In this document: positions 1 through 64,000 of the stretch, one piece after another
Layout of the letters: each line of letters opens with the position of its first letter
How positions within the stretch are numbered: position 1 is the first letter of the stretch
Origin: Psilocybe cubensis
Taxonomy: Eukaryota
Assembly: GCA_017499595.2 (NCBI GenBank)
Contig: CM039002.1
Span: 3,224,001-3,288,000 of the forward strand
Length of the DNA: 64,000 nucleotides
Direction of reading: 5' to 3'
Notes under the pieces: generated by a model
The model's input: only the letters and a program-made list of their open reading frames with translations
What the model was told of the DNA's origin: nothing
The model's database searches: none
Position numbers and translations under genes: made by a program

Positions 1-1670
1 GAGAAAGACATTTCCTAGTCAGATTTTGTTGTCTAATAAAAGGATTACAGGTTCTTCGAGACAGAAGGGATTGCAGCTTTAACTATGTTGGTATCGCGCT
101 ACAAAATCAAGGTTAAATACGAACCAGAATTTGCGGCAGAATCGTTCGAACAACGTTACAACCGCATTCTAAAGGCATACACCAGACTTACATTGACGTA
201 CGTTTTTTCTTATTCTGATACCCTGGTTCTGACAGCTTTTTGTAGGCCTGAGCGGGTGCCATTAACGTTTCTTCGCAGGTCGTAATCAAGAAAAACAGCG
301 CCGTGTCGTTCGGTACTTTGGAAGGCATTAGTGAAACAAGTACTCCCATCTATCTATCTATCCTTTTTCAAATTCCAGTTCGCGGAGTAGTCAGTATAAA
401 AATGAGTAAAGGGACTATACAGTTTGATCAGACCATTCAATCGAGAGTTGAAATAGGGCCGATCTCCAAAAGAAATCGACAACTATACCTTACAGCCTAA
501 TTCTAACCAAACCTAGCGCCCATTTTCCGTTTTCATCGGGTTCTATGACAATTGAGTTCCTGAGTAATATCAATTTAACGTTTTGTGCAGGCGTAAACTA
601 GGTAGACTATACCAATCGTGGGATTCCGCCGGCCTAGCCACTTTTAAATTTGTGATATAATTTCCCCTTACTTTCACGATTTTGTGGGGTTCCCTAGTGG
701 CAGGCACATAAGAACGAGCGCATTAGTCTAAATTAAACTAGGGCCTACGAGTTGCTTCACCTAATAGTATCTCTGCGTTGGGCCCGCAGGGGTACATATT
801 TAAACCCCAATCTTCCATCAAAGCTTATATCTAGGTAGTGAACACTTTCTCTTACTTGTTGTTTCTAAGGGGTTGGTGATAGAAAACAATGGATACCTTT
901 TACGGTGGTCCCTAGCTTCATCACACCTGATTTAAGCCAGTTACATTGGCGCTCGTCGTTTGAAAAGCGTGAATCAAAAATCTTCTGAGATATTCTCTTC
1001 TAAACATTGCACAAATCGATTGATTAGTGCCGGCATTGTTTCCAGATGAAATGCCTTTTCTACACACAGCAAAATTGGAGCTCGGTGCGAGATGTCGGAT
1101 ATTCTTGGCAATGATTGTTTTGGAAGCAATTCGACTGCCTAATTTCCTCTCCATATGGAAAGTAGGGTGTACGTAATGCAGCGAACATCAGGATGATCTT
1201 GCGTTGGTAGACTGTAGTAGATACCTTGTCGAAGTCACCATTAAAGCAATTATTACTGGACTATATTACATGAGACCTAGTACAAAATAACACCAGGGAA
1301 AGTTAAAGTAAACCCTTGGAACAGGCGTTTTCAATACCCATTGAAATATTGAAGAGCCCCATGGACGTCTTACATCAGCTTTAGAGGCTCAGTGATAATG
1401 CGCGAAAACCTTTGTCTTGTCATCGAGCATCTGACCTAAATATTCGGCGATGGGTGGAAATCGCGACATCACCGTAGTGACCTGAGCGGTTCAAAACGAT
1501 TGCGATAATTTGCAGATGATATTGATATTTGGTAAGCTGGTAAGGCCCTGATGTGGATAATACAAACTGGTATACTACGGTTAAAAGCTAAGTTGGTTCG
1601 CCAAGACTTTCTCACAATACGTATGCGATCAGATTGAACTAAATTAAGTCGCCTACCGTCTGAGGTCGTC

Positions 1671-2555
1671 CAGGACCCCTGAAAATACCCCAAAATGCCT
1701 GATCCAAAATGGCCAAAATTTGCGGAATTTTATCCGGACGAATTTTCCAAAATCTTATCCGGACGGCGGATCTACCATGAGGATTTTCGAATTTTTATCC
1801 GGACAGGTATCTGGCCTCCAAAAATTTCCTAAAATAGAAATTTTCTCCTAAACCGCCCGAAAAAGGTGATTTTGCGCTCGCAACCACTCTTGTATGCCAC
1901 AAAGAAGTATACTTGATTGAAAAAGATGTAACGTAGACCGTTTGAAAGTACTATAGATAGTTTGAGCAAGAAGAACATATCTACACTAATTAGTTTTGTA
2001 GCTAACTTTCATTTTCTGAATCAAGCTCCTACATTAGACTTGGGATATTGTCGACCCTGTCCGATCCATTCGTGTTTGTTGAATGTTGGTGTGCTGTCAT
2101 CGTCTTCAAACTTGATAGCTATTTCTGAAGTCATAGTGTGCGGTTCTGCTTAGATAGCTTGATGTTGGTTAACAATTGCGGCGGCCTCTACCAGCCAGAC
2201 ACGGAGGATGAATTTGATTGCATTGATAAAAAAATTGAACTTGTTCTATCTGCTACGCTCTGAATATTACAAAACTTGCAGATACACATACAGAAGCGTA
2301 GCTTAGTGGTTAAGCAATGAATGAAGTCTGACTTTTCTTGACCGTCGTAAGTTCGAGGCGCGTCCTTGTCCAAATTTTATCCGGACCTGGATCAAGCTTT
2401 TGTTAGCTTCCCAAATTTTTATCCGGAAATTCCGATGTGGGGTCAGCCAAAATTTTCTCAAATTTTATCCGGACAGTCCTATGGCATAGTGACAAATTTT
2501 CTCAAATTTTATCCGGAAGTGGATCAGGGATTATAGGGTATTTTCAGGGGTCCTG
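1671..2555. mobile_element. Non-autonomous TIR element (MITE), ~885 bp
   Basis: Perfect 20-bp TIR: CAGGACCCCTGAAAATACCC (1671-1690) and GGGTATTTTCAGGGGTCCTG (2536-2555). Flanked by direct repeat GTCGTC (6 bp), or GGTCGTCC (8 bp) if the ends are AGG..CCT. About 7 subterminal TTATCCGGA motifs. No convincing ORF. Confidence 0.9.
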
Positions 2556-3425
2556 GTCGTCCTTGATCATCTTTGATAAAAATACCTGTATTTGATATTG
2601 GAAGTCTTTCAGAGATTATTCCAGGGTTTCGAGAAAATATGCACCATATTATTCCAGACGACGATGCCATGACTCGGATGCGGAATTTGTTCCGAGTTGA
2701 GCTGAACCTGCTCTGATCAGCTGTCCGAGTCCTCGATTATCCTCACTTTAGCGGCCTCAACTAGGGCGACTTTGGGGCAGATCGTTTATTTCATGTCGTT
2801 GCTTGAATCTTCTTCAAATTACCGGATCTTCTTTGTGCTACCAGGTTCTACCTCGTGGTCTATATCACCAACACATATTACGGTTATTTTAGATCAACCA
2901 ATAGTGCTCTACCAGTGTTCTGAAAGAAGTTCCATTACATGGGGTACATGCTGACACCAGAGTTGGCGCTTCGAGTTTTGCAATGATCCAGTGAGCACTG
3001 GAACTTACTGCCCCATTGAAAGGCTTACAATCTACTGAAATGCACTTATGGCGCACTTACACTGAATCTTCTTTGCGATTAATCACAGAGTACGCTAGCT
3101 GTAGATAAAATAGTAATAAACCGTTTCCGGCGCCAGTTCTCTGCTATGTGGTCAAACGATCATGGGGTTCAGATTGCATGGGGGTAAATTTGTCCCAAAA
3201 CGATCGCGATAATACAATTGAAGTTATGCCCCAACAATATGCTACTCGGTAGAAAGACAAAGGTTAACTATAATGGCATAGCGTAGAAAAATTTGACTAA
3301 AGATAATAATGATACTGGGATTTACAGCGTGAATATGGTTGAAGATTGAGGGAAGTGGAAATGTTTAAAGAAAGCAAAAGCGAAATCGTATACAACATTG
3401 TCCTGGAATATAAGCAGAGTCAAAT

Positions 3426-5025
3426 TTAGAACTGAGGAAAGTCGTACGGCGAAGACATATCCTGATCGTTGTTCCCCAGGTTAGCTGTTCCATCTCCAAA
3501 AAGTGGATAAGGAAGGTAAGCTCCCGAGGGATCAAACCAGGTATACGTGCGCGTGGAATCCGGCTCTTGAGATGAGATATTGGAGATAGAAGAAGATGCA
3601 GAAAGACCGCCGTTAATCGGCAGGGGGACTGTGGAATGAGGGAAGACTGAACTCAAAGCAGGCTCGTCGTAGGTCGTGTTGGGGTAGAAAGTGGTAGGAG
3701 AGTCATCCCTAGAAGACGGTTTGAAGTTAAATGCGACGGAGAACTTTGGTCTAGACGGCATTCCATGGGGATAATCTGGTCGGTTTATCGTTGATAACTC
3801 AGATATTTCGAGCATGATGGTATAACGACTAAGCGCTGTAAGTGCATATCAATACACATTGATCGCAAACCGTCAGTGGAGAAACTTACCTGGACTGCTA
3901 CTGAGCCTCTCCCAGTATTCTGGAAGTAGCTGCGCTCGCCAAACATGAGACTCGGAGGGATGCTCTGCGGGTGCAACAGAAGCCAGCAGAGGGGTGTTCT
4001 CCGTGTGTACCTGAGCCGAATTATCCATGTAGACGCGGAATGTGCACAGGTATGCGACCTCAGGCGACAGGAATTGGGAAAGAATCGTTATTTGAGGTGC
4101 TTGTGAGCCAAGAATCTGTGGGGGAATGTTCGAAAGCTTCCGTGCGTTGTAGAAGGAAGAAATATTCCCAGAGTTTTCGTTATTGACAAGAGACAAAATA
4201 AAGTCAACGCCATGGTCGCTGATATCTGCATCGAGGCCAAGCTGTGCAGACGCTCTGTTTCCAATGTTCGCGGAAATTAACTCGACAAGGAGAGAAACAG
4301 AGTCGCTAGGACTAGTGCTATTGTAACACGCCACAGAGTCCTCCGAATAATCAGTGGGCGGATAGCTATGCGGCGAGGATGGTGTTCTGTCGAGCCGACG
4401 AATTTCGCGGGAAGGTTCGTAATGTGTGGACATGACTACAGCCTCCGGGGAGCCAATATCGGAGGCAGTAGAGGCAGTATACTCTGATGGATTTGCCACA
4501 AGCAAAGGGCTTGGGTGAGAAGACGGAGCATTAAGCTGGGGAGAATGCGTGTCGCGATGGAACTCTCGACTAGTGATAAGCCTTTTCACTGTAAATATTG
4601 TCAAAGATCGAAAAGGTTGAAAAATAAATATATCACTGACATTCAGCGTCCGGAGAGCTCTCAGATATTTGCTGAAGTCTGCTCCCAACCTGTTTGGGTG
4701 TCCGGTTCTTGCCTGTCTTCTTCAAGATATGCCTCGAAATAAAGCAATTTCTCTTCGTAAAGCGGCGGAGTGGCCTTCCGCTTTTTGAGACAGGGCGATA
4801 GAGTCTGAGTGCTGATTGGGAACGTTGGCAGGAGCTTATATGTGAATAAGAAATTAAATTACCTTCGAGAAGTGCCTCCTCAAGAGCAGGTGGCCAAACA
4901 GGTTCCTTCCTCCTTGCGACAGACATCATCTTATGAGAGCGCCTCCCTGTACGCTCAGACTGAGATCCGAGAATGTCTGTAGTCCCAGTGTACAAAGGTG
5001 CCCTCAGGTTATCGAAATTGTCCAT
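3426..5025 (-). CDS. TEA/ATTS-domain transcription factor (AbaA/Tec1 family), 4 exons
   Basis: TEA motifs EPVWPPALEEALLE, RNCFISRHILKKTGKNRTPKQVGSRLQQ. GT..AG introns at 4862-4812, 4640-4589 and 3889-3836 join ORFs 4633-5025, 3873-4688 and 3426-3815 in frame. Confidence 0.88.
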
Positions 5026-6946
5026 CTGTCATTTATCAGCGGTCGTCTTTGAGAGTGGAAAAGAAACTCGCGTACATTTTCAGAGTAGTTGTGCATCAAC
5101 TCGTCGAAATGGAAAGGTGGGCAAGTGGTTAGAGCTGTCCAGCTATTATAGGACTAACCGGCGTCTTATGTCGGTATTTTCATAAATAGATCGGGCAAAC
5201 CCAAACGCAACGATTTCAACGATTCATGCACGCACCAATGGCCCAAAAAGGCCGAAGAAAGCGTTTGGTCAATGAATTTATCCCCGAGAACGTCTGTGTA
5301 TATACCCAAATCGAGGTTGCCATCTCACTCACTGTTGTGCCTGCCCTTAGCGAGATCGGAAGAATTTGATTGTGACATATGCTGGCACACAACTCGCCAC
5401 CCTTGTTCTTTAATTGCTACCCCAAAATTTTGGCAGATCCAGTCATCCTACTCCGTAGCCGACTCGGTAGCCGACTCGTTAACTCTAATAGCGTTTTCTG
5501 TAGCTTCTTTGACATTCAGAAGTCTACAAAAAGTGCGGTAATCACAGGTATCAGAAACAAAATGTTAAGTTGATCTGTACTCGGACCATAACTGCCACTG
5601 CATGAACTTTCCATAATTAAAACCCAAGATAAACCGAAGGAAACTTGGGATGGCTCTAAAACGGTACCAAATGTGTGTGCAACATAATTTCTGTGATAGT
5701 TTTCACCTGTTTCTAGTACTTTGAATTGATTTCGAACGATAATTGGGAAATCAACGTAATATCATCCTATTGAACCTAATTTGGCACTCGTCGGCTGATC
5801 TCGATCACACAGAGGATCTCATCGAGCGCCTTTTGGCGTCCAAATCACTATATGCTAATCATCCGTACCCTTAGCGCATTGTCAGTTGGAATTTTCTTCC
5901 TTTCTTAGCTCCCTTAATCCTACTTCCATGGCCTGTCGTGCGGCTCGGAAAATGGTCGCATCCACACTTCTGAGTCCATTGGAGAGGTGTGGAATATCTC
6001 ACTGAACAGAGTTGTATTACATCTTGGCTTTTTTTTGCTTTTCGCTTCAGCTGGTATAGTAGCATTCAAGAGACCAGACGGACAACACAGTCTCAGGAAC
6101 GATTTTGACAGGCAGTTTTACACCGTTATACCCTTCGTTGTCCAAATTCCCTGCCAAAATATCGGATACAGACTTTTACATATCGTCAAATCAGCTGATA
6201 ACTGACCCTCGTCAGCTGGCTGCCTCGTGTATAGTGGGATCCTTTCATTCGACCTTTGCAACGCGTGTCAGTGTGTGTTATTGCTTCACCTGCGCATTGG
6301 AAAGCGCAGCGGTCGGTGTCTGTGCTTGCCTCGAAGCACCAGAAACTTCTGGAACGCGTGGCGACTGGTCGATTGGTTGCCACCGTCAATGGAGTCTGCC
6401 AGAAGGTGAATTTGAAAAACAGGACGCCCGCCGTCCGTCGCCCAGCCTATCGGCGGTGCCCATGCAGAGTTTAGCGGGCAAACAAACAAGGTGATGCAGG
6501 TCGCGATGCAGGCATGCTTGCGTTGCATGGTTCTTTGTTCGAAGAGCACAGCGCTCTTGCTCTGCGAGGCTGGAACCATAAGGCGGTGGCACTGAAACAA
6601 TCGCACAACGAATTATGAGACAGCCACCACCCAGATGCCGAGTGGAGCGATTATCACCTTATCAAAGGGAAAAAAAAAACTTTACTAGAAACGTCGTGTT
6701 TAACCACTGCAATTAGAAATGCGAAAGGAAGAAAATAAAGGAATTTAAGGAAAGTGGGGCTCTTTCAAAAGAGCAATAGAGAAGGTGAGCACCAGCCAAG
6801 CTGGAGATAATAACGACGATGATACTGAAAACACGGTAATCAGACAGTCCAGATGACGCTGGTTAAATAGCAAGGTAATCAGCCGCTATCAAGAAAATAG
6901 AATGAATAATGCCCGAGTCCGTACAAATAGGCGATGCAAGATGAGA

Positions 6947-8167
6947 TCAAAATCGATTCTTTTGAATTGTGACAATGGTACGGACTTGTCGAAGGCGCAC
7001 CATAATTTTTGTCCACCAACGACGTGGTTCTGATTTCGTAGTAGGAGGTAAAGTCGACTCTGCTTTGGTGCTGGTGGTCGACCGGTGCTCGGACGCATGA
7101 ACAGAAGGAGGTGCTGAGTGCTCTGGCGATTGTGCCTGGGAAGAATACACAGAGGGTGATTCGCGTCCTCTAGTGGAGGTAGGGAGGAGGCCCAAATCAA
7201 ACCAGTTCATGCCACCCTTTTGCCCTAGCCCCAGATCGAGAGCGGCGTTCAAATCCAGGTCCATTTCAAGGACGGTGTTCAGCTGCTCCATTTGCTCTGG
7301 GGACATCGTCTGCGACATTGCGGTGAGGTCTGCCTCATGGGTAGTCTCTGTCACGCCTTCCGATTCCGACTTCACCTGAGCTTCGGGCGCCGCCTCGGCG
7401 GGCTCGGGCGATTCTTCTGTAGAAGACAATACTGTCTTCATGATAGAATCCCAGTCTTCGGACTTATCGGGGCCCAGCCCTTCGAACTGGATGGGTGCGA
7501 GCGCAGGAGGTTGTTCATAGGTGGACGCCGTTCGATGAGAATCAGAATGAGTAGAATGAGAATTAGCAGAGGAAAGAGGTGATCGGTGATTCCACTCTGG
7601 GGAAAGAGACCGGTGTGACGGGCGGATAGCGGAGTCTAATGACGTGGATCGAACAGCGGAAAACAGTAAGCCATCTTCCGCAACTTCATCACCGGAGAAC
7701 CCTCCCCACTCCAGCCTCCTATTGCGGTCTATAGGAGTTCCACGCCCTGCATATTTGATTATAGGCCATGAGCCTCGAGATCCAGCTGGGGCAGTGGAAG
7801 TGGAAGATAACTGTGGAGTAGAGGCCTTTTTCTTCGACTTCTTGGTGGTTATGGTCAACTGAGACGCATACGAAATCGTTCGCGATAGATTAGGAGATGA
7901 GGGAGGAGACGGTGTTGAGGGAGGAAGCTCAGATGTCGATGCAGATGGGGACGCAGGCGGAGAGAGGCAAGATAAATCCAACTCAAAGTCAGTAAAGCCG
8001 TTGAAAATGGATGTGTCTATCTTGGGGTCTCCGCGAATGGTGTCGTCGTCATTCTCGCCCTCTCTCAAAGGAACAGCAAGCGCTTCTTCCTGAGCAGCAG
8101 AAATTGCTTTCGTTATTGTGTCGGAACGCGCAAGATGTGACCTATTTGTAAAAAGTCTATGTATCAA
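6947..8167 (-). CDS. Hypothetical Ser/Pro-rich, low-complexity protein (~400 aa)
   Basis: Uninterrupted 406-codon ORF with coding-like composition. No domain recognised; true start uncertain. Confidence 0.7.
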   Translation of the reverse strand: MIHRLFTNRSHLARSDTITKAISAAQEEALAVPLREGENDDDTIRGDPKIDTSIFNGFTDFELDLSCLSPPASPSASTSELPPSTPSPPSSPNLSRTISYASQLTITTKKSKKKASTPQLSSTSTAPAGSRGSWPIIKYAGRGTPIDRNRRLEWGGFSGDEVAEDGLLFSAVRSTSLDSAIRPSHRSLSPEWNHRSPLSSANSHSTHSDSHRTASTYEQPPALAPIQFEGLGPDKSEDWDSIMKTVLSSTEESPEPAEAAPEAQVKSESEGVTETTHEADLTAMSQTMSPEQMEQLNTVLEMDLDLNAALDLGLGQKGGMNWFDLGLLPTSTRGRESPSVYSSQAQSPEHSAPPSVHASEHRSTTSTKAESTLPPTTKSEPRRWWTKIMVRLRQVRTIVTIQKNRF

Positions 8168-10688
8168 TTCTCTCTAACCGACAAAAGAATATGAACGTAC
8201 ATGAATGTATCTTTCTCGAAGACAGAACCCTCTGAGAACATGGCGGAAGCCTAGAAATATGACAGGAGCGGGTGTAGACAAAGGCCACCTTTGAGGGTGG
8301 GAGAGAATGTGCTGGCAAAGCGCAAGGGGAGTGGTTCGAGTTCGTTGGTTGAGAGAGGCTGTGAAGATCCACGGAGAGCACGGAGCGTTCTTATGCAATT
8401 GAAACTTTAGGGTAGCATCTGGCCGCATCTTTACGTCTAAATGAACGAACTCGGAGCGGCGTAATCATTTGAATGCTTCGAGGGCGCGGAAGAAGAGTTT
8501 AAAGTACACGTTCATCATTTGGTAGACGTACAAACAATGTTGAAGGCATCACTCACCAGTTCCACATGTTCCAACTGGAACGTATAAGGGGGAAGGGGTC
8601 ACTTCAGCTAACATTCTAAAGTGATAAACATGACGATCTCAAAGACCAGAAGAAGGCGACATCAACCTGGCCAATTCATAGCTTCTGGAGCTTGAACGCG
8701 AGTGGATGATGCTTGATATATCAGCATCCACTTAGGTTTGGCATGTGATCATGACATGCTGCTGGTTGAAAACTTCGAAGCTGAATGGTTGCAGATGGTT
8801 GCCATGTTCAGTGGTAAAATAGAACGGTAGACGATGGCTAGAATTAAAAAAAGAAAAAAAGAGATCAGTCACTGCTAATGTCCACGTAAGGGCAACAAAC
8901 TCGACATACCAACAAAAGAAGAGGCAGAAGCATACTGAAGGGCATGGGGGCCTCACCATATAGTAGGGTGTGTTACTCTTATAGTAAGTTACAGACGGCA
9001 TGTGTTGCCAGTGAAGATTAAACGCTTTTGTAGCATATCTGAGGTCAATACCATGCTGGCGGGCACTAATCATCGTGACAGAACCCGAAATCGCGCATTT
9101 TGAACAGTTACAAAATGGTGTGGCACTTCGATTTAACTTCAATAATCTAGGACAAAAAAACCACTTGCTAGGATACGAAAGTGTTACGAAAGTGAAAATA
9201 TTGAAGATGAGAGACAGTGATTGTTGAGGCAAAGACACGAAATATGAAAAAGAACAAGAAATAACTTATTATTATGATATTATTTCGTATCGCGAATCAT
9301 TGCCACCATAAATACTTAAAAGTTAAAATTATGTAATATCTAGTTATCCATTGGCAGCAAGTGTCCGTCGGTCAAACCAAGTTCATGAACCCCAACATGA
9401 TACATGATACATGAACGTGAACCTTTAAGCTTGCTTCAAGCTTCAAGCCTTCAAGCTACCAGTTATCTTCAAGTATACGATTTTCAGGTGAGAAAGTTAT
9501 CTATTGTCACTCTTGAAATGGATAGTCAATAATTAATAAAAACAAAGTGAAGCAAACTCCTACAACTAAAGACCACCGGAAACGAATGCATCAAAATGGG
9601 ATGGCCCTCTATGTTTCCATGTTCCCCTCCTTTTTCCTCTGCAATCAAATGCCATCAATGCCTGGCGTATAAGGAACAAAATAGTTGTCTTCAACCGGTC
9701 GATCGTTGAAGAATTGTCAAAAATGACCAGGTGAATCTGGGTGAACCTTTTTTAACCTGGTTTTACTGAATCCACATTGCCACAGTTCCGGCCTTTGGAA
9801 AGGATAACATAGAAGATGGAAATTAGGCCATATCTTCTCAACACGGGTATATCACGATCAACGATACTGTGTTACTGACTGCATAGGTTTTCTGACCACT
9901 GTACTGTGGTAACCATAGGTAAGAAAAGGATTCGAATCCTAGTACACTGCTGACCCTCTATCTCTACTCATCCAGCGCCATGACAAAGTGTAACCTTACT
10001 GATAAGCGACGGAGATGGATGAAAACAACTTCTCCGTGGTATAATGCCTTTAGTTTCTAGTGGCGTATGGGATTCGTAACTCTGACGCGAGAGTTATGTT
10101 CAGTGACTGAGGCCGTCGGTAAGCACCAAGTTGACATGGTGCTCGTCGGTTTCACAACAGCTTTCACATTAGTTGACACATGATCTTCGAGCGTAGCGTT
10201 TGGCTTGGGCTTAACGACGCTATCGAAGGTGCGAGGTCTGCCTTCCTTTTATCGATACACCTAATTTATGCTTCTCTCAATCCGCAACCGGAACCTTGTA
10301 GGTATTATTGCCTCGGTGCGTCAGTTCTTGTAATACTAAGTCGGCGCCGAGTCTTTTTATAGACCAGGCAATTGGATAGTAGGCGGAAGGGACCCAAAGA
10401 GTGGCTACAAATAGGATTGTCAAGCAACCGCAACAACCGGCCGTCTCGCACCTCAGGGTAACCATTCCCCATTCCCACTTCATGTCGCTCTCATGCAGAC
10501 ATTAGCGCGCCTTAAAATGTATGGCGCTATGCCATTTGAACAGTGGATTTGATCCTCTGGCAGTCGAAGATCAACTGTCTTCGTGCCAGGATCCCGTCGA
10601 TCATCCCTAGCCACTCCTTCACTGGTTCTATTCCTTTTGATCTGGTTGATGGTGATCTTCTGGTACATACTCTCTTTTCTACCATCCT

Positions 10689-11840
10689 TTGGCATATGAT
10701 ATGGCAAAAGTTCCCTATATCAATTCTTTACCGAACGAACTCTTGGAAAAAATATTCAAGTTCGGAGGCCAGATTCCCATGCCCATGGATGAACAGTATC
10801 CTCTTCGACCTCTTTTCTCCAAATTACCGCTATCCACTCTTTATCCGACCTCTCTGACTCAAGTGTGCATTCGTTGGAGAAGCATCGTACTCCAGTCGCC
10901 AGCGTTATGGAGCCATCTCCACCTTTCTAGGACTCTGGAATCACATCGTCGCCTAAGATCAAGCCTCGGGCGGTCGTTGGAATGGGTTCCAATCTATATA
11001 TCGCGTTCAGGTGGTTTACCTCTCCATATCACCCTCGATACCACTCGACTTCCTCCAGCGGAAGCCCTTCGCCTTGTCACACCCTACAGTACCCAGTGGC
11101 GCACTTTCACTCTGCTCGTATCCCATGTGGGCAGCCTACCCCCAATTCTACCTCTGTTGGTTACACCGAGAGTTCCAAGCTTGCAGACAATAGCTATAGC
11201 GTCTGACATATATCGAGAAGGCATCGTATCCTATGACCCATTGATTCCGTTCTTTACGACATCTACCCCCCAACTATCCACCATTCACTTAAATGGCGTT
11301 TATATTGCCTGGAATGAGCTCCCTTTGGCCAACCTCCTTAATTTGGAGCTACACCTGACATCACGATGGCCGAATTTTGCTCTACTTAGCGAAATGTTTC
11401 GAGCTTCTCCGATGCTGAGACGCCTTGTCATTCAGGATGACATTGCAACGCTTCTTCGACATGTTAACCAACCCTCGTCAAAGCCGACCATCGAACTTCC
11501 GAATCTTAAGCATCTGGAAGTCCAAGTCCATCGTGTCCGTGACGAGCGAGCAGATGTCGCGGGGCTCATTGGGATCTTCGATTTTCCGTCGTTGGAAACG
11601 TTAATAATCAGGAATATCTGGCAAGAGGAATGGAGCGCGATCACCTATCGTTACCAGCTCCCGGAAGATCCACTAGACTTCACTTCCCCAAGCAGTTCCA
11701 ATGTCTGGCGACGTAACCGCAGATCCTTGATGCATCCCCACGCCAAATCGTTCCCTTTCCTTACGTCACTCAACGTTGTGTTTGCCACCTCTCCAAAAAA
11801 AGTGGGAGCGGCATCCAGACGGTACTCGAGGATAGCGTGA
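10689..11840 (+). CDS. F-box domain protein with LRR/RNI-like C-terminus
   Basis: INSLPNELLEKIF...LTQVCIRWRSIVLQSPALWS F-box signature, then LxxLxL repeats (VPSLQTIAI, PQLSTIHL, LPNLKHLEV, FPSLETLII). Confidence 0.88.
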   Translation: MAYDMAKVPYINSLPNELLEKIFKFGGQIPMPMDEQYPLRPLFSKLPLSTLYPTSLTQVCIRWRSIVLQSPALWSHLHLSRTLESHRRLRSSLGRSLEWVPIYISRSGGLPLHITLDTTRLPPAEALRLVTPYSTQWRTFTLLVSHVGSLPPILPLLVTPRVPSLQTIAIASDIYREGIVSYDPLIPFFTTSTPQLSTIHLNGVYIAWNELPLANLLNLELHLTSRWPNFALLSEMFRASPMLRRLVIQDDIATLLRHVNQPSSKPTIELPNLKHLEVQVHRVRDERADVAGLIGIFDFPSLETLIIRNIWQEEWSAITYRYQLPEDPLDFTSPSSSNVWRRNRRSLMHPHAKSFPFLTSLNVVFATSPKKVGAASRRYSRIA

Positions 11841-13118
11841 TCTTATTTGCCTTCCAGTGATCACCTTCACCTTCACATACTCACACTCCTTTAGTTGCTC
11901 ATTTGCTGCTCTAGCTTTCCCTCACCCTTCAGTTCCTTACCATTCATGTTCTCAAGGCACATTCGCCTTGAGGCGGACATTGTACTATTGTATGTACGTA
12001 AGCGATACTTCAGACACCACGAACATTACCAGTGTATGTAAAAACAGTAAACAGTGACCATGGACGCTTGTATGATACTTAGAGATAAACCTGTGTTTTA
12101 TACTCGTCGTTTCTCTAGTCCTTCCTTCATTGTGTCTCTAGGCGCTCAGTAGAGCGATCAGGTGACCGCGTATCCATCTCCTTTGTGTTGCCGTGGTCGG
12201 TCTTTGTGCTCCTGTCATGCCCTTGTATTTCTTCACAGGTGCCACTGCATAAAAACCCGCTTTCTCTAAGCCACCATCATCCCTGGTGTTCTGTATCATT
12301 GTGCCTGGTGCTCTGATATTTCAACAGCGTAGTAGTTGAGCTACTATCTCCCGCTGCCAACTGTCGTCCTGGGAAGACGACAAGCTTCTGGCATTGCTTT
12401 ACTGTTTTATAATTTCCGCCACTTCTGTGAAGAGCTAGTCAAAAGCCAGGGCCGTTTACTTGAAAGAATCTAGTTTTTTTCCAAGTGCGTCGTACCCCTT
12501 TACATTCTTTCTTTCAAATGTCATTCACATCTCACAACCGCGATGTTGCATTGTTGTCTAGGATCATTCAGAATGCCATATTACAATGACGCACGTCACA
12601 AGGCCACTCATTCTCACAACCCTTCCTTCCGCAAGGGAGGCCCATCTCATCCTCACCCCAGTACAAGCTGCTCGACCCGTCGCAGAGTACGCTTTGCGGT
12701 TTGTCCTTCAATATCATCTACAATCAGGGTGGAAACGTTGACATTCATTCATTGATACAGCATATTTGCCATATAATTTCGTATGGCTATTCAAGTTTGT
12801 CCCCTCTGAGTGAGCTGGAAGACATAAAACCTTTAAAACCGTCTTCCATAAACATGCCCGAGGGGCCCTGCGCGCCCCGTATTAGGACAGTTTCCCTTCC
12901 AGTTGTGGACTCCGACGAAATTTTCGATTTAAAGTATGGTCATCTTAAGTATTAAAAGTAATAATATAGGAGTGTCAAAAGTGGAGTCGGATGTTCGAGG
13001 AATTGGCGGTGCTTTTGCATTGAATATATCATGATTCGTACGTAGATCCGCGTTGAGAAACGTACGTAGCGAAAGGGATAATATCCATACTACTCATAAT
13101 TTTGAGTCAAGGTTATTA

Positions 13119-13987
13119 TCAACAGTCAGAATCAACATCTATGCCGGTCCAATTGCTGTTCGTTGAAGTATAGTGGCTTCGAATAATGGGGTCCCATAAT
13201 ACATTTAAATTGTCGATACCTTCAAGAAAGAGGAGCAATTCCTGATGGCGAGACCGGCATTTTCGCAGGTCGAACGTGTGAATTGGGAGGTTAGATTCTC
13301 GCCGCCGGGAGAGAAATCTCATAATAGCAGCTGGATCCAATGCAAGCTCAAGACCATCGACAAAGACCAATCTTTTCAGGCGGGGAAAGATATTAGGTGC
13401 GAATAAGAGCACCTTGCTAAGCCATTCTAACGTGTATGACTGCGTGTAGATGGTATCGACGGAGCAGAAGGCGTACAAAAAAGAGTGTAAATCGGGGTTT
13501 TTTGGATCAATATGTTGGCACGAGACCTCCATTTCGAGACTTGTGATCTTGGCAAAGTCGCATTCTACGAAGGCAGACAGCAAGGTGACGCATATGGACA
13601 AGCTGATCTCTGATACCTGTTCCGAGTTATAGAATCGGAAAATCATACGGTGATTTTCGTTGAGCAGATCCGAATCTTTAAAATCGTCAAATCCCATTCG
13701 TCATTTGTAAATTTCCAGTACATTGACTCTACAGAGTGAATGCCGATAGAACTCGAGAAATGACGAGAGATCGAGCTCTGTAGAGACAACGCTTCTTCAA
13801 TTCCCAGAACCTTTCCGTACGGAATTGTAGATTTCAAAATCACACGGCATCCTGAAGGTGATGTGATGTGTCGCAACAAGGTAGCCGCGTGCTGCAACTG
13901 GCACCTCAGTTGGAGTAACCTGAGCCTGGATAGCGAAAGATAGGGATAGATTGACTCCGGCGCTGTCTCAACAATAGTCCTTCTCAA
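13119..13987 (-). pseudogene. C-terminal remnant of an F-box/LRR-type gene, frameshifted and 5'-truncated at the start of the TE nest
   Basis: Overlapping ORFs 13643-13987 and 13119-13697 carry LxxLxL motifs (LSRLRLLQL, FPRLKRLVF) and an agaric F-box-like tail (FLSRRRESNLPIHTFDL...LEGIDNLNVLW). Coding signal stops near 13990. Confidence 0.6.
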
Positions 13988-14781
13988 TTCTAAAAGTTAG
14001 AAAAAAAGTTTGAAAGTCAGACATGCGCTACTCTGCAAATATCTGCATAAATCCGCAATCCAGATATATGAGGAAATATACCAGTGTCTGCCTTTGGATA
14101 TTCACTAACCACGTCACAAACTAGGAACTCCCAAGGAGATTCTGGAACTTGGTACGAGTGTGAGGGATAAACTGTATCTGGATGGCATGAAAGTCAAGCT
14201 GGAGAGCACAAATCCGAGTACGTGTGTTCGATTATGCCTTTACGTCGCAAATGCTTATCTCTTCATCAGAATCAGAGTCTGTTCCGCCTTCTAAACGACG
14301 GCGACTTTGATATTGTACAACACATTGACACACATCTTGATTTACATACATGCCATGTTTTATTTAGTACTGAAAGGCGTGTATGTCCTGTAACATAATG
14401 ACGATTGTTTTATTATCTGTAGTTGTGTGCTGCTCGTATCGCCAGACCAATACGCAAATTCTCGCTGGGATGAAAGCTTCTGGCTTTACTGTAACTGCTG
14501 TGCGTTTGAATTTATCATCAAGGTCAATGAAATCAACTAACTTACGTTTGTTGATGCTTCTTCCACCCACTTCAAAAAATGTGTTAGTGTCTTTGTTCTG
14601 GTGCGTATATACAGTAAAGCTCTTCCGAAGCCCTCCTTGGATTGTACTACGGATTGGTTGAATACTAACCCATGTGAAATTTGTTTGTATTAACGGAGAC
14701 ATAATCAGATAACATTTATAGACCCACTGCACGTTACTGAACATTACATTATCAGTTTTTTTTTCGTATCTTCGCTTTTGT

Positions 14782-17700
14782 ATGAGTCGTTGTTTCAACA
14801 TGGGAAAGGGCAAGGGCAAGAGAACTCAGGAAATCTGTGTGCGTTGTCCTCGATGCAACAAGCCATTCGCTAAGCATGCAGATGTCCAAAATCACATCAA
14901 TCAACCAAAATCGGCATGTCGTTTTCAATATGAGAACGTTATGCATTTTCAGTCCAATCGTTCAAGCTCTACATCTAGATCAGCAACCCCCGTATCTCGA
15001 GACCCTTCTCCCGAAATTGGTAATTTTATGGAAGTGGACTATATCGACAATTTTCTTGGCGCGTCATCAGAGATGGAAGATGACCCACCCCCCAAGGCAT
15101 CAAAATACAGCTATCCGTACGTGAAGGAGGATTATAACGGGGCTGGAAGAGCATTTGGAACAGGCCTTACATTCATGGATCAGCTCAAACAGGATCAATT
15201 CGAACCCCAGCGGGCGGAAAATTTGTACTATCCTTTTGCCTCGAAAGATGAATGGGAGCTCTCCCTGTTCCTACTTCGCTCTGACATGAGCGTAGGAATG
15301 CTGAATGATTTTTTGAAACTTGAACTGGTAATTGAGCGTACATTCCCATCATTATTTATTTCAGCTGAGTCGATCCCGTATAGATAAAAAAACTTAACTT
15401 GTCCTACAAGTCAGCAAAAGATCTACGCAACCAGGCAGAGATCCTTCCCTCTGGTCCGCAGTGGAAGAGTCAAACGATCATACCAGAAATACCAAGCAAA
15501 AATCAGCTAACGCTTTTTTACCGCGATGGATTGGAATGTATCAAGGCGCTTCTCATCAGTCCCTTGCTCCAAGATAGCATGCACTTTAGCCCATTCAAGC
15601 TCTTCGACAAGTGCAACGAGATGATGCGGGTATACACTGAGTGGTTTAGCGGTGACATTGCGCATTTTATGCAGGTTAGTAGCAATGCCTTTGTCCAAGT
15701 TTGACGACAGTATAACAAGGTTCCCAAGGACCAGCTCCCAAAAGGAGCAACACTTGTACCTCCTATTATTTCCACGGATAAAACCAACATTTCCAACATG
15801 ACCGGAGGCCGTGTCGCCTACCCTGGCCTTATCAGCATTGCCAACATAATGATGAACGTTAGAAACAAATCGTCAAATCATTTATTCCTTCTTTTTGTTC
15901 TTCTTCCCATACCAAAGTTTCTTCATCGCTCCAAAGCTGTGAATGGGATGATGGCAGCACGGCTATATCACCAGTGCATGGACATTGCTCTAGAATTGGT
16001 CAAACAAACTGCGAGGGTGGGAACCACCATGGCAGATGCATTGGGGAATAATCGTTTCTGCTTTACACCGCTTGCTGCCCTTATCGTTGATACTCCAGAA
16101 TCTGCTCTGGCGGCTTGCGTCGCAGGATCCACATCCTCTGTGACGTTGGCACAATACGAGACGTTTGGGGATTCCTTTCGCCACCCTTCCCGAACTGCAG
16201 ATCATACAATCAACACCATCATGGCCATCAACAATGTTAAGCCCCCTAATCATCTCGAACCATATCTAAAAGAAAGCAAAAAGCACCGTCTCAATGGGGT
16301 TCACCTACCGTTTTGGAGAGATTGGCCCTTGTCTGATCCTTCTGCATTCCTTACGCCTGAACCCCTTCATCACTGGCACAAGATGTTCTGGGATCATGAT
16401 GCAAAATGGTGCATTGCTGCAGTCGGAGGTTCCGAATTGGATTTTCGATTTTCGATTTTACAGCACCGCACTGGTTTCCGACACTTCAAGGAAGGGATTT
16501 CTTCCTTGAAACAAGTGACCGGTAGGGAACATCGGGACGTTCAGCGATACATTGTTGCTCTCATTGCAGACACAGTCAGTACACCCTTTATCTTAGCCAT
16601 CCGGTCTCTGATGGACTTTCGGTATCTCGCACAATCTCAAACAATCTCCGAGGCAATGTGTCTCAGAATTGAGCAGGCACTGCAAGATTTCCATGCCAAT
16701 AAACAAGCCATCCTTGACGCGGGAGCACGTCGAGGTAAAAAAAACAACCCAATCGATAATTTCTATATTCCAAAACTCGAGTTTTTGCAAAGTGTAGTAC
16801 ACACAATTAGACTAAATGGATGTGCAATCCAATGGTCTGCAGACACGACAGAGCATGCACATATCGAGGTGGTCAAAGCCCCTTCCAGTTCCAGCAATAA
16901 TCAAAGATACGAGCCTCAAGTTTGTCGATACCTTGATCGTCGTGACAAATTGCGCAATTTCGATTTGTTTACAGCTATACGAGAAATGAGGATCGATTTT
17001 TGGGCTATACACTCTGCAACAATTACGGATGAGGAGGAGCAGGAGGAGGGGGATGAGGGGGAGGAAAACGGCGAGGTTGTGATGGACACAACGTCAGAAC
17101 TTCTTTCAACAATCATGCTGATGACAACCTTTCAATCAGCAAAGTCCAATCGCATTGTGGATTACTTCTACAAAGCTAGTCTCTATGAGCGTGGCGTATT
17201 GGAAGGCCCAGTCCCCTACAGAACATTTTCTTGCAGCAAAAACATTGTTGCCCATTTATCTAGGGATGCTAGTTCCAAAAGATTGCATATCGACGAGGTT
17301 GCGAGCATTTTTAAAATTCCCGACCTACGACCAGCAATTGCCGATTATGTGTCACTCATCAATAAGGAATCAAATCCGAGACAGACCAATTCTCGAGGTT
17401 ATCACATCAAGGGGATAACTGGCAGGCGTGTTTCTCCTCCCGGTTGTCCGTTGCCGTATTCAAAACTTGAGGTATGGCATAAGGTCCGTATACAGTCGAC
17501 TGCGTACCAATACCCTCATGAGATCCTGGAGGCAGTCACACTTAATGCATATCCGCCATCTAACAAACATCCTTTTGGATACTTCGATTCAGCAATCATA
17601 AACGTGGATGAATCTGAGGAGTGGCCTCGCAGCGGGCTTCAAGGTAGTACTTCTTTGTGACTTTTTTCCGAACCCCGTTGACCAGCCAATATTGTAGGCC

Positions 17701-18086
17701 ATTCTGTCGTCGACATTCGTATTATTTTTCGCATTGTCGGAGAGACACCCAGTACTGTGTCTCCCAATATTACTGGAAGATTTCTCGCATACGTCCAACG
17801 TTTTGAGGTTTTAAATCAGCCACAGTCTCTAGGTTCTGCGATCCGTGGACCTTACCCAGAGCCAATAACCGGCATGTATAAATTAAAACGAAGTCAACGT
17901 ACAGATAACACCATTATGGGTGGAATTTTACCATTGAATCAAATACGCTCCCTGGTTGATCTGGTCCCTCAGATGGGCGAGAAGGCAAGGCGAAGCCTTA
18001 CTACACATAACAGTCATTCCACTAGCACCGAGTTCCGATTAAACAAATATTTTGACAAAGAACTCTATTTGGCCCTGTCATCATAA
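14782..18086 (+). mobile_element. Plavaka-family transposase gene (spliced) with N-terminal zinc finger
   Basis: Motifs CPRC...HINQ; YYPFASKDEWEL; LFYRDGLECI; RVYTEWFSGD; GATLVPPIISTDKT; DTPE; EPLHHWHK; FRHFKEGISSLKQVTGREHR; DTTEHAH. Introns at ~15328-15384, ~15675-15710 (or 15728) and ~17644-17697. Element termini not identified. Confidence 0.88.
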
Positions 18087-18189
18087 CATATCCACCTCAG
18101 GAAACCCACAAAGTTTTCAATCCCTAATGCACATTGCCACTCAAATTATCACCCAACACGCCGGCCTCGTTGTACACAAAGACGACTCG

Positions 18190-18690
18190 GATCAATATCA
18201 ACAGCCGCTTCTCACCAGTCCCGCTTTCTCACACTGTATCATCGTCACCTACTGCATATCCCTCCATCCATCTCATCTCTGCAGAATCAAGTCGTTCTCG
18301 CTCATCTTCCGCTCACCACTGCCCAAACTCCAAAGGATTCTTCCCAGAGTGCCTCTTCCTCTAAACAAAAATTCGCCTCCAGTCTTGTCGGTCCGTCCTG
18401 TCCTCAATTAGCGCCCATCTTGCCGGAGATACTCACTTTATTTTTTCAATTCCATTGCAGATTAAGCTGTCAGCACCTTATCTGAGATCTGGCGCCCTCA
18501 AGACATTCCCTCCCTATTTCTACCCACTGAAGTCCTTTGAGGATTGAGGACATCTGGAAACATACTGCAGACAGCACTATGTTATCTCGAAGCCATTCGT
18601 CCCAAGGTTCCCAAAATTTGCAAGAGGAAAGCATTGGCCTCTCTCCCACAATCCATACCTGCCATGCCTCTGTATTATTACCTACTGAAT
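18190..18690 (+). pseudogene. Degenerate, internally deleted tandem copy of the cyclin gene 5' region
   Basis: ~18270-18515 matches ~18700-18960, and ~18548-18640 matches ~19195-19288, with substitutions. Confidence 0.75.
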
Positions 18691-18699
18691 ACCCCTCCA

Positions 18700-19770
18700 T
18701 CCGTCTCATTTCTGCAGAATCAAGTCGTTCTCACTCATCTATTCCACCCACCACTGCGCAAATTCCAAAGGATTCTTCCCAGAGCGCCTCTTCTTCTAAA
18801 CAAAAATTTTTTTCAAGGCTTGCCGGTCCGTCCTGTCCTCAATTAGCGCCCACCTTGCCAGAGATACTCACTTTATTTTTTAAATTCCATTGCAGATCAA
18901 GCTGTCAGCACCTTGTCCGAGATCTGGCACCCTCAGGATATTCCTTCCGTGTTCCTACCCCCCGCCAAAGTAGGGGGTAGCTCTTTTCCTCCTACTCATT
19001 CCCGTCCAACTTCCAAGCAGATCTCTTCCGATTTGCAATCCATAGCGTCTCATACACATCCAATACATCCACACAACAGTCATCCCTCCGTATCCGGCCA
19101 TAACCCTTCCCCGACCCTCTTGCTTGCCTCGGGCACCAAATCCGATCAGATATTACCCCTCAAGTCTTTTGTTTATAAAGTCCTTCGCCACTCAAGGACA
19201 TCTAAAAACGTACTGCAGATAGCACTATGTTATCTAGAATCCATTCGTCCCAAGGTCCCACAGATTTTGCAAGAGGAAAACATCGGCATTCGCTCTTATG
19301 CTCAGCCCAAAAGCAGTATTCAGAAAGCTACCCCAGAAGAGCTGGCGATGGATGCTGAGCTTACTGCTCTTGAGAACTCCGGCAAGATCAACATCATCAA
19401 TAATTTCATTGACAATTCTATGCAAACATTCTGTGTTGCCGATTCTGGTTCACAAGATCTGGCTGAATCGTGCATCTATCCACAAGACTCTCTGTCCAGC
19501 GTAGATGTGCAGGTCTCAACGGCTCCTCTTTCCACCACCCTTTCTTTGCCATCTCCCCTCCTGTGTCCCCGTAGAGCCTTTCTGGCATCCCTCATCCTGG
19601 CCTCCAAATTTTCACAAGAAAAGTGTTATTCTAACCGTGCTTGGGCAAGGTTATCTGGTCTCCCACCTCGTGAAATTGGTCGCTGCGAATGTGCCCTCGC
19701 ACAAGCCTTGCAATGGCGACTCTGGGTCGGCAAATGCGCCTTTGGTGAGAATGCTGCAACTGCCACATAG
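18700..19770 (+). CDS. Pho80/Pcl-type (Clg1/Pas1-like) cyclin-box protein inside the transposon region
   Basis: LPLKSFVYKVLRHSRTSKNVLQIALCYL and LLCPRRAFLASLILASKFSQEKCYSNRAWARLSGLPPREIGRCECALAQALQWRLWV. Probable intron ~18826-18895 before DQAVSTLSEIWHPQDIP. ORF ends ~13 codons after the cyclin box; start uncertain. Confidence 0.8.
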
Positions 19771-20014
19771 TCTCAATAAGTTTCAACTTTCACGACCGCG
19801 CCATGTAGTACGCATTCTCAATAATCACTCTTTTGCTTGCCACCACTATGCGCGCTCCTCCCGCATTCAGTTAGATAGGCATCTTCTTAGACTAGCCTAG
19901 AAAAATCTATAGAACTTTGTTTTACGTATACAGAACCCCTGAAGAATTTTTATACCCGCGAAGTTTGTTTTCAGCTTGAATTCCAACTACGACAAAGTGA
20001 GCGTATCACACACC

Positions 20015-20565
20015 ATGCAAATCATCAGCTATGAGGAAATTTTACGAATCAAAGCAGAAGTATTGGCCCCTACTTTCCCAGATCTAATACATCCTACAAC
20101 TTTCCTAGAGGCCGCCTCACTTGCTTCTCAAAGACAGCAATACGACTTGGAAATGGCTCAGTTAGTTGAGCAGACCCAAAAAATGGTCCTTTTGACCGAG
20201 AACAGGCTGATACTGGCCATCCTGGCCCTTTTCAACGAAATTAACTGGACCACCCTGGACCCAAGGTTACTATCGTTGGCTAAAGCCAAGATTACCGAGG
20301 GTGACCAGTGGCTCAAAGCACGAGCCGTGAGTTTTCTGTTTCTTCAAGTTTCAAGTTGATACTCTTGCTTAAGATAACTAGGAGGAGACACTTCGGGATG
20401 CAGACTCAGGCAGCCCCGAGCACATATTGACCCAAGGGATGTCCATTATAGCCAACGGCCAGATTCATATTCGAACGGTAGAGGTGAGTCACAGTGATAA
20501 CTACTTTGTTTCTACACTTTCTTAGTAATGGGCAGGATCTCATACGAGAATGTCAGGATCATTAA
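20015..20565 (+). CDS. Small spliced hypothetical helical protein (transposon cargo?)
   Basis: ORF MQIISYEEILRIKAE... followed by GT..AG intron-like segments (~20327-20381, ~20484-20537). Confidence 0.4.
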
Positions 20566-20879
20566 TAGGGTCAAGATACTACATTGTAAATAGACACTTA
20601 ATTGCCTTTAAAAATGTACATTTTATTGCTTGATATGATTGAAGAGCTTTACTGAGACCAATCACATTGGACATCAAACTCTCCTAAGTCTGGAATCGTA
20701 CATAGAGATAGCTAGGAAAATCCAAAGCTCGCAGTAGTAATGTTGGAATGCTACAGAGCTCAACGGAGCATCCCGCCGATGACACATGACGCTATACTGT
20801 CTACAGCCCATTTTGATGCTACATCCGGTTGGCAGGACAATACGTTGAGTTACCTCCAAAAATCCGGATTTACTGATGT

Positions 20880-21297
20880 ATTCGGACTGCTCTCCCACCA
20901 GATCTTCCAACGTATACACCCTATCCGACGTAGGCCCTTGGTTCAAGGCTATGTAACCCGTGCTGGAAACAGGGATGTTTTCCGTTTGAAGGTCGCAGTG
21001 CGCCGGAGCCAATTTGTCAATGAGTTTGCTGTGGGCCCGAGCGCGAACATACGCGTCAGCCGCCTTGGATTCTTTCTGACGTTTTTTTGCCCGGGCGTTG
21101 TTGGCCGCCTTATTTCTTTTGACAACTCGTTTTTGCTGGCCTTCAGTGAGAGGGCGCTCCAGGGGTGTTGATGCGTAGGTAGTGGAGGCGATGGGGGTGT
21201 GAATACGAGGTGCTCGAAAATCAAACCCCGGGTCTTGTAATGCCGCCACAATGTGACCGGGGAGATCGAAAAACGCCTGCAACAGGGACGTGTGCAT
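20880..21297 (-). pseudogene. 5' remnant of a gene divergent from the KDZ transposase, possibly a TET/JBP-type 2OG-Fe(II) dioxygenase
   Basis: Basic stretch followed by DLQTENIPVSSTGYIA...YTLEDLVGEQSEY, which I recall as the leader of KDZ-associated agaric 2OG-Fe dioxygenases. The catalytic domain is absent and the sequence changes character at ~20880. Confidence 0.4.
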
Positions 21298-21366
21298 CCT
21301 ACGGTTTACGCGAGTTGTGAAGAGTTAGCTATGGGTAAGCGGTTGGGGCACAAAGGGTTTAAACCT

Positions 21367-21451
21367 CAGTGTATGTCCGTGCCCGAACATTCCTGAGGAA
21401 AACACCGCCTTTCGCAGTCCAACAGTGTATGTCCGTGCCCGAACATTCCTG
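21367..21451 (+). repeat. 29-bp perfect direct repeat in the divergent intergenic region
   Basis: CAGTGTATGTCCGTGCCCGAACATTCCTG at 21367-21395 and 21423-21451. Confidence 0.9.
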
Positions 21452-21683
21452 TTTTCTTGCCAGAGGGAGGGTGTGGAAACAAAGGGGGAAGGAAAGAGTG
21501 CTTGAAGACTTACCTTTCACGTTCAAATGTTGGTTGAGATCTAAGCGAGTTGGATTGACGATGACGACAAAGATTAATGAATATTTCCCACGAGCGCGTG
21601 ACTGCACTCAATGATTCCGAGTAGACCCTGAATAATGGTGAGTTGTCAATGCAAGCTTTTTACCTTTAACGCATAACCTTAAT

Positions 21684-24600
21684 ATGTCAAACTCTGACAG
21701 GCCCTCTAAGCGATCATGCACTGGTCGTTCATCATATCACGACACTGTGCCCAGCTTGAATAGGCACGATGTCATCCACGTCAGCGAAGGGACAATTCGA
21801 AATATAGGAGGAGTTTTTCGAGCGACTCGCAGATTTGAGTCGCCTCAACGTGTCGCTGGAACTTGGGAGCAAGTCACGTCTTGGGAACCGCCGGATGACG
21901 AAGAATATGCTTTAAATCCCGACGGGATTTTTACAATACCGTCGTAGATCAGGAGGTGGTGGCCGAGGATGGCACAAAAGACACTGTAAAAAGACAACAG
22001 AGCAAGGTTTCGGTAAGAAATGAGTACGTTATGACAGCAGTAGACGCTAAAACCATGCATAGAAACGGCCTCACGTAGTTTGGAAAGAGACCCACCGTGA
22101 AACATATCTGGAAGAGATTCTTCGCTGGGCCGGGCGCGGTGACTTCCGCCATGCTACACAGTGTCCAGACTGCCTTGTACGAGGAGTAACGCCCGAGACT
22201 CCTGAATTCAGGTGTTGCGAATGCTTTTCGCCTGACCTCGTATGCCAGGCCTGCTGTGTGAAACGCCACAGATTACATCCCTTTCACCGAATTCAGGTAA
22301 GCTGTTTGGCATCCAGTTATCATCTAATATTATCTTTAACATACCTATCTTGTAGAGATGGACCGGCACCCACTTTTTGGCAGTTTCTCTAAACACAATT
22401 GGGGGAAAAATTCAGCTGAATCATTCCAGCGGGTATTGCGAAAACCCAACGCCGTGTCATGCCAGTTTTTTGGTGCTCCATACGAATGGAATTCATTCGG
22501 TCAACTTATTTTACTGTAACTGCTCCAGAGCTATCCCTCATCACTTGCAATTACTCCGACGACGGCTATACCCAGCTTCACAAATTACTCCAAAAACAGT
22601 TGCAACTTTTGAGTTGCTGCGTCATCTCCATAAAATGGCATTAACTACCAAGGCCTCGACATATGACTTTTATCGCGCTCTTGAAAAGTCAACAAACAAC
22701 ACAGGGATTAACCTCCCACCCTCGCGTTACCCTGCACTATTCCGGATGATTCTTCAATGGCGGCATTTACAAATGCTAAAGTGGGCGGGGAGAGGGCATA
22801 GCCCCACAGGGGCTGCAGGTACAGGCAAGGGTGAGCTTGCAATTCAGTGCCCGTCTTGCCCACATCCCAGTATAAATCTTCCTGTTGGCTGGGAAAATGC
22901 GCCAGACGAAATGAAGTGAGTTATATTGATGTTCACTAGTATCCGATAGCTAACGTTACTACAGATTCCTCTATATGGTTATGATATGCATGGACGCCAA
23001 CTTCCGATTAAAAAATCAGATGGTGTCTAACTGGTCTCAAGACCCTGGGCTTGGAATCGGGTGGGCGTATATGATACCACTCAAAGGATATGAGGAGTAT
23101 GTCAAGAGCCGGCTGTCAGACAAAGACGTAAGATTCAAGAGTTTGAATAGCTATTGGTTACTGATACCGGGTCTAGATAAGCACATGCGTTGGGTTTCAA
23201 GCACTAGCCAAGGCCAATACAAAATTTTCAATTGGACTACGTTACACGGGCCTGGGACTTACAGTATGCGGTCGCTCAGAGATGATTATGAGAGTTGGAA
23301 ATCTACATAAGGGAGAAAGGTGCGTGCTATCAATTTAATGCTAGATGAATTTGTGTTCTAAGAATTCATAGATATGCCAACATGGACTACATTTTTGCTT
23401 CAATTCTTCGAACATTGGCTGTACAATTTGTGCTGGCAAGCTACGATATAGCTTGTCAGTGGTTCATCAATCTTCTTCGGCGAATCGAAACACAGTGGCC
23501 AGATGAAATCAAGCCACGTTCCAACATCACACTGATGCCCGCAATCCCCAAGCTGCATGAGCCAATGCACAAGCAGCAAAATCATGAGCTATACTCCTAC
23601 AACTACATGCCTGGTGTTGGTTTATCAGACGGAGAGTGCCCCGAGCGTGTATGGGCGCCGCACAATGTCCTGGCAAACGCAACCAAGACTCAGGGTCCGG
23701 CCGGGTTCACGACATGACACTCTTGACGACCATTTCGGCTTTTGGAATTGGCTCAAATATACGTCGATGGGAACTACGTTGCTTCGAAAGTATAAAAATG
23801 CGGTGGCTCAGCGAAATATTCAGACAGAGGGCCATCGGGGCTTGACAGATTCTTTGGAAGACCCAAGACTTGTGCCTGCATGGGAGAAAATGTGTGTCAA
23901 ATGGGAGAAAGATCCCTTTCCAAAAACCACAGCAAAAAACCCATATTATGTGAAGGAGACTGGTAAGTGATCCCACCTATATTCATCTATCATATGCCTG
24001 ATTAGGTATAGGTGCATCTGAAGCTGAAGTCAAGAAGGCCCTTCACGATGAAGAGGCTGAATTTTTATCTAAAGGTGGAACGTTACCGCACAAAACTACC
24101 CCGTCTGTCTTTATTGGTATGGGCCTAGACCTTGAGGAAGCACAGTAAGTTATATTCCTCGTCTACAACATAAGACTTTAACTTATAACATGGGTGCAGG
24201 CGGCGACTTAAACGGCTAGCTACCAACACGAGTGCAGATGCCACTATTTGCCAAGAAGGCACACTCACGGAGCAGCGAAATATCCTCACTACACGCATTC
24301 GGGCATGGGAGCAACTTGTTCCCATCTATATGCCAGGACTGCTTCAGTATCAGACAGATAATCCGCCGACAGAGCAGTCAACGCACGCCGAAGACATTGT
24401 CCTGTGGCTTCCATCAATGGTACCCGCAGAATGCAGAGAAACTATCTGTGTGGCCGGCTTGGCTGATGTCGAACAGAAGCTGCGGATGGCGCATATGACC
24501 GACTCTTTGAATGCAATACGGCAGATTCTCAAAATCAAGTCACGAATGATTGAATTCAAAAATAAAAACATACGAGGACAACGTGGGGGAACCAGGTCAA

Positions 24601-25454
24601 CGTCAGTTATCGACCGCGTGCATGAGCGTGCACGATTTGCAGCAGGAAAATATCGTGCAGCTCGGAAAGCTTATTTCGAGTTGGCAGGACCTGGTAACTG
24701 GGAGCAGAATTACCGTGTACTTGCAGACGGAGATATTCGAGCATATCAAGATCCTGCTCGGCTAGGACCCAGAAAGGGACGCCGCGGAACGCTTGATGAT
24801 GAACAGGTCGCGGCAGGGATGGATGTAGAGAATCAGCCAGAAGAGGGGGATCTTTTCCTGTTCAACGAGGAGCGCACCAAGCGTCAAGGATCGGGTCAGA
24901 CACGGCGAACTCTGTCATGGATCTGGACGGTTTGTACCAATGCTGCAGACACAACAAGCGAAGAAGAGAAAGATGATCTCTTGCGTGTTGAATGGGCGAG
25001 GAGCCGAGCTAGGGTCATGCGCGCAAAAGAGGAGGTTTCGATGTTGAAGGAAGAGATGCGGCGAACATTAGTGTTTTTGGACTGGAAAGCTGCCTGGTGG
25101 CGAGAACGCAAAAACGCTATCTCTAACGCGAGTAGCGATCGCTTGGAGGCCATTTCCGCATTTGCCATTGTGCAAGCTGACCTTCAAGATTCCTTGGCGG
25201 AGCATTTCCAAAATCTGTGGCGGTCTCCATTACAAGAGGCAACATTGCGTGCTGCAGGTTCTTCAATTGCTGCCACTGAGCCCACATCAGTTTCTTCGAC
25301 TGACCCTGCCTCGACATTGACATTGCTTGGAGATGGAGATGAAGGTGATGATAACGGTGATGACGACGATGAGTACAACGAGGAAGAAATGTTTGAAGAG
25401 AGTGGTGTGGAGGAGTTGGATATCACTGCAAATAGTGTAGCAGCATTGGTGTAA
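21684..25454 (+). mobile_element. KDZ (Kyakuja-Dileera-Zisupton) transposase with CxC2 domain, multi-exon, frameshifted
   Basis: CxC2 region (HRLHPFHRI; IQLNH..C; LHTNGIHSV..YCNC; QLLRRRLYPAS; QCPSCPHP). KDZ core (ICMDANFRLK; KGE/YANMDYIF; SYDIACQW; PKLHEPMH; GLSDGECPERVW; RHDTLDDHFGFWNW). C-terminal LWLPS, LSWIW, LRVEWARSRAR and acidic tail. 4-bp frameshift at ~23697. Confidence 0.92.
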
Positions 25455-26430
25455 ATCAACATTAAATTCGTAGCTACATACTTTACATGCAATTTAGAAC
25501 GATATGTCGACGAGGAAAAAGGTTACAGAAATGCTGCCAAGCAAAGGTGGATAGCTGCCGCGTGCAGATAAGCTGCAAGAGATTCCAGCGGGAGTATGAC
25601 GCGGTATGACGAAGTGACAGGAACCATCCATCGCGTCTAAAAATACGCCTGCATCAGAGGCAGTGCCAGGCCCAGACCCGCAAGGGTGAGGGTGGGCAGG
25701 GGTGGGCCGAGATTGCGTCTAAAAATATACTTGCATCACTGATGAGTGATCATCAGGAGGCTGTGCGCGGTCCAGACCAGCAAGGGCGGTGTGGCACACG
25801 GCTACTGCACCCGCGAACATCCCAATCGGGAAGGCGCGCATTTAATTCCCCCGCGTCATCCAAACCCACCCCGACCAATCCATCCCGCCACCACCCCCGA
25901 ACCCTGCGCAAACAGCGCCGCCGCATTCTAGGCGCTGCTGGCTACCGACCCGTATTTTTTTCAGCCCAAACGGCGCCCCCAACGACGAGCAACGCTATTC
26001 CGAACGGCCGGCATGCGTATTGATGCATTGTTTGGTGCAGCTGCCCAGCACGTGCTCAGACGCGGCGAATGCATCAAATGTGGCAACTGGAAACTGCCAG
26101 GCTAGATATATACTGCCCACCTGGCAGTTTCCAGTATATGATACATCAGGACAGCAGGTAGAGGTGGCACTTTAGCGCGAGGTGTACTAAAAGGATCACC
26201 GTCTGATTCTGATTCTTCATCAGTAGTTGTCCATAATTCATTGTTGTCGGACATTGCAATAGAATACAGTAGACTGCAGTGACAATAAAAGGTAAAACAT
26301 GGTTGAACAGATATTAGACAATGATTGGTCCCCCTATTCCCAATTAGGCTTCGAGTCAATCAAATTGACAAAGCTCGACAGTCGAATAATTTTTCAAGCC
26401 TTCAATTTCAATTTCTCACCACATTTTATC

Positions 26431-28391
26431 ATGCTGCATCCTCGTATCATTAAGCAAAAAAAGAAGGCACCAAAGTCTACACGTTCCTTTGCAACACAAC
26501 GCTCACAACGCCTAAAAGCATTCACAGCAGAAGATCTCAATAGTCTTGCAAACAAGATTAAAAAATACTTTAAATGGAGCCATATGCCGCGCGACTTCCA
26601 ACTTGAAGCAATCAAAGCACAACTGCAGAATTGTGATGTACTTATTCATGCTGGGACGGGCAGTGGAAAAACCTTTATTGCCGCAGGCCCACATGCTCAT
26701 GAAAAAACAGAGGGAATGGTAACAATAATGGTGTCTCCATTAATTGCTCTTCAAGACGAGCAGGTAAGTATATATGTATATGTGTGCCAACGGCGATAAG
26801 TGTTTTACAGATACTTACAAACAGCTATAGGCAGAAAATTTCACAAAGGAATACGGACTCTCTGCAATCGCAATCAATAGCGCTCATGGAGGGTGCACAG
26901 TGGAAGTTATGAAGGCATGCCACTCATTTTATTTTGGCTTGAAGTTTTATTAATCAATAAGAAGAATATATGTGCAGGAAAATGGCGGATTATAGTAATC
27001 TCACCTGAGATGATACTTTCAAAACGCTTTATCAACAATGTTTTACGAAAGCCTGAAATGCGAAACCGTCTTCTATCAGTGGTGGTTGATGAGGCCCATG
27101 TTGTGTCGCATTGGGGTTCTGGCTTTCGAAAAAAATACGGAACATTGGGAATTCTCCGCGCTCTACTGCCAAAAGACATTCCAATGGTTGCTATGTCAGC
27201 TACCCTTCCTGCGCGAGTTCGTCACGACGCCCGTTCTTCTAGTTGAAAAATTAGCATACGAGTGCGACTTGACAAAGATAGGATCATCAGTCATATCAAC
27301 TGTTAAAGCCAAAAAAACAAAGAACATACGTGAGGCTACAATATATCCCAAAGCAACCGACAAAGACTATGCTATAAACCATGGATCTCGCCGTGGAGCG
27401 CATGGTGCACACAATACTACCCTCGACTCTAATTGCGATGTTCCTGTGGACTTGCATGCCATTGACAAAGGTCTGTACAGTTTGGTACAGACGACAGTAT
27501 GTCGACGGAAGGTTTTGAGGATAATATATGGAAATGTTCAATCAGGTACGTGCCAGTTTGTTTCTTAAACAAATAGAAACTCACTTATATCAAAGAGCCA
27601 ACTGTTCCGTGCTGTGATCTATGCACTCCTTCTCTTCTCAATCTAACCTGCCCTGCACCGGCTGCCCCAAAAACACAAAAAAAAACATCTATAGAAGGTG
27701 CAGTAGACCCAGAACTGCGAAAAGTTATTCTGGAATGGCGCAAGTCTTTGTGGCATCGTGATTTTGGAGATTCAATGTTTGGACCATCTGGTATACTGTC
27801 AAATAATGCTGTCAATAAGCTGGCTTCGTATGGTGCAATTTTGCGACTAACCAAGCTCAATGAAATACTAGGAGGAAATTGGCCCTGGTTTGGTAAGTAT
27901 GGTGATGAACTTCTAGCACTGTTCAGAACAACAGTAATCGCACCTGCTAAACCCAAGCCCTCAAGGGCTCAAACAACCGCTAAACGAACATTGGATGGAA
28001 TCATGGGGGTGAGGGTGAGAACGGTGAGGAAAGAAAGCAACCACGTCTCACTTCAACAGACATGCCATCAACGGCTACCAGTGCCGTGGCTTCTAATTCC
28101 CGCGCCACTCTGCCACCTGCAACTCCTGCGAGATTTGTGCCACCAATTCAATATCCGTATTATTATCCAACCATCTCTCCACATACTCCGCAGAACACCA
28201 GGCATGTTATGCAGAGAAACCCTTATGCTGGCTATCTGCAAACACCAGCATCTTCAGCTGGAAGCTATATTCCTTCTAGTCCTATTCCTTTTAATTCCCC
28301 ACATTACTATCCTTACTTCGGTCCTACTGTCCAAATGTCAAACCGCCCGGACCTGCCATCTAATCTTAGAAGCAGTTCACCTGCACCATAA
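26431..28391 (+). pseudogene. RecQ-like SF2 helicase with internal deletion (AcademH-type transposon helicase remnant)
   Basis: PRDFQLEAI, AGTGSGKT (motif I), VSPLIALQDEQ, VVDEAHVVSHWGSGFR (motif II), MSAT (motif III). It then jumps at ~27230 to VLLVEK...CRRKVL...CCDLC (Zn-binding region). Motifs IV-VI are missing. Confidence 0.8.
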
Positions 28392-28610
28392 TATATGATT
28401 TTTTGGCTCAAATTACAAGTCATTTTTTTCTTAAAAATTTTTTTTTTGTGACCTTGTAAAAATGAATTTTATTATAAAAGAAACCTATCTAAATGATTCT
28501 GTAGACAACTTTTTTTTAAGTTGTGGAAGGTTGTTGTTGAGGCAAATCGCATTTTTTTCACTAAGTCCGAGTCACAAAACGAGGATTCCCTCAAATCCGA
28601 ACCATTTGTC

Positions 28611-28746
28611 CCAGGCCTTCTGTGAATCTCTCTCTTTTCGCACTCCGATCAATGTTTGATGACATAAATAAACACAACATTTGTACAAACATATCACTCG
28701 GTACCTGCCTTATCTAGAAAAGAGACAAGATTCACAGAAGGCCTGG
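28611..28746. repeat. Short inverted-repeat element (~30-bp arms, ~76-bp spacer)
   Basis: CCAGGCCTTCTGTGAATCT.TCTCTTTTC versus GAAAAGAGACAAGATTCACAGAAGGCCTGG. No TSD seen. Confidence 0.7.
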
Positions 28747-29145
28747 CTCGCGAGGCTAATGTTCAACGTGAAGTATAACGAAGTGTTACGATTGCAGAAC
28801 GGCTACTATGTGCTGAGTCAGCGGGTGAGATCAACACCACTTTCCCTCTCACCACATAGACGAAGCACCACATACAGACGCATCCACCCTCAGAGCGTCA
28901 AAGAAAATTTTCTTTCAGTTTTCATATTTCAAAACTCAGTGAATAAACTCCTCAGGAAAATTTTCCCGCCATGGCACGCATTGTGGACAACCCTACGGAC
29001 GCCGTCCCACCGGATTACACCCTGCCCGCCTTTCAAGCTGTTCGCAATGCCCACAAAGCAGCCGTTCCGGGCGTCACTGACGAACAAGCTGTGGTGGCGC
29101 TTAAAGCGATATGGCACGCCATGAACGAGGTTCAGAAAGCCGCGT

Positions 29146-30784
29146 TATCATACCCCAATCCTGATTGGAGATGAGATGTTCATTTTGGATCTACACACGA
29201 CGCCCTCAACCCAAGCAGTCATTCTTTCCATAAGTCATCCACACGTCTTATCTTATCAACACTTGTCACATGGGAGCCACGTTATTCCGGATCATGTCAC
29301 TTCGTCGGATCATCAAGGCTATGCGACGGATCAGTCAACCATCAAACTGCACAGCTTTCTACACTGCCTTGCACAGCCGGACTTTCAACTTTATTTTTAT
29401 CAATTCAATGGTCTTACTCAGCGTCAGGCTGCGGATTACTCATTCCAACTTATTTTTGGTTTGTCTTACTCATCCTTTTGTGTTTATTTATATCTTTTCT
29501 ATTGTCTGTTGCGCTTTTATTGTCTTTGTCTTACCAATCTTCTATGCTTTCTGAGTCATCCTTGCTTCTTTTATCTAATCTGTATTACCATTCACCTTTG
29601 TCATACACTTCTTTCTTACTCATCCTATTCATTTCTTATCTGTCGTTGTGTCGATATTGACATGTCTTATTGTTCTTGCTTATTGTTACACTTGCGTAGC
29701 CTCATTCTTGACACGTTGTACAGTATATGACTCGGTTTTCAGTAGCTCAGATTGGTATTTCGTTCACGTAGCTTTTAGTATAAAAGCTGTAGTAGAATTA
29801 CACGAAATGACAGGAAAGTTACACCCAGTCCCCACTTTCTTCAAAGCAAGTCAATTTTCATCCAAGTCAAGTCAATTTCAAGTCAATCCACATCGATTCA
29901 TTTCAATTCCAAGTTCAAGTTCAAGCCAAGCCCAAACCCAAGTCCAATTCAGTCATCAGTTCCACCCTCCATCGAGACCAAGTTTACTTCCATTCATCCG
30001 AAGTCATCTCACTTTCCATTAAGAGAGGATTTCATCCGAGACCAGTCATCCTTCTCATCCAACGCCTCTTCTTCTCAGCGTTGAATATCCAACTTCTATC
30101 CAGACATCCAGTACTTCCCTACTTCTCCTCCTCCATTCAATCCGTCACCGCTCCTAGTCCTTCTACACCTTCCAACCATCGCCGTTAGGAGTGTATTCAA
30201 GACATCCTTTCCCTCCGTCAACTCATCTGGAGTGATTTCATTCGAGACAGACTTAGTCTTTCACCCTCAATTCAGTCGATACTCCCGCGACGTATAGCTT
30301 CATTCCAAGCGTCAGAAAGATTGTCAATTTAAGGACACTTTCGCCTTTACCATCCGCTTATCAAGATTCAGCCATTTAATGACATTCCAACTCCTAGTCA
30401 TCTCCTCATCTCCCCTCGGAACATTCCCCACTCACTTCAGACAACCCCTCTAAGATTCACATTTATTGATTTCTCATACACATTCTACACATCTTCTTCA
30501 CGCTTTCCATATACACCCGCCATCCAATTCCATGGTTCTATCCCATTTTCGGAAGGCTTATTTACTATCGTACCCAGACAACCCGGTTATCCTCTTCTTA
30601 CTATTTCGCTTTTGTTACCCTTCACAATCCACACCATCCTAATCTACTTAAATCCTAGGCAGCGTCCTCCCTTAAGAAACTTAGGAGAAGGTTTTGTCCT
30701 ATCCAGTCTGGACCACTCTTTCCCTGGGGTTTGTGTTTGTTGGATTACATATAGTTTATAACCAATCACAAACTTCGATCTTCA
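29146..30784 (+). mobile_element. 1,639-bp non-coding insertion, probable solo LTR (copy 1)
   Basis: Termini TATCA...CTTCA; 4-bp TSD GCGT (29142-29145, 30785-30788); internal TATAAAA at ~29778; near-identical inverted copy at 39552-41192. Confidence 0.9.
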
Positions 30785-31698
30785 GCGTGGCAGGCACAAC
30801 GCGACGAGGAGGTTGCCAGGGCCGAGGAACACACTCGCCTTGATATGGAAGCGGCGGACCAAGCCGCGCAGCTTCTCAAACAGGATGCAGATGCTGCCCA
30901 TCTGGAGGAAGTGAAAAAGAACCGTGCAAAGTTCTGCCCGGTCCTTGATCACCCTATTCCGGTCAACCTCCCGGTCGTAATCAACCCTGCCGCGCTTCGT
31001 CGTCTAGACGCCGCCAAGTACGGGCGTCACAGACGCCCGTGCTAGCGCCCACGCTGCAACTTCAGACGAGTCCATGTCCATTGTCTGGAAGTCCGGAGTG
31101 GCCTCTTTTGTTCCGTCTCTGGTAACAAAGGACTCACGCAATACTATTCCGGACAAGGATTTGACGTGGGAGGATTTTCACGTCACTACTGCCAGGTTCA
31201 TCACTGCGATTCGCCGTGCCGGGTGGCCGCCCGAGCGTGTTCTCATGTTCATTGGGTTTTTTGAGGGCATCAAGAACCACTCTTCCCGCTTTGACCCTGG
31301 TCGCCTCAATTGCCTTGCACTTTTCACCTACCAGGAAAGCATCCGCAAGGATTGGCACATTTCTATTGCCTCAGGCAAAGGAGGTTGGGACCTAGCAAGC
31401 TTTAGTGAAGAGCTTTACAGGAAAATCAAGGCAAAAGTCATAGATGACGACCGTGAAGCCAAGGATGCGCAATATGATCTTGCAAGGGTGCGTAGTCTGT
31501 CTTGTTTTTTTTTCAGTCCATCCGCGCAAATACTAATCCTCCTTTATTTTCTATTCTGTTTCGCACCCATTCTCATGCATGTTGCTTTATGTCCCGCCCT
31601 GCTTTTGCTTTCCCACTTGCTGTTTTACCCACCACCGCTTTACTCCCATCGCTTTATCAAACGGCCCTCCGCTTGCCAATCATGCACGCCGCTTTTTT

Positions 31699-31740
31699 GC
31701 TTTACGCTTTACGCTTTACGCTTTACGCTTTACGCTTTAC
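31699..31740 (+). repeat. Heptanucleotide microsatellite (GCTTTAC)x6
   Basis: Direct reading of the sequence. Confidence 0.95.
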
Positions 31741-31948
31741 ATCTTCACTTGCGTTTGCTCGCCATTGTCTTCTTTCAACTTTCGGCTGGTTCAGTCCAAG
31801 GCGCTGGCAAAATTGGGTGGGCCGCATGACAGAGCAGACACTTACCGGTTGGGTTGCTCTGCCCAACCTCATGCCCGTGCAGACAGTCCTCCTCGCAATC
31901 ATCGTGACTTGAAGCGTCGCCAATCGCCCTCTCCCTACCGCCAACTAC

Positions 31949-34165
31949 GTGAAAACAAACAGCCCCAGGGTTTTCGGAGTGGCGCAGCATTGGAGCCCGC
32001 CTGCGCCGTTTGCTTGGGCCGCCGTTCTCACGACTTTTGCTCCTGTCAACTCCCGCGCATTTGGGATGGAAGCCACCCTTCCTTTGCGGATCGCGAAGGA
32101 AGAACACTCGTTGTCAAGTCTTCACGTCAAACACTCTGTTTCGATTGGCAGACCACTGAGGGATGCACACAGTCCAGTCATGGAGACAGACACCGCTGTT
32201 CAGGGTGTGGTTCATTCACCCATGGAGCCCAAAAATGCTCTCGAGCTCAGGCACACTCAAACTAGTTGTGTATACCCAGCAGCTACGTGGAAGCGCTTGC
32301 TTGATGAGGCAGGTCTCCATCAGAAATATCCGTTTCTTGTACATGGTTTTCAACATGGCTTCATCTTCGATTTTCCTACTATCTCCACTACCCAATCCCC
32401 CCCTAATCGCCCTTCCGTCACACAATTTCAGAGAGAGTTCGATGACATTGTCGCGCTGGAACTCAAGAAGGGTTGCTACATTGGCCCTTTCACAAGACGC
32501 GATCTTGAATCCCTTATTGGCCCATTTCAAACTTCTCCTTTCTCAATCATCCCTAAACCGGGTCGCCCAGGGAAGTTTTGCATCATTCAAAATTTCTCTT
32601 TTCCATCTTCACCTTCCTCTTCATTTCCCAACCCTTCCATCAATTCTTATACCTGTGCTTCAAATTTCCCCTGCACGTGGGGTTCCTTCTTGGTTGTCTC
32701 TCTTTTCTTGGGTTGGCTTCCACCAGGGTCACAGCTTGCTGTACGGAATGTATCCAAAGCCTTCCGCACTGTGCCTCTGCACCCATCCCAGTGGCCCGCA
32801 GCTGCAGTTTGCATTGGAGATGACGAATTCTGCGTTGACACCCAAGGTGCATTCGGAGCATCACCGTCGGGTGGGGTGTTTGGGCTCATACAAGATGCTA
32901 CAGTTGATGTTTTTCGCTCTCGTGGCATTGGTCCGGTCACTAAGTGGGTTGATGATCATCTCTTCATTCGTATTCTTTGCAATTTTCTGCTACAGTACAA
33001 CGCACAATGCGCACGCGCTGCTATTCGTTTTGCGGAGTCAGGCCCTCAGTTTTCGGGGGGTCGGGTGTTTTATTCTGGCAGTTTGCTGGTGGATGGTACT
33101 ATTGAGGAGTCGGACGACAACTGTCGTTTTCCCTTACAGGACCTTTCCCAGGTTTCCTCTTGTTCTACAGAGAATAGCCGCTTTTCTTATTGCTTTGCAG
33201 ACATTGATTCTATTTCTGCAGAGACAGGTACGCCATGGGAGACCGCCAAAGACATGCCTTTTGCATCTTATGCCACATTCACAGGCTATGGGTGGTGTCT
33301 CTCAACTTGTACAGTTTGCATTGAGGACAGCAAAAAATCAAAGTACCTAGATGCCATCGCAGCTTGGCTCTGTTCGTCTCAACATTCTCTCGAAGATGTC
33401 CAGAAGCTCTATGGTAAGCTCCTCCACTGCACTTGCGTGGTTCCTGCGGGATGTGCCTACCTCACGGGCTTCGAAGCAATGCTCCGCAGTTTTGCCACCA
33501 GTTCGCGTCCTCTCGCTCTTCGCCATGCACCCAAATCAATCCCCGCCGACCTTGAATGGTGGAAGCAAAGGTTATCTCAACCCATTCTTGCGCGCCCCAT
33601 CCCAGTCCCGGTTGCGGTCACTGATGTTGGAGCCTTCTCCGACGCCAGTTCTGGGTTTGGCATTGCAATTGTCATTGGAGACCAATGGCGTGCATGGAGG
33701 CTCCTTCCCGGCTGGCAGACTCTTAACGGCAAACAAGACATTGGGTGGGCGGAGGCTGTCGGTTTTGAACTGCTCGTCTACACCCTCGGTTCTATTGCGC
33801 CCGACGCCTCTCGTCTCCAAATCTATGGCGACAACATGGGCGTTGTTGAAGGCTGGTGGAACCGACGTAGCAGAAATTCCGCCATCAATGGCGTCTTCAA
33901 GCGCATACTCACGTTTCTCTCCAGCAGTGGCCGCAACGAGTCAATTTTCACAGCATATGTCCCATCCAAGAACAACCCAGCCGATGGCCCCTCGCGCGGC
34001 ATCTATCCATTGCAGTCGCTTCTTCTCCCACCATGCCCCTTACCCCCATGCCTCCACAACCTTGTCATCAATTTTGACAGCCCTGCCGCAGCCGCGTTTG
34101 ACCCCACCACGTTTTCTGGCCATGCCTTCAAACACAGAGTTCTAGCAACTGATTGCCTGTCGTGA
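31949..34165 (+). pseudogene. Ngaro reverse transcriptase / RNase H ORF (open, but a catalytic residue is mutated)
   Basis: FQTSPFSIIPKP; RNVSKAFRTVP (D>N in RT motif A); FGASPS; KWVDD (RT motif C); FSDASSGFGI; IGWAEAVGFEL; YGDNMGVVEGW; NPADGPSRG. Confidence 0.9.
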
Positions 34166-34175
34166 GAGCCGACTA

Positions 34176-35480
34176 ATGCGCGGCTCTTCGTCGACGAGCT
34201 TGAGTTGTATCGCCCACACTGGGAGGACCGTGCTGGGTAACCCTGTTATACCACGTCGGTCACACGCTTTTCTCCTCTCCCCCCTGTGCCCCACCTCTGC
34301 CACTGACTCCCCTTCTCGACGTCGGGCACGACCATACCGTCCAGATCTTACACCATTTCCATCCCCGCTTTGCCCACACTGCCCTGCTGCAGACCGCCTG
34401 CTCAAATGGGTCCCAGCAACATCGCAAACTGCCTCTGATGCTGCGGGTCATGCTGTTCCACTGTCTGAAGGTGATCTGGAGCGTGTCCTCACTGTTCTTG
34501 GCGCTCGCTACACAGAGGGAACCAGCAGTGCATACGGCAGCGCCTTACTGGTCTTTCATGTTTGGTGTGACCTTCGTGAGGTTCCCGAGGAACAGCGGTG
34601 CCCTGTAAGCAACATCCTCCTTCTTGCATTTCTGTCTTCGTGCGCAGGAATGTATTCTGGGGCACAGGTCACCAATTATGTTCTATGGTGTTCGCGCGTG
34701 GCACACGCTTCATGGACACCCACTTGTATACAACAAGCTTGAAGTCGATGCAGCCCTTGCTGCTGGCGAGAAACTTGCATCCCGCTCATCTCGCCGTCCC
34801 AAGCGCGCACCCTTCACTCCTTCTATCATTGAGTCCATACGAACTCACCTTGATCTTGCCGTTCCACTTGACGCTGCAGTCTTTGCTTGCCTGACGTCAA
34901 CCTTTTGGTCAGCCGCACGCCTAGGCAAATTCACAGTTCGTAACCTCTCTTCCTTCGACCCCGGTGCTCATGTGAAGAGGTCAAACATTTCTCATGCTAC
35001 TGACCGTGCTGGTAATGCAACAACCGTCTTCTTCATCCCGCGCACAAAGTGTGCCCCTGCGGAGGGCGAAGAGGTCTACTGGGCCCGCCAGGATGGCCCG
35101 TCCGACCCCGAAGCTGCCCTTGCAAACCACTTCATGGTCAATTTCCCACTCGATGATGAGTTTCTTTTCTCTTATACACATGCAACGTCTGGCAAGCGGC
35201 GACCACTCACGAGGACCGCCTTTTTGGACCGCATCAAGAAGGCTGCTCTAGCTGCGGGTCTTGAACCGCTACATGGGCATGGCCTGCACATTGGTGCCGT
35301 GTTGGAGTATTTACTCCGCGGTGTCCCTTTCGAGGTTGTAAAGGTGCTGGGCCGCTGGTCTAGCAAAGCGTTTGCCAACTATCTCCGCCAACACGCAAAA
35401 GTCCTGTTGCCTTACATTCAGAATTCCGCTTGTTTTTTGGAATTTAATTGCATTACGCTCAATATTCCGCCTGTGCACTC
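34176..35480 (+). pseudogene. Ngaro tyrosine recombinase, frameshifted (~34680)
   Basis: SAM-like N-part (YGSALLVFHVWCD). Catalytic motifs FWSAARLG, PRTKC, HGHGLHIG (HxxR with R>H), GRWSS.AF..YLR. Confidence 0.9.
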
Positions 35481-36110
35481 ACTTTGGACTCTTCCACAAA
35501 CTCATGGAGTATTCCCTCGCATTTCGAGTTGGTTGCACCATCCAAATCTGCGAGTGTCAGTGTCTTGCACAGCGTGTCCACACGCGCACAGATTTTGGTA
35601 GTGCTCCCCACCCAAACCCTGATATCATTGACATCAGGTTACTAGCTATATACAATCATTACTTACTCACTCTCCTTTGCATATCTACACGTAACACGAG
35701 ATCCTCTCGCTCCTCATCTCTGTTCACCTGCTAAAGACACATAGTTTATGTTCAACGTGAAGTATAACGAAGTGTTACAATCGCAGAATGGCTACTATGT
35801 GCTGAGTCAGCGGGTGAGATCAACACCGCTTTCCCTCTCACCACATAGACGAAGCACCACATACAGACGCATCCACCCTCAGAGCGTCAAAGAAAATTTT
35901 CTTTCCCCACCCACCATCCCTTTGCACACCTTTTTGGAGTCACTCGACGTGTCTTGGGTATCACTCCTTCCACAGTCTGGGGGTCCTTGCTCACTTTGGA
36001 CTCTTCCACAGACTCACGGAGTATTCCCTCGCATTTTGAGTTGGTTGCACCATCCAAATCTGCAAGTGTCAGTGGGAAATATTATGCAAGTATCCGCGGA
36101 TTTTCATTTA

Positions 36111-36778
36111 CACGTTAGGATTTTCCGAATGTAAAACTAACTTGTACGGAAGACTCATATCTTGCACAAATAGTCCAAGTAGAACTCCGAGTAGAAATTT
36201 CTCTTACATTTTGAATAAAAGATGAACTTTAAAGTTGTCTTATACATTAAGTACCAGATCAAGGTGTCAGAATGAACTCCAGTCTGAGTATAAATCAAAC
36301 TGTAAGAAATGCTTGTATGTTAACTGGAAGAAAAAATACGAGAAGTTTTTCCTGGAAGACACGCTGCAAGGTTATTAGTCAGATGATGTAGCGTAATTAT
36401 CTACCCGGGTTAGCTGGAAATTAATCTTATATGTTAATATCAGGGCCAAAATCAAAATATAAGACTGATTTCCAGCTAAATCGGGTAGATAATTACGCTA
36501 CATCATCTGACTAATAACCTTGCAGCATGTCTTCCAGGAAAAACTTCTCGTATTTTTTCTTCCAGTTAACATACAAGCATTTCTTACAGTTTGATTTACA
36601 CTCAAACTGGAGTTCATTCTGACACCTTGATCTGGTACTTAATGTATAAGACAACTTTAAAGTTCATCTTTTATTCAAAATGTAAGAGAAATTTCTACTT
36701 GGAGTTCTACTTGGACTATCTGTGCAAGATACGAGTCTTCTGTACAAGTTAGTTTTACATTCGGAAAATCCCGACGTG
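36111..36778. mobile_element. Foldback MITE, 668 bp, almost wholly palindromic
   Basis: Arms ~36111-36437 and ~36450-36778 are reverse complements with scattered substitutions, mostly transitions. Termini CACG...CGTG; flanked by TTA on both sides (36108-36110, 36779-36781). Confidence 0.92.
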
Positions 36779-37114
36779 TTATTGCAGCTCCGCACATAAA
36801 AAATCTGCAATCTACTGCCGGATTGACGGCTGACACATCCATCAATCATTACGCGTCTCTAACCAGAGGTTACGAGGCTTCTCTTTGGAAGACTCATTAT
36901 TTATAGCCTCTCCCCCCTGCCAAATTTCCACCGGTCATAACGTTTATGCAGCCGGCATTTGCCGCGGTTTAAAGTTAAAAGAAGTAAAATGGATTCCAAC
37001 ACAAGTGAGTAAACTTCTTTTAACTTTAAACTGGAGTGGTATTATTCTTTGTAACGTATACTAAACTATTATACTGGATTATACTCTAACTGTAGTGTAT
37101 ACTTAGTATGCCCC

Positions 37115-37751
37115 TATGATATGATATTGAGGGAAAAGAAGAAGTCATAAGTCAGAGATCGGCGTATGTACTCAACACTTTAGGATAGGGTGCCCCGACT
37201 GATGGCAAAAATAGGCACGCGTAATGGCGGTGATCTCATCATATTCTTGGGATATGATGAGGTCATGGCGGTGACATCAGCATTTTCCTGACCTCAACAT
37301 TTTCCTGGGGTATGCTGGTAGAACCAGGGAGGGTTCTTGCGAGGGAACACCCCAACCAACACATGAGGTATCAGCAGGGTGTGTGCAAAGGCTCAAGCCG
37401 GGGGAAGTTGTATGTACGGAATGCACTATGTAGTAAACGAGCATGGACACAAATAATAGGCCAAACTCTCATCTTCGACGACTTTGTTAGTTAGGAAAGG
37501 AATAGAGACGATGTGAAAACGAGGAGTTTCAAGTCTCTTGTCCAGTCGTCACCAGCTAATGCTAAGGCTAGTACTTGGTAATATGCTGATGTCACACCCA
37601 TGACCTCATCATATTTCTGGGATATGATGAGGTCACCGCCATTACGCGTGCCTATTTTTGCCATCAGTTGGGGCGCCCTACCCTAAAGTGTTGAGTACAT
37701 ACACCAATCTCTGACTTATGACTTCTTCTTTTCCCTCAACGTCATATCATA
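37115..37751. mobile_element. MITE with ~170-bp TIRs
   Basis: 37115-~37285 is the reverse complement of ~37582-37751. Ends TATGATATGA...TCATATCATA (possible TA TSD). Each TIR holds an internal hairpin CTCATCATAT..ATATGATGAG. Confidence 0.88.
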
Positions 37752-37879
37752 AGTGTGTATATACAAAGGTTTCAGTGGTGATATAAATAAATTGAGAGTG
37801 TAAGAAATACGAATGTTAAAATAGTGAAGCCCAGAAACAAAAAAAAAACTAATTTGAATATGCTTGGTGCTTAGTTTCC

Positions 37880-40800
37880 ATGCAAAAAAACCCATTCCTT
37901 GACATTGAGGCGGGAGTGGTGGGAGAAGATTCGGAGGAAAACCAGAGCAATAATGGTCAGCCTAACGCAGAAACCTGTATACCTATTTATATATTGACTT
38001 GCGCAGATGAACCCAGTCTGGAAGAGATTACCGCAGACAATATAAATGTTCACAGAAATGTTCACCGCCAAACCAAAATGGCCGAGACAGAGCGATCACA
38101 CTGGGAGTCGTTCCTTGTACGGGCGCAAGAGAAGTCCCAACAATATAATGAATTCCCTAAACCAACCTGGAACTAGAAAACATGATGGGGAAAATGGAGA
38201 TGTACGCGTATCTAGTAAGCTTAGTTCCGAGAAAGTACACGTTAAGAAGACCAAGTGAAAACATATGTCTCATTACAGTTACACCTTCAGAAGTTGAGGC
38301 GCAATACCAGCCACAGCACATACTTTCAAAGGTATCCAAGGACCTTGGCAAGGACATTTTCTTCTGGACTCCAAAGAGTATGCACCTCATGGGCAGTGAG
38401 TAAGAGGTGTGGCCAGTATCGCAAGTATGTCGGCTGATACTTATTGTAGGGTTGAACCATAATGTCACACCAATCAACAGCAGGATTCTGCATCTTTGGG
38501 CCACTCTTCTTGATTTAAGAAAGGAACGCCGCATCAAGTTTGAGGTATTCCCAGTGACAGTGAAAAGAATTCCTACCGGAATCTTCCACCACAAACAATA
38601 TCGCAGTAGAGAGAACATACCGGAGATGTTGACTGATGCGCTGCTCCCTGGGGATTATGATTTCCATGTTTTTGGTGGTGTGTATCTTGCATATGGTATT
38701 GTATACGTACTCAAAGGATATTTAATTTGCAGAGAAAAAAATACCTCCTTTTTATCCGACCTTTAACATTCCATCTTTTAAGAGAGTCAAATATTTAACC
38801 ACACTTCCAAAGGAAGAAGCAGTCTTGATTTACACCGCCAGTCCAGACAAAGTGTTCATGGTAAGCAATATCCCCCAATGACAAATTCTAGGAAATACTT
38901 GACATGTTTAATAGTTTGACGTACCTGACAATGTCCAGAAGCATGTTCTCTAAAGAGATCACGGTCAATGTGTAGTTACTGGCATTTCAGGAGACGATGT
39001 AGTTACTGTCGTATGGGCAGTTCCACCTCCATTAATTTATGCAGTAAGGGATCTGATTTGTCATTCTTTGACCTTGGGTACTAATTCCATATAACAAGAT
39101 GAAGTATGTAGAAGGCGGACGCATATACAGCGCAATGGGGGAACTCTACAAATCAATTAATGCTATCACGCTTCGCAAGGACCTGGCCAATGCTTTTCTT
39201 GATGGAGATTTCGGCATCGATGTAGATGTCTGTGCTTGATATGCCTAATTTCTTCAAGACTTTACTTACTGTGAATAACATTTGCAGGACAATTACCGAG
39301 TTGTGATACTCCATAATTTCGGACCAGAGGCGCAGTCGCTCATTGGAACCAACATCCAAGCTTACTTCTGTCAACCCGGCACTAAGGATCGATTTGAAGG
39401 ACCTATGGACATATTTCTCTGTGCTCACTTTGCTAATTGCCTTTTTGTCAACTTTCAAGACGGTGATATTGGTGATCAATACCCAATGCACGTTGTCGGT
39501 GAAAGAAGTAACCGACTTGGGCTTTCTTTGGGTGAATCGCGTATTTCACGTTGAAGATCGAAGTTTGTGATTGGTTATAAACTATATGTAATCCAACAAA
39601 CACAAACCCCAGGGAAAGAGTGGTCCAGACTGGATAGGACGAAACCTTCTCCTAAGTTTCTTAAGGGAGGACGCTGCCTAGGATTTAAGTAGATTAGGAT
39701 GGTGTGGATTGTGAAGGGTAACAAAAGCGAAATAGTAAGAAGAGGATAACCGGGTTGTCTGGGTACGATAGTAAATAAGCCTTCCGAAAATGGGATAGAA
39801 CCATGGAATTGGATGGCGGGTGTATATGGAAAGCGTGAAGAAGATGTGTAGAATGTGTATGAGAAATCAATAAATGTGAATCTTAGAGGGGTTGTCTGAA
39901 GTGAGTGGGGAATGTTCCGAGGGGAGATGAGGAGATGACTAGGAGTTGGAATGTCATTAAATGGCTGAATCTTGATAAGCGGATGGTAAAGGCGAAAGTG
40001 TCCTTAAATTGACAATCTTTCTGACGCTTGGAATGAAGCTATACGTCGCGGGAGTATCGACTGAATTGAGGGTGAAAGACTAAGTCTGTCTCGAATGAAA
40101 TCACTCCAGATGAGTTGACGGAGGGAAAGGATGTCTTGAATACACTCCTAACGGCGATGGTTGGAAGGTGTAGAAGGACTAGGAGCGGTGACGGATTGAA
40201 TGGAGGAGGAGAAGTAGGGAAGTACTGGATGTCTGGATAGAAGTTGGATATTCAATGCTGAGAAGAAGAGGCGTTGGATGAGAAGGATGACTGGTCTCGG
40301 ATGAAATCCTCTCTTAATGGAAAGTGAGATGACTTCGGATGAATGGAAGTAAACTTGGTCTCGATGGAGGGTGGAACTGATGACTGAATTGGACTTGGGT
40401 TTGGGCTTGGCTTGAACTTGAACTTGGAATTGAAATGAATCGATGTGGATTGACTTGAAATTGACTTGACTTGGATGAAAATTGACTTGCTTTGAAGAAA
40501 GTGGGGACTGGGTGTAACTTTCCTGTCATTTCGTGTAATTCTACTACAGCTTTTATACTAAAAGCTACGTGAACGAAATACCAATCTGAGCTACTGAAAA
40601 CCGAGTCATATACTGTACAACGTGTCAAGAATGAGGCTACGCAAGTGTAACAATAAGCAAGAACAATAAGACATGTCAATATCGACACAACGACAGATAA
40701 GAAATGAATAGGATGAGTAAGAAAGAAGTGTATGACAAAGGTGAATGGTAATACAGATTAGATAAAAGAAGCAAGGATGACTCAGAAAGCATAGAAGATT

Positions 40801-41328
40801 GGTAAGACAAAGACAATAAAAGCGCAACAGACAATAGAAAAGATATAAATAAACACAAAAGGATGAGTAAGACAAACCAAAAATAAGTTGGAATGAGTAA
40901 TCCGCAGCCTGACGCTGAGTAAGACCATTGAATTGATAAAAATAAAGTTGAAAGTCCGGCTGTGCAAGGCAGTGTAGAAAGCTGTGCAGTTTGATGGTTG
41001 ACTGATCCGTCGCATAGCCTTGATGATCCGACGAAGTGACATGATCCGGAATAACGTGGCTCCCATGTGACAAGTGTTGATAAGATAAGACGTGTGGATG
41101 ACTTATGGAAAGAATGACTGCTTGGGTTGAGGGCGTCGTGTGTAGATCCAAAATGAACATCTCATCTCCAATCAGGAGATTGGGGTATGATAACATCAGA
41201 GCAAATTGTGGAATGATGAATTGAGCCAGATTCTATATGAACACTGTTACAGAAGGCCCTTTGGTCCTCATCCAGACAACAGTGATTTGGAGTTTCAATA
41301 CAAGTTGGACTTGGACGAGGAGGGTTAG
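37880..41328 (+). pseudogene. HNH-like (HNH_2-type) nuclease-domain gene remnant interrupted by copy 2 of the 1.64-kb element
   Basis: RDHGQCVVTG (preceded by a premature TAA), SINAITLRKDL..AFLDGDFGIDV, FLCAHFANCL. Removing the insertion gives in-frame ...GESRISRQSKLWNDELSQIL...EEG* (stop 41326-41328). Whether the 5' ORFs at 37880-38400 belong to this gene is uncertain. Confidence 0.55.
39552..41192 (-). mobile_element. 1,641-bp non-coding insertion, probable solo LTR (copy 2, inverted)
   Basis: Reverse complement of 29146-30784 (spurious ORFs identical in the track). I noticed only a 2-bp indel and two CpG transitions. Flanks ACGT (39548-39551) and ACAT (41193-41196). Confidence 0.9.
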
Positions 41329-41659
41329 CAGTAACGGAAGCAAAAAAGATGGTGGCCAAGGTGATACCACAAAACCAAATCAAGGGACACAGTGTAGTTG
41401 TCCATACTAGTTAACAATATATAATATTTCTGCCCATAGATTACTACCATAGCAAAGTTGAGTGGTTATTATCATCAACAAAATCAAAGATTGTGATTAT
41501 ACTGGTGGCGTCACATAGACAAGAATTGATAGTTAGTCATTACTGACAAAATAAGATAATTTCATAATGTCTTTGATCTCAAGCCACACTCTTCGTTGTA
41601 GTTTCTGCCAGTCCCTTCCGTTAATTTACTCCCAACGATATGACATGTGTTGCTTGCAT

Positions 41660-44328
41660 TCAGGAACAGGTAAATCACAAGTATTAAAAGCACTTATTGA
41701 ATTTTTTAAAGAATGTAATGAATCACATAGATTTATTGTGGTTGCACCTACAGGCACGGCAGCAGCCCTTTTGGGTAGATCAACTTATCATTATATGTTT
41801 GGAATTAATTCAGAAAAAGGAAAAAAAGGAACAAGTATCACTAGCACAAGTCTGTACACGTTTAATTGGTGTTGAGTATGTTTTTTTTTGATGAAATATC
41901 AATGCTTTCTGCACAAGATTTATATAAAATTAGTAGACAACTTTGTCATGTATTTAATATTCCTGATATTCCTTATGGTGGACTTAATATGGTATTTGCA
42001 GGTGATTTTGCCCAATTACCTCCAGCAATGGGTGGTGAAAGTATATCATTATATAGCAGAACAATAGATGCCTTTGCTTCAAGTCATTTGAGCCAAGAGC
42101 AAGCTATCGGTAAAGCACTTTGGCATCAAGTTACTAATGTTGTTATTTTAAGACAAAATATGAGACAAAAAACACAAACAGAAAATGACAATAAATTTAG
42201 AACTACATTAATAAATATGAGATATAAAGCATGTACACCTGAAGATATTGAGTTTCTACGCACAAGAATATCTTCTAATCTTCCAAATAGGCCTAATATA
42301 TGTGATGATAAATTTTGAAATGTCTCAATAATAACAGCTAAAAATCTGCATAAAGATAAAATTAATCGAATTGGATCAATAAGATTTACTCAAGAAACAG
42401 GACAGCAACTTGTTGATTTTTATTCTGAAGATTCAATTGCAAATCATTATAGAAGTGTATCAAATAAATCTACAAAAGTATTAAAATTAAATAAAATAAC
42501 AAATGATATACAAAATATATTATGGAGTCAATTACCATCAACTGTTGATAAAAATATACCTGGTAAGCTTTCATTGTGTATTGGAATGCCTATTATGATT
42601 AAATACAATCTTGCAACAGAATTATGCATAACAAAAGGGCAAGAAGGTTATGTATATGGTTGGCAAATAAAATTAGGCACACGAAATCAAAGAGTGTTAG
42701 ATACATTATTTGTGAAACTAAAAAATCCACCATCAACTATTCAATATGATGGTTTGCCAGAAAATGTTGTGCCTATTACACCAACTTCATGTACTGTAAG
42801 AGCAGTATTACCAAATGATAATGTTATATATGTTACACGTAAACAAATTGAAATTCTTCCAAATTTTTCAATGACTGATTATGCATCACATGGAAAGACC
42901 CGACCAGAAAATGTTGTTGATTTAAATAATTTAACAAATCATCAAGCATATTATACAGCATTGTCTCGGAGTGCTACAGCAGAAGGTACAGTTATATTAC
43001 AAGGATTTTCTCAAAATAAAATTGTAGGAGGAGCATCAGGTGCTTTACATCAAGAATTTAGAGAACTAGAATTGTTAGATGATATTACAAGACTAAATTA
43101 TTTAGGAAAATTACCATCATCAGTAACTGGAAATAGACATAATGCATTAATTAAATCTTTTAGACAATGGAAAGGCCTAGATTACATACCTCCACAAATA
43201 CATAAAGCTATTCGTTGGAGTAAAAAGGATCCTTTATTAGAAAATACAATTGATGAAAGCAGTTGGAAAATAATCACCAATAATGACATAGAAGAAAAGA
43301 TAGATAATATAAATACAAATAATGTAAAAGAAACTCAAACAATAATTTCAAATACTATAGCATCAAAAAATATGGATATAGAGAATAAAATTAGTACACC
43401 ATTAAAAAGCCAAAAACATAAAATATTAAATACACCAAATAGTTCACCAAGTACTAGTCAATTGAGCAAAAAACAAAATATTAGCAATATTAATCACATG
43501 TCTACTGATTATCATCAAAATTTTGTTCCACTTGGACTCTCTTGGCAACAAAATAGTTGTGGTTATGATTCACTTCTTGTAATATTATATTCTTTATGGA
43601 ATACAGATCCTATATTGTGGACAGCAGCATTAAAGGATATACAAAATGAAACTATGAATTTTATAATTAGCAAATTTGATAGTATTCAAAATTCATCAAT
43701 TACCTTTGAACAAGTTAGAGAAGAATTTTGCTATTATATGGAATTAATAAATTATGATTATTTTCAATATGGTAAAACCATATCAATTAGTGAACTTACA
43801 GATCGTATTTGTACAAATCAAGATTTAATTATAGCAAAATTAAAATTTACTTGTTGTAATAACCATTTAGTCAAAGAATATAGCTTTAAATCAGTATATT
43901 ATTATATGGTAAGATATACATATAGATCAATAGCAAAATAAGTAAATGATAGACATAATACTGATGAATATATATGCAATAGATGTAATATAGTAACAAC
44001 AGCAAAATATCATTTTTATTTTGCTCCTAGTATTTTATGTTTTGAACATTGGGGAGCAACAACAACTATAAATATGTCTTTTCAAATAAATTGTGATGAT
44101 ACACAGAATAAATATGTCTTAGCTGGAATAATTTATTTTAGTGATTCAGCTAAACACTTTGTATCTCGTATAATTATCCAAGGACAACAAATTTGGTATT
44201 ATGATGGACTTTCTACAGGTAGAAATTTAATTTATGAAGGAGTTTGGGATAATATAAAAAACACAATTAGTTTACAGAATTTAAAAGAAACTTATAAAGC
44301 TTCAATAGCTTTCTATCAAAAAATTTAA
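41660..44328 (+). pseudogene. PIF1-like SF1 helicase followed by a papain/USP-like peptidase domain (Helitron-like remnant), very AT-rich
   Basis: GTGKS, VVAPTGTAA, DEISM, YGGLNMVFAGDFAQLPP, LRQNMRQ, TDYASHGKT, YTALSR; then WQQNSCGYDS...LAGIIYF...HFVSRI...WYYDG. Stops at ~42316 and ~43939, plus a frameshift near 41820-41890. Confidence 0.82.
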
Positions 44329-44958
44329 ATTTATTTTTTTAAAAATATTTTAGATGTCGACTTTAGCCTTTAGCCTCGTTTATGCCATGCAACGCAATGG
44401 CCCACCCTTCAAGTTGAATTACACTGCCTGCCTATTTACTTGAACACTTTGGCTGTAACACTCCTATGAGCAACATACCATCCAGACCACAGCAACCATG
44501 TCACTGCCCACGGTGCCAGGGTGCCATGGTGAGCAGAAAAACAGTTCAGAATTACACCAAACTCCTCAAAAATAACTCGGGCCCGGGTCTTTCATCACAT
44601 TTGCAAATAACCCGTTATCAAGAATGGCTCCAATCACGCTCTGCAAGACCTGAGAGAAGTGAGAAAGAGGAAGAGATGATATTGGATAACTTAGACAACA
44701 AAAATGACTTGGAGTGGGAAAATGACCTTGAAGAAAGGCCATTGAAGAGACACTGTGAACAAGCTGTAGTACGTTCAAGTTATTTAGAGTGCTTTATGTT
44801 ACGACGCACAAGTCTCTATATGTATTTAGTAATGTAATAAATTTTTTAGCCCATGCTCAATGAAACACACCCCGATGCTCAAGTGTACAATTTTGAGAAT
44901 GAACAAGATGATGACATATATGTATGTGGTATGTGTCTAAATGTCTACCAAGTCATTC

Positions 44959-45271
44959 TGTCAGGGTACGTATTGGTGCCACCCCTATCCGTTATTGTTA
45001 TCTGTTACGGTTCCACACTGTCATGCCTTGTTCTATCTTTATGTTTGGTCCCACGTCTATTGTTCTCCTGTTTCATCTATTGATAGTTGTCATATGTCAA
45101 GTACTCTGGTCCGGGAAGTAGTTACTCTGGTCTCCATGTATATATGTATAGGGTCCTGGGATTAGTAGTCAGACCCCAGCTTCAATATCAACTTGGTCTT
45201 TGGGCATTCTTCTCTCCTGACTTAAGTCAATTCCTAACACATTCTGTTCTCACCGTAAAGACAGTCTGACA
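44959..45271. mobile_element. Possible short solo LTR (313 bp) in the CACTA 5' region
   Basis: Ends TGTCAG...CTGACA; composition differs from the flanking acidic coding sequence; no TSD found. Confidence 0.35.
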
Positions 45272-45551
45272 ACAATCTTAATCAAAACAATGATATTGAA
45301 CTGCATTGTCCACACCCACCCAACGATGAAGCTGATTCAAACTCTCTCCAAAATATTCAGGACCCAAGCAACACAGCGCAACATGACTTCCAGGCACTTG
45401 CGCATCTTGATTCTCTTACAGATTCACATCCCGAAGAAGATTTAGAAGAGAATGACCATATCTCTTCGCTTGGCCAAACATATTTCAGTCATTCCAGAAT
45501 TGAACATGTTAAAATTACGCACAAATTCATTGACAAGATTTATAATGCGAG

Positions 45552-46114
45552 CAAGGGGGTGCCGGTGTTCAAAATTCGGACACCACCTAGGTAGGTAGGT
45601 TGGCCAATCAGCCCCAAAAAAAAAATGTACCATATTTTTTTTGTCCAATTTCTGAGGAATTTCACGGTCCAAAGTTGTCTGTAATCAAGTTTAGAGCATT
45701 TTGGACTGTATTTCATAGACAAATTATGTTTTTAAACAAACACAATGCTAATCTCGTTGAAATTCAGGTTAAAATCTTCATGATAGGTGGCCGGGCTTCA
45801 AATAACACAGATATTTGACCTGATTTTGACTGAGATCATTGATTTACCATCTGGACGCTGTCTCAAAGACATGGGTGTGTCACACATGTAAAGGGAGCAA
45901 ACGGGGTTGTTATTAGTTCTATAACTATTTATTTACACTTTGACCTGTCCGATGTTGGGAAATTGATGAAGTTCAATGTCTTGGCCCTTGGAAATTCCCA
46001 TTTTAGGCAATTTTGATTGTTATGTAATGGTTACAAGGTAGGTAGGTTGCCCAAATTACCTCGAAATAAAAAATATGAGGTCGTGTTTTTTTTTTGAACC
46101 CCGGCACCCCCTTG
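45552..46114. mobile_element. MITE, 563 bp, 8-bp TSD (hAT- or P-like)
   Basis: TIR CAAGGGGGTGCCGG / CCGGCACCCCCTTG; TSD AATGCGAG (45544-45551, 46115-46122). Removal restores transposase frame ...FIDKIYNASLQNGKL. Confidence 0.95.
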
Positions 46115-49039
46115 AATGCGAGTCTACAAAATGGTAAACTAACAAACAATGCTCTTTATCAACTACAGAATCCAGAAAAGGGCCCAGTCAATATCTCAGA
46201 TCCGGATACATGTCTTTCACTGGATCTTTTCATAGCCTGTGAAAATGCTTCCCAGCGGACCTATGGCAACATCCGACATTGTCTTATTCAGAGATTTCCA
46301 GAGCTTGACGGTACACTCTTGACATACGATGCTGTAAAGACTCTTACAGAAACTCTTACTGGGGTGGTTTCAATCTCTGACGACATGTGCATAAATTCTT
46401 GTCACGCATTTACTGGACCATTTTCCGATTTACAAAAATGCTATTACTGCTCGGAACCACAGATCCAAGCCCTTTGCCGTTCTAAAGAGGGGGAAATTGC
46501 AATGACCTATTATGATAAAAAAACTCGGAAAATTCTTAATATCCAAAAGGCAATTGCTGATGCGAATGGCAACATTGGCAATTTTGTTTACAAAGACTAT
46601 CTTTCTGGAAGTGACTATTTGGACCTTTTTGAAGACCAGAACCTTACTGAAAATAATACTACCGTTATCTTTTCGTTTGATGGAGCACAGCTATACCGAA
46701 ACAAGGGATCTGACACGTGGATAGCCGTCTGGATTATTTGTGAGTATAGCCCAACCACAAGATACAAAAAAAAACATGTTCTTCCTGCGGTTGTCATTCC
46801 TGGGCCCAATAAGCCTAAAAATTCCGATTCTTTTAGATTCAGATCCTTTCATCATCTCTCGGCTATTCAGCGCGAAAACAATGGCAAGGGTATTCGAGTC
46901 TGGAATGGCAACAAAAATACAGAAGTATTTTCACGGGTTATTCATCTCTTGACCACTGCGGATGCTGTTGGACTTACAGAAATGGATGGGCGGGTTGGGC
47001 ACCATGGTGCACAAGGATGTTGCATTGGATGCTCTATGAAAGGTCAACACAAACCATCAAGTGGCCATTACTTTGCAGTTCACTTACGACCGCTTAACGC
47101 AGTTGGAGAAGATTGCAGCCATGATGATTTTGACATCAAAAATGCAGCAAATATTATATGCAACTCACCCCAGGAATATCAAGATAAACTTTCTCAAATC
47201 ATCAATTCATGAGACCAGGCTGATTATAAAAGGAACCAAAAGCAAACCGGACTCTCTAAGCCATCGATAATTCAAGGACTCCAATACACAATTCCTTTAC
47301 CCATGTGCTTTTCTGTGGACCTAATGCACCTTTCCATCAACATTGGTGAACACTTAATTCCTCTGTGGCATGGAATTTTTAAATATGAAGCAACAGATAA
47401 CAATCTTACATTGAACTGGGCAACACTCACTGGAGAAACATGGCAGACACATGGAAAACTTGTTGCAAAAGCTATCTTGTACTTTCCATCATCATTTCAT
47501 TGCCCTCCTCATAATCCTGCCGAAAAAATCTCAAGTGGCTATAAAGCAACAGAATACTTTCATTATTTGTTTGGTCTTGGTCCAGCTTATTTCCGCATTT
47601 TTCTTCCAAGCATCTATTGGAAGAATTTTTGCAAATTAGTTTGTGGTATCTGAACCATGACTCAACAAAACATTAGTGGAAATCAAGTACGCAAAGCACA
47701 CTCATATCTTGTCCAATTTGTACAAAAATATGAAAACCTTTATTACCAGCGCCGTATGGATCGTCTTCATTTCTGCCAACCGTGGCTTCACACAATCCTT
47801 CACATAGGTCCAGAAATTAGCCGAATAGGTCCAGGAGCATATATTAGCCAGTATACAATGGAATGCGCAATTGGGGATCTGGGAAAGCAAATTTGCCAAC
47901 CTTTTAATCCATATGGAAATTTGTGTCAGATTTCTCTACAGCGTTGTCAAACTAATGCACTTCAATCCATGTATCCTGAACTCGACTCTACTGCCAAAGT
48001 TTCTGCGCCAATGTACTCACACGATAATGGCGATGGGTTTCTTTTTTTAGCTCCAAGGCAAAAAAGGCCATTAATGTTATGTGGTATTGAAAAGCAGATA
48101 ATCAAATTGAAGCTTCATATATCCACCCTTAGAAAGTGGGGAAGGCTTCACTTACACAATGGACAGGTTGCACAAAGTGTTTTTTCAGAAGGAAAAAGAC
48201 TATCTCCAAATACTCATATCACACAAAATCTCAAGGTATGTCCAAAATTTATACATTTAATACATTACAACTAACACAAACAAGCTTTTATTGAATGAAA
48301 AGATTGAATTTGCTGAAGCGCAGTTTTATTTTCAGCTCGTTGATCCCAACAACAGCAACAAATTTATACCGTATGCTCTTGTGTCTATATACGGACTCCT
48401 GGATCAGGATATGCTTGAGCAGTCTTCAAGAACACTATGGGCCTGCACCTATAGAGGCACTGAAGGATATCAAATTATTTTAATGTCTTCAATAATTTCC
48501 ATGGTTTCTATGCAGCCCCTTCCACCACGTCTTGGGGATCCCAAGAATCTTTGGTTTGTATTTGAAAAGTTGGGGTTAGATGACACAGAAATTAGTGGTT
48601 ATGTAGATCCAATTTTGTAGAATTATATAGAATACATTTCAGTTATAGACAAGTATTTTCTTGTGCTTTGCATTACCTGCCAGTGACCCAAAATATGTGT
48701 ATCCATGCATCTCGATCCCTGTCAAGTTCGCTTTCCCACGAATTTATAATATTTACTTAACAAGTACCAACCAAGAACATTTTCCTAACTTCACAATAGA
48801 ACAATAAAAGTAATAACTGGCATATTCTGACTTGTTCATGTACTGATAGTGTAGTCAAGCTATAGCAATGCATTCTGACGTGTATCCAAGCATCCGACTG
48901 CAATAACAATTCAGATATGATATACAACAATTGTGTGACTATAAACATGTGATTGGTGCAGCGAGACGTGTTGTGGTTGCCCTGCACCATTATTGCATTC
49001 CTCTTTACCTTTGTCTTTACCTTTCTATTCAATATTAAT

Positions 49040-50913
49040 ATGGCTCATAATTTTGACTTTTCTGCTATAAACTACACTCAAAATCACAATCAAAATCAAG
49101 AGCACTACTTACCGATGACTCAGTTTAATTTTTCTGCAGATAATAGTCTTGCCCAAACAGTACCTGCACTGACTAGCTCTGTAAGTCTTTTATTCCCCGT
49201 TTTTACCTTGACCGACTACTTGGGCATTTTCTAAAGTTACTTTGAGGTCTAGAACACCCAAAACAAATCACAACAGTCAACCGAAGCAATTCTCAAAGCT
49301 GCTACACATTTTATGCTAATGGCAGCACATAATAAGGCCCATGCAGAGCTTTATGAGGAGTGTATGCGGTCAAAATATCAATTAGAGGTGCAAGTGTGCA
49401 TAAATCCTTTTATTTATAAACCAATATATGCGTCATAAATGTGTTTTTTATTCAGAAAACTCGTGTCCGAGCTCAAGGAGGAGCTCAAAGAAATCCATTG
49501 TCATGGCCTGTCTAGGCTCGGAGATTCCTCAGGCTCACGTCACAGGCAAGATTCAACAGAAAATGGCAATCCGAAAGCACAAAACCCATCCATTACCATT
49601 TCATACTCACCACCAATGGATAAGCAGGACGACTATCCACATGTTTGCTTTTGGGATAAAGAAGAGTGGATTGATTATAAAACAAGGGCGGCAAACCATA
49701 ACCAATCAGTTGATAAGTTATATTTTCTTTGTAACAAGGATGGCAAGATGGTTTCACAGGCACGTCGTGAAGAAATGACGGAAACGCCCAAGGTGGCATT
49801 CAACGAACTCTACTACTGGCGCCTTGATCCACATACATGGGGAAAGGGAAATCAACAGGCTTGGGACTACTTTAGCACAATAATGAGGGGAAAATTTCCC
49901 GAGTTTAGATGGTGCAGTAACAACTGGAAGATTAGGGAGTTTGCAACCATTAGATATCCTAACTGGGCATCTCATATCCATAAAACGGGTGACTTACTTC
50001 GTGAGTAACATTCCTTCTTTTAATTGCACTGCTCAGATGGTGGATAATGGTACAAAAATTAGGTGCACGGCCTTCTATTGGAAAGCGAGGCACCAATTAC
50101 AACAATCTCACCGCTTCAAAGCCAAAAAAGCGACGCCCAAATACTTCATTGCACAGTCACACTGGTGAACAGCACATCATTGATGTTGATGCAGGTATAG
50201 TTCTCTTTGATTCATGTTTATATATTTTAAATTGTGGTAATGATACTTCACATTCTTTCAGTTCCCCTACCCAAAGAAGTTCCGGTTCTGGGTCCATCTA
50301 TACTACCCAACCCAGAATTTGCATCGGATTTGCCTCATCGTCAGGAATCTCCCACGGTTGAAGAAATCTCATCGGCAACCGCAGCTTCCATCTTGACTAG
50401 AACATCTGTTGAGTTGGTCACCACATTGACATCAAACTCTACAAATCTTTGCACCTTAGAAGACTCGGAAGTGCCTATAGTCAATGCTGAGGTAACTGTA
50501 TCACAGCCCTGTTTGTATTGTTTGTATTGTCCTGCTAATTTTGATCTTTGTAGAAACACACAGACAGGTTGGCCAGTAGTACTACAAGTGACCTTTCTGG
50601 CACTTCTGAACGGGCTGCATTCCAGAGGGTAGAGGATGTGGAGCTGACTGTACCTAATAGAGTTCAGCAAAATGCTATATCAACTTGTCGTACAAGGGTA
50701 AGAGCTACTTATTGTTTTTTGTTGTTGTTCTTTTTCTAAATGCGTCATCGTTAAGTTAAATCCTTTGTAAGTTCAAGTCAATTCTTTGTTATTCTATAAC
50801 TGATACCACATTTTACAAACCAGAGCTGGTCTTACCATTCCAAACCCAGCCTCTGAAGTTCCCGGGCAGTCTGCTCTTGAAAACACATCCAATTCCAAGT
50901 CCTCCATGGTCCC
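49040..50913 (+). pseudogene. Spliced accessory gene downstream of the CACTA transposase (unknown function), cut by the Copia insertion
   Basis: ORF 49439-50008 (DYPHVCFWDKEEW...LYFLCNKDGK...PHTWGK...FPEFRWCSNNWK) plus short GT..AG-bounded exons; ends at the LTR junction. Confidence 0.55.
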
Positions 50914-51094
50914 TGTTGGAGTTCATCTCGTCTCTTCACTCTGCGTCACATGTCATGTTCCTCTTTCACGCGTCAACCCCTGTTTATCCTTATTTACTTT
51001 CTCGCCAGTGTAGAACTTAGCGTTTCCTCGTTCTCACATACCTCAGTTTTTCTTCCATCAAGACACTGAGATACATCATCTATAGACTTGAACA
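50914..51094 (+). repeat. 5' LTR of Ty1/Copia element (181 bp)
   Basis: TGTTGG...TGAACA, immediately followed by GGTTATGGGCCC. Confidence 0.85.
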
Positions 51095-51106
51095 GGTTAT
51101 GGGCCC
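51095..51106 (+). promoter_or_regulatory. Copia primer-binding site (GGTTATGGGCCC type)
   Basis: Motif typical of copia-like elements, abutting the LTR 3' CA. Confidence 0.8.
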
Positions 51107-51299
51107 CGCCTTCACGTAAAGGCGGACACATCTGTTTCGAAGACATACTGGTCTTCTCCGTAGCTTGAGCAACCCAAATCACACACACTGTCAATCACTC
51201 ACTGAGCGTTGTCTCTACTCGGTTCGTATCTGGGTCAACACGCGTAAATTCACTGCACTGCATCTCATACTCTGGGATATTTCTTAGTCACTGCTAAAC

Positions 51300-54200
51300 A
51301 TGGCCGCTGCTCTTACTGGCGGAAGTAGCGCCATAAAAATTGGCAATATCGAACTTCTTGTTGGAGCTTCAAACTACAATGCTTGGCGTCGCGGAATGAC
51401 AATGTTCCTACGAACAAACAATTTATGGGGATACATCGAAGGAAATCTCAGAGCGCCAAATCCGAGGCACCACAACGCTCAACAACTCGCCCCTCACGTT
51501 CCACTCCAGGGTGCAACCAATGCACAAGAAGACGCCTACAATGCATGGAGTTTTAATGACATGAAGGCACGCTCTCTCATAGAACACCGAATCTCACCTG
51601 TGTCCCTGTCACTTCTCCCATACGAGAAGTACAAAACCGCACGCGAAGTCTGGGCTGCAATTAAGTTACTATATGCGCGTCAGGACACGGCCAGTCAATT
51701 CCTCATCAAGGATCGCCTGCACTCGTTGAAGCTGAAAGATCATAACAATCTCGACAACTACATCAGTGAATTTCAACGCGGTTGATCCAAACTCATCGAG
51801 ATGGGAGTGCCATACACCGAGTACGAAATGGTTCATGGCATTATTCGCGGCCTGCCAAATCATGGCTCCTGGCAGCATTTTCAAATGCTCCTGACACAGA
51901 ACATGGAGGATCATATTGCCCGACAGAGCGCTGCAAATCCAGATCCTCCTGACACTTTGCTGACAAGAACCATCTCACGTTTGACAGTTGAATGCGCCCG
52001 TTTGGCCTATAGGAATCCTTCCAGTCGCACAAATGGCCCGGGATCCGAGTACGTCAACCTCGTCAATGAAGCAACAGGTGTTCGCATACATGATAAAAAT
52101 CCGGATGGCGTGGCATGCACAGTCTGCAAATTACGGTCTCACGACGCGGCTCACTGTTTTGCGAAAGGCGGTGGCATGGAGGGCCAAGGCCCAAGGGGAA
52201 AAGGGAAGGAAAGAGCGAAAGCAAAAGACGTCGACAAAATATTAAAGGCTGAAGTCGCCGCTGCTGCTGTGACTGAAGTCGCTGCTGTCGTTGTGCCGAC
52301 TGCTTCAACGTCAACATACGTCTCGCCCTCTTTCTACCCAAACGACTTTCTCGGTGACTTGTCGTGTGCAACCATTGAAGAGGTCTCTTCAAACGCACCT
52401 TTAGATCTCACTGCCATGGCGTCAACCCTCGCAAACACAATCATTGATTCAGGCACTACTTCGCACTTAATCAAAGACCGCTCTTATTTCTGGTCCTATG
52501 AGCCAGATGCTGCACGCAATATGGTAACTGCAAACGCCGGCGTACTTCGCACCAAAGCACGAGGGACCTGCTATATGCGCGTCTCCCTCAATGCTCACTC
52601 CACTGTCGTCAAACTGAACGACTGCTTACATTCACCTGACGCAACACTCAACTTGCTGTCGCTAGGTCGAATTGTTGCGAAGAACAGCAAAATTGGCTTT
52701 GCCTCCGATGATGGTGTCTTCTCACTCATTCGCAAAAATCCGCACAGCGTTATCTACAAGAACAACATCATCAATAATCTTTTCTTCCTCAACGTCGAGT
52801 TCTTACCTCCATTGCCTGATTCTAACATGGTAGCAGCAACCTGTTGGCTTGCATTTGCCTCTAACCGGGCTTGCAAGGGCGGAAACCCTATGGGAGTCTG
52901 GACTTCTTAGTCACTACAGGCTAGATATCAAGTTCAGGGGGTGTGTTGACATATAACTCTCTATCTACCCATGGGTCATGTAGCTCAGTGGTAGAGCATT
53001 GGCATATATAGCTCATTCGCAAAAATCCGCACAGCGTTATCTACAAGAACAACATCACCAATAATCTTTTCTTCCTCAACGTCGAGTTCTTACCTCCATT
53101 GCCTACGCTTCCTCGAACTCTAATGCCAGAATCTGTAATGCCAGAAGTTGCATTATACGCCAAAGTCCCAGAAACCCTTGATCTGTGGCACCATTGCATG
53201 GGTCACATCAGGGAAGCTGCAACAAGGCGCCTCGTGCACTCCACAATAGGCGTTATCTTGCCTGCAGGAGATAAAATGGAAAGATGCGAACCTTGCATCA
53301 TTGGGAAGCATGCCAGGCACCCCACTCCCTCTTCCAAAACTCCCAAAGCGGACTGCCTTCTAGCAATTGTCTACGTCAACGGTTGTGGTCCTTTCCCTGT
53401 GTTGACCCCACACGGAAAGTTATACATGATTGTCTTCATGGATGATTGCTCCGACGCCATAAAGTACCACTTACTTGCCGACAAATCACAAGCGCTGGAT
53501 GCATATCTCATCACTAAACGCGCCTGGGAACGCAAGACTGGCAAATTACTCAAAGTCCTTTGTTTTGATCCTGCTGGAGAGTTTACCTCGAAAGCCTTTC
53601 TCAGTCAATTAGAAGCTGACGGCGTCATCGCAGACGTGATTCCTCATTCCGAGCACTGGAAGAATGGCAAAATGGAGCGTTGTTTGAGGACACTGCAAGG
53701 ACGGATGCTTGCAATGATTACTGCTGCTCAACTTCCACTCTGGTATTAGGGCGAAGCCGCTTTGTGCGCCGCCTACCTATGGAATCTTACTGTGATCTCT
53801 TCACTGCCTAAAGATGTCACTCCTTTTGAAATTTTCCAAGAGCGTAAGCCGAACATTTCGTACCTTCGTGTGTGGGGGTGCAGGTGTTTCGCGCATGTAC
53901 CGCTCGATCTTCAATCCAAACTCGGTGCAAAATCCATTGAATGCATTTTCATGGGTTATCCACCCTCTGGAAGAGGATACAGAGTACGTTGCCTGTCAAC
54001 TAATCATTTCTTCGACTCCGGGTCTGTTTATTTTGACGAGAACATACCATACAAAGCTCGACTGCAGATTTCGGAGGAAGAAATGGACTACTCTTCTTTC
54101 CCTTTCCCACAAAATGTCCACGATAGCGTGTCATCCCAATGTAATCAACGTGCGAGCCACTCAAAGTCCGTGTCTTCATCATCCGAACCCACAGCATCCC

Positions 54201-55140
54201 CAGACCCTGCGGTCATTCAGGCCTCACCGCAATCCACTGACTCTCTTCCCTCGTCACCTGAACCTGCTGTCTCCCCAGCTGAACAGGCGAGTCACGCACC
54301 TCCACCAGCAGCCAGTCTGCGAGAAACACGGAAACTTACCTCAGGCGGCGTCCGATGGAAAGAAACGGTAGAAGCGGCAAAAGTGCATCTAGAAAAATGC
54401 AGGGAAAATCGAGCTCTACGGCAGGCAGCCCGAGAGCGTGCAGCATTGCTAGCGGAGGTGGAGGTGATGTGTGTGGAGGAAGTTCGGGCGGAAGATGAAG
54501 AGTTTGTATGCCTCTGCAAAGACGCCATTGGTGCTGAGATTCCAGACATGTTCCCAGCTGTTGAAGGAAACGAACCTGTTGTGAAAATAGATGATCTGGC
54601 AGCCATGGTTGCTTCTCTGGATGTCGCCGATTATCTTCAGCGGGACGTCAACAGCTCTTTTGAAACGGCTTTCCTATCTGTTCAAAGCGACACAGCACGT
54701 AATCCAAAAGCACCGGGATATGACATGTCTATTCCCCCCGCAAATTTCTATGAGGCGATGAAGAGACCCAATGCGGAGGAGTGGCGGAAGGTGATGCTGA
54801 AGGAATTAGAGGATCTAAAGAAAATGGGAGTTTATGAGATTGTTTTCCTTCCGGAAGGCTGTCACTGCATTGGGAATCCTTGGGTACTCGAGTTCAAATC
54901 GCCGCCCGATGGAGGCCCTCTTGTTTATCGTGCAAGACTGGTTGCACAAGGGTTTTCACAGGTGCACATGGTTGATTATGACGCGGTGTTCGCACCTGTC
55001 GTCAAATCACCCTCAGTTCGCATGATTGCTGTCTTTGCAGCTGTCAACAACTGGGAACTCGAGTGCTTTGATGCAACTCGTGCTTTCCTGTGGGGCGACC
55101 TTGCGCGAGTCATTTATATGCGCTTTCCGAAAGGCTACAG
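51300..55140 (+). mobile_element. Ty1/Copia gag-pol, degenerate and 3'-truncated inside RT
   Basis: gag (LVGASNYNAW; CTVC...HDAAHC), protease (IIDSGTTSH), GAG-pre-integrase (LWHHCMGH, CEPC), integrase (VNGCGP, DPAGEF, NGKMER), RT start (YRARLVAQGFSQ, FDATRAFL, IYMRFPKGY). Stops at 51783 and 53747. No YVDD, RNase H or 3' LTR. Confidence 0.93.
52725..53104 (+). repeat. 93-bp direct duplication bracketing a 194-bp foreign insert within Copia pol
   Basis: 52725-52817 = 53012-53104 (1 mismatch); insert 52818-53011. Confidence 0.92.
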
Positions 55141-56170
55141 CTCCATCGGCAAAAAGGACAAGATCCCCAAATGCCTTGCCAAGGCATTTGGAGGCGTCCA
55201 AAGGCCCCAAGGCCCAAATGGCCTTTTATATTGACTAATTAGAGACTCGGAAGTCTAAAAGACTCCGAATCCTTGATTCAAACCAAATGTTTTAGGTAGC
55301 TCTAAATATAACCCAATCATTTGGATAACCTTTGAGAGTCCCGAAAACATTTGGACAACATTTGAGAGACCCAAAATTTTAATTGGTTCACACACTAATG
55401 CTCGTATTTTATTCCTAGCAGCCACGTCAGGCAATCACACAATATAAATAGTAATCAAACGAGAAATTTCATTGAATAGGATTCTAATACAACAGAGGCT
55501 ACACAGAAACAATATGATTTGTGACTACACAGCCAACGGGCAAGCGTGTGAAAAGGTTACCATAACTCGCATAATTTGATTGAAGAAGATCTAGAACGAT
55601 TGAATCATAGTAAGCAAAATGTAAAATATATGCGTGTCAAATGCACATATATGCGCATATACTCACATTTAAGTTAACAGAAATGGCTGTATAGTCATTC
55701 AAGGTACTGGTAGAGGAAATGGAACTTGGTTAGTTGGAGTTGCCCAATGAGACAAGTACATCATAAAAAGTGCGGGTAGATTACAAAGCATTGTAAACCC
55801 AATTAAATATTTTTTTATTCGAAATTCTCACACTGCGTTACAACCCTCTTGAAATGTTGTGAGAAACCGGAAATATTGCAGTGTGAATAAATTAATTTGA
55901 GGTTTACAATATTTTTGGGTATTGCAATATGAAAGAATAAGCGGCTAGTTTATAATCTCAACAAATTACTGTATGAGATGACAAGGAATCAAGAGCGTTA
56001 TAAAACATTGCGAGAATTTATTGGGTTTCTCAATGATAAGGAGGATTGAATGGGATTTTGAGGCACCCAGAAGATTATAATAGAACAAATTTATTTATTC
56101 AGTAATAAAAGTACAGGCATGGTATGTAAAGCAGGGCAGAGCAGAGCAATAATTACAGCAATGAGAGACA

Positions 56171-58306
56171 TCAGAATTTCTTAGCCTTACGTTTGATAGG
56201 TTGGCGCGTTCCCTTGGCCTGGGTCCTGGCCTTTTTAGCTGGTGGTTCTTCACCGTCGGCGGCGGTGGCGTCAGAATTGGGAGCAGGAACGGCATCAGCG
56301 TTGGGAGTAGGCAGGGCCTCATCCCCGGTCTCGAAGGGGTCTGAAGGTGGTGCCTGTAGCTAATATGAGCCCTAAATAGAGAATGTAATAGATACACTCA
56401 CGTCTTTGCGCTTTGGACCAGGGCGGCGTGGCGCCGCTTTCCTCTTTGCAGGGAGCTAATCATAATATTAGTGTAATGAACCAATCTCGAGTGAAAATGC
56501 ACCTTGATCTTGATCGGGGCTGGTGGGGAAGGGGAGCGTTCGTTTTCGGAAGAAAGAGAGGAAGAATCCTCGGAAGGGAGGTCAGGGGGGGATTCTGAAG
56601 GGATCCTAATCGCGTTTAATGCCATTCGGCGACGGGAGACTTGTTGAGGCACAGGTTCCGCCAGTGAAACAGCTGCAAATGCTTTAGCTAGCGCTGGTGC
56701 AGACCCATTATCTGGGGCGGGGTGGGAGGAGGGTGCGCGTGCTTGAGGAGATGCAGGTGCGGGTGTGGGTACACGAGCAGGTTCGGGTGTGGGTGCACGA
56801 GGGGGTGCGGGTGCAGGTGCACGAGCAGGTGCACGAGCAGGTGCACGAGCAGGTGCAGGTGCTTGAGCCGCAGCGGCCATTTGAGCTTTACGCCGTTCTA
56901 CCGGGTCTCTGAGGCGTCTGTCGCGTGCACTACCTTCCAAAGGGGACGACTTCTTGTCATGATCCACGGGCTCAGATGGCAAGATAATGTTCCTAGAAAT
57001 TCATTAGCATAAAATCAAGCGCGTAAGGCACGCTTACTCTTGCCACCAAGCCACAGTCTCCTTGGCCCACGTATCGTCATCAGAAAGACCCGACAGAAGC
57101 GTCAGAATAGATGCGTAGAGGCGGTCGGCCTTCAAAATGCTCTTCGCCTCAGGCCAAGTCTTACCGCTGATTGCAATGACAAGCTTTGAAGGAGGTTAGC
57201 ACTGACAGACTACTGGCAATGTCCACTTACCATCATGCAATAATAACATATGAGTCTTATCGTTAGTTCATATACTTTGTGAATCTGTCCTTTGCTGGCA
57301 CGTCCTCCAAGCCTGTTGGCCTCGCCTACAAGCATACGTTGGACAAACTAGAGTGCCAATATGTATCAATGACATGTCAAAACATAAAAAAAAACTTACT
57401 TGGGGACCCAAGGGTGGTCGAAACAGACCTTGGACCTCGTCGTCTATGTCAAATGGGATGTCAGGGTCATACAAGCAAGCTGGCCAATCCAGCGCGTCTC
57501 CATTTTTGGTATCGGCTTCGAGTGATTCACATCGCACGCTATCCACAAATAAATCAACTCATATTCGCAGAAAATAACAAGCCGACTTACAGAATTTCAC
57601 GCGCATTGAGGTCGGCGAGCTCGGCGAACTTGACACGCGGGATTAAAAGAGCGGCGTATGCAGGGTGTTTATAGCCCCGGTTCACCCTGGCACAGGCCAG
57701 TTTGTAGGCCTGTAGGTCAAGTGGGACCCTCAGATCAAATGGGATCAACTCCAGGATCAACTTATGTGCCTTGAAGAGATTGTCGGATCGCGAATGAGCT
57801 GCAGCACTCGATACCTTACAAGTATGGTTAGTCGATCTGTACATGCGACCTCACAAAATTCTTACCAAATCAATGACTTTGCCAATCAAGGCAGAATTGT
57901 CCTCGCACTTCTTGATGATATCCATAAGGTCGGGCATCAAGTCCTGCATCTCATAGAAGGACCAGAGCTTGGGTTGTAAACTAATATATGCATAAATCAA
58001 TGCCCCAGGAAAAAAAAGGCGCATATACTTACTCCAATATTTGTTGTCGGGTCATACCATCCGTTATATGGTTGGCCAGAAACTCGAGACCCTCTTGGAT
58101 GACGCTCTTTACGTTCATAAATGGGTCGATGGACTGGTGAATCCATCTCGCGCCCTTCAGAGTGTCTGCTAGTTCGGGGCATCTACAAATAATGTTAGCG
58201 GTTAACGCGCACAGGGACGGGGGAGGGGGGGGATTCAGGCTTACTCGAGTTCTTTGTTGGTGTCGATAGCCGTGAGGGCTTTTTCAATCTGGGTCGGGGT
58301 GAGCAT
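56171..58306 (-). CDS. Multi-exon transposon-associated protein (DUF6698-like) with Ala/Pro repeat tail
   Basis: Start CCACCATG at 58306; many ~50-bp GT..AG introns; NRGYKHPAYAALLIP and WPACLYDP...QGLFRP motifs; APAR repeats; basic C-terminus KRKAKKF*. Family name is from recall only. Confidence 0.55.
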
Positions 58307-58539
58307 GGTGGTGGATGGTGGTGGTACGGGAAGAAAAGGGATGAAAAAAACTCCCTTCCGCATATACCGAGCGCAGTGGTTATGTAATGGACACCTGAGG
58401 AGGTACAGATGTCCGCGCTATTCCGCGCCATTGCCATAACTAGCGGGCGAAGGAGGCGCGATCGCCATTGACAGCGAGCTGTCAGAGGATAAAAATAGCC
58501 CACCGCGAATCACCATAGCCAGGAGGTAGACACCCAAGA

Positions 58540-59105
58540 CGCCCCAGGTATACCCGTGCGTTGAAGCTTGTGGCCAGGGCTTTCGACGACGAGAAGGGGT
58601 GTATACGCGCACCGAACGAACCCCCAGGTATCTCCGTGGGTTGAAGGGGGCTGGTAGTCCGTAGCAGCGACAGGAGCACCCTACAGAGTACAGAATTGCC
58701 ATAGTCAAGCAGCCGCACCCAACAAACCCTCAGGTATTTCCGTGGGTTGAAGGGTGTGAGCACCGACTTGACCAGCCTACAGACTACGGAATCACCATAG
58801 TCAGCAGACTGCCACCAAACTCCGAGACGAACAACCGCCAGACTACAGAAATACCATAGTCAAGCAGCCGCACCCAACGAACCCCCAGGTATTTCCGTGG
58901 GTTGAAGGGTGTGGGCACCGATTTGAGCAGCCTACAGACTACGGAATCACCGTAGTCAGCAGACTGCCACCCAACGAACCCCCAGGTATTTCCGTGGGTT
59001 GAAGGGTGTGGGCACCGACTTGAGCAGCCTACAGACTACGGAATCACCGTAGTCAGCAGACTGCCACCCAACGAACCCCCAGGTATTTCCGTGGGTTGAA
59101 GGGTG
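58540..59105. repeat. 97-bp-period tandem repeat with internal hairpin, in a divergent promoter region
   Basis: CAACGAACCCCCAGGTATTTCCGTGGGTTGAAGGG recurs at 58875, 58972 and 59069 (period 97), with degenerate copies upstream. Units contain GACTACGG-AATCA-CCGTAGTC. Confidence 0.9.
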
Positions 59106-59235
59106 GTAGTGGTGCGGAAGTCAACAGAGCCAACAAACGGAACCCTACCCAAATTCAGATTCCGCCTGATGGCAATTTCAAACTCCGACACGCGTGGTGA
59201 TCTCAACACGTTCCTGCGTCATTGGTTCTTCTTCG

Positions 59236-59431
59236 CTACCCAGGCTCATTGCTCGGGCAGCCTCACTACCCAGGCTCATTGCTCGGGCAGTACACGCAAA
59301 CTACCCAGGCTCATTGCTAGGGCAGAACGCGAGACACTACCCAGGCTCATTGCTTGGGCAGAACTCATAAACTATCCAGGCTCATTGCTAGGGCAGAACG
59401 CTTAAACTACCCAGGCTCATTGCCAGGGCAG
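59236..59431 (+). repeat. Hairpin array 1: 6 x 25-bp CTA(C/T)CCAGGCTCATTGCNNGGGCAG with 5-11-bp linkers
   Basis: Units start at 59236, 59266, 59301, 59337, 59372 and 59407. Confidence 0.95.
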
Positions 59432-59475
59432 TACGCACAGATAAATTGGAATTCCTGCTCCCCCGACTGTCCATA

Positions 59476-62400
59476 ATGCCCCCCGTATGTATCTTACAAT
59501 ATCGAGGTGTATTTGGTTGCTAATTCTACGTACAACAGACTACGCCCTCCTTTGACTGGTCCCAGGGCTCCGTCTTCCTACAAGACGGTATAATTTACTA
59601 CTCTCCCAATTGTAACCGACCAGTCCGTATCAAGGCCCCAGAGCGGAATCACCCCCACCCATTCCCCGAACGTGCAGAGCCAGATCCCACCTCTGTCAAG
59701 CATCCTGTCTGGTGGACAGACACCTTTGGGTGGATGTCCTTCATACCGCTCAACCCATCCTTTATCTCCGACCCCTTCGACACCTTTACCTGGCAGCCTG
59801 AGCTGGATGTAACTCCTAGCTATAATACTCCACCCGGTCCCACTCTCTACCAGCTCGAAATTCATACTATAAAGCATTGGCGGTTTAAGGAACAATGTTT
59901 ACTGGAAGCTGCGCACAAAATGAAGCTATGGTACCACGTACCAGCCAGTCAACCACCCCCGCCTTCCATCTTTAAATACGATGAGCCCTACACATCGAAA
60001 GAAGAAGCTTATCGCCAGATTAAATTGGCGCGAGATTGGTTTGCCGTATGGATGGGATTCTTTGCATATTTCGCTGCGTGTGCAAAGTATGACAAGTATT
60101 GTGCAGGAAAGATGGTGAGAGAACAGGGCGAGTTACTACCCCGATGGTATACCAGGCTGCTCGAGGAGGTTCCGATGCTACAGCGATCCTGGTTGGACGG
60201 GCTTTTAACATCGCCAGCGTGTGTATTCTCACCCGACACTCAGCGTGCAGGGATAGTTATTCCCTGGTATGAATATGACAATCGGAGGCCCGAGATACAG
60301 TTCTTCCTGGACCAGCAGATTCCTGTTTTCTTTCCGTGGTGTGCCATCGCAGAACAGGCCATCATAAACAACCCCACCCTTCGCTATCTTGAGCCTCCTG
60401 CAAACCTTGTTCGGGATGCCCTTGAGAAGTTTCTGAACCGATTCCCCAGTGTTCCTCTCGCTGGCCTAATCCTTAGGTCCTACTTTTGATTTCATGATCG
60501 CCCGCTGCACTCCACCAAACATATATTGAGAATGGAACACAGTACGTCGTTGGTCACGAAATATATGTATGAAAAATTTGCCTCGCAAACCGACAAGGTC
60601 AAGGCGGCTATGGAGGAGAACCAGGTGGAGGCCACGGTTGCAGAATTGAGGGAGATAGTAAGCCGAGCCATGGACATGGACCTCGCAGAGGCCGAGCGAG
60701 CCATAGCAAATCTCCCCACTCACGATTGGATGGACAAAGGTGACTACCACCGGAGAGGAGAGTTGTACGACCACGTCTCGATATTCTTGGAGAAACGCGA
60801 GAGAAACCAGCGCTTTATCATTGCGACTGAGACCGAGGACGCAAAGATCAAAAGGCTTCAAAGAGAGGAGGCCCTCCCGGGGTACAACACATCGGTCTAT
60901 AGGTGGAAAAGTGTCACAACGCCGGGGGGGGAAGGAATTATACATGCGAGTTCGCCTCCTTCGATCAAAGCACGAGAGACTGTTCGCAAAGGTGCCTCCC
61001 TCTCAACGAACATACAATGCAGTCTCAAACGAGTGGGACATTTTTGATGAAGTGGATTTGCCACGAAAATATCTGCAATTTGTGGACCCCCCTCCTAGGA
61101 AGGACGGTTATATCTACGACTATCCTATCCAAGCCGCCCGCATCAATCCCCAGTCCATCATCCCCGACAACGATGTACCCCGTGTGGAATCCGTTCCCGT
61201 CATCCCAGAACCCTGTGTAGACTCTTCCTCGGGTGGTGCGACTTCCCCTCATGAACCTCAGTACGAAACATTCCCCATGGACACGGAGGAATTTCAGGAG
61301 GGGCCTTCCCAGCCTCCGGTACATCGTCCAGAGCCGGGCCCCTCCACCATGGATACCGACACTGATGAAGCTTCGAAAATCCACGATTACGATTGGGACA
61401 CCGCCGACCTCATCTCCAACTTGCGATACAGCTATGGATTCGTAGCCTCTGTAGTCCCGAAGAAGGAGGATAAGACACCGGAAGGCTGGAAACACGCCTG
61501 TCAACACTTTGGGTTTAGGAAGGATGGGGCAGAACAGTTTGTCTCAAACACGGATCATCAACTCATCTGTCAGTTTCATGACGGTTTGATGGGGTCAACT
61601 GACCGTCCGCTCCCTCAAGACATTCACGATCTCCACCCGCAAAATTACCTATCCCTTCAAGTTTTAGGGAATCTCAGCCTCATCCATCGGCCCATCCCAA
61701 ATCTATTTGTTTTCGCTCATCACGACATACGTGCACCTCAGGAAGAGTCCGACAGAATGTCTGCTGATTGGAGTATTGGAGTCGAAACCCCAGAGGCTGC
61801 TTTATATGTCTTACGAGTCTTCCAGTCCCATCCTGGGCATACAGTTGTCAGTGTGGCACACAGACTTTTGTCCAAAGGAGTGCAGTTTCGAACTCTTGTC
61901 GGGCGTAAAAATGTGGTTCAGGTGCATCAACCCTACAAGGAAGTTACCTTTTACCGCAAAGTCAGCTACAAGTTTACCAACGACGACTATGAGTCCTCGA
62001 TGCTGGCCTGTCGGCAGATACTGGACCAACAACGCGGTCGTGCAGCGCTACTCATGGGTGGAATAGTAGGACGAATCGCCAAAGAGTATCTGAGCACAGA
62101 GTCTGTTCTCCAGGGCCCATCAGTGGAATTGCTGAGAAATGGACGCGGATATGTCGCTAATCCAGAGGCCGAGTTGCTGGCTTACTGCGATGACGGGCTT
62201 ACAGAACACGATATTGCGATTATTATCGGGTCGTATTCTCTCATGACGGGTAAGTGTTCACTACATTTAACTGATCGCTCTATTTAATGTCGTTTTTAGA
62301 TTTTAAAAATCAGGTCGGAGTCAAGTCTTGGTTTCCTCCCCCGGCGGTATGGAATGAAATCGACAGGAATGGGATAGGATGGCTGGAATGGACTGAACGC

Positions 62401-62586
62401 AACGAGTACTGGTACCAGACTAGGCTGGAATTAATTCGAAATGGCAAAGCGCAACCTTTAACGCTTCAAGACTGGAAGAGCCTTCTCAAAAATAAGCCAG
62501 TCCGTGTTCTAAGGGAATCGGTGCGAGCTCGATCAGCGGCATTTGTCCATGAACATATCCCCGTAACCAGGAATCCTCGTAGATAG
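59476..62586 (+). pseudogene. Large (~1000 aa) transposon-associated hypothetical protein with one premature stop and one frameshift
   Basis: ATG 59476, intron ~59485-59538, then a frame continuous into ORF 59734. TGA at 60487-60489 (probably CGA>TGA); frameshift in the G-run at ~60924; intron ~62250-62300. C-terminus RGRAALLMGGIVGRIA...GPS...DDGLT...SWFP...WTERNEYWY. Confidence 0.7.
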
Positions 62587-62917
62587 GTAGCACATTTTTC
62601 TTGTTTCTTCATTCACGGATCTACACCACTACTCACAGTCTATTTTTGCCTTCGTACATACTACAAAACAAATTTTATGTATACTATCTATATTTCTTCG
62701 TACAAACTATTGGTCAGATATCATGTATACCACGGAAAAAATTGTTTGGACCTGCATCGAAACATGTGTGAATCAATTCTGAGCCCAAAAAACATAAAAA
62801 AAACATGAGATTGCTTACAGTAAGCCGGTTAGGCCAATCAAAACTCCGCTAAGTTTTGAACTCCGACACCGCGCCCTATCACGCCTGAGGTTGATGTCTG
62901 CACTCTCCTTATTCGCT

Positions 62918-63214
62918 CTACCCAGGCTCATTGCTCGGGTCAGAACGAATCGGTGGCTCGCTATCCAGGCTCATTGCCGGGATAAGAGCTTCCTATCCAC
63001 TGTCCAGGCTCATTGCTAGGACAAGGATTTTCTACCCCCTATCCAGGCTCATTGCTGGGATAAGGGTGTCGTTCGCCTGCCCAGGCTCATTGCTTGGGCA
63101 AGGATATCCCCCCTATCCAGGCTCATTGCTGGGATAAGGGTATCGTTACTCTGCCCAGGCTCATTGCTTGGGCAAGGATTTTCTACTCCCTATCCAGGCT
63201 CATTGCGTGGATAG
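62918..63214 (+). repeat. Hairpin array 2: 8 units with invariant CCAGGCTCATTGC and covarying stems
   Basis: Stems ACCC/GGGT, TATCC/GGATA, TGTCC/GGACA, TGCCC/GGGCA and CTATCC/GGATAG around a 13-nt loop. Confidence 0.95.
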
Positions 63215-63237
63215 TTGTACTTCAGCAGGCCGTAATT

Positions 63238-64000
63238 ATGTCCGACGAAAAAAGACCCTGCTTAGGGTGCCATAAACTCTTCGTACCAGGTCGCTCCTTG
63301 AAGCAGCATACCAACAAATGTAAAAAATATCCTGCTGCAATGAGCAAGGTCCTGAAGGGGTTCCAGGAAAACTTCAGCAGGCAGAATCAGAACAGTAATG
63401 TTGCCAGTGGTTCTTCGCACCAGGCAACCCTTAATAATGAGCCCGGGCCTATGGACGTTGATGTCCATCATGAGTATCTCGATGTGGATATGGTACCACC
63501 TCCAATGCCCCCTGCGCCTCCACCTAAATCACCAACACCACCACCACATCCCCCGACACCACCACCTCCCATTGAACGGCCCAGAGGACTTCCTCCACGC
63601 GTTATTAGATTGCCACAGCGCTTCCAAGACGAGGTCCCACCCGAACCTCCTCTAATTATACCACCAGTCGTGGAGGAGGAACCACCTCAGCCTCAGGAAC
63701 CTCCATCTGTGGAGAGTCTGTATCGAACACCAATGAATGGCTATGGGATATTTCGAGAGTATACCTATGGTCCCCCTTCTATTACTCCTGACGAACATTT
63801 CACACTGTCATCAGTGTCCGATTCTCCAAATATTGCCAAAGACCCAGCCGACTCTTTGAGAAAGGCGTCAGAGGGAACACCAATGGCCCTACCTTCGGAT
63901 TGGTCCTTGGATTCTGAGCCAAAAGACGACAAGAGCTTGCTATTCAAAAATCGTTCTACTCAACTTATCATGTCTTGGTTTTACAACGGCCACGGTACTA
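63238..64000 (+). CDS. 5' part of a probable second Plavaka transposase (runs off the window; absent from the ORF track)
   Basis: Hand-translated open frame MSDEKRPCLGCHKLF...LKQHTNKC (C2HC finger), Pro-rich linker, IRLPQRFQD, YRTPMNGYGIFREY...PSITPD, FKNRSTQLIMSWFYNG. Resembles Plavaka N-termini; the catalytic core is not in the window. Confidence 0.65.
   Translation, partial: MSDEKRPCLGCHKLFVPGRSLKQHTNKCKKYPAAMSKVLKGFQENFSRQNQNSNVASGSSHQATLNNEPGPMDVDVHHEYLDVDMVPPPMPPAPPPKSPTPPPHPPTPPPPIERPRGLPPRVIRLPQRFQDEVPPEPPLIIPPVVEEEPPQPQEPPSVESLYRTPMNGYGIFREYTYGPPSITPDEHFTLSSVSDSPNIAKDPADSLRKASEGTPMALPSDWSLDSEPKDDKSLLFKNRSTQLIMSWFYNGHGT

Follow-up and report, generated by a model that had tools for sequence, protein, structure and literature searches.

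Here, we describe two arrays of a short repeat unit with a fixed core, each standing in front of one of two neighbouring genes of a putative Plavaka DNA transposon in Psilocybe cubensis. The window, by which we mean the whole stretch of DNA that was analysed, comprises 64,000 nucleotides (assembly GCA_017499595.2, contig CM039002.1, positions 3,224,001 to 3,288,000 of the forward strand), and all coordinates are positions within it. The features considered here are:

58540..59116, + strand: left subterminal repeat zone, with 97/155-bp tandem units (from TRF, repeat families and motif listing)
59180..59191, + strand: motif AAACTCCGACAC, ahead of array 1 by 55 bp; after it, a CT-rich tract, TTCTTCTTCG, reaches the edge of the array
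59236..59436, + strand: array 1, 6 units, core-to-core spacing 30, 35, 36, 35, 35
59476..62586, + strand: gene 1, of an uncharacterised family, ~900 aa; exon 1 at 59476-59484, intron at 59485-59538
62858..62869, + strand: motif GAACTCCGACAC, the same motif as before array 1, 59 bp upstream of array 2 and followed by a CT-rich tract, CTCTCCTTATTCGCTCT
62918..63214, + strand: array 2, 8 units, core-to-core spacing 43, 39, 39, 38, 36, 38, 39
63238..64000, + strand: gene 2, the 5' part of a transposase gene cut by the window end (first 254 aa)

Judged by its homologues, gene 2 is a Plavaka (CACTA-like) transposase, as the first-pass annotation of this DNA had supposed: all three homologues found (P0001, 100%, 1234 aa; P0002, 82%; P0003, 33%) carry PF18759, with an E value of 5.5e-20 in the full-length identical protein P0001. 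The window covers the first 254 aa, and this part gave no match to Pfam; the N-terminus contains a zinc-finger-like motif (C-X2-C-X12-H-X3-C), with a Cys/His motif common to P0003. Plavaka transposases are DDE enzymes, and Plavaka has been placed with EnSpm in the CMCT clade (PMC12730594). Gene 1 belongs to a large and fungus-wide family (1541 representative relatives) and its N-terminus agrees with the family consensus. A tblastn search with P0004 covers 59542-62254 in two frames, and a second intron is probable near 62250-62300. The copy in the window has a stop at 60487-60489 and, compared with sequencing run X5, an extra G near 60924; position 60487 is a C in runs X5 and X10, and X5 is one base shorter at 60924. 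Gene 1 has no Pfam domain and no usable match in the protein atlas, while its structure model (pLDDT 76) contains no recognisable nucleic-acid-binding fold (best Foldseek E 0.13; best VIA match Z 6.3, to generic four-helix bundles and for the whole-chain model).

A host gene on the - strand ends, from its sequence, near 58306, and sequence together with paralogue alignment places the left end of the element somewhere in ~58384-58433. Plavaka elements have only recently been delimited, their termini (TGT..ACA or CATCA..TGATG) and their 2-3 bp target duplications having been described in 2025 (PMC12730594). TGT is found here at two places, 58384 and 58411, neither of which fixes the end. The subterminal zone that follows includes six copies of an “S” motif, AACCC-CCAGGTATTTCCGT-GGGTT, and five copies of a palindrome with an 8-bp stem, GACTACGG-AATCA-CCGTAGTC. 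We considered whether the S motif is remotely related to the array unit (CCCAGG...GGGT) and rejected this, as the covariance model of the unit ignores the S motif and the alignment by hand is poor; an apparently compensated change in the S copy at 58543 was dropped because it needs a register shift. From the presumed left end it is ~0.8 kb to the start of array 1, with these other subterminal repeats in between, and array 2, ~4.5 kb into the element, lies outside the subterminal region.

The arrays consist of 14 exact copies of a 13-nt core, AGGCTCATTGC (also given as CCAGGCTCATTGC), all of them on the + strand. The two arrays of 6 and 8 units marked in the first-pass annotation were recovered in place, with each unit reading CC-AGGCTCATTGC-NN-GG (14/14). 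Tandem Repeats Finder reports 59236-59436 with a period of 35 (5.9 copies) and 62961-63213 with a period of 39, or of 74 as a double unit, the 74-bp double unit being a recent duplication (repeat family D10). Unit 1 of array 2 is of the array 1 type, and units 2-8 alternate TATCC/GGATA with TG(T/C)CC/GG(A/G)CA. The spacers of the two arrays, which are ~3.5 kb apart, cannot be aligned with each other. Allowing up to one mismatch, the core has 15 matches in the window against a mean of 1.29 in dinucleotide shuffles (0/100 shuffles reach 15), the sole additional match being an unrelated site at 7765 on the - strand. Similarly, a covariance model of the unit, run over the window with filters off, recovered the 14 units only, with no degenerate copies; its next matches (E>=0.021) were the same 14 units read backwards and no independent - strand copy. 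A coding repeat was rejected, most of the spacings (30-43) not being divisible by three.

Strong sequence constraint acts on the core. This follows from the distribution of variable columns in the aligned units, with 0 of 15 in the CC-core-NN-GG part against 26 of 28 elsewhere (Fisher 9e-10). The column between the core and the GG takes all four bases (C3, A4, T4 and G3 of 14); the core is thus fixed although change at neutral sites has reached saturation. In addition, the unit is asymmetric, A9 and G10 being invariant and their mirror columns 20 and 21 variable, a pattern that suits an uninterrupted protein footprint better than it does a simple stem.

Other sequencing runs show that copy number varies. 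One contig of run X10 joins 59353 to 59427, core to core, and so has two array 1 units fewer, while in a diverged paralogue in run X5, 44 letters replace 59261-59465 (205 letters). Both listed differences inside array 1 (59294 and 59300) are in a spacer. Runs X10-X12 carry this same locus almost unchanged, together with its host flank, and add no independent units. Of the sequencing runs, none listed as RNA contains this stretch, and two that are possibly RNA contain next to none of its words. Such copy-number polymorphism is a feature of minisatellites and, together with the recent duplication of the double unit, favours a neutral origin in which the arrays would be functionless products of slippage or unequal exchange, with the core fixed by exchange through it and the symmetry of the arms by template-switch repair, a process documented to create and repair hairpin stems (PMC8794818). 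However, the evenly spread divergence of a minisatellite is not seen; with every core column invariant and nearly all others variable across arrays 3.5 kb apart, homogenisation would have to spare the spacers, and both arrays sit at a matching place before a gene start, behind a common upstream motif. We consider a neutral origin distinctly unlikely.

What might the arrays be instead? The reading we prefer, which we hold tentatively and at somewhat less than an even chance, is that they are putative iterated protein-binding sites in the promoter or leader of both element genes, by analogy with the subterminal repeats of CACTA elements. Each unit would be a ~25-bp quasi-palindromic cis-element of a two-gene Plavaka (CACTA-like, CMCT-clade) DNA transposon, with the 13-nt core and the GG two bases beyond it kept fixed by selection, presumably because a protein reads them sequence-specifically. 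Candidate readers are a host factor and two element proteins, namely the gene 1 product and the transposase through its zinc-finger N-terminus. We infer that a protein binds the units, that it acts at the level of DNA, and that both genes are co-regulated. Speaking for protein sites are the invariant asymmetric core, the lack of a strand preference and the duplicated control module (both described below), the Plavaka context, a left end rich in other palindromic subterminal repeats, the confinement of the array 1 differences to the spacer, and a copy-number variant joined core to core. Speaking against them are the lack of a Pfam domain or recognisable nucleic-acid-binding fold in gene 1, the internal position of array 2, cores that all point one way when CACTA motifs occur in both orientations, and a second Plavaka gene in the window (14802-17660) that has no such array. 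Moreover, a plain double-stranded site predicts no double-sided arm changes, and array 2 has them in 8/8 units.

The position of the arrays relative to the genes is as first annotated: array 1 ends ~40-45 nt and array 2 24 nt before an ATG (59476 and 63238, respectively), and arrays and genes are oriented alike. Comparison with the N-termini of homologues supports both ATGs, and no ATG occurs in the 304 and 341 nt before the two start codons (shuffle P 0.023 and 0.010). Given this proximity and the absence of an internal ATG, at least part of each array may be transcribed, which leaves room for an RNA role and counts against the reading we prefer. A TATA-like ATAAAT at 59441, considered as a promoter, is 30 nt from a supported ATG and so probably not one. 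In local alignment the two copies of the upstream motif score 23 against a shuffle maximum of 25, which is not significant, and the argument for their kinship is their matching position. Both arrays have in common the upstream motif (at 55 and 59 bp), the CT-rich tract and the type of their first unit, and hence a whole control module was duplicated. On the reading we prefer, the arrays and the upstream motif would form a promoter-proximal stretch or leader for each of the two element genes, and one factor could thus switch both genes together. A precedent for switching by one factor is TnpA, which acts through subterminal repeats that overlap the En/Spm promoter.

All 14 units can form a common hairpin (fold of each 25-nt unit). 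The first-pass annotation described an invariant loop, and the core is indeed invariant, but part of this loop is paired: in 13/14 units GGC pairs with GCY, so that the tip comprises an apical loop of UCAUU and a 1x1 internal loop, A/N. The arm pairs of array 2 are those first annotated (TATCC/GGATA in four units, TGTCC/GGACA in one, TGCCC/GGGCA in two, and ACCC/GGGT in one). Array 1 has TACCC/GGGCA in five units and TATCC/GGGCA in one, with longer arms CTACCC/GGGCAG, and the A.C mismatch noted earlier on its + strand is present in 6/6 units and becomes a G.U pair on the - strand. Of nine stem pairs, two are changed on both sides, and the covariation score is reached by 0/500 shuffles, a control that ignores the relatedness of tandem copies, the units being from one locus. 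Arms in array 2 match their own partner better than a swapped one (P=0.0012 per unit), with P=0.083 over six distinct arm pairs. A proposed second helix is present in units 2-4 (GGCTC/GAGCT, ATCC/GGAT, (T)ACCC/GGGT(G)) but lacks significance, as over all units own flanks pair no better than swapped ones (array 2 P=0.069; also P=0.093).

Hence, of the proposal that these units are a selected structure, the non-random arrays, the fixed core, the shared hairpin and two double-sided changes hold up, but the covariation comes from few independent events. The accompanying argument that such covariation is not expected from neutral duplication is weakened, because template-switch correction of quasi-palindromes can alter the two arms of a short inverted repeat together, in complementary fashion, with no selection involved (PMC8794818). 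Template switching is, however, a mutational process and not a functional class, and it leaves the invariant asymmetric core unexplained. Were the arrays iterated protein-binding sites, their hairpin potential would stem from the palindromic build of the site, and the paired arm changes might reflect either mild selection for symmetry or extrusion, or correction by template switching.

Which strand folds better differs between the arrays. Against shuffles, array 1 has a fold z of -1.03 on the + strand (32/200 shuffles fold as well) and -3.06 on the - strand, and array 2 has -6.56 and -5.86, respectively. The mean energy of the 25-nt hairpins is -8.5 on the + strand and -10.8 on the - strand in array 1, and -12.2 and -9.7, respectively, in array 2. 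On the + strand, G.U-type and A.C-type cells are balanced (11 vs 12), and thus neither strand has an RNA signature. These values bear on the possibility of an RNA leader, the reading suggested in the first-pass annotation, in which transcription would begin at or upstream of the arrays and the mRNAs would carry 6-8 hairpins with a fixed GGC-UCAUU-GCY tip; an element or host RNA-binding protein would dock there, or ribosome scanning would be throttled, and both genes would be co-regulated. The same hairpin in all 14 units, the strong + strand fold of array 2, two double-sided pairs beyond any shuffle and the own-arm matching of array 2 are consistent with this, as are the placement of every unit in gene orientation just before a supported start codon and the long ATG-free stretches. 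CT-rich tracts often precede start sites in fungal promoters, and here they abut the 5' edge of both arrays. However, structure is not favoured on the mRNA-sense (+) strand in all copies, array 1 having a z indistinct from shuffles and an A.C mismatch in every unit. The balance of cell types, the P values over distinct arm pairs and for the second helix, and a shuffle control that ignores kinship further weaken the case, and an Rfam search, a check suggested in the first-pass annotation, gave 0 matches at E<=1 (58400-64000, both strands). In our judgement an RNA leader is unlikely.

Alternatively, the palindromes may extrude as single-stranded hairpins or cruciforms on one or both strands during transcription, replication or transposition, and be recognised in that form, as REP is by RAYT. 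Hairpin potential is similar on both strands, the arm changes keep the palindrome in double-stranded terms, further palindromes lie in the neighbouring subterminal zone, and the - strand is the only one on which both arrays beat shuffles. Against this, we know of no single-stranded hairpin recognition in the CMCT clade, arms of 5-9 bp with mismatches are probably short for cruciform extrusion, and a palindrome of the same region, H_B, decays by non-compensated G>A changes. That Plavaka transposases are DDE enzymes of this clade (PMC12730594) also counts against extrusion, which we regard as very improbable. It likewise seems doubtful to us that the arrays are multivalent hairpin platforms (5'-leader RNA or extruded ssDNA) whose GGC-UCAUU-GCY tip is read by the gene 1 protein. 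If true, this would be a previously unknown protein-hairpin circuit linking the expression of both Plavaka genes; for a DNA transposon of eukaryotes, control through reading of the hairpin form and not of the duplex would be unusual.

The arrays, most likely control or docking sites of the element itself, vary a theme that is familiar from the long-known repeats of related plant transposons; the first-pass statement that no element like this had been described overlooked the stem-loop-forming subterminal repeats of CACTA elements (PMC2613891). In maize En/Spm, repeated copies of a short subterminal motif fill a few hundred bp at the 5' end, next to the promoter, and are bound by TnpA, the second element protein, which regulates expression and is needed for transposition (PMC2613891). 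The arrays resemble En/Spm in having a reiterated short motif by a presumed element promoter, and Plavaka is in the same CMCT clade (PMC12730594). Unlike here, the En/Spm motif is 12 bp long and occurs in direct and inverted orientation at both ends, whereas all 14 cores of our arrays are direct (with one element end in the window), each unit is quasi-palindromic, one array is internal and precedes a separately transcribed transposase gene, and binding is putative. In soybean, the subterminal repeats of the CACTA elements Tgmt*/Tgm1 fold into a series of stem-loops (14 in Tgmt*) that were taken as TnpA-like sites (PMC2613891). The likeness to our arrays of short stem-loop-forming repeats is evident, but Tgm has its conserved motif in the stems, with variable loops, whereas here the tip and inner stem are conserved and the outer stems vary pairwise.

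More distant parallels exist. Bacterial REP/BIME sequences with RAYT are also hairpin-capable short-repeat arrays beside a transposase-type gene, and are read as structure plus sequence; they differ in being bacterial, genome-wide and served by an HUH/Y1 single-strand transposase, whereas the present element is eukaryotic, has a DDE enzyme and has two promoter-proximal arrays only. In the mouse LINE-1 5' UTR, tandem ~200 bp monomers of variable copy number upstream of the ORF serve as promoter and leader. LINE-1 is, however, a retrotransposon, and its monomers have no hairpin architecture and no sequence relation to the arrays.

The literature on Plavaka, basidiomycete subterminal stem-loops and Psilocybe repeats gave no description of such arrays. 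The accessible portion of the text of PMC12730594 contains nothing on cis-acting sequences of Plavaka, and its supplement (Plavaka consensus sequences, Figure S2) may show comparable repeats. A fixed 13-nt motif present 14 times before both genes is a candidate site for switching the element on, for silencing it or for transposition assembly, and it offers a handle on the function of the large, uncharacterised gene 1 family. In metagenomes, a scan for CC-core-NN-GG matched at least 119 stretches, each of the 80 listed having a single match; 12 of the 119 contain at least two sites when <=2 mismatches are allowed, and none of the 4 of these 12 that were inspected is an array. We treated these matches as chance. 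Matches to a two-core pattern, found in 13 stretches of prokaryote genomes and 5 viral contigs, were rejected, all 18 being unrelated tandem repeats that contain the 11-mer. One of them (L129) also has the CC..TTGG flanks, in a 36-nt and probably coding repeat.

Here, we tentatively propose, with somewhat less than even confidence, that the two arrays of the Plavaka element are iterated protein-binding sites controlling both of its genes: a putative protein would read the core (the invariant sequence of each unit) within a promoter-proximal module, and would thereby control gene 1 and gene 2. This is based on the core being fixed and asymmetric, on the lack of a strand preference, on the duplication of the promoter-proximal module, and on the CACTA-like context. 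The left part of this DNA transposon fills the last 5.5 kb of the window, inserted beside a - strand host gene that starts near 58306; the transposon's right end lies beyond the window.

Layout of the left part of the element
58540-59116: subterminal tandem repeats, ~0.6 kb, 97/155-bp units
59236-59436, + strand: array 1, 6 units
59476-62586, + strand: gene 1
62918-63214, + strand: array 2, 8 units
63238 to window end, + strand: gene 2, 5' part

Plavaka elements are grouped with EnSpm/CACTA in the "CMCT" clade and have TGT..ACA or CATCA..TGATG termini (PMC12730594). Within the subterminal repeats (58686-59054) lies an 8-bp-stem palindrome, GACTACGG-AATCA-CCGTAGTC, perfect in the 2 inner copies; the 3 outer copies have decayed through G>A at CpG in both arms, a non-compensatory pattern that contrasts with the paired changes of array 2.

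Exact matches to the core, AGGCTCATTGC, number 14 in the window; all are on the + strand and none lies outside the two arrays (0/100 shuffles matched this number). A covariance model derived from these units, as the first-pass annotation had suggested, was run without filters across the whole 64 kb and returned all 14 of them (E <= 6.4e-11); the next-ranked matches in the rest of the 64 kb (E >= 0.021) include no convincing extra copy, and several are known units in reverse. In whole-unit alignments, 0/15 columns vary in CC+core+GG vs 26/28 elsewhere (Fisher 9e-10). Column 21 takes all four bases at near-equal frequencies, hence neutral positions are saturated while the core stays fixed in arrays 3.5 kb apart. 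Since no degenerate copies exist within the 64-kb window, selective choice of units does not account for this invariance. We regard it as strong evidence that something recognises the core by its primary sequence; a neutral minisatellite we consider unlikely. The same 11-mer, with CC..TTGG flanks, was also seen in four 36-nt tandem units of a sheep-gut Lachnospiraceae MAG contig (L129, 3601-3719); we rejected this as a relative, as it is probably a coding repeat and the likeness coincidental.

The arrays do lie just before the ATGs, as first described, at ~40 nt (array 1) and 24 nt (array 2) from the supported start codons. No ATG occurs in the 304 and 341 nt before these codons (shuffle P 0.023 and 0.010), (A/G)AACTCCGACAC lies 55 and 59 bp upstream of arrays 1 and 2, and a CT-rich tract directly precedes each array. 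The first unit of array 2 belongs to the array 1 type, right flank CAGAACG included. The shared (A/G)AACTCCGACAC, CT tract and unit-1 type imply that the whole upstream module was duplicated ahead of both genes, and the little room before the ATGs implies either that transcription starts within the arrays or further upstream, or that leaders are very short. None of the runs recorded as RNA contains this stretch.

An RNA-hairpin leader, folding as part of the transcript, is in our estimation rather unlikely. Fold z-scores as RNA are -6.56 (+) and -5.86 (-) for array 2, and -1.03 (+) and -3.06 (-) for array 1. Mean 25-nt hairpin energies cross over, from -8.5 (array 1) and -12.2 (array 2) on the + strand to -10.8 and -9.7 on the - strand, and the + strand has 11 G.U-type vs 12 A.C-type cells, counts that are swapped on the other. 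None of these three measures marks one strand as a selected RNA, and the symmetry of the arrays is that of a DNA palindrome.

Over 29 aligned columns the unit reads C-T-R-Y-C-C, A, G-G-C, T-C-A-T-T, G-C-Y, N, G-G-R-Y-A-(G/A), and folds as follows: 5-6 pairs make up the outer helix, A faces N in a 1x1 internal loop, GGC and GCY form an inner helix (paired in 13/14 units), and UCAUU is the tip. What had been called a 13-nt loop is therefore partly stem. Given this structure, 88% of cells pair, and double-sided change is seen at two pairs: columns 5-25 (A-U 4, G-C 3, A.C 6) and 6-24 (C-G 8, U-A 4, U.G 1). The covariation score is reached by 0/500 column shuffles, and slid registers pair far worse. 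Array 1 contributes mismatched arms only. In array 2, own right arms outperform those of other units (P=0.0012). The units are tandem copies, however, 4-5 and 6-7 being a recent 74-bp duplicate, and P rises to 0.083 when this test is confined to the six distinct arm pairs. Both arms of TGTCC/GGACA are unique to one unit, and the arm haplotypes need at least two separate double changes. The compensatory change first reported is thus a real but small signal. The second helix, seen in units 1-4 and 6, is present in units 2-4 as claimed; own flanks do not pair significantly better than swapped ones (array 2, P=0.069; array 1, P=0.093).

The paired arm changes are the sole feature not expected of a plain duplex site. 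One possible source is selection on hairpin form, be it RNA or extruded DNA; another is the correction of quasi-palindromes by template switching, which yields such double changes in one step (PMC8794818). Single-stranded DNA or a cruciform as the functional form is, in our view, highly doubtful, and something else takes up what remains.

For protein-binding sites, the closest precedents are two sets of subterminal repeats: those bound by TnpA, overlapping the En/Spm promoter, and those of soybean Tgmt*/Tgm1, which "are capable of forming" as many as 14 stem-loops in the soybean case (PMC2613891). There are differences: all cores here point in one direction, one array is internal, and it is the tip that is conserved and the arms that vary, opposite to Tgm. 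Reiterated hairpin-capable cis-repeats of CACTA-type transposons have long been known as a kind, and the earlier statement that no such element was known overlooks the stem-loop-forming ones (PMC2613891). For Plavaka elements themselves, the literature searched gave no description of such arrays, supplementary Plavaka consensus sequences aside.

The first 254 residues of the gene 2 product have three longer relatives, all three with a Plavaka transposase domain: P0001 (identical over the 254 residues; 1234 aa; PF18759 at E 5.5e-20), P0002 (82% identical; named a Psilocybe cubensis hypothetical protein) and P0003 (33% identical; Agrocybe pediades). Gene 2 likely starts at the ATG at 63238, not the annotated one at ~63341, because P0003 opens with the same C-X2-C-X12-H-X3-C motif that follows it. 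A second, distant Plavaka transposase gene (14802-17660; PF18759 E 2.4e-63, DUF6830) has an N-terminal Cys/His finger, no hairpin array upstream, and ~435-bp tandem repeats downstream (18247-19267); tblastn with P0001 and P0003 did not reach it.

Gene 1 is matched full-length, in two frames, by P0004 (899 aa). A stop codon interrupts the window copy at 60487, where sequencing runs X5 and X10 have C, and there is one additional G in a G-run homopolymer near 60924 relative to X5, making this copy either a pseudogenised allele or the product of assembly errors. A 54-nt intron (59485-59538) gives the N-terminus MPP|TTPSFDWSQGSVFLQDGIIYYSPN, in agreement with the family consensus M-x7-D...YYSPN. 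With 1541 representative clusters at E <= 0.001, the family is large; it is uncharacterised: 0/32 members have Pfam matches, the protein atlas gave no usable match to gene 1, and its structure model (pLDDT 76) found at best Foldseek E 0.13 and VIA Z 6.3, to generic helical bundles.

Four sequencing runs were compared with the locus. In three of them, X10-X12, the insertion is the same, together with its host flank, at >= 99% identity; in one X10 contig 59353 is joined directly to 59427, so that two array 1 units are lost core to core. X5 has a diverged paralogue (47 differences in 292 aligned letters) that keeps unit 1, with 44 letters replacing 59261-59465. Of the base differences listed, the two inside array 1, 59294 and 59300, fall in spacer.

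Elsewhere in the window, Ty1/copia pol fragments (Pol_BBD, SH3_retrovirus, RVT_2) and a weak Tnp2/CACTA-type transposase match (PF02992, E 9.9e-4) at 51786-55234 and 46079-47212 indicate a transposon-rich region. Between the arms of a perfect 1631-nt inverted repeat (29159-41177; arms 100% complementary and separated by 8757 nt) lie a 750-aa ORF with no Pfam match and another ORF whose match to a tyrosine recombinase is weak (PF00589, E 2.2e-5, below cut-off); the structure could represent a DIRS/Crypton-type element or else a palindrome created in assembly.
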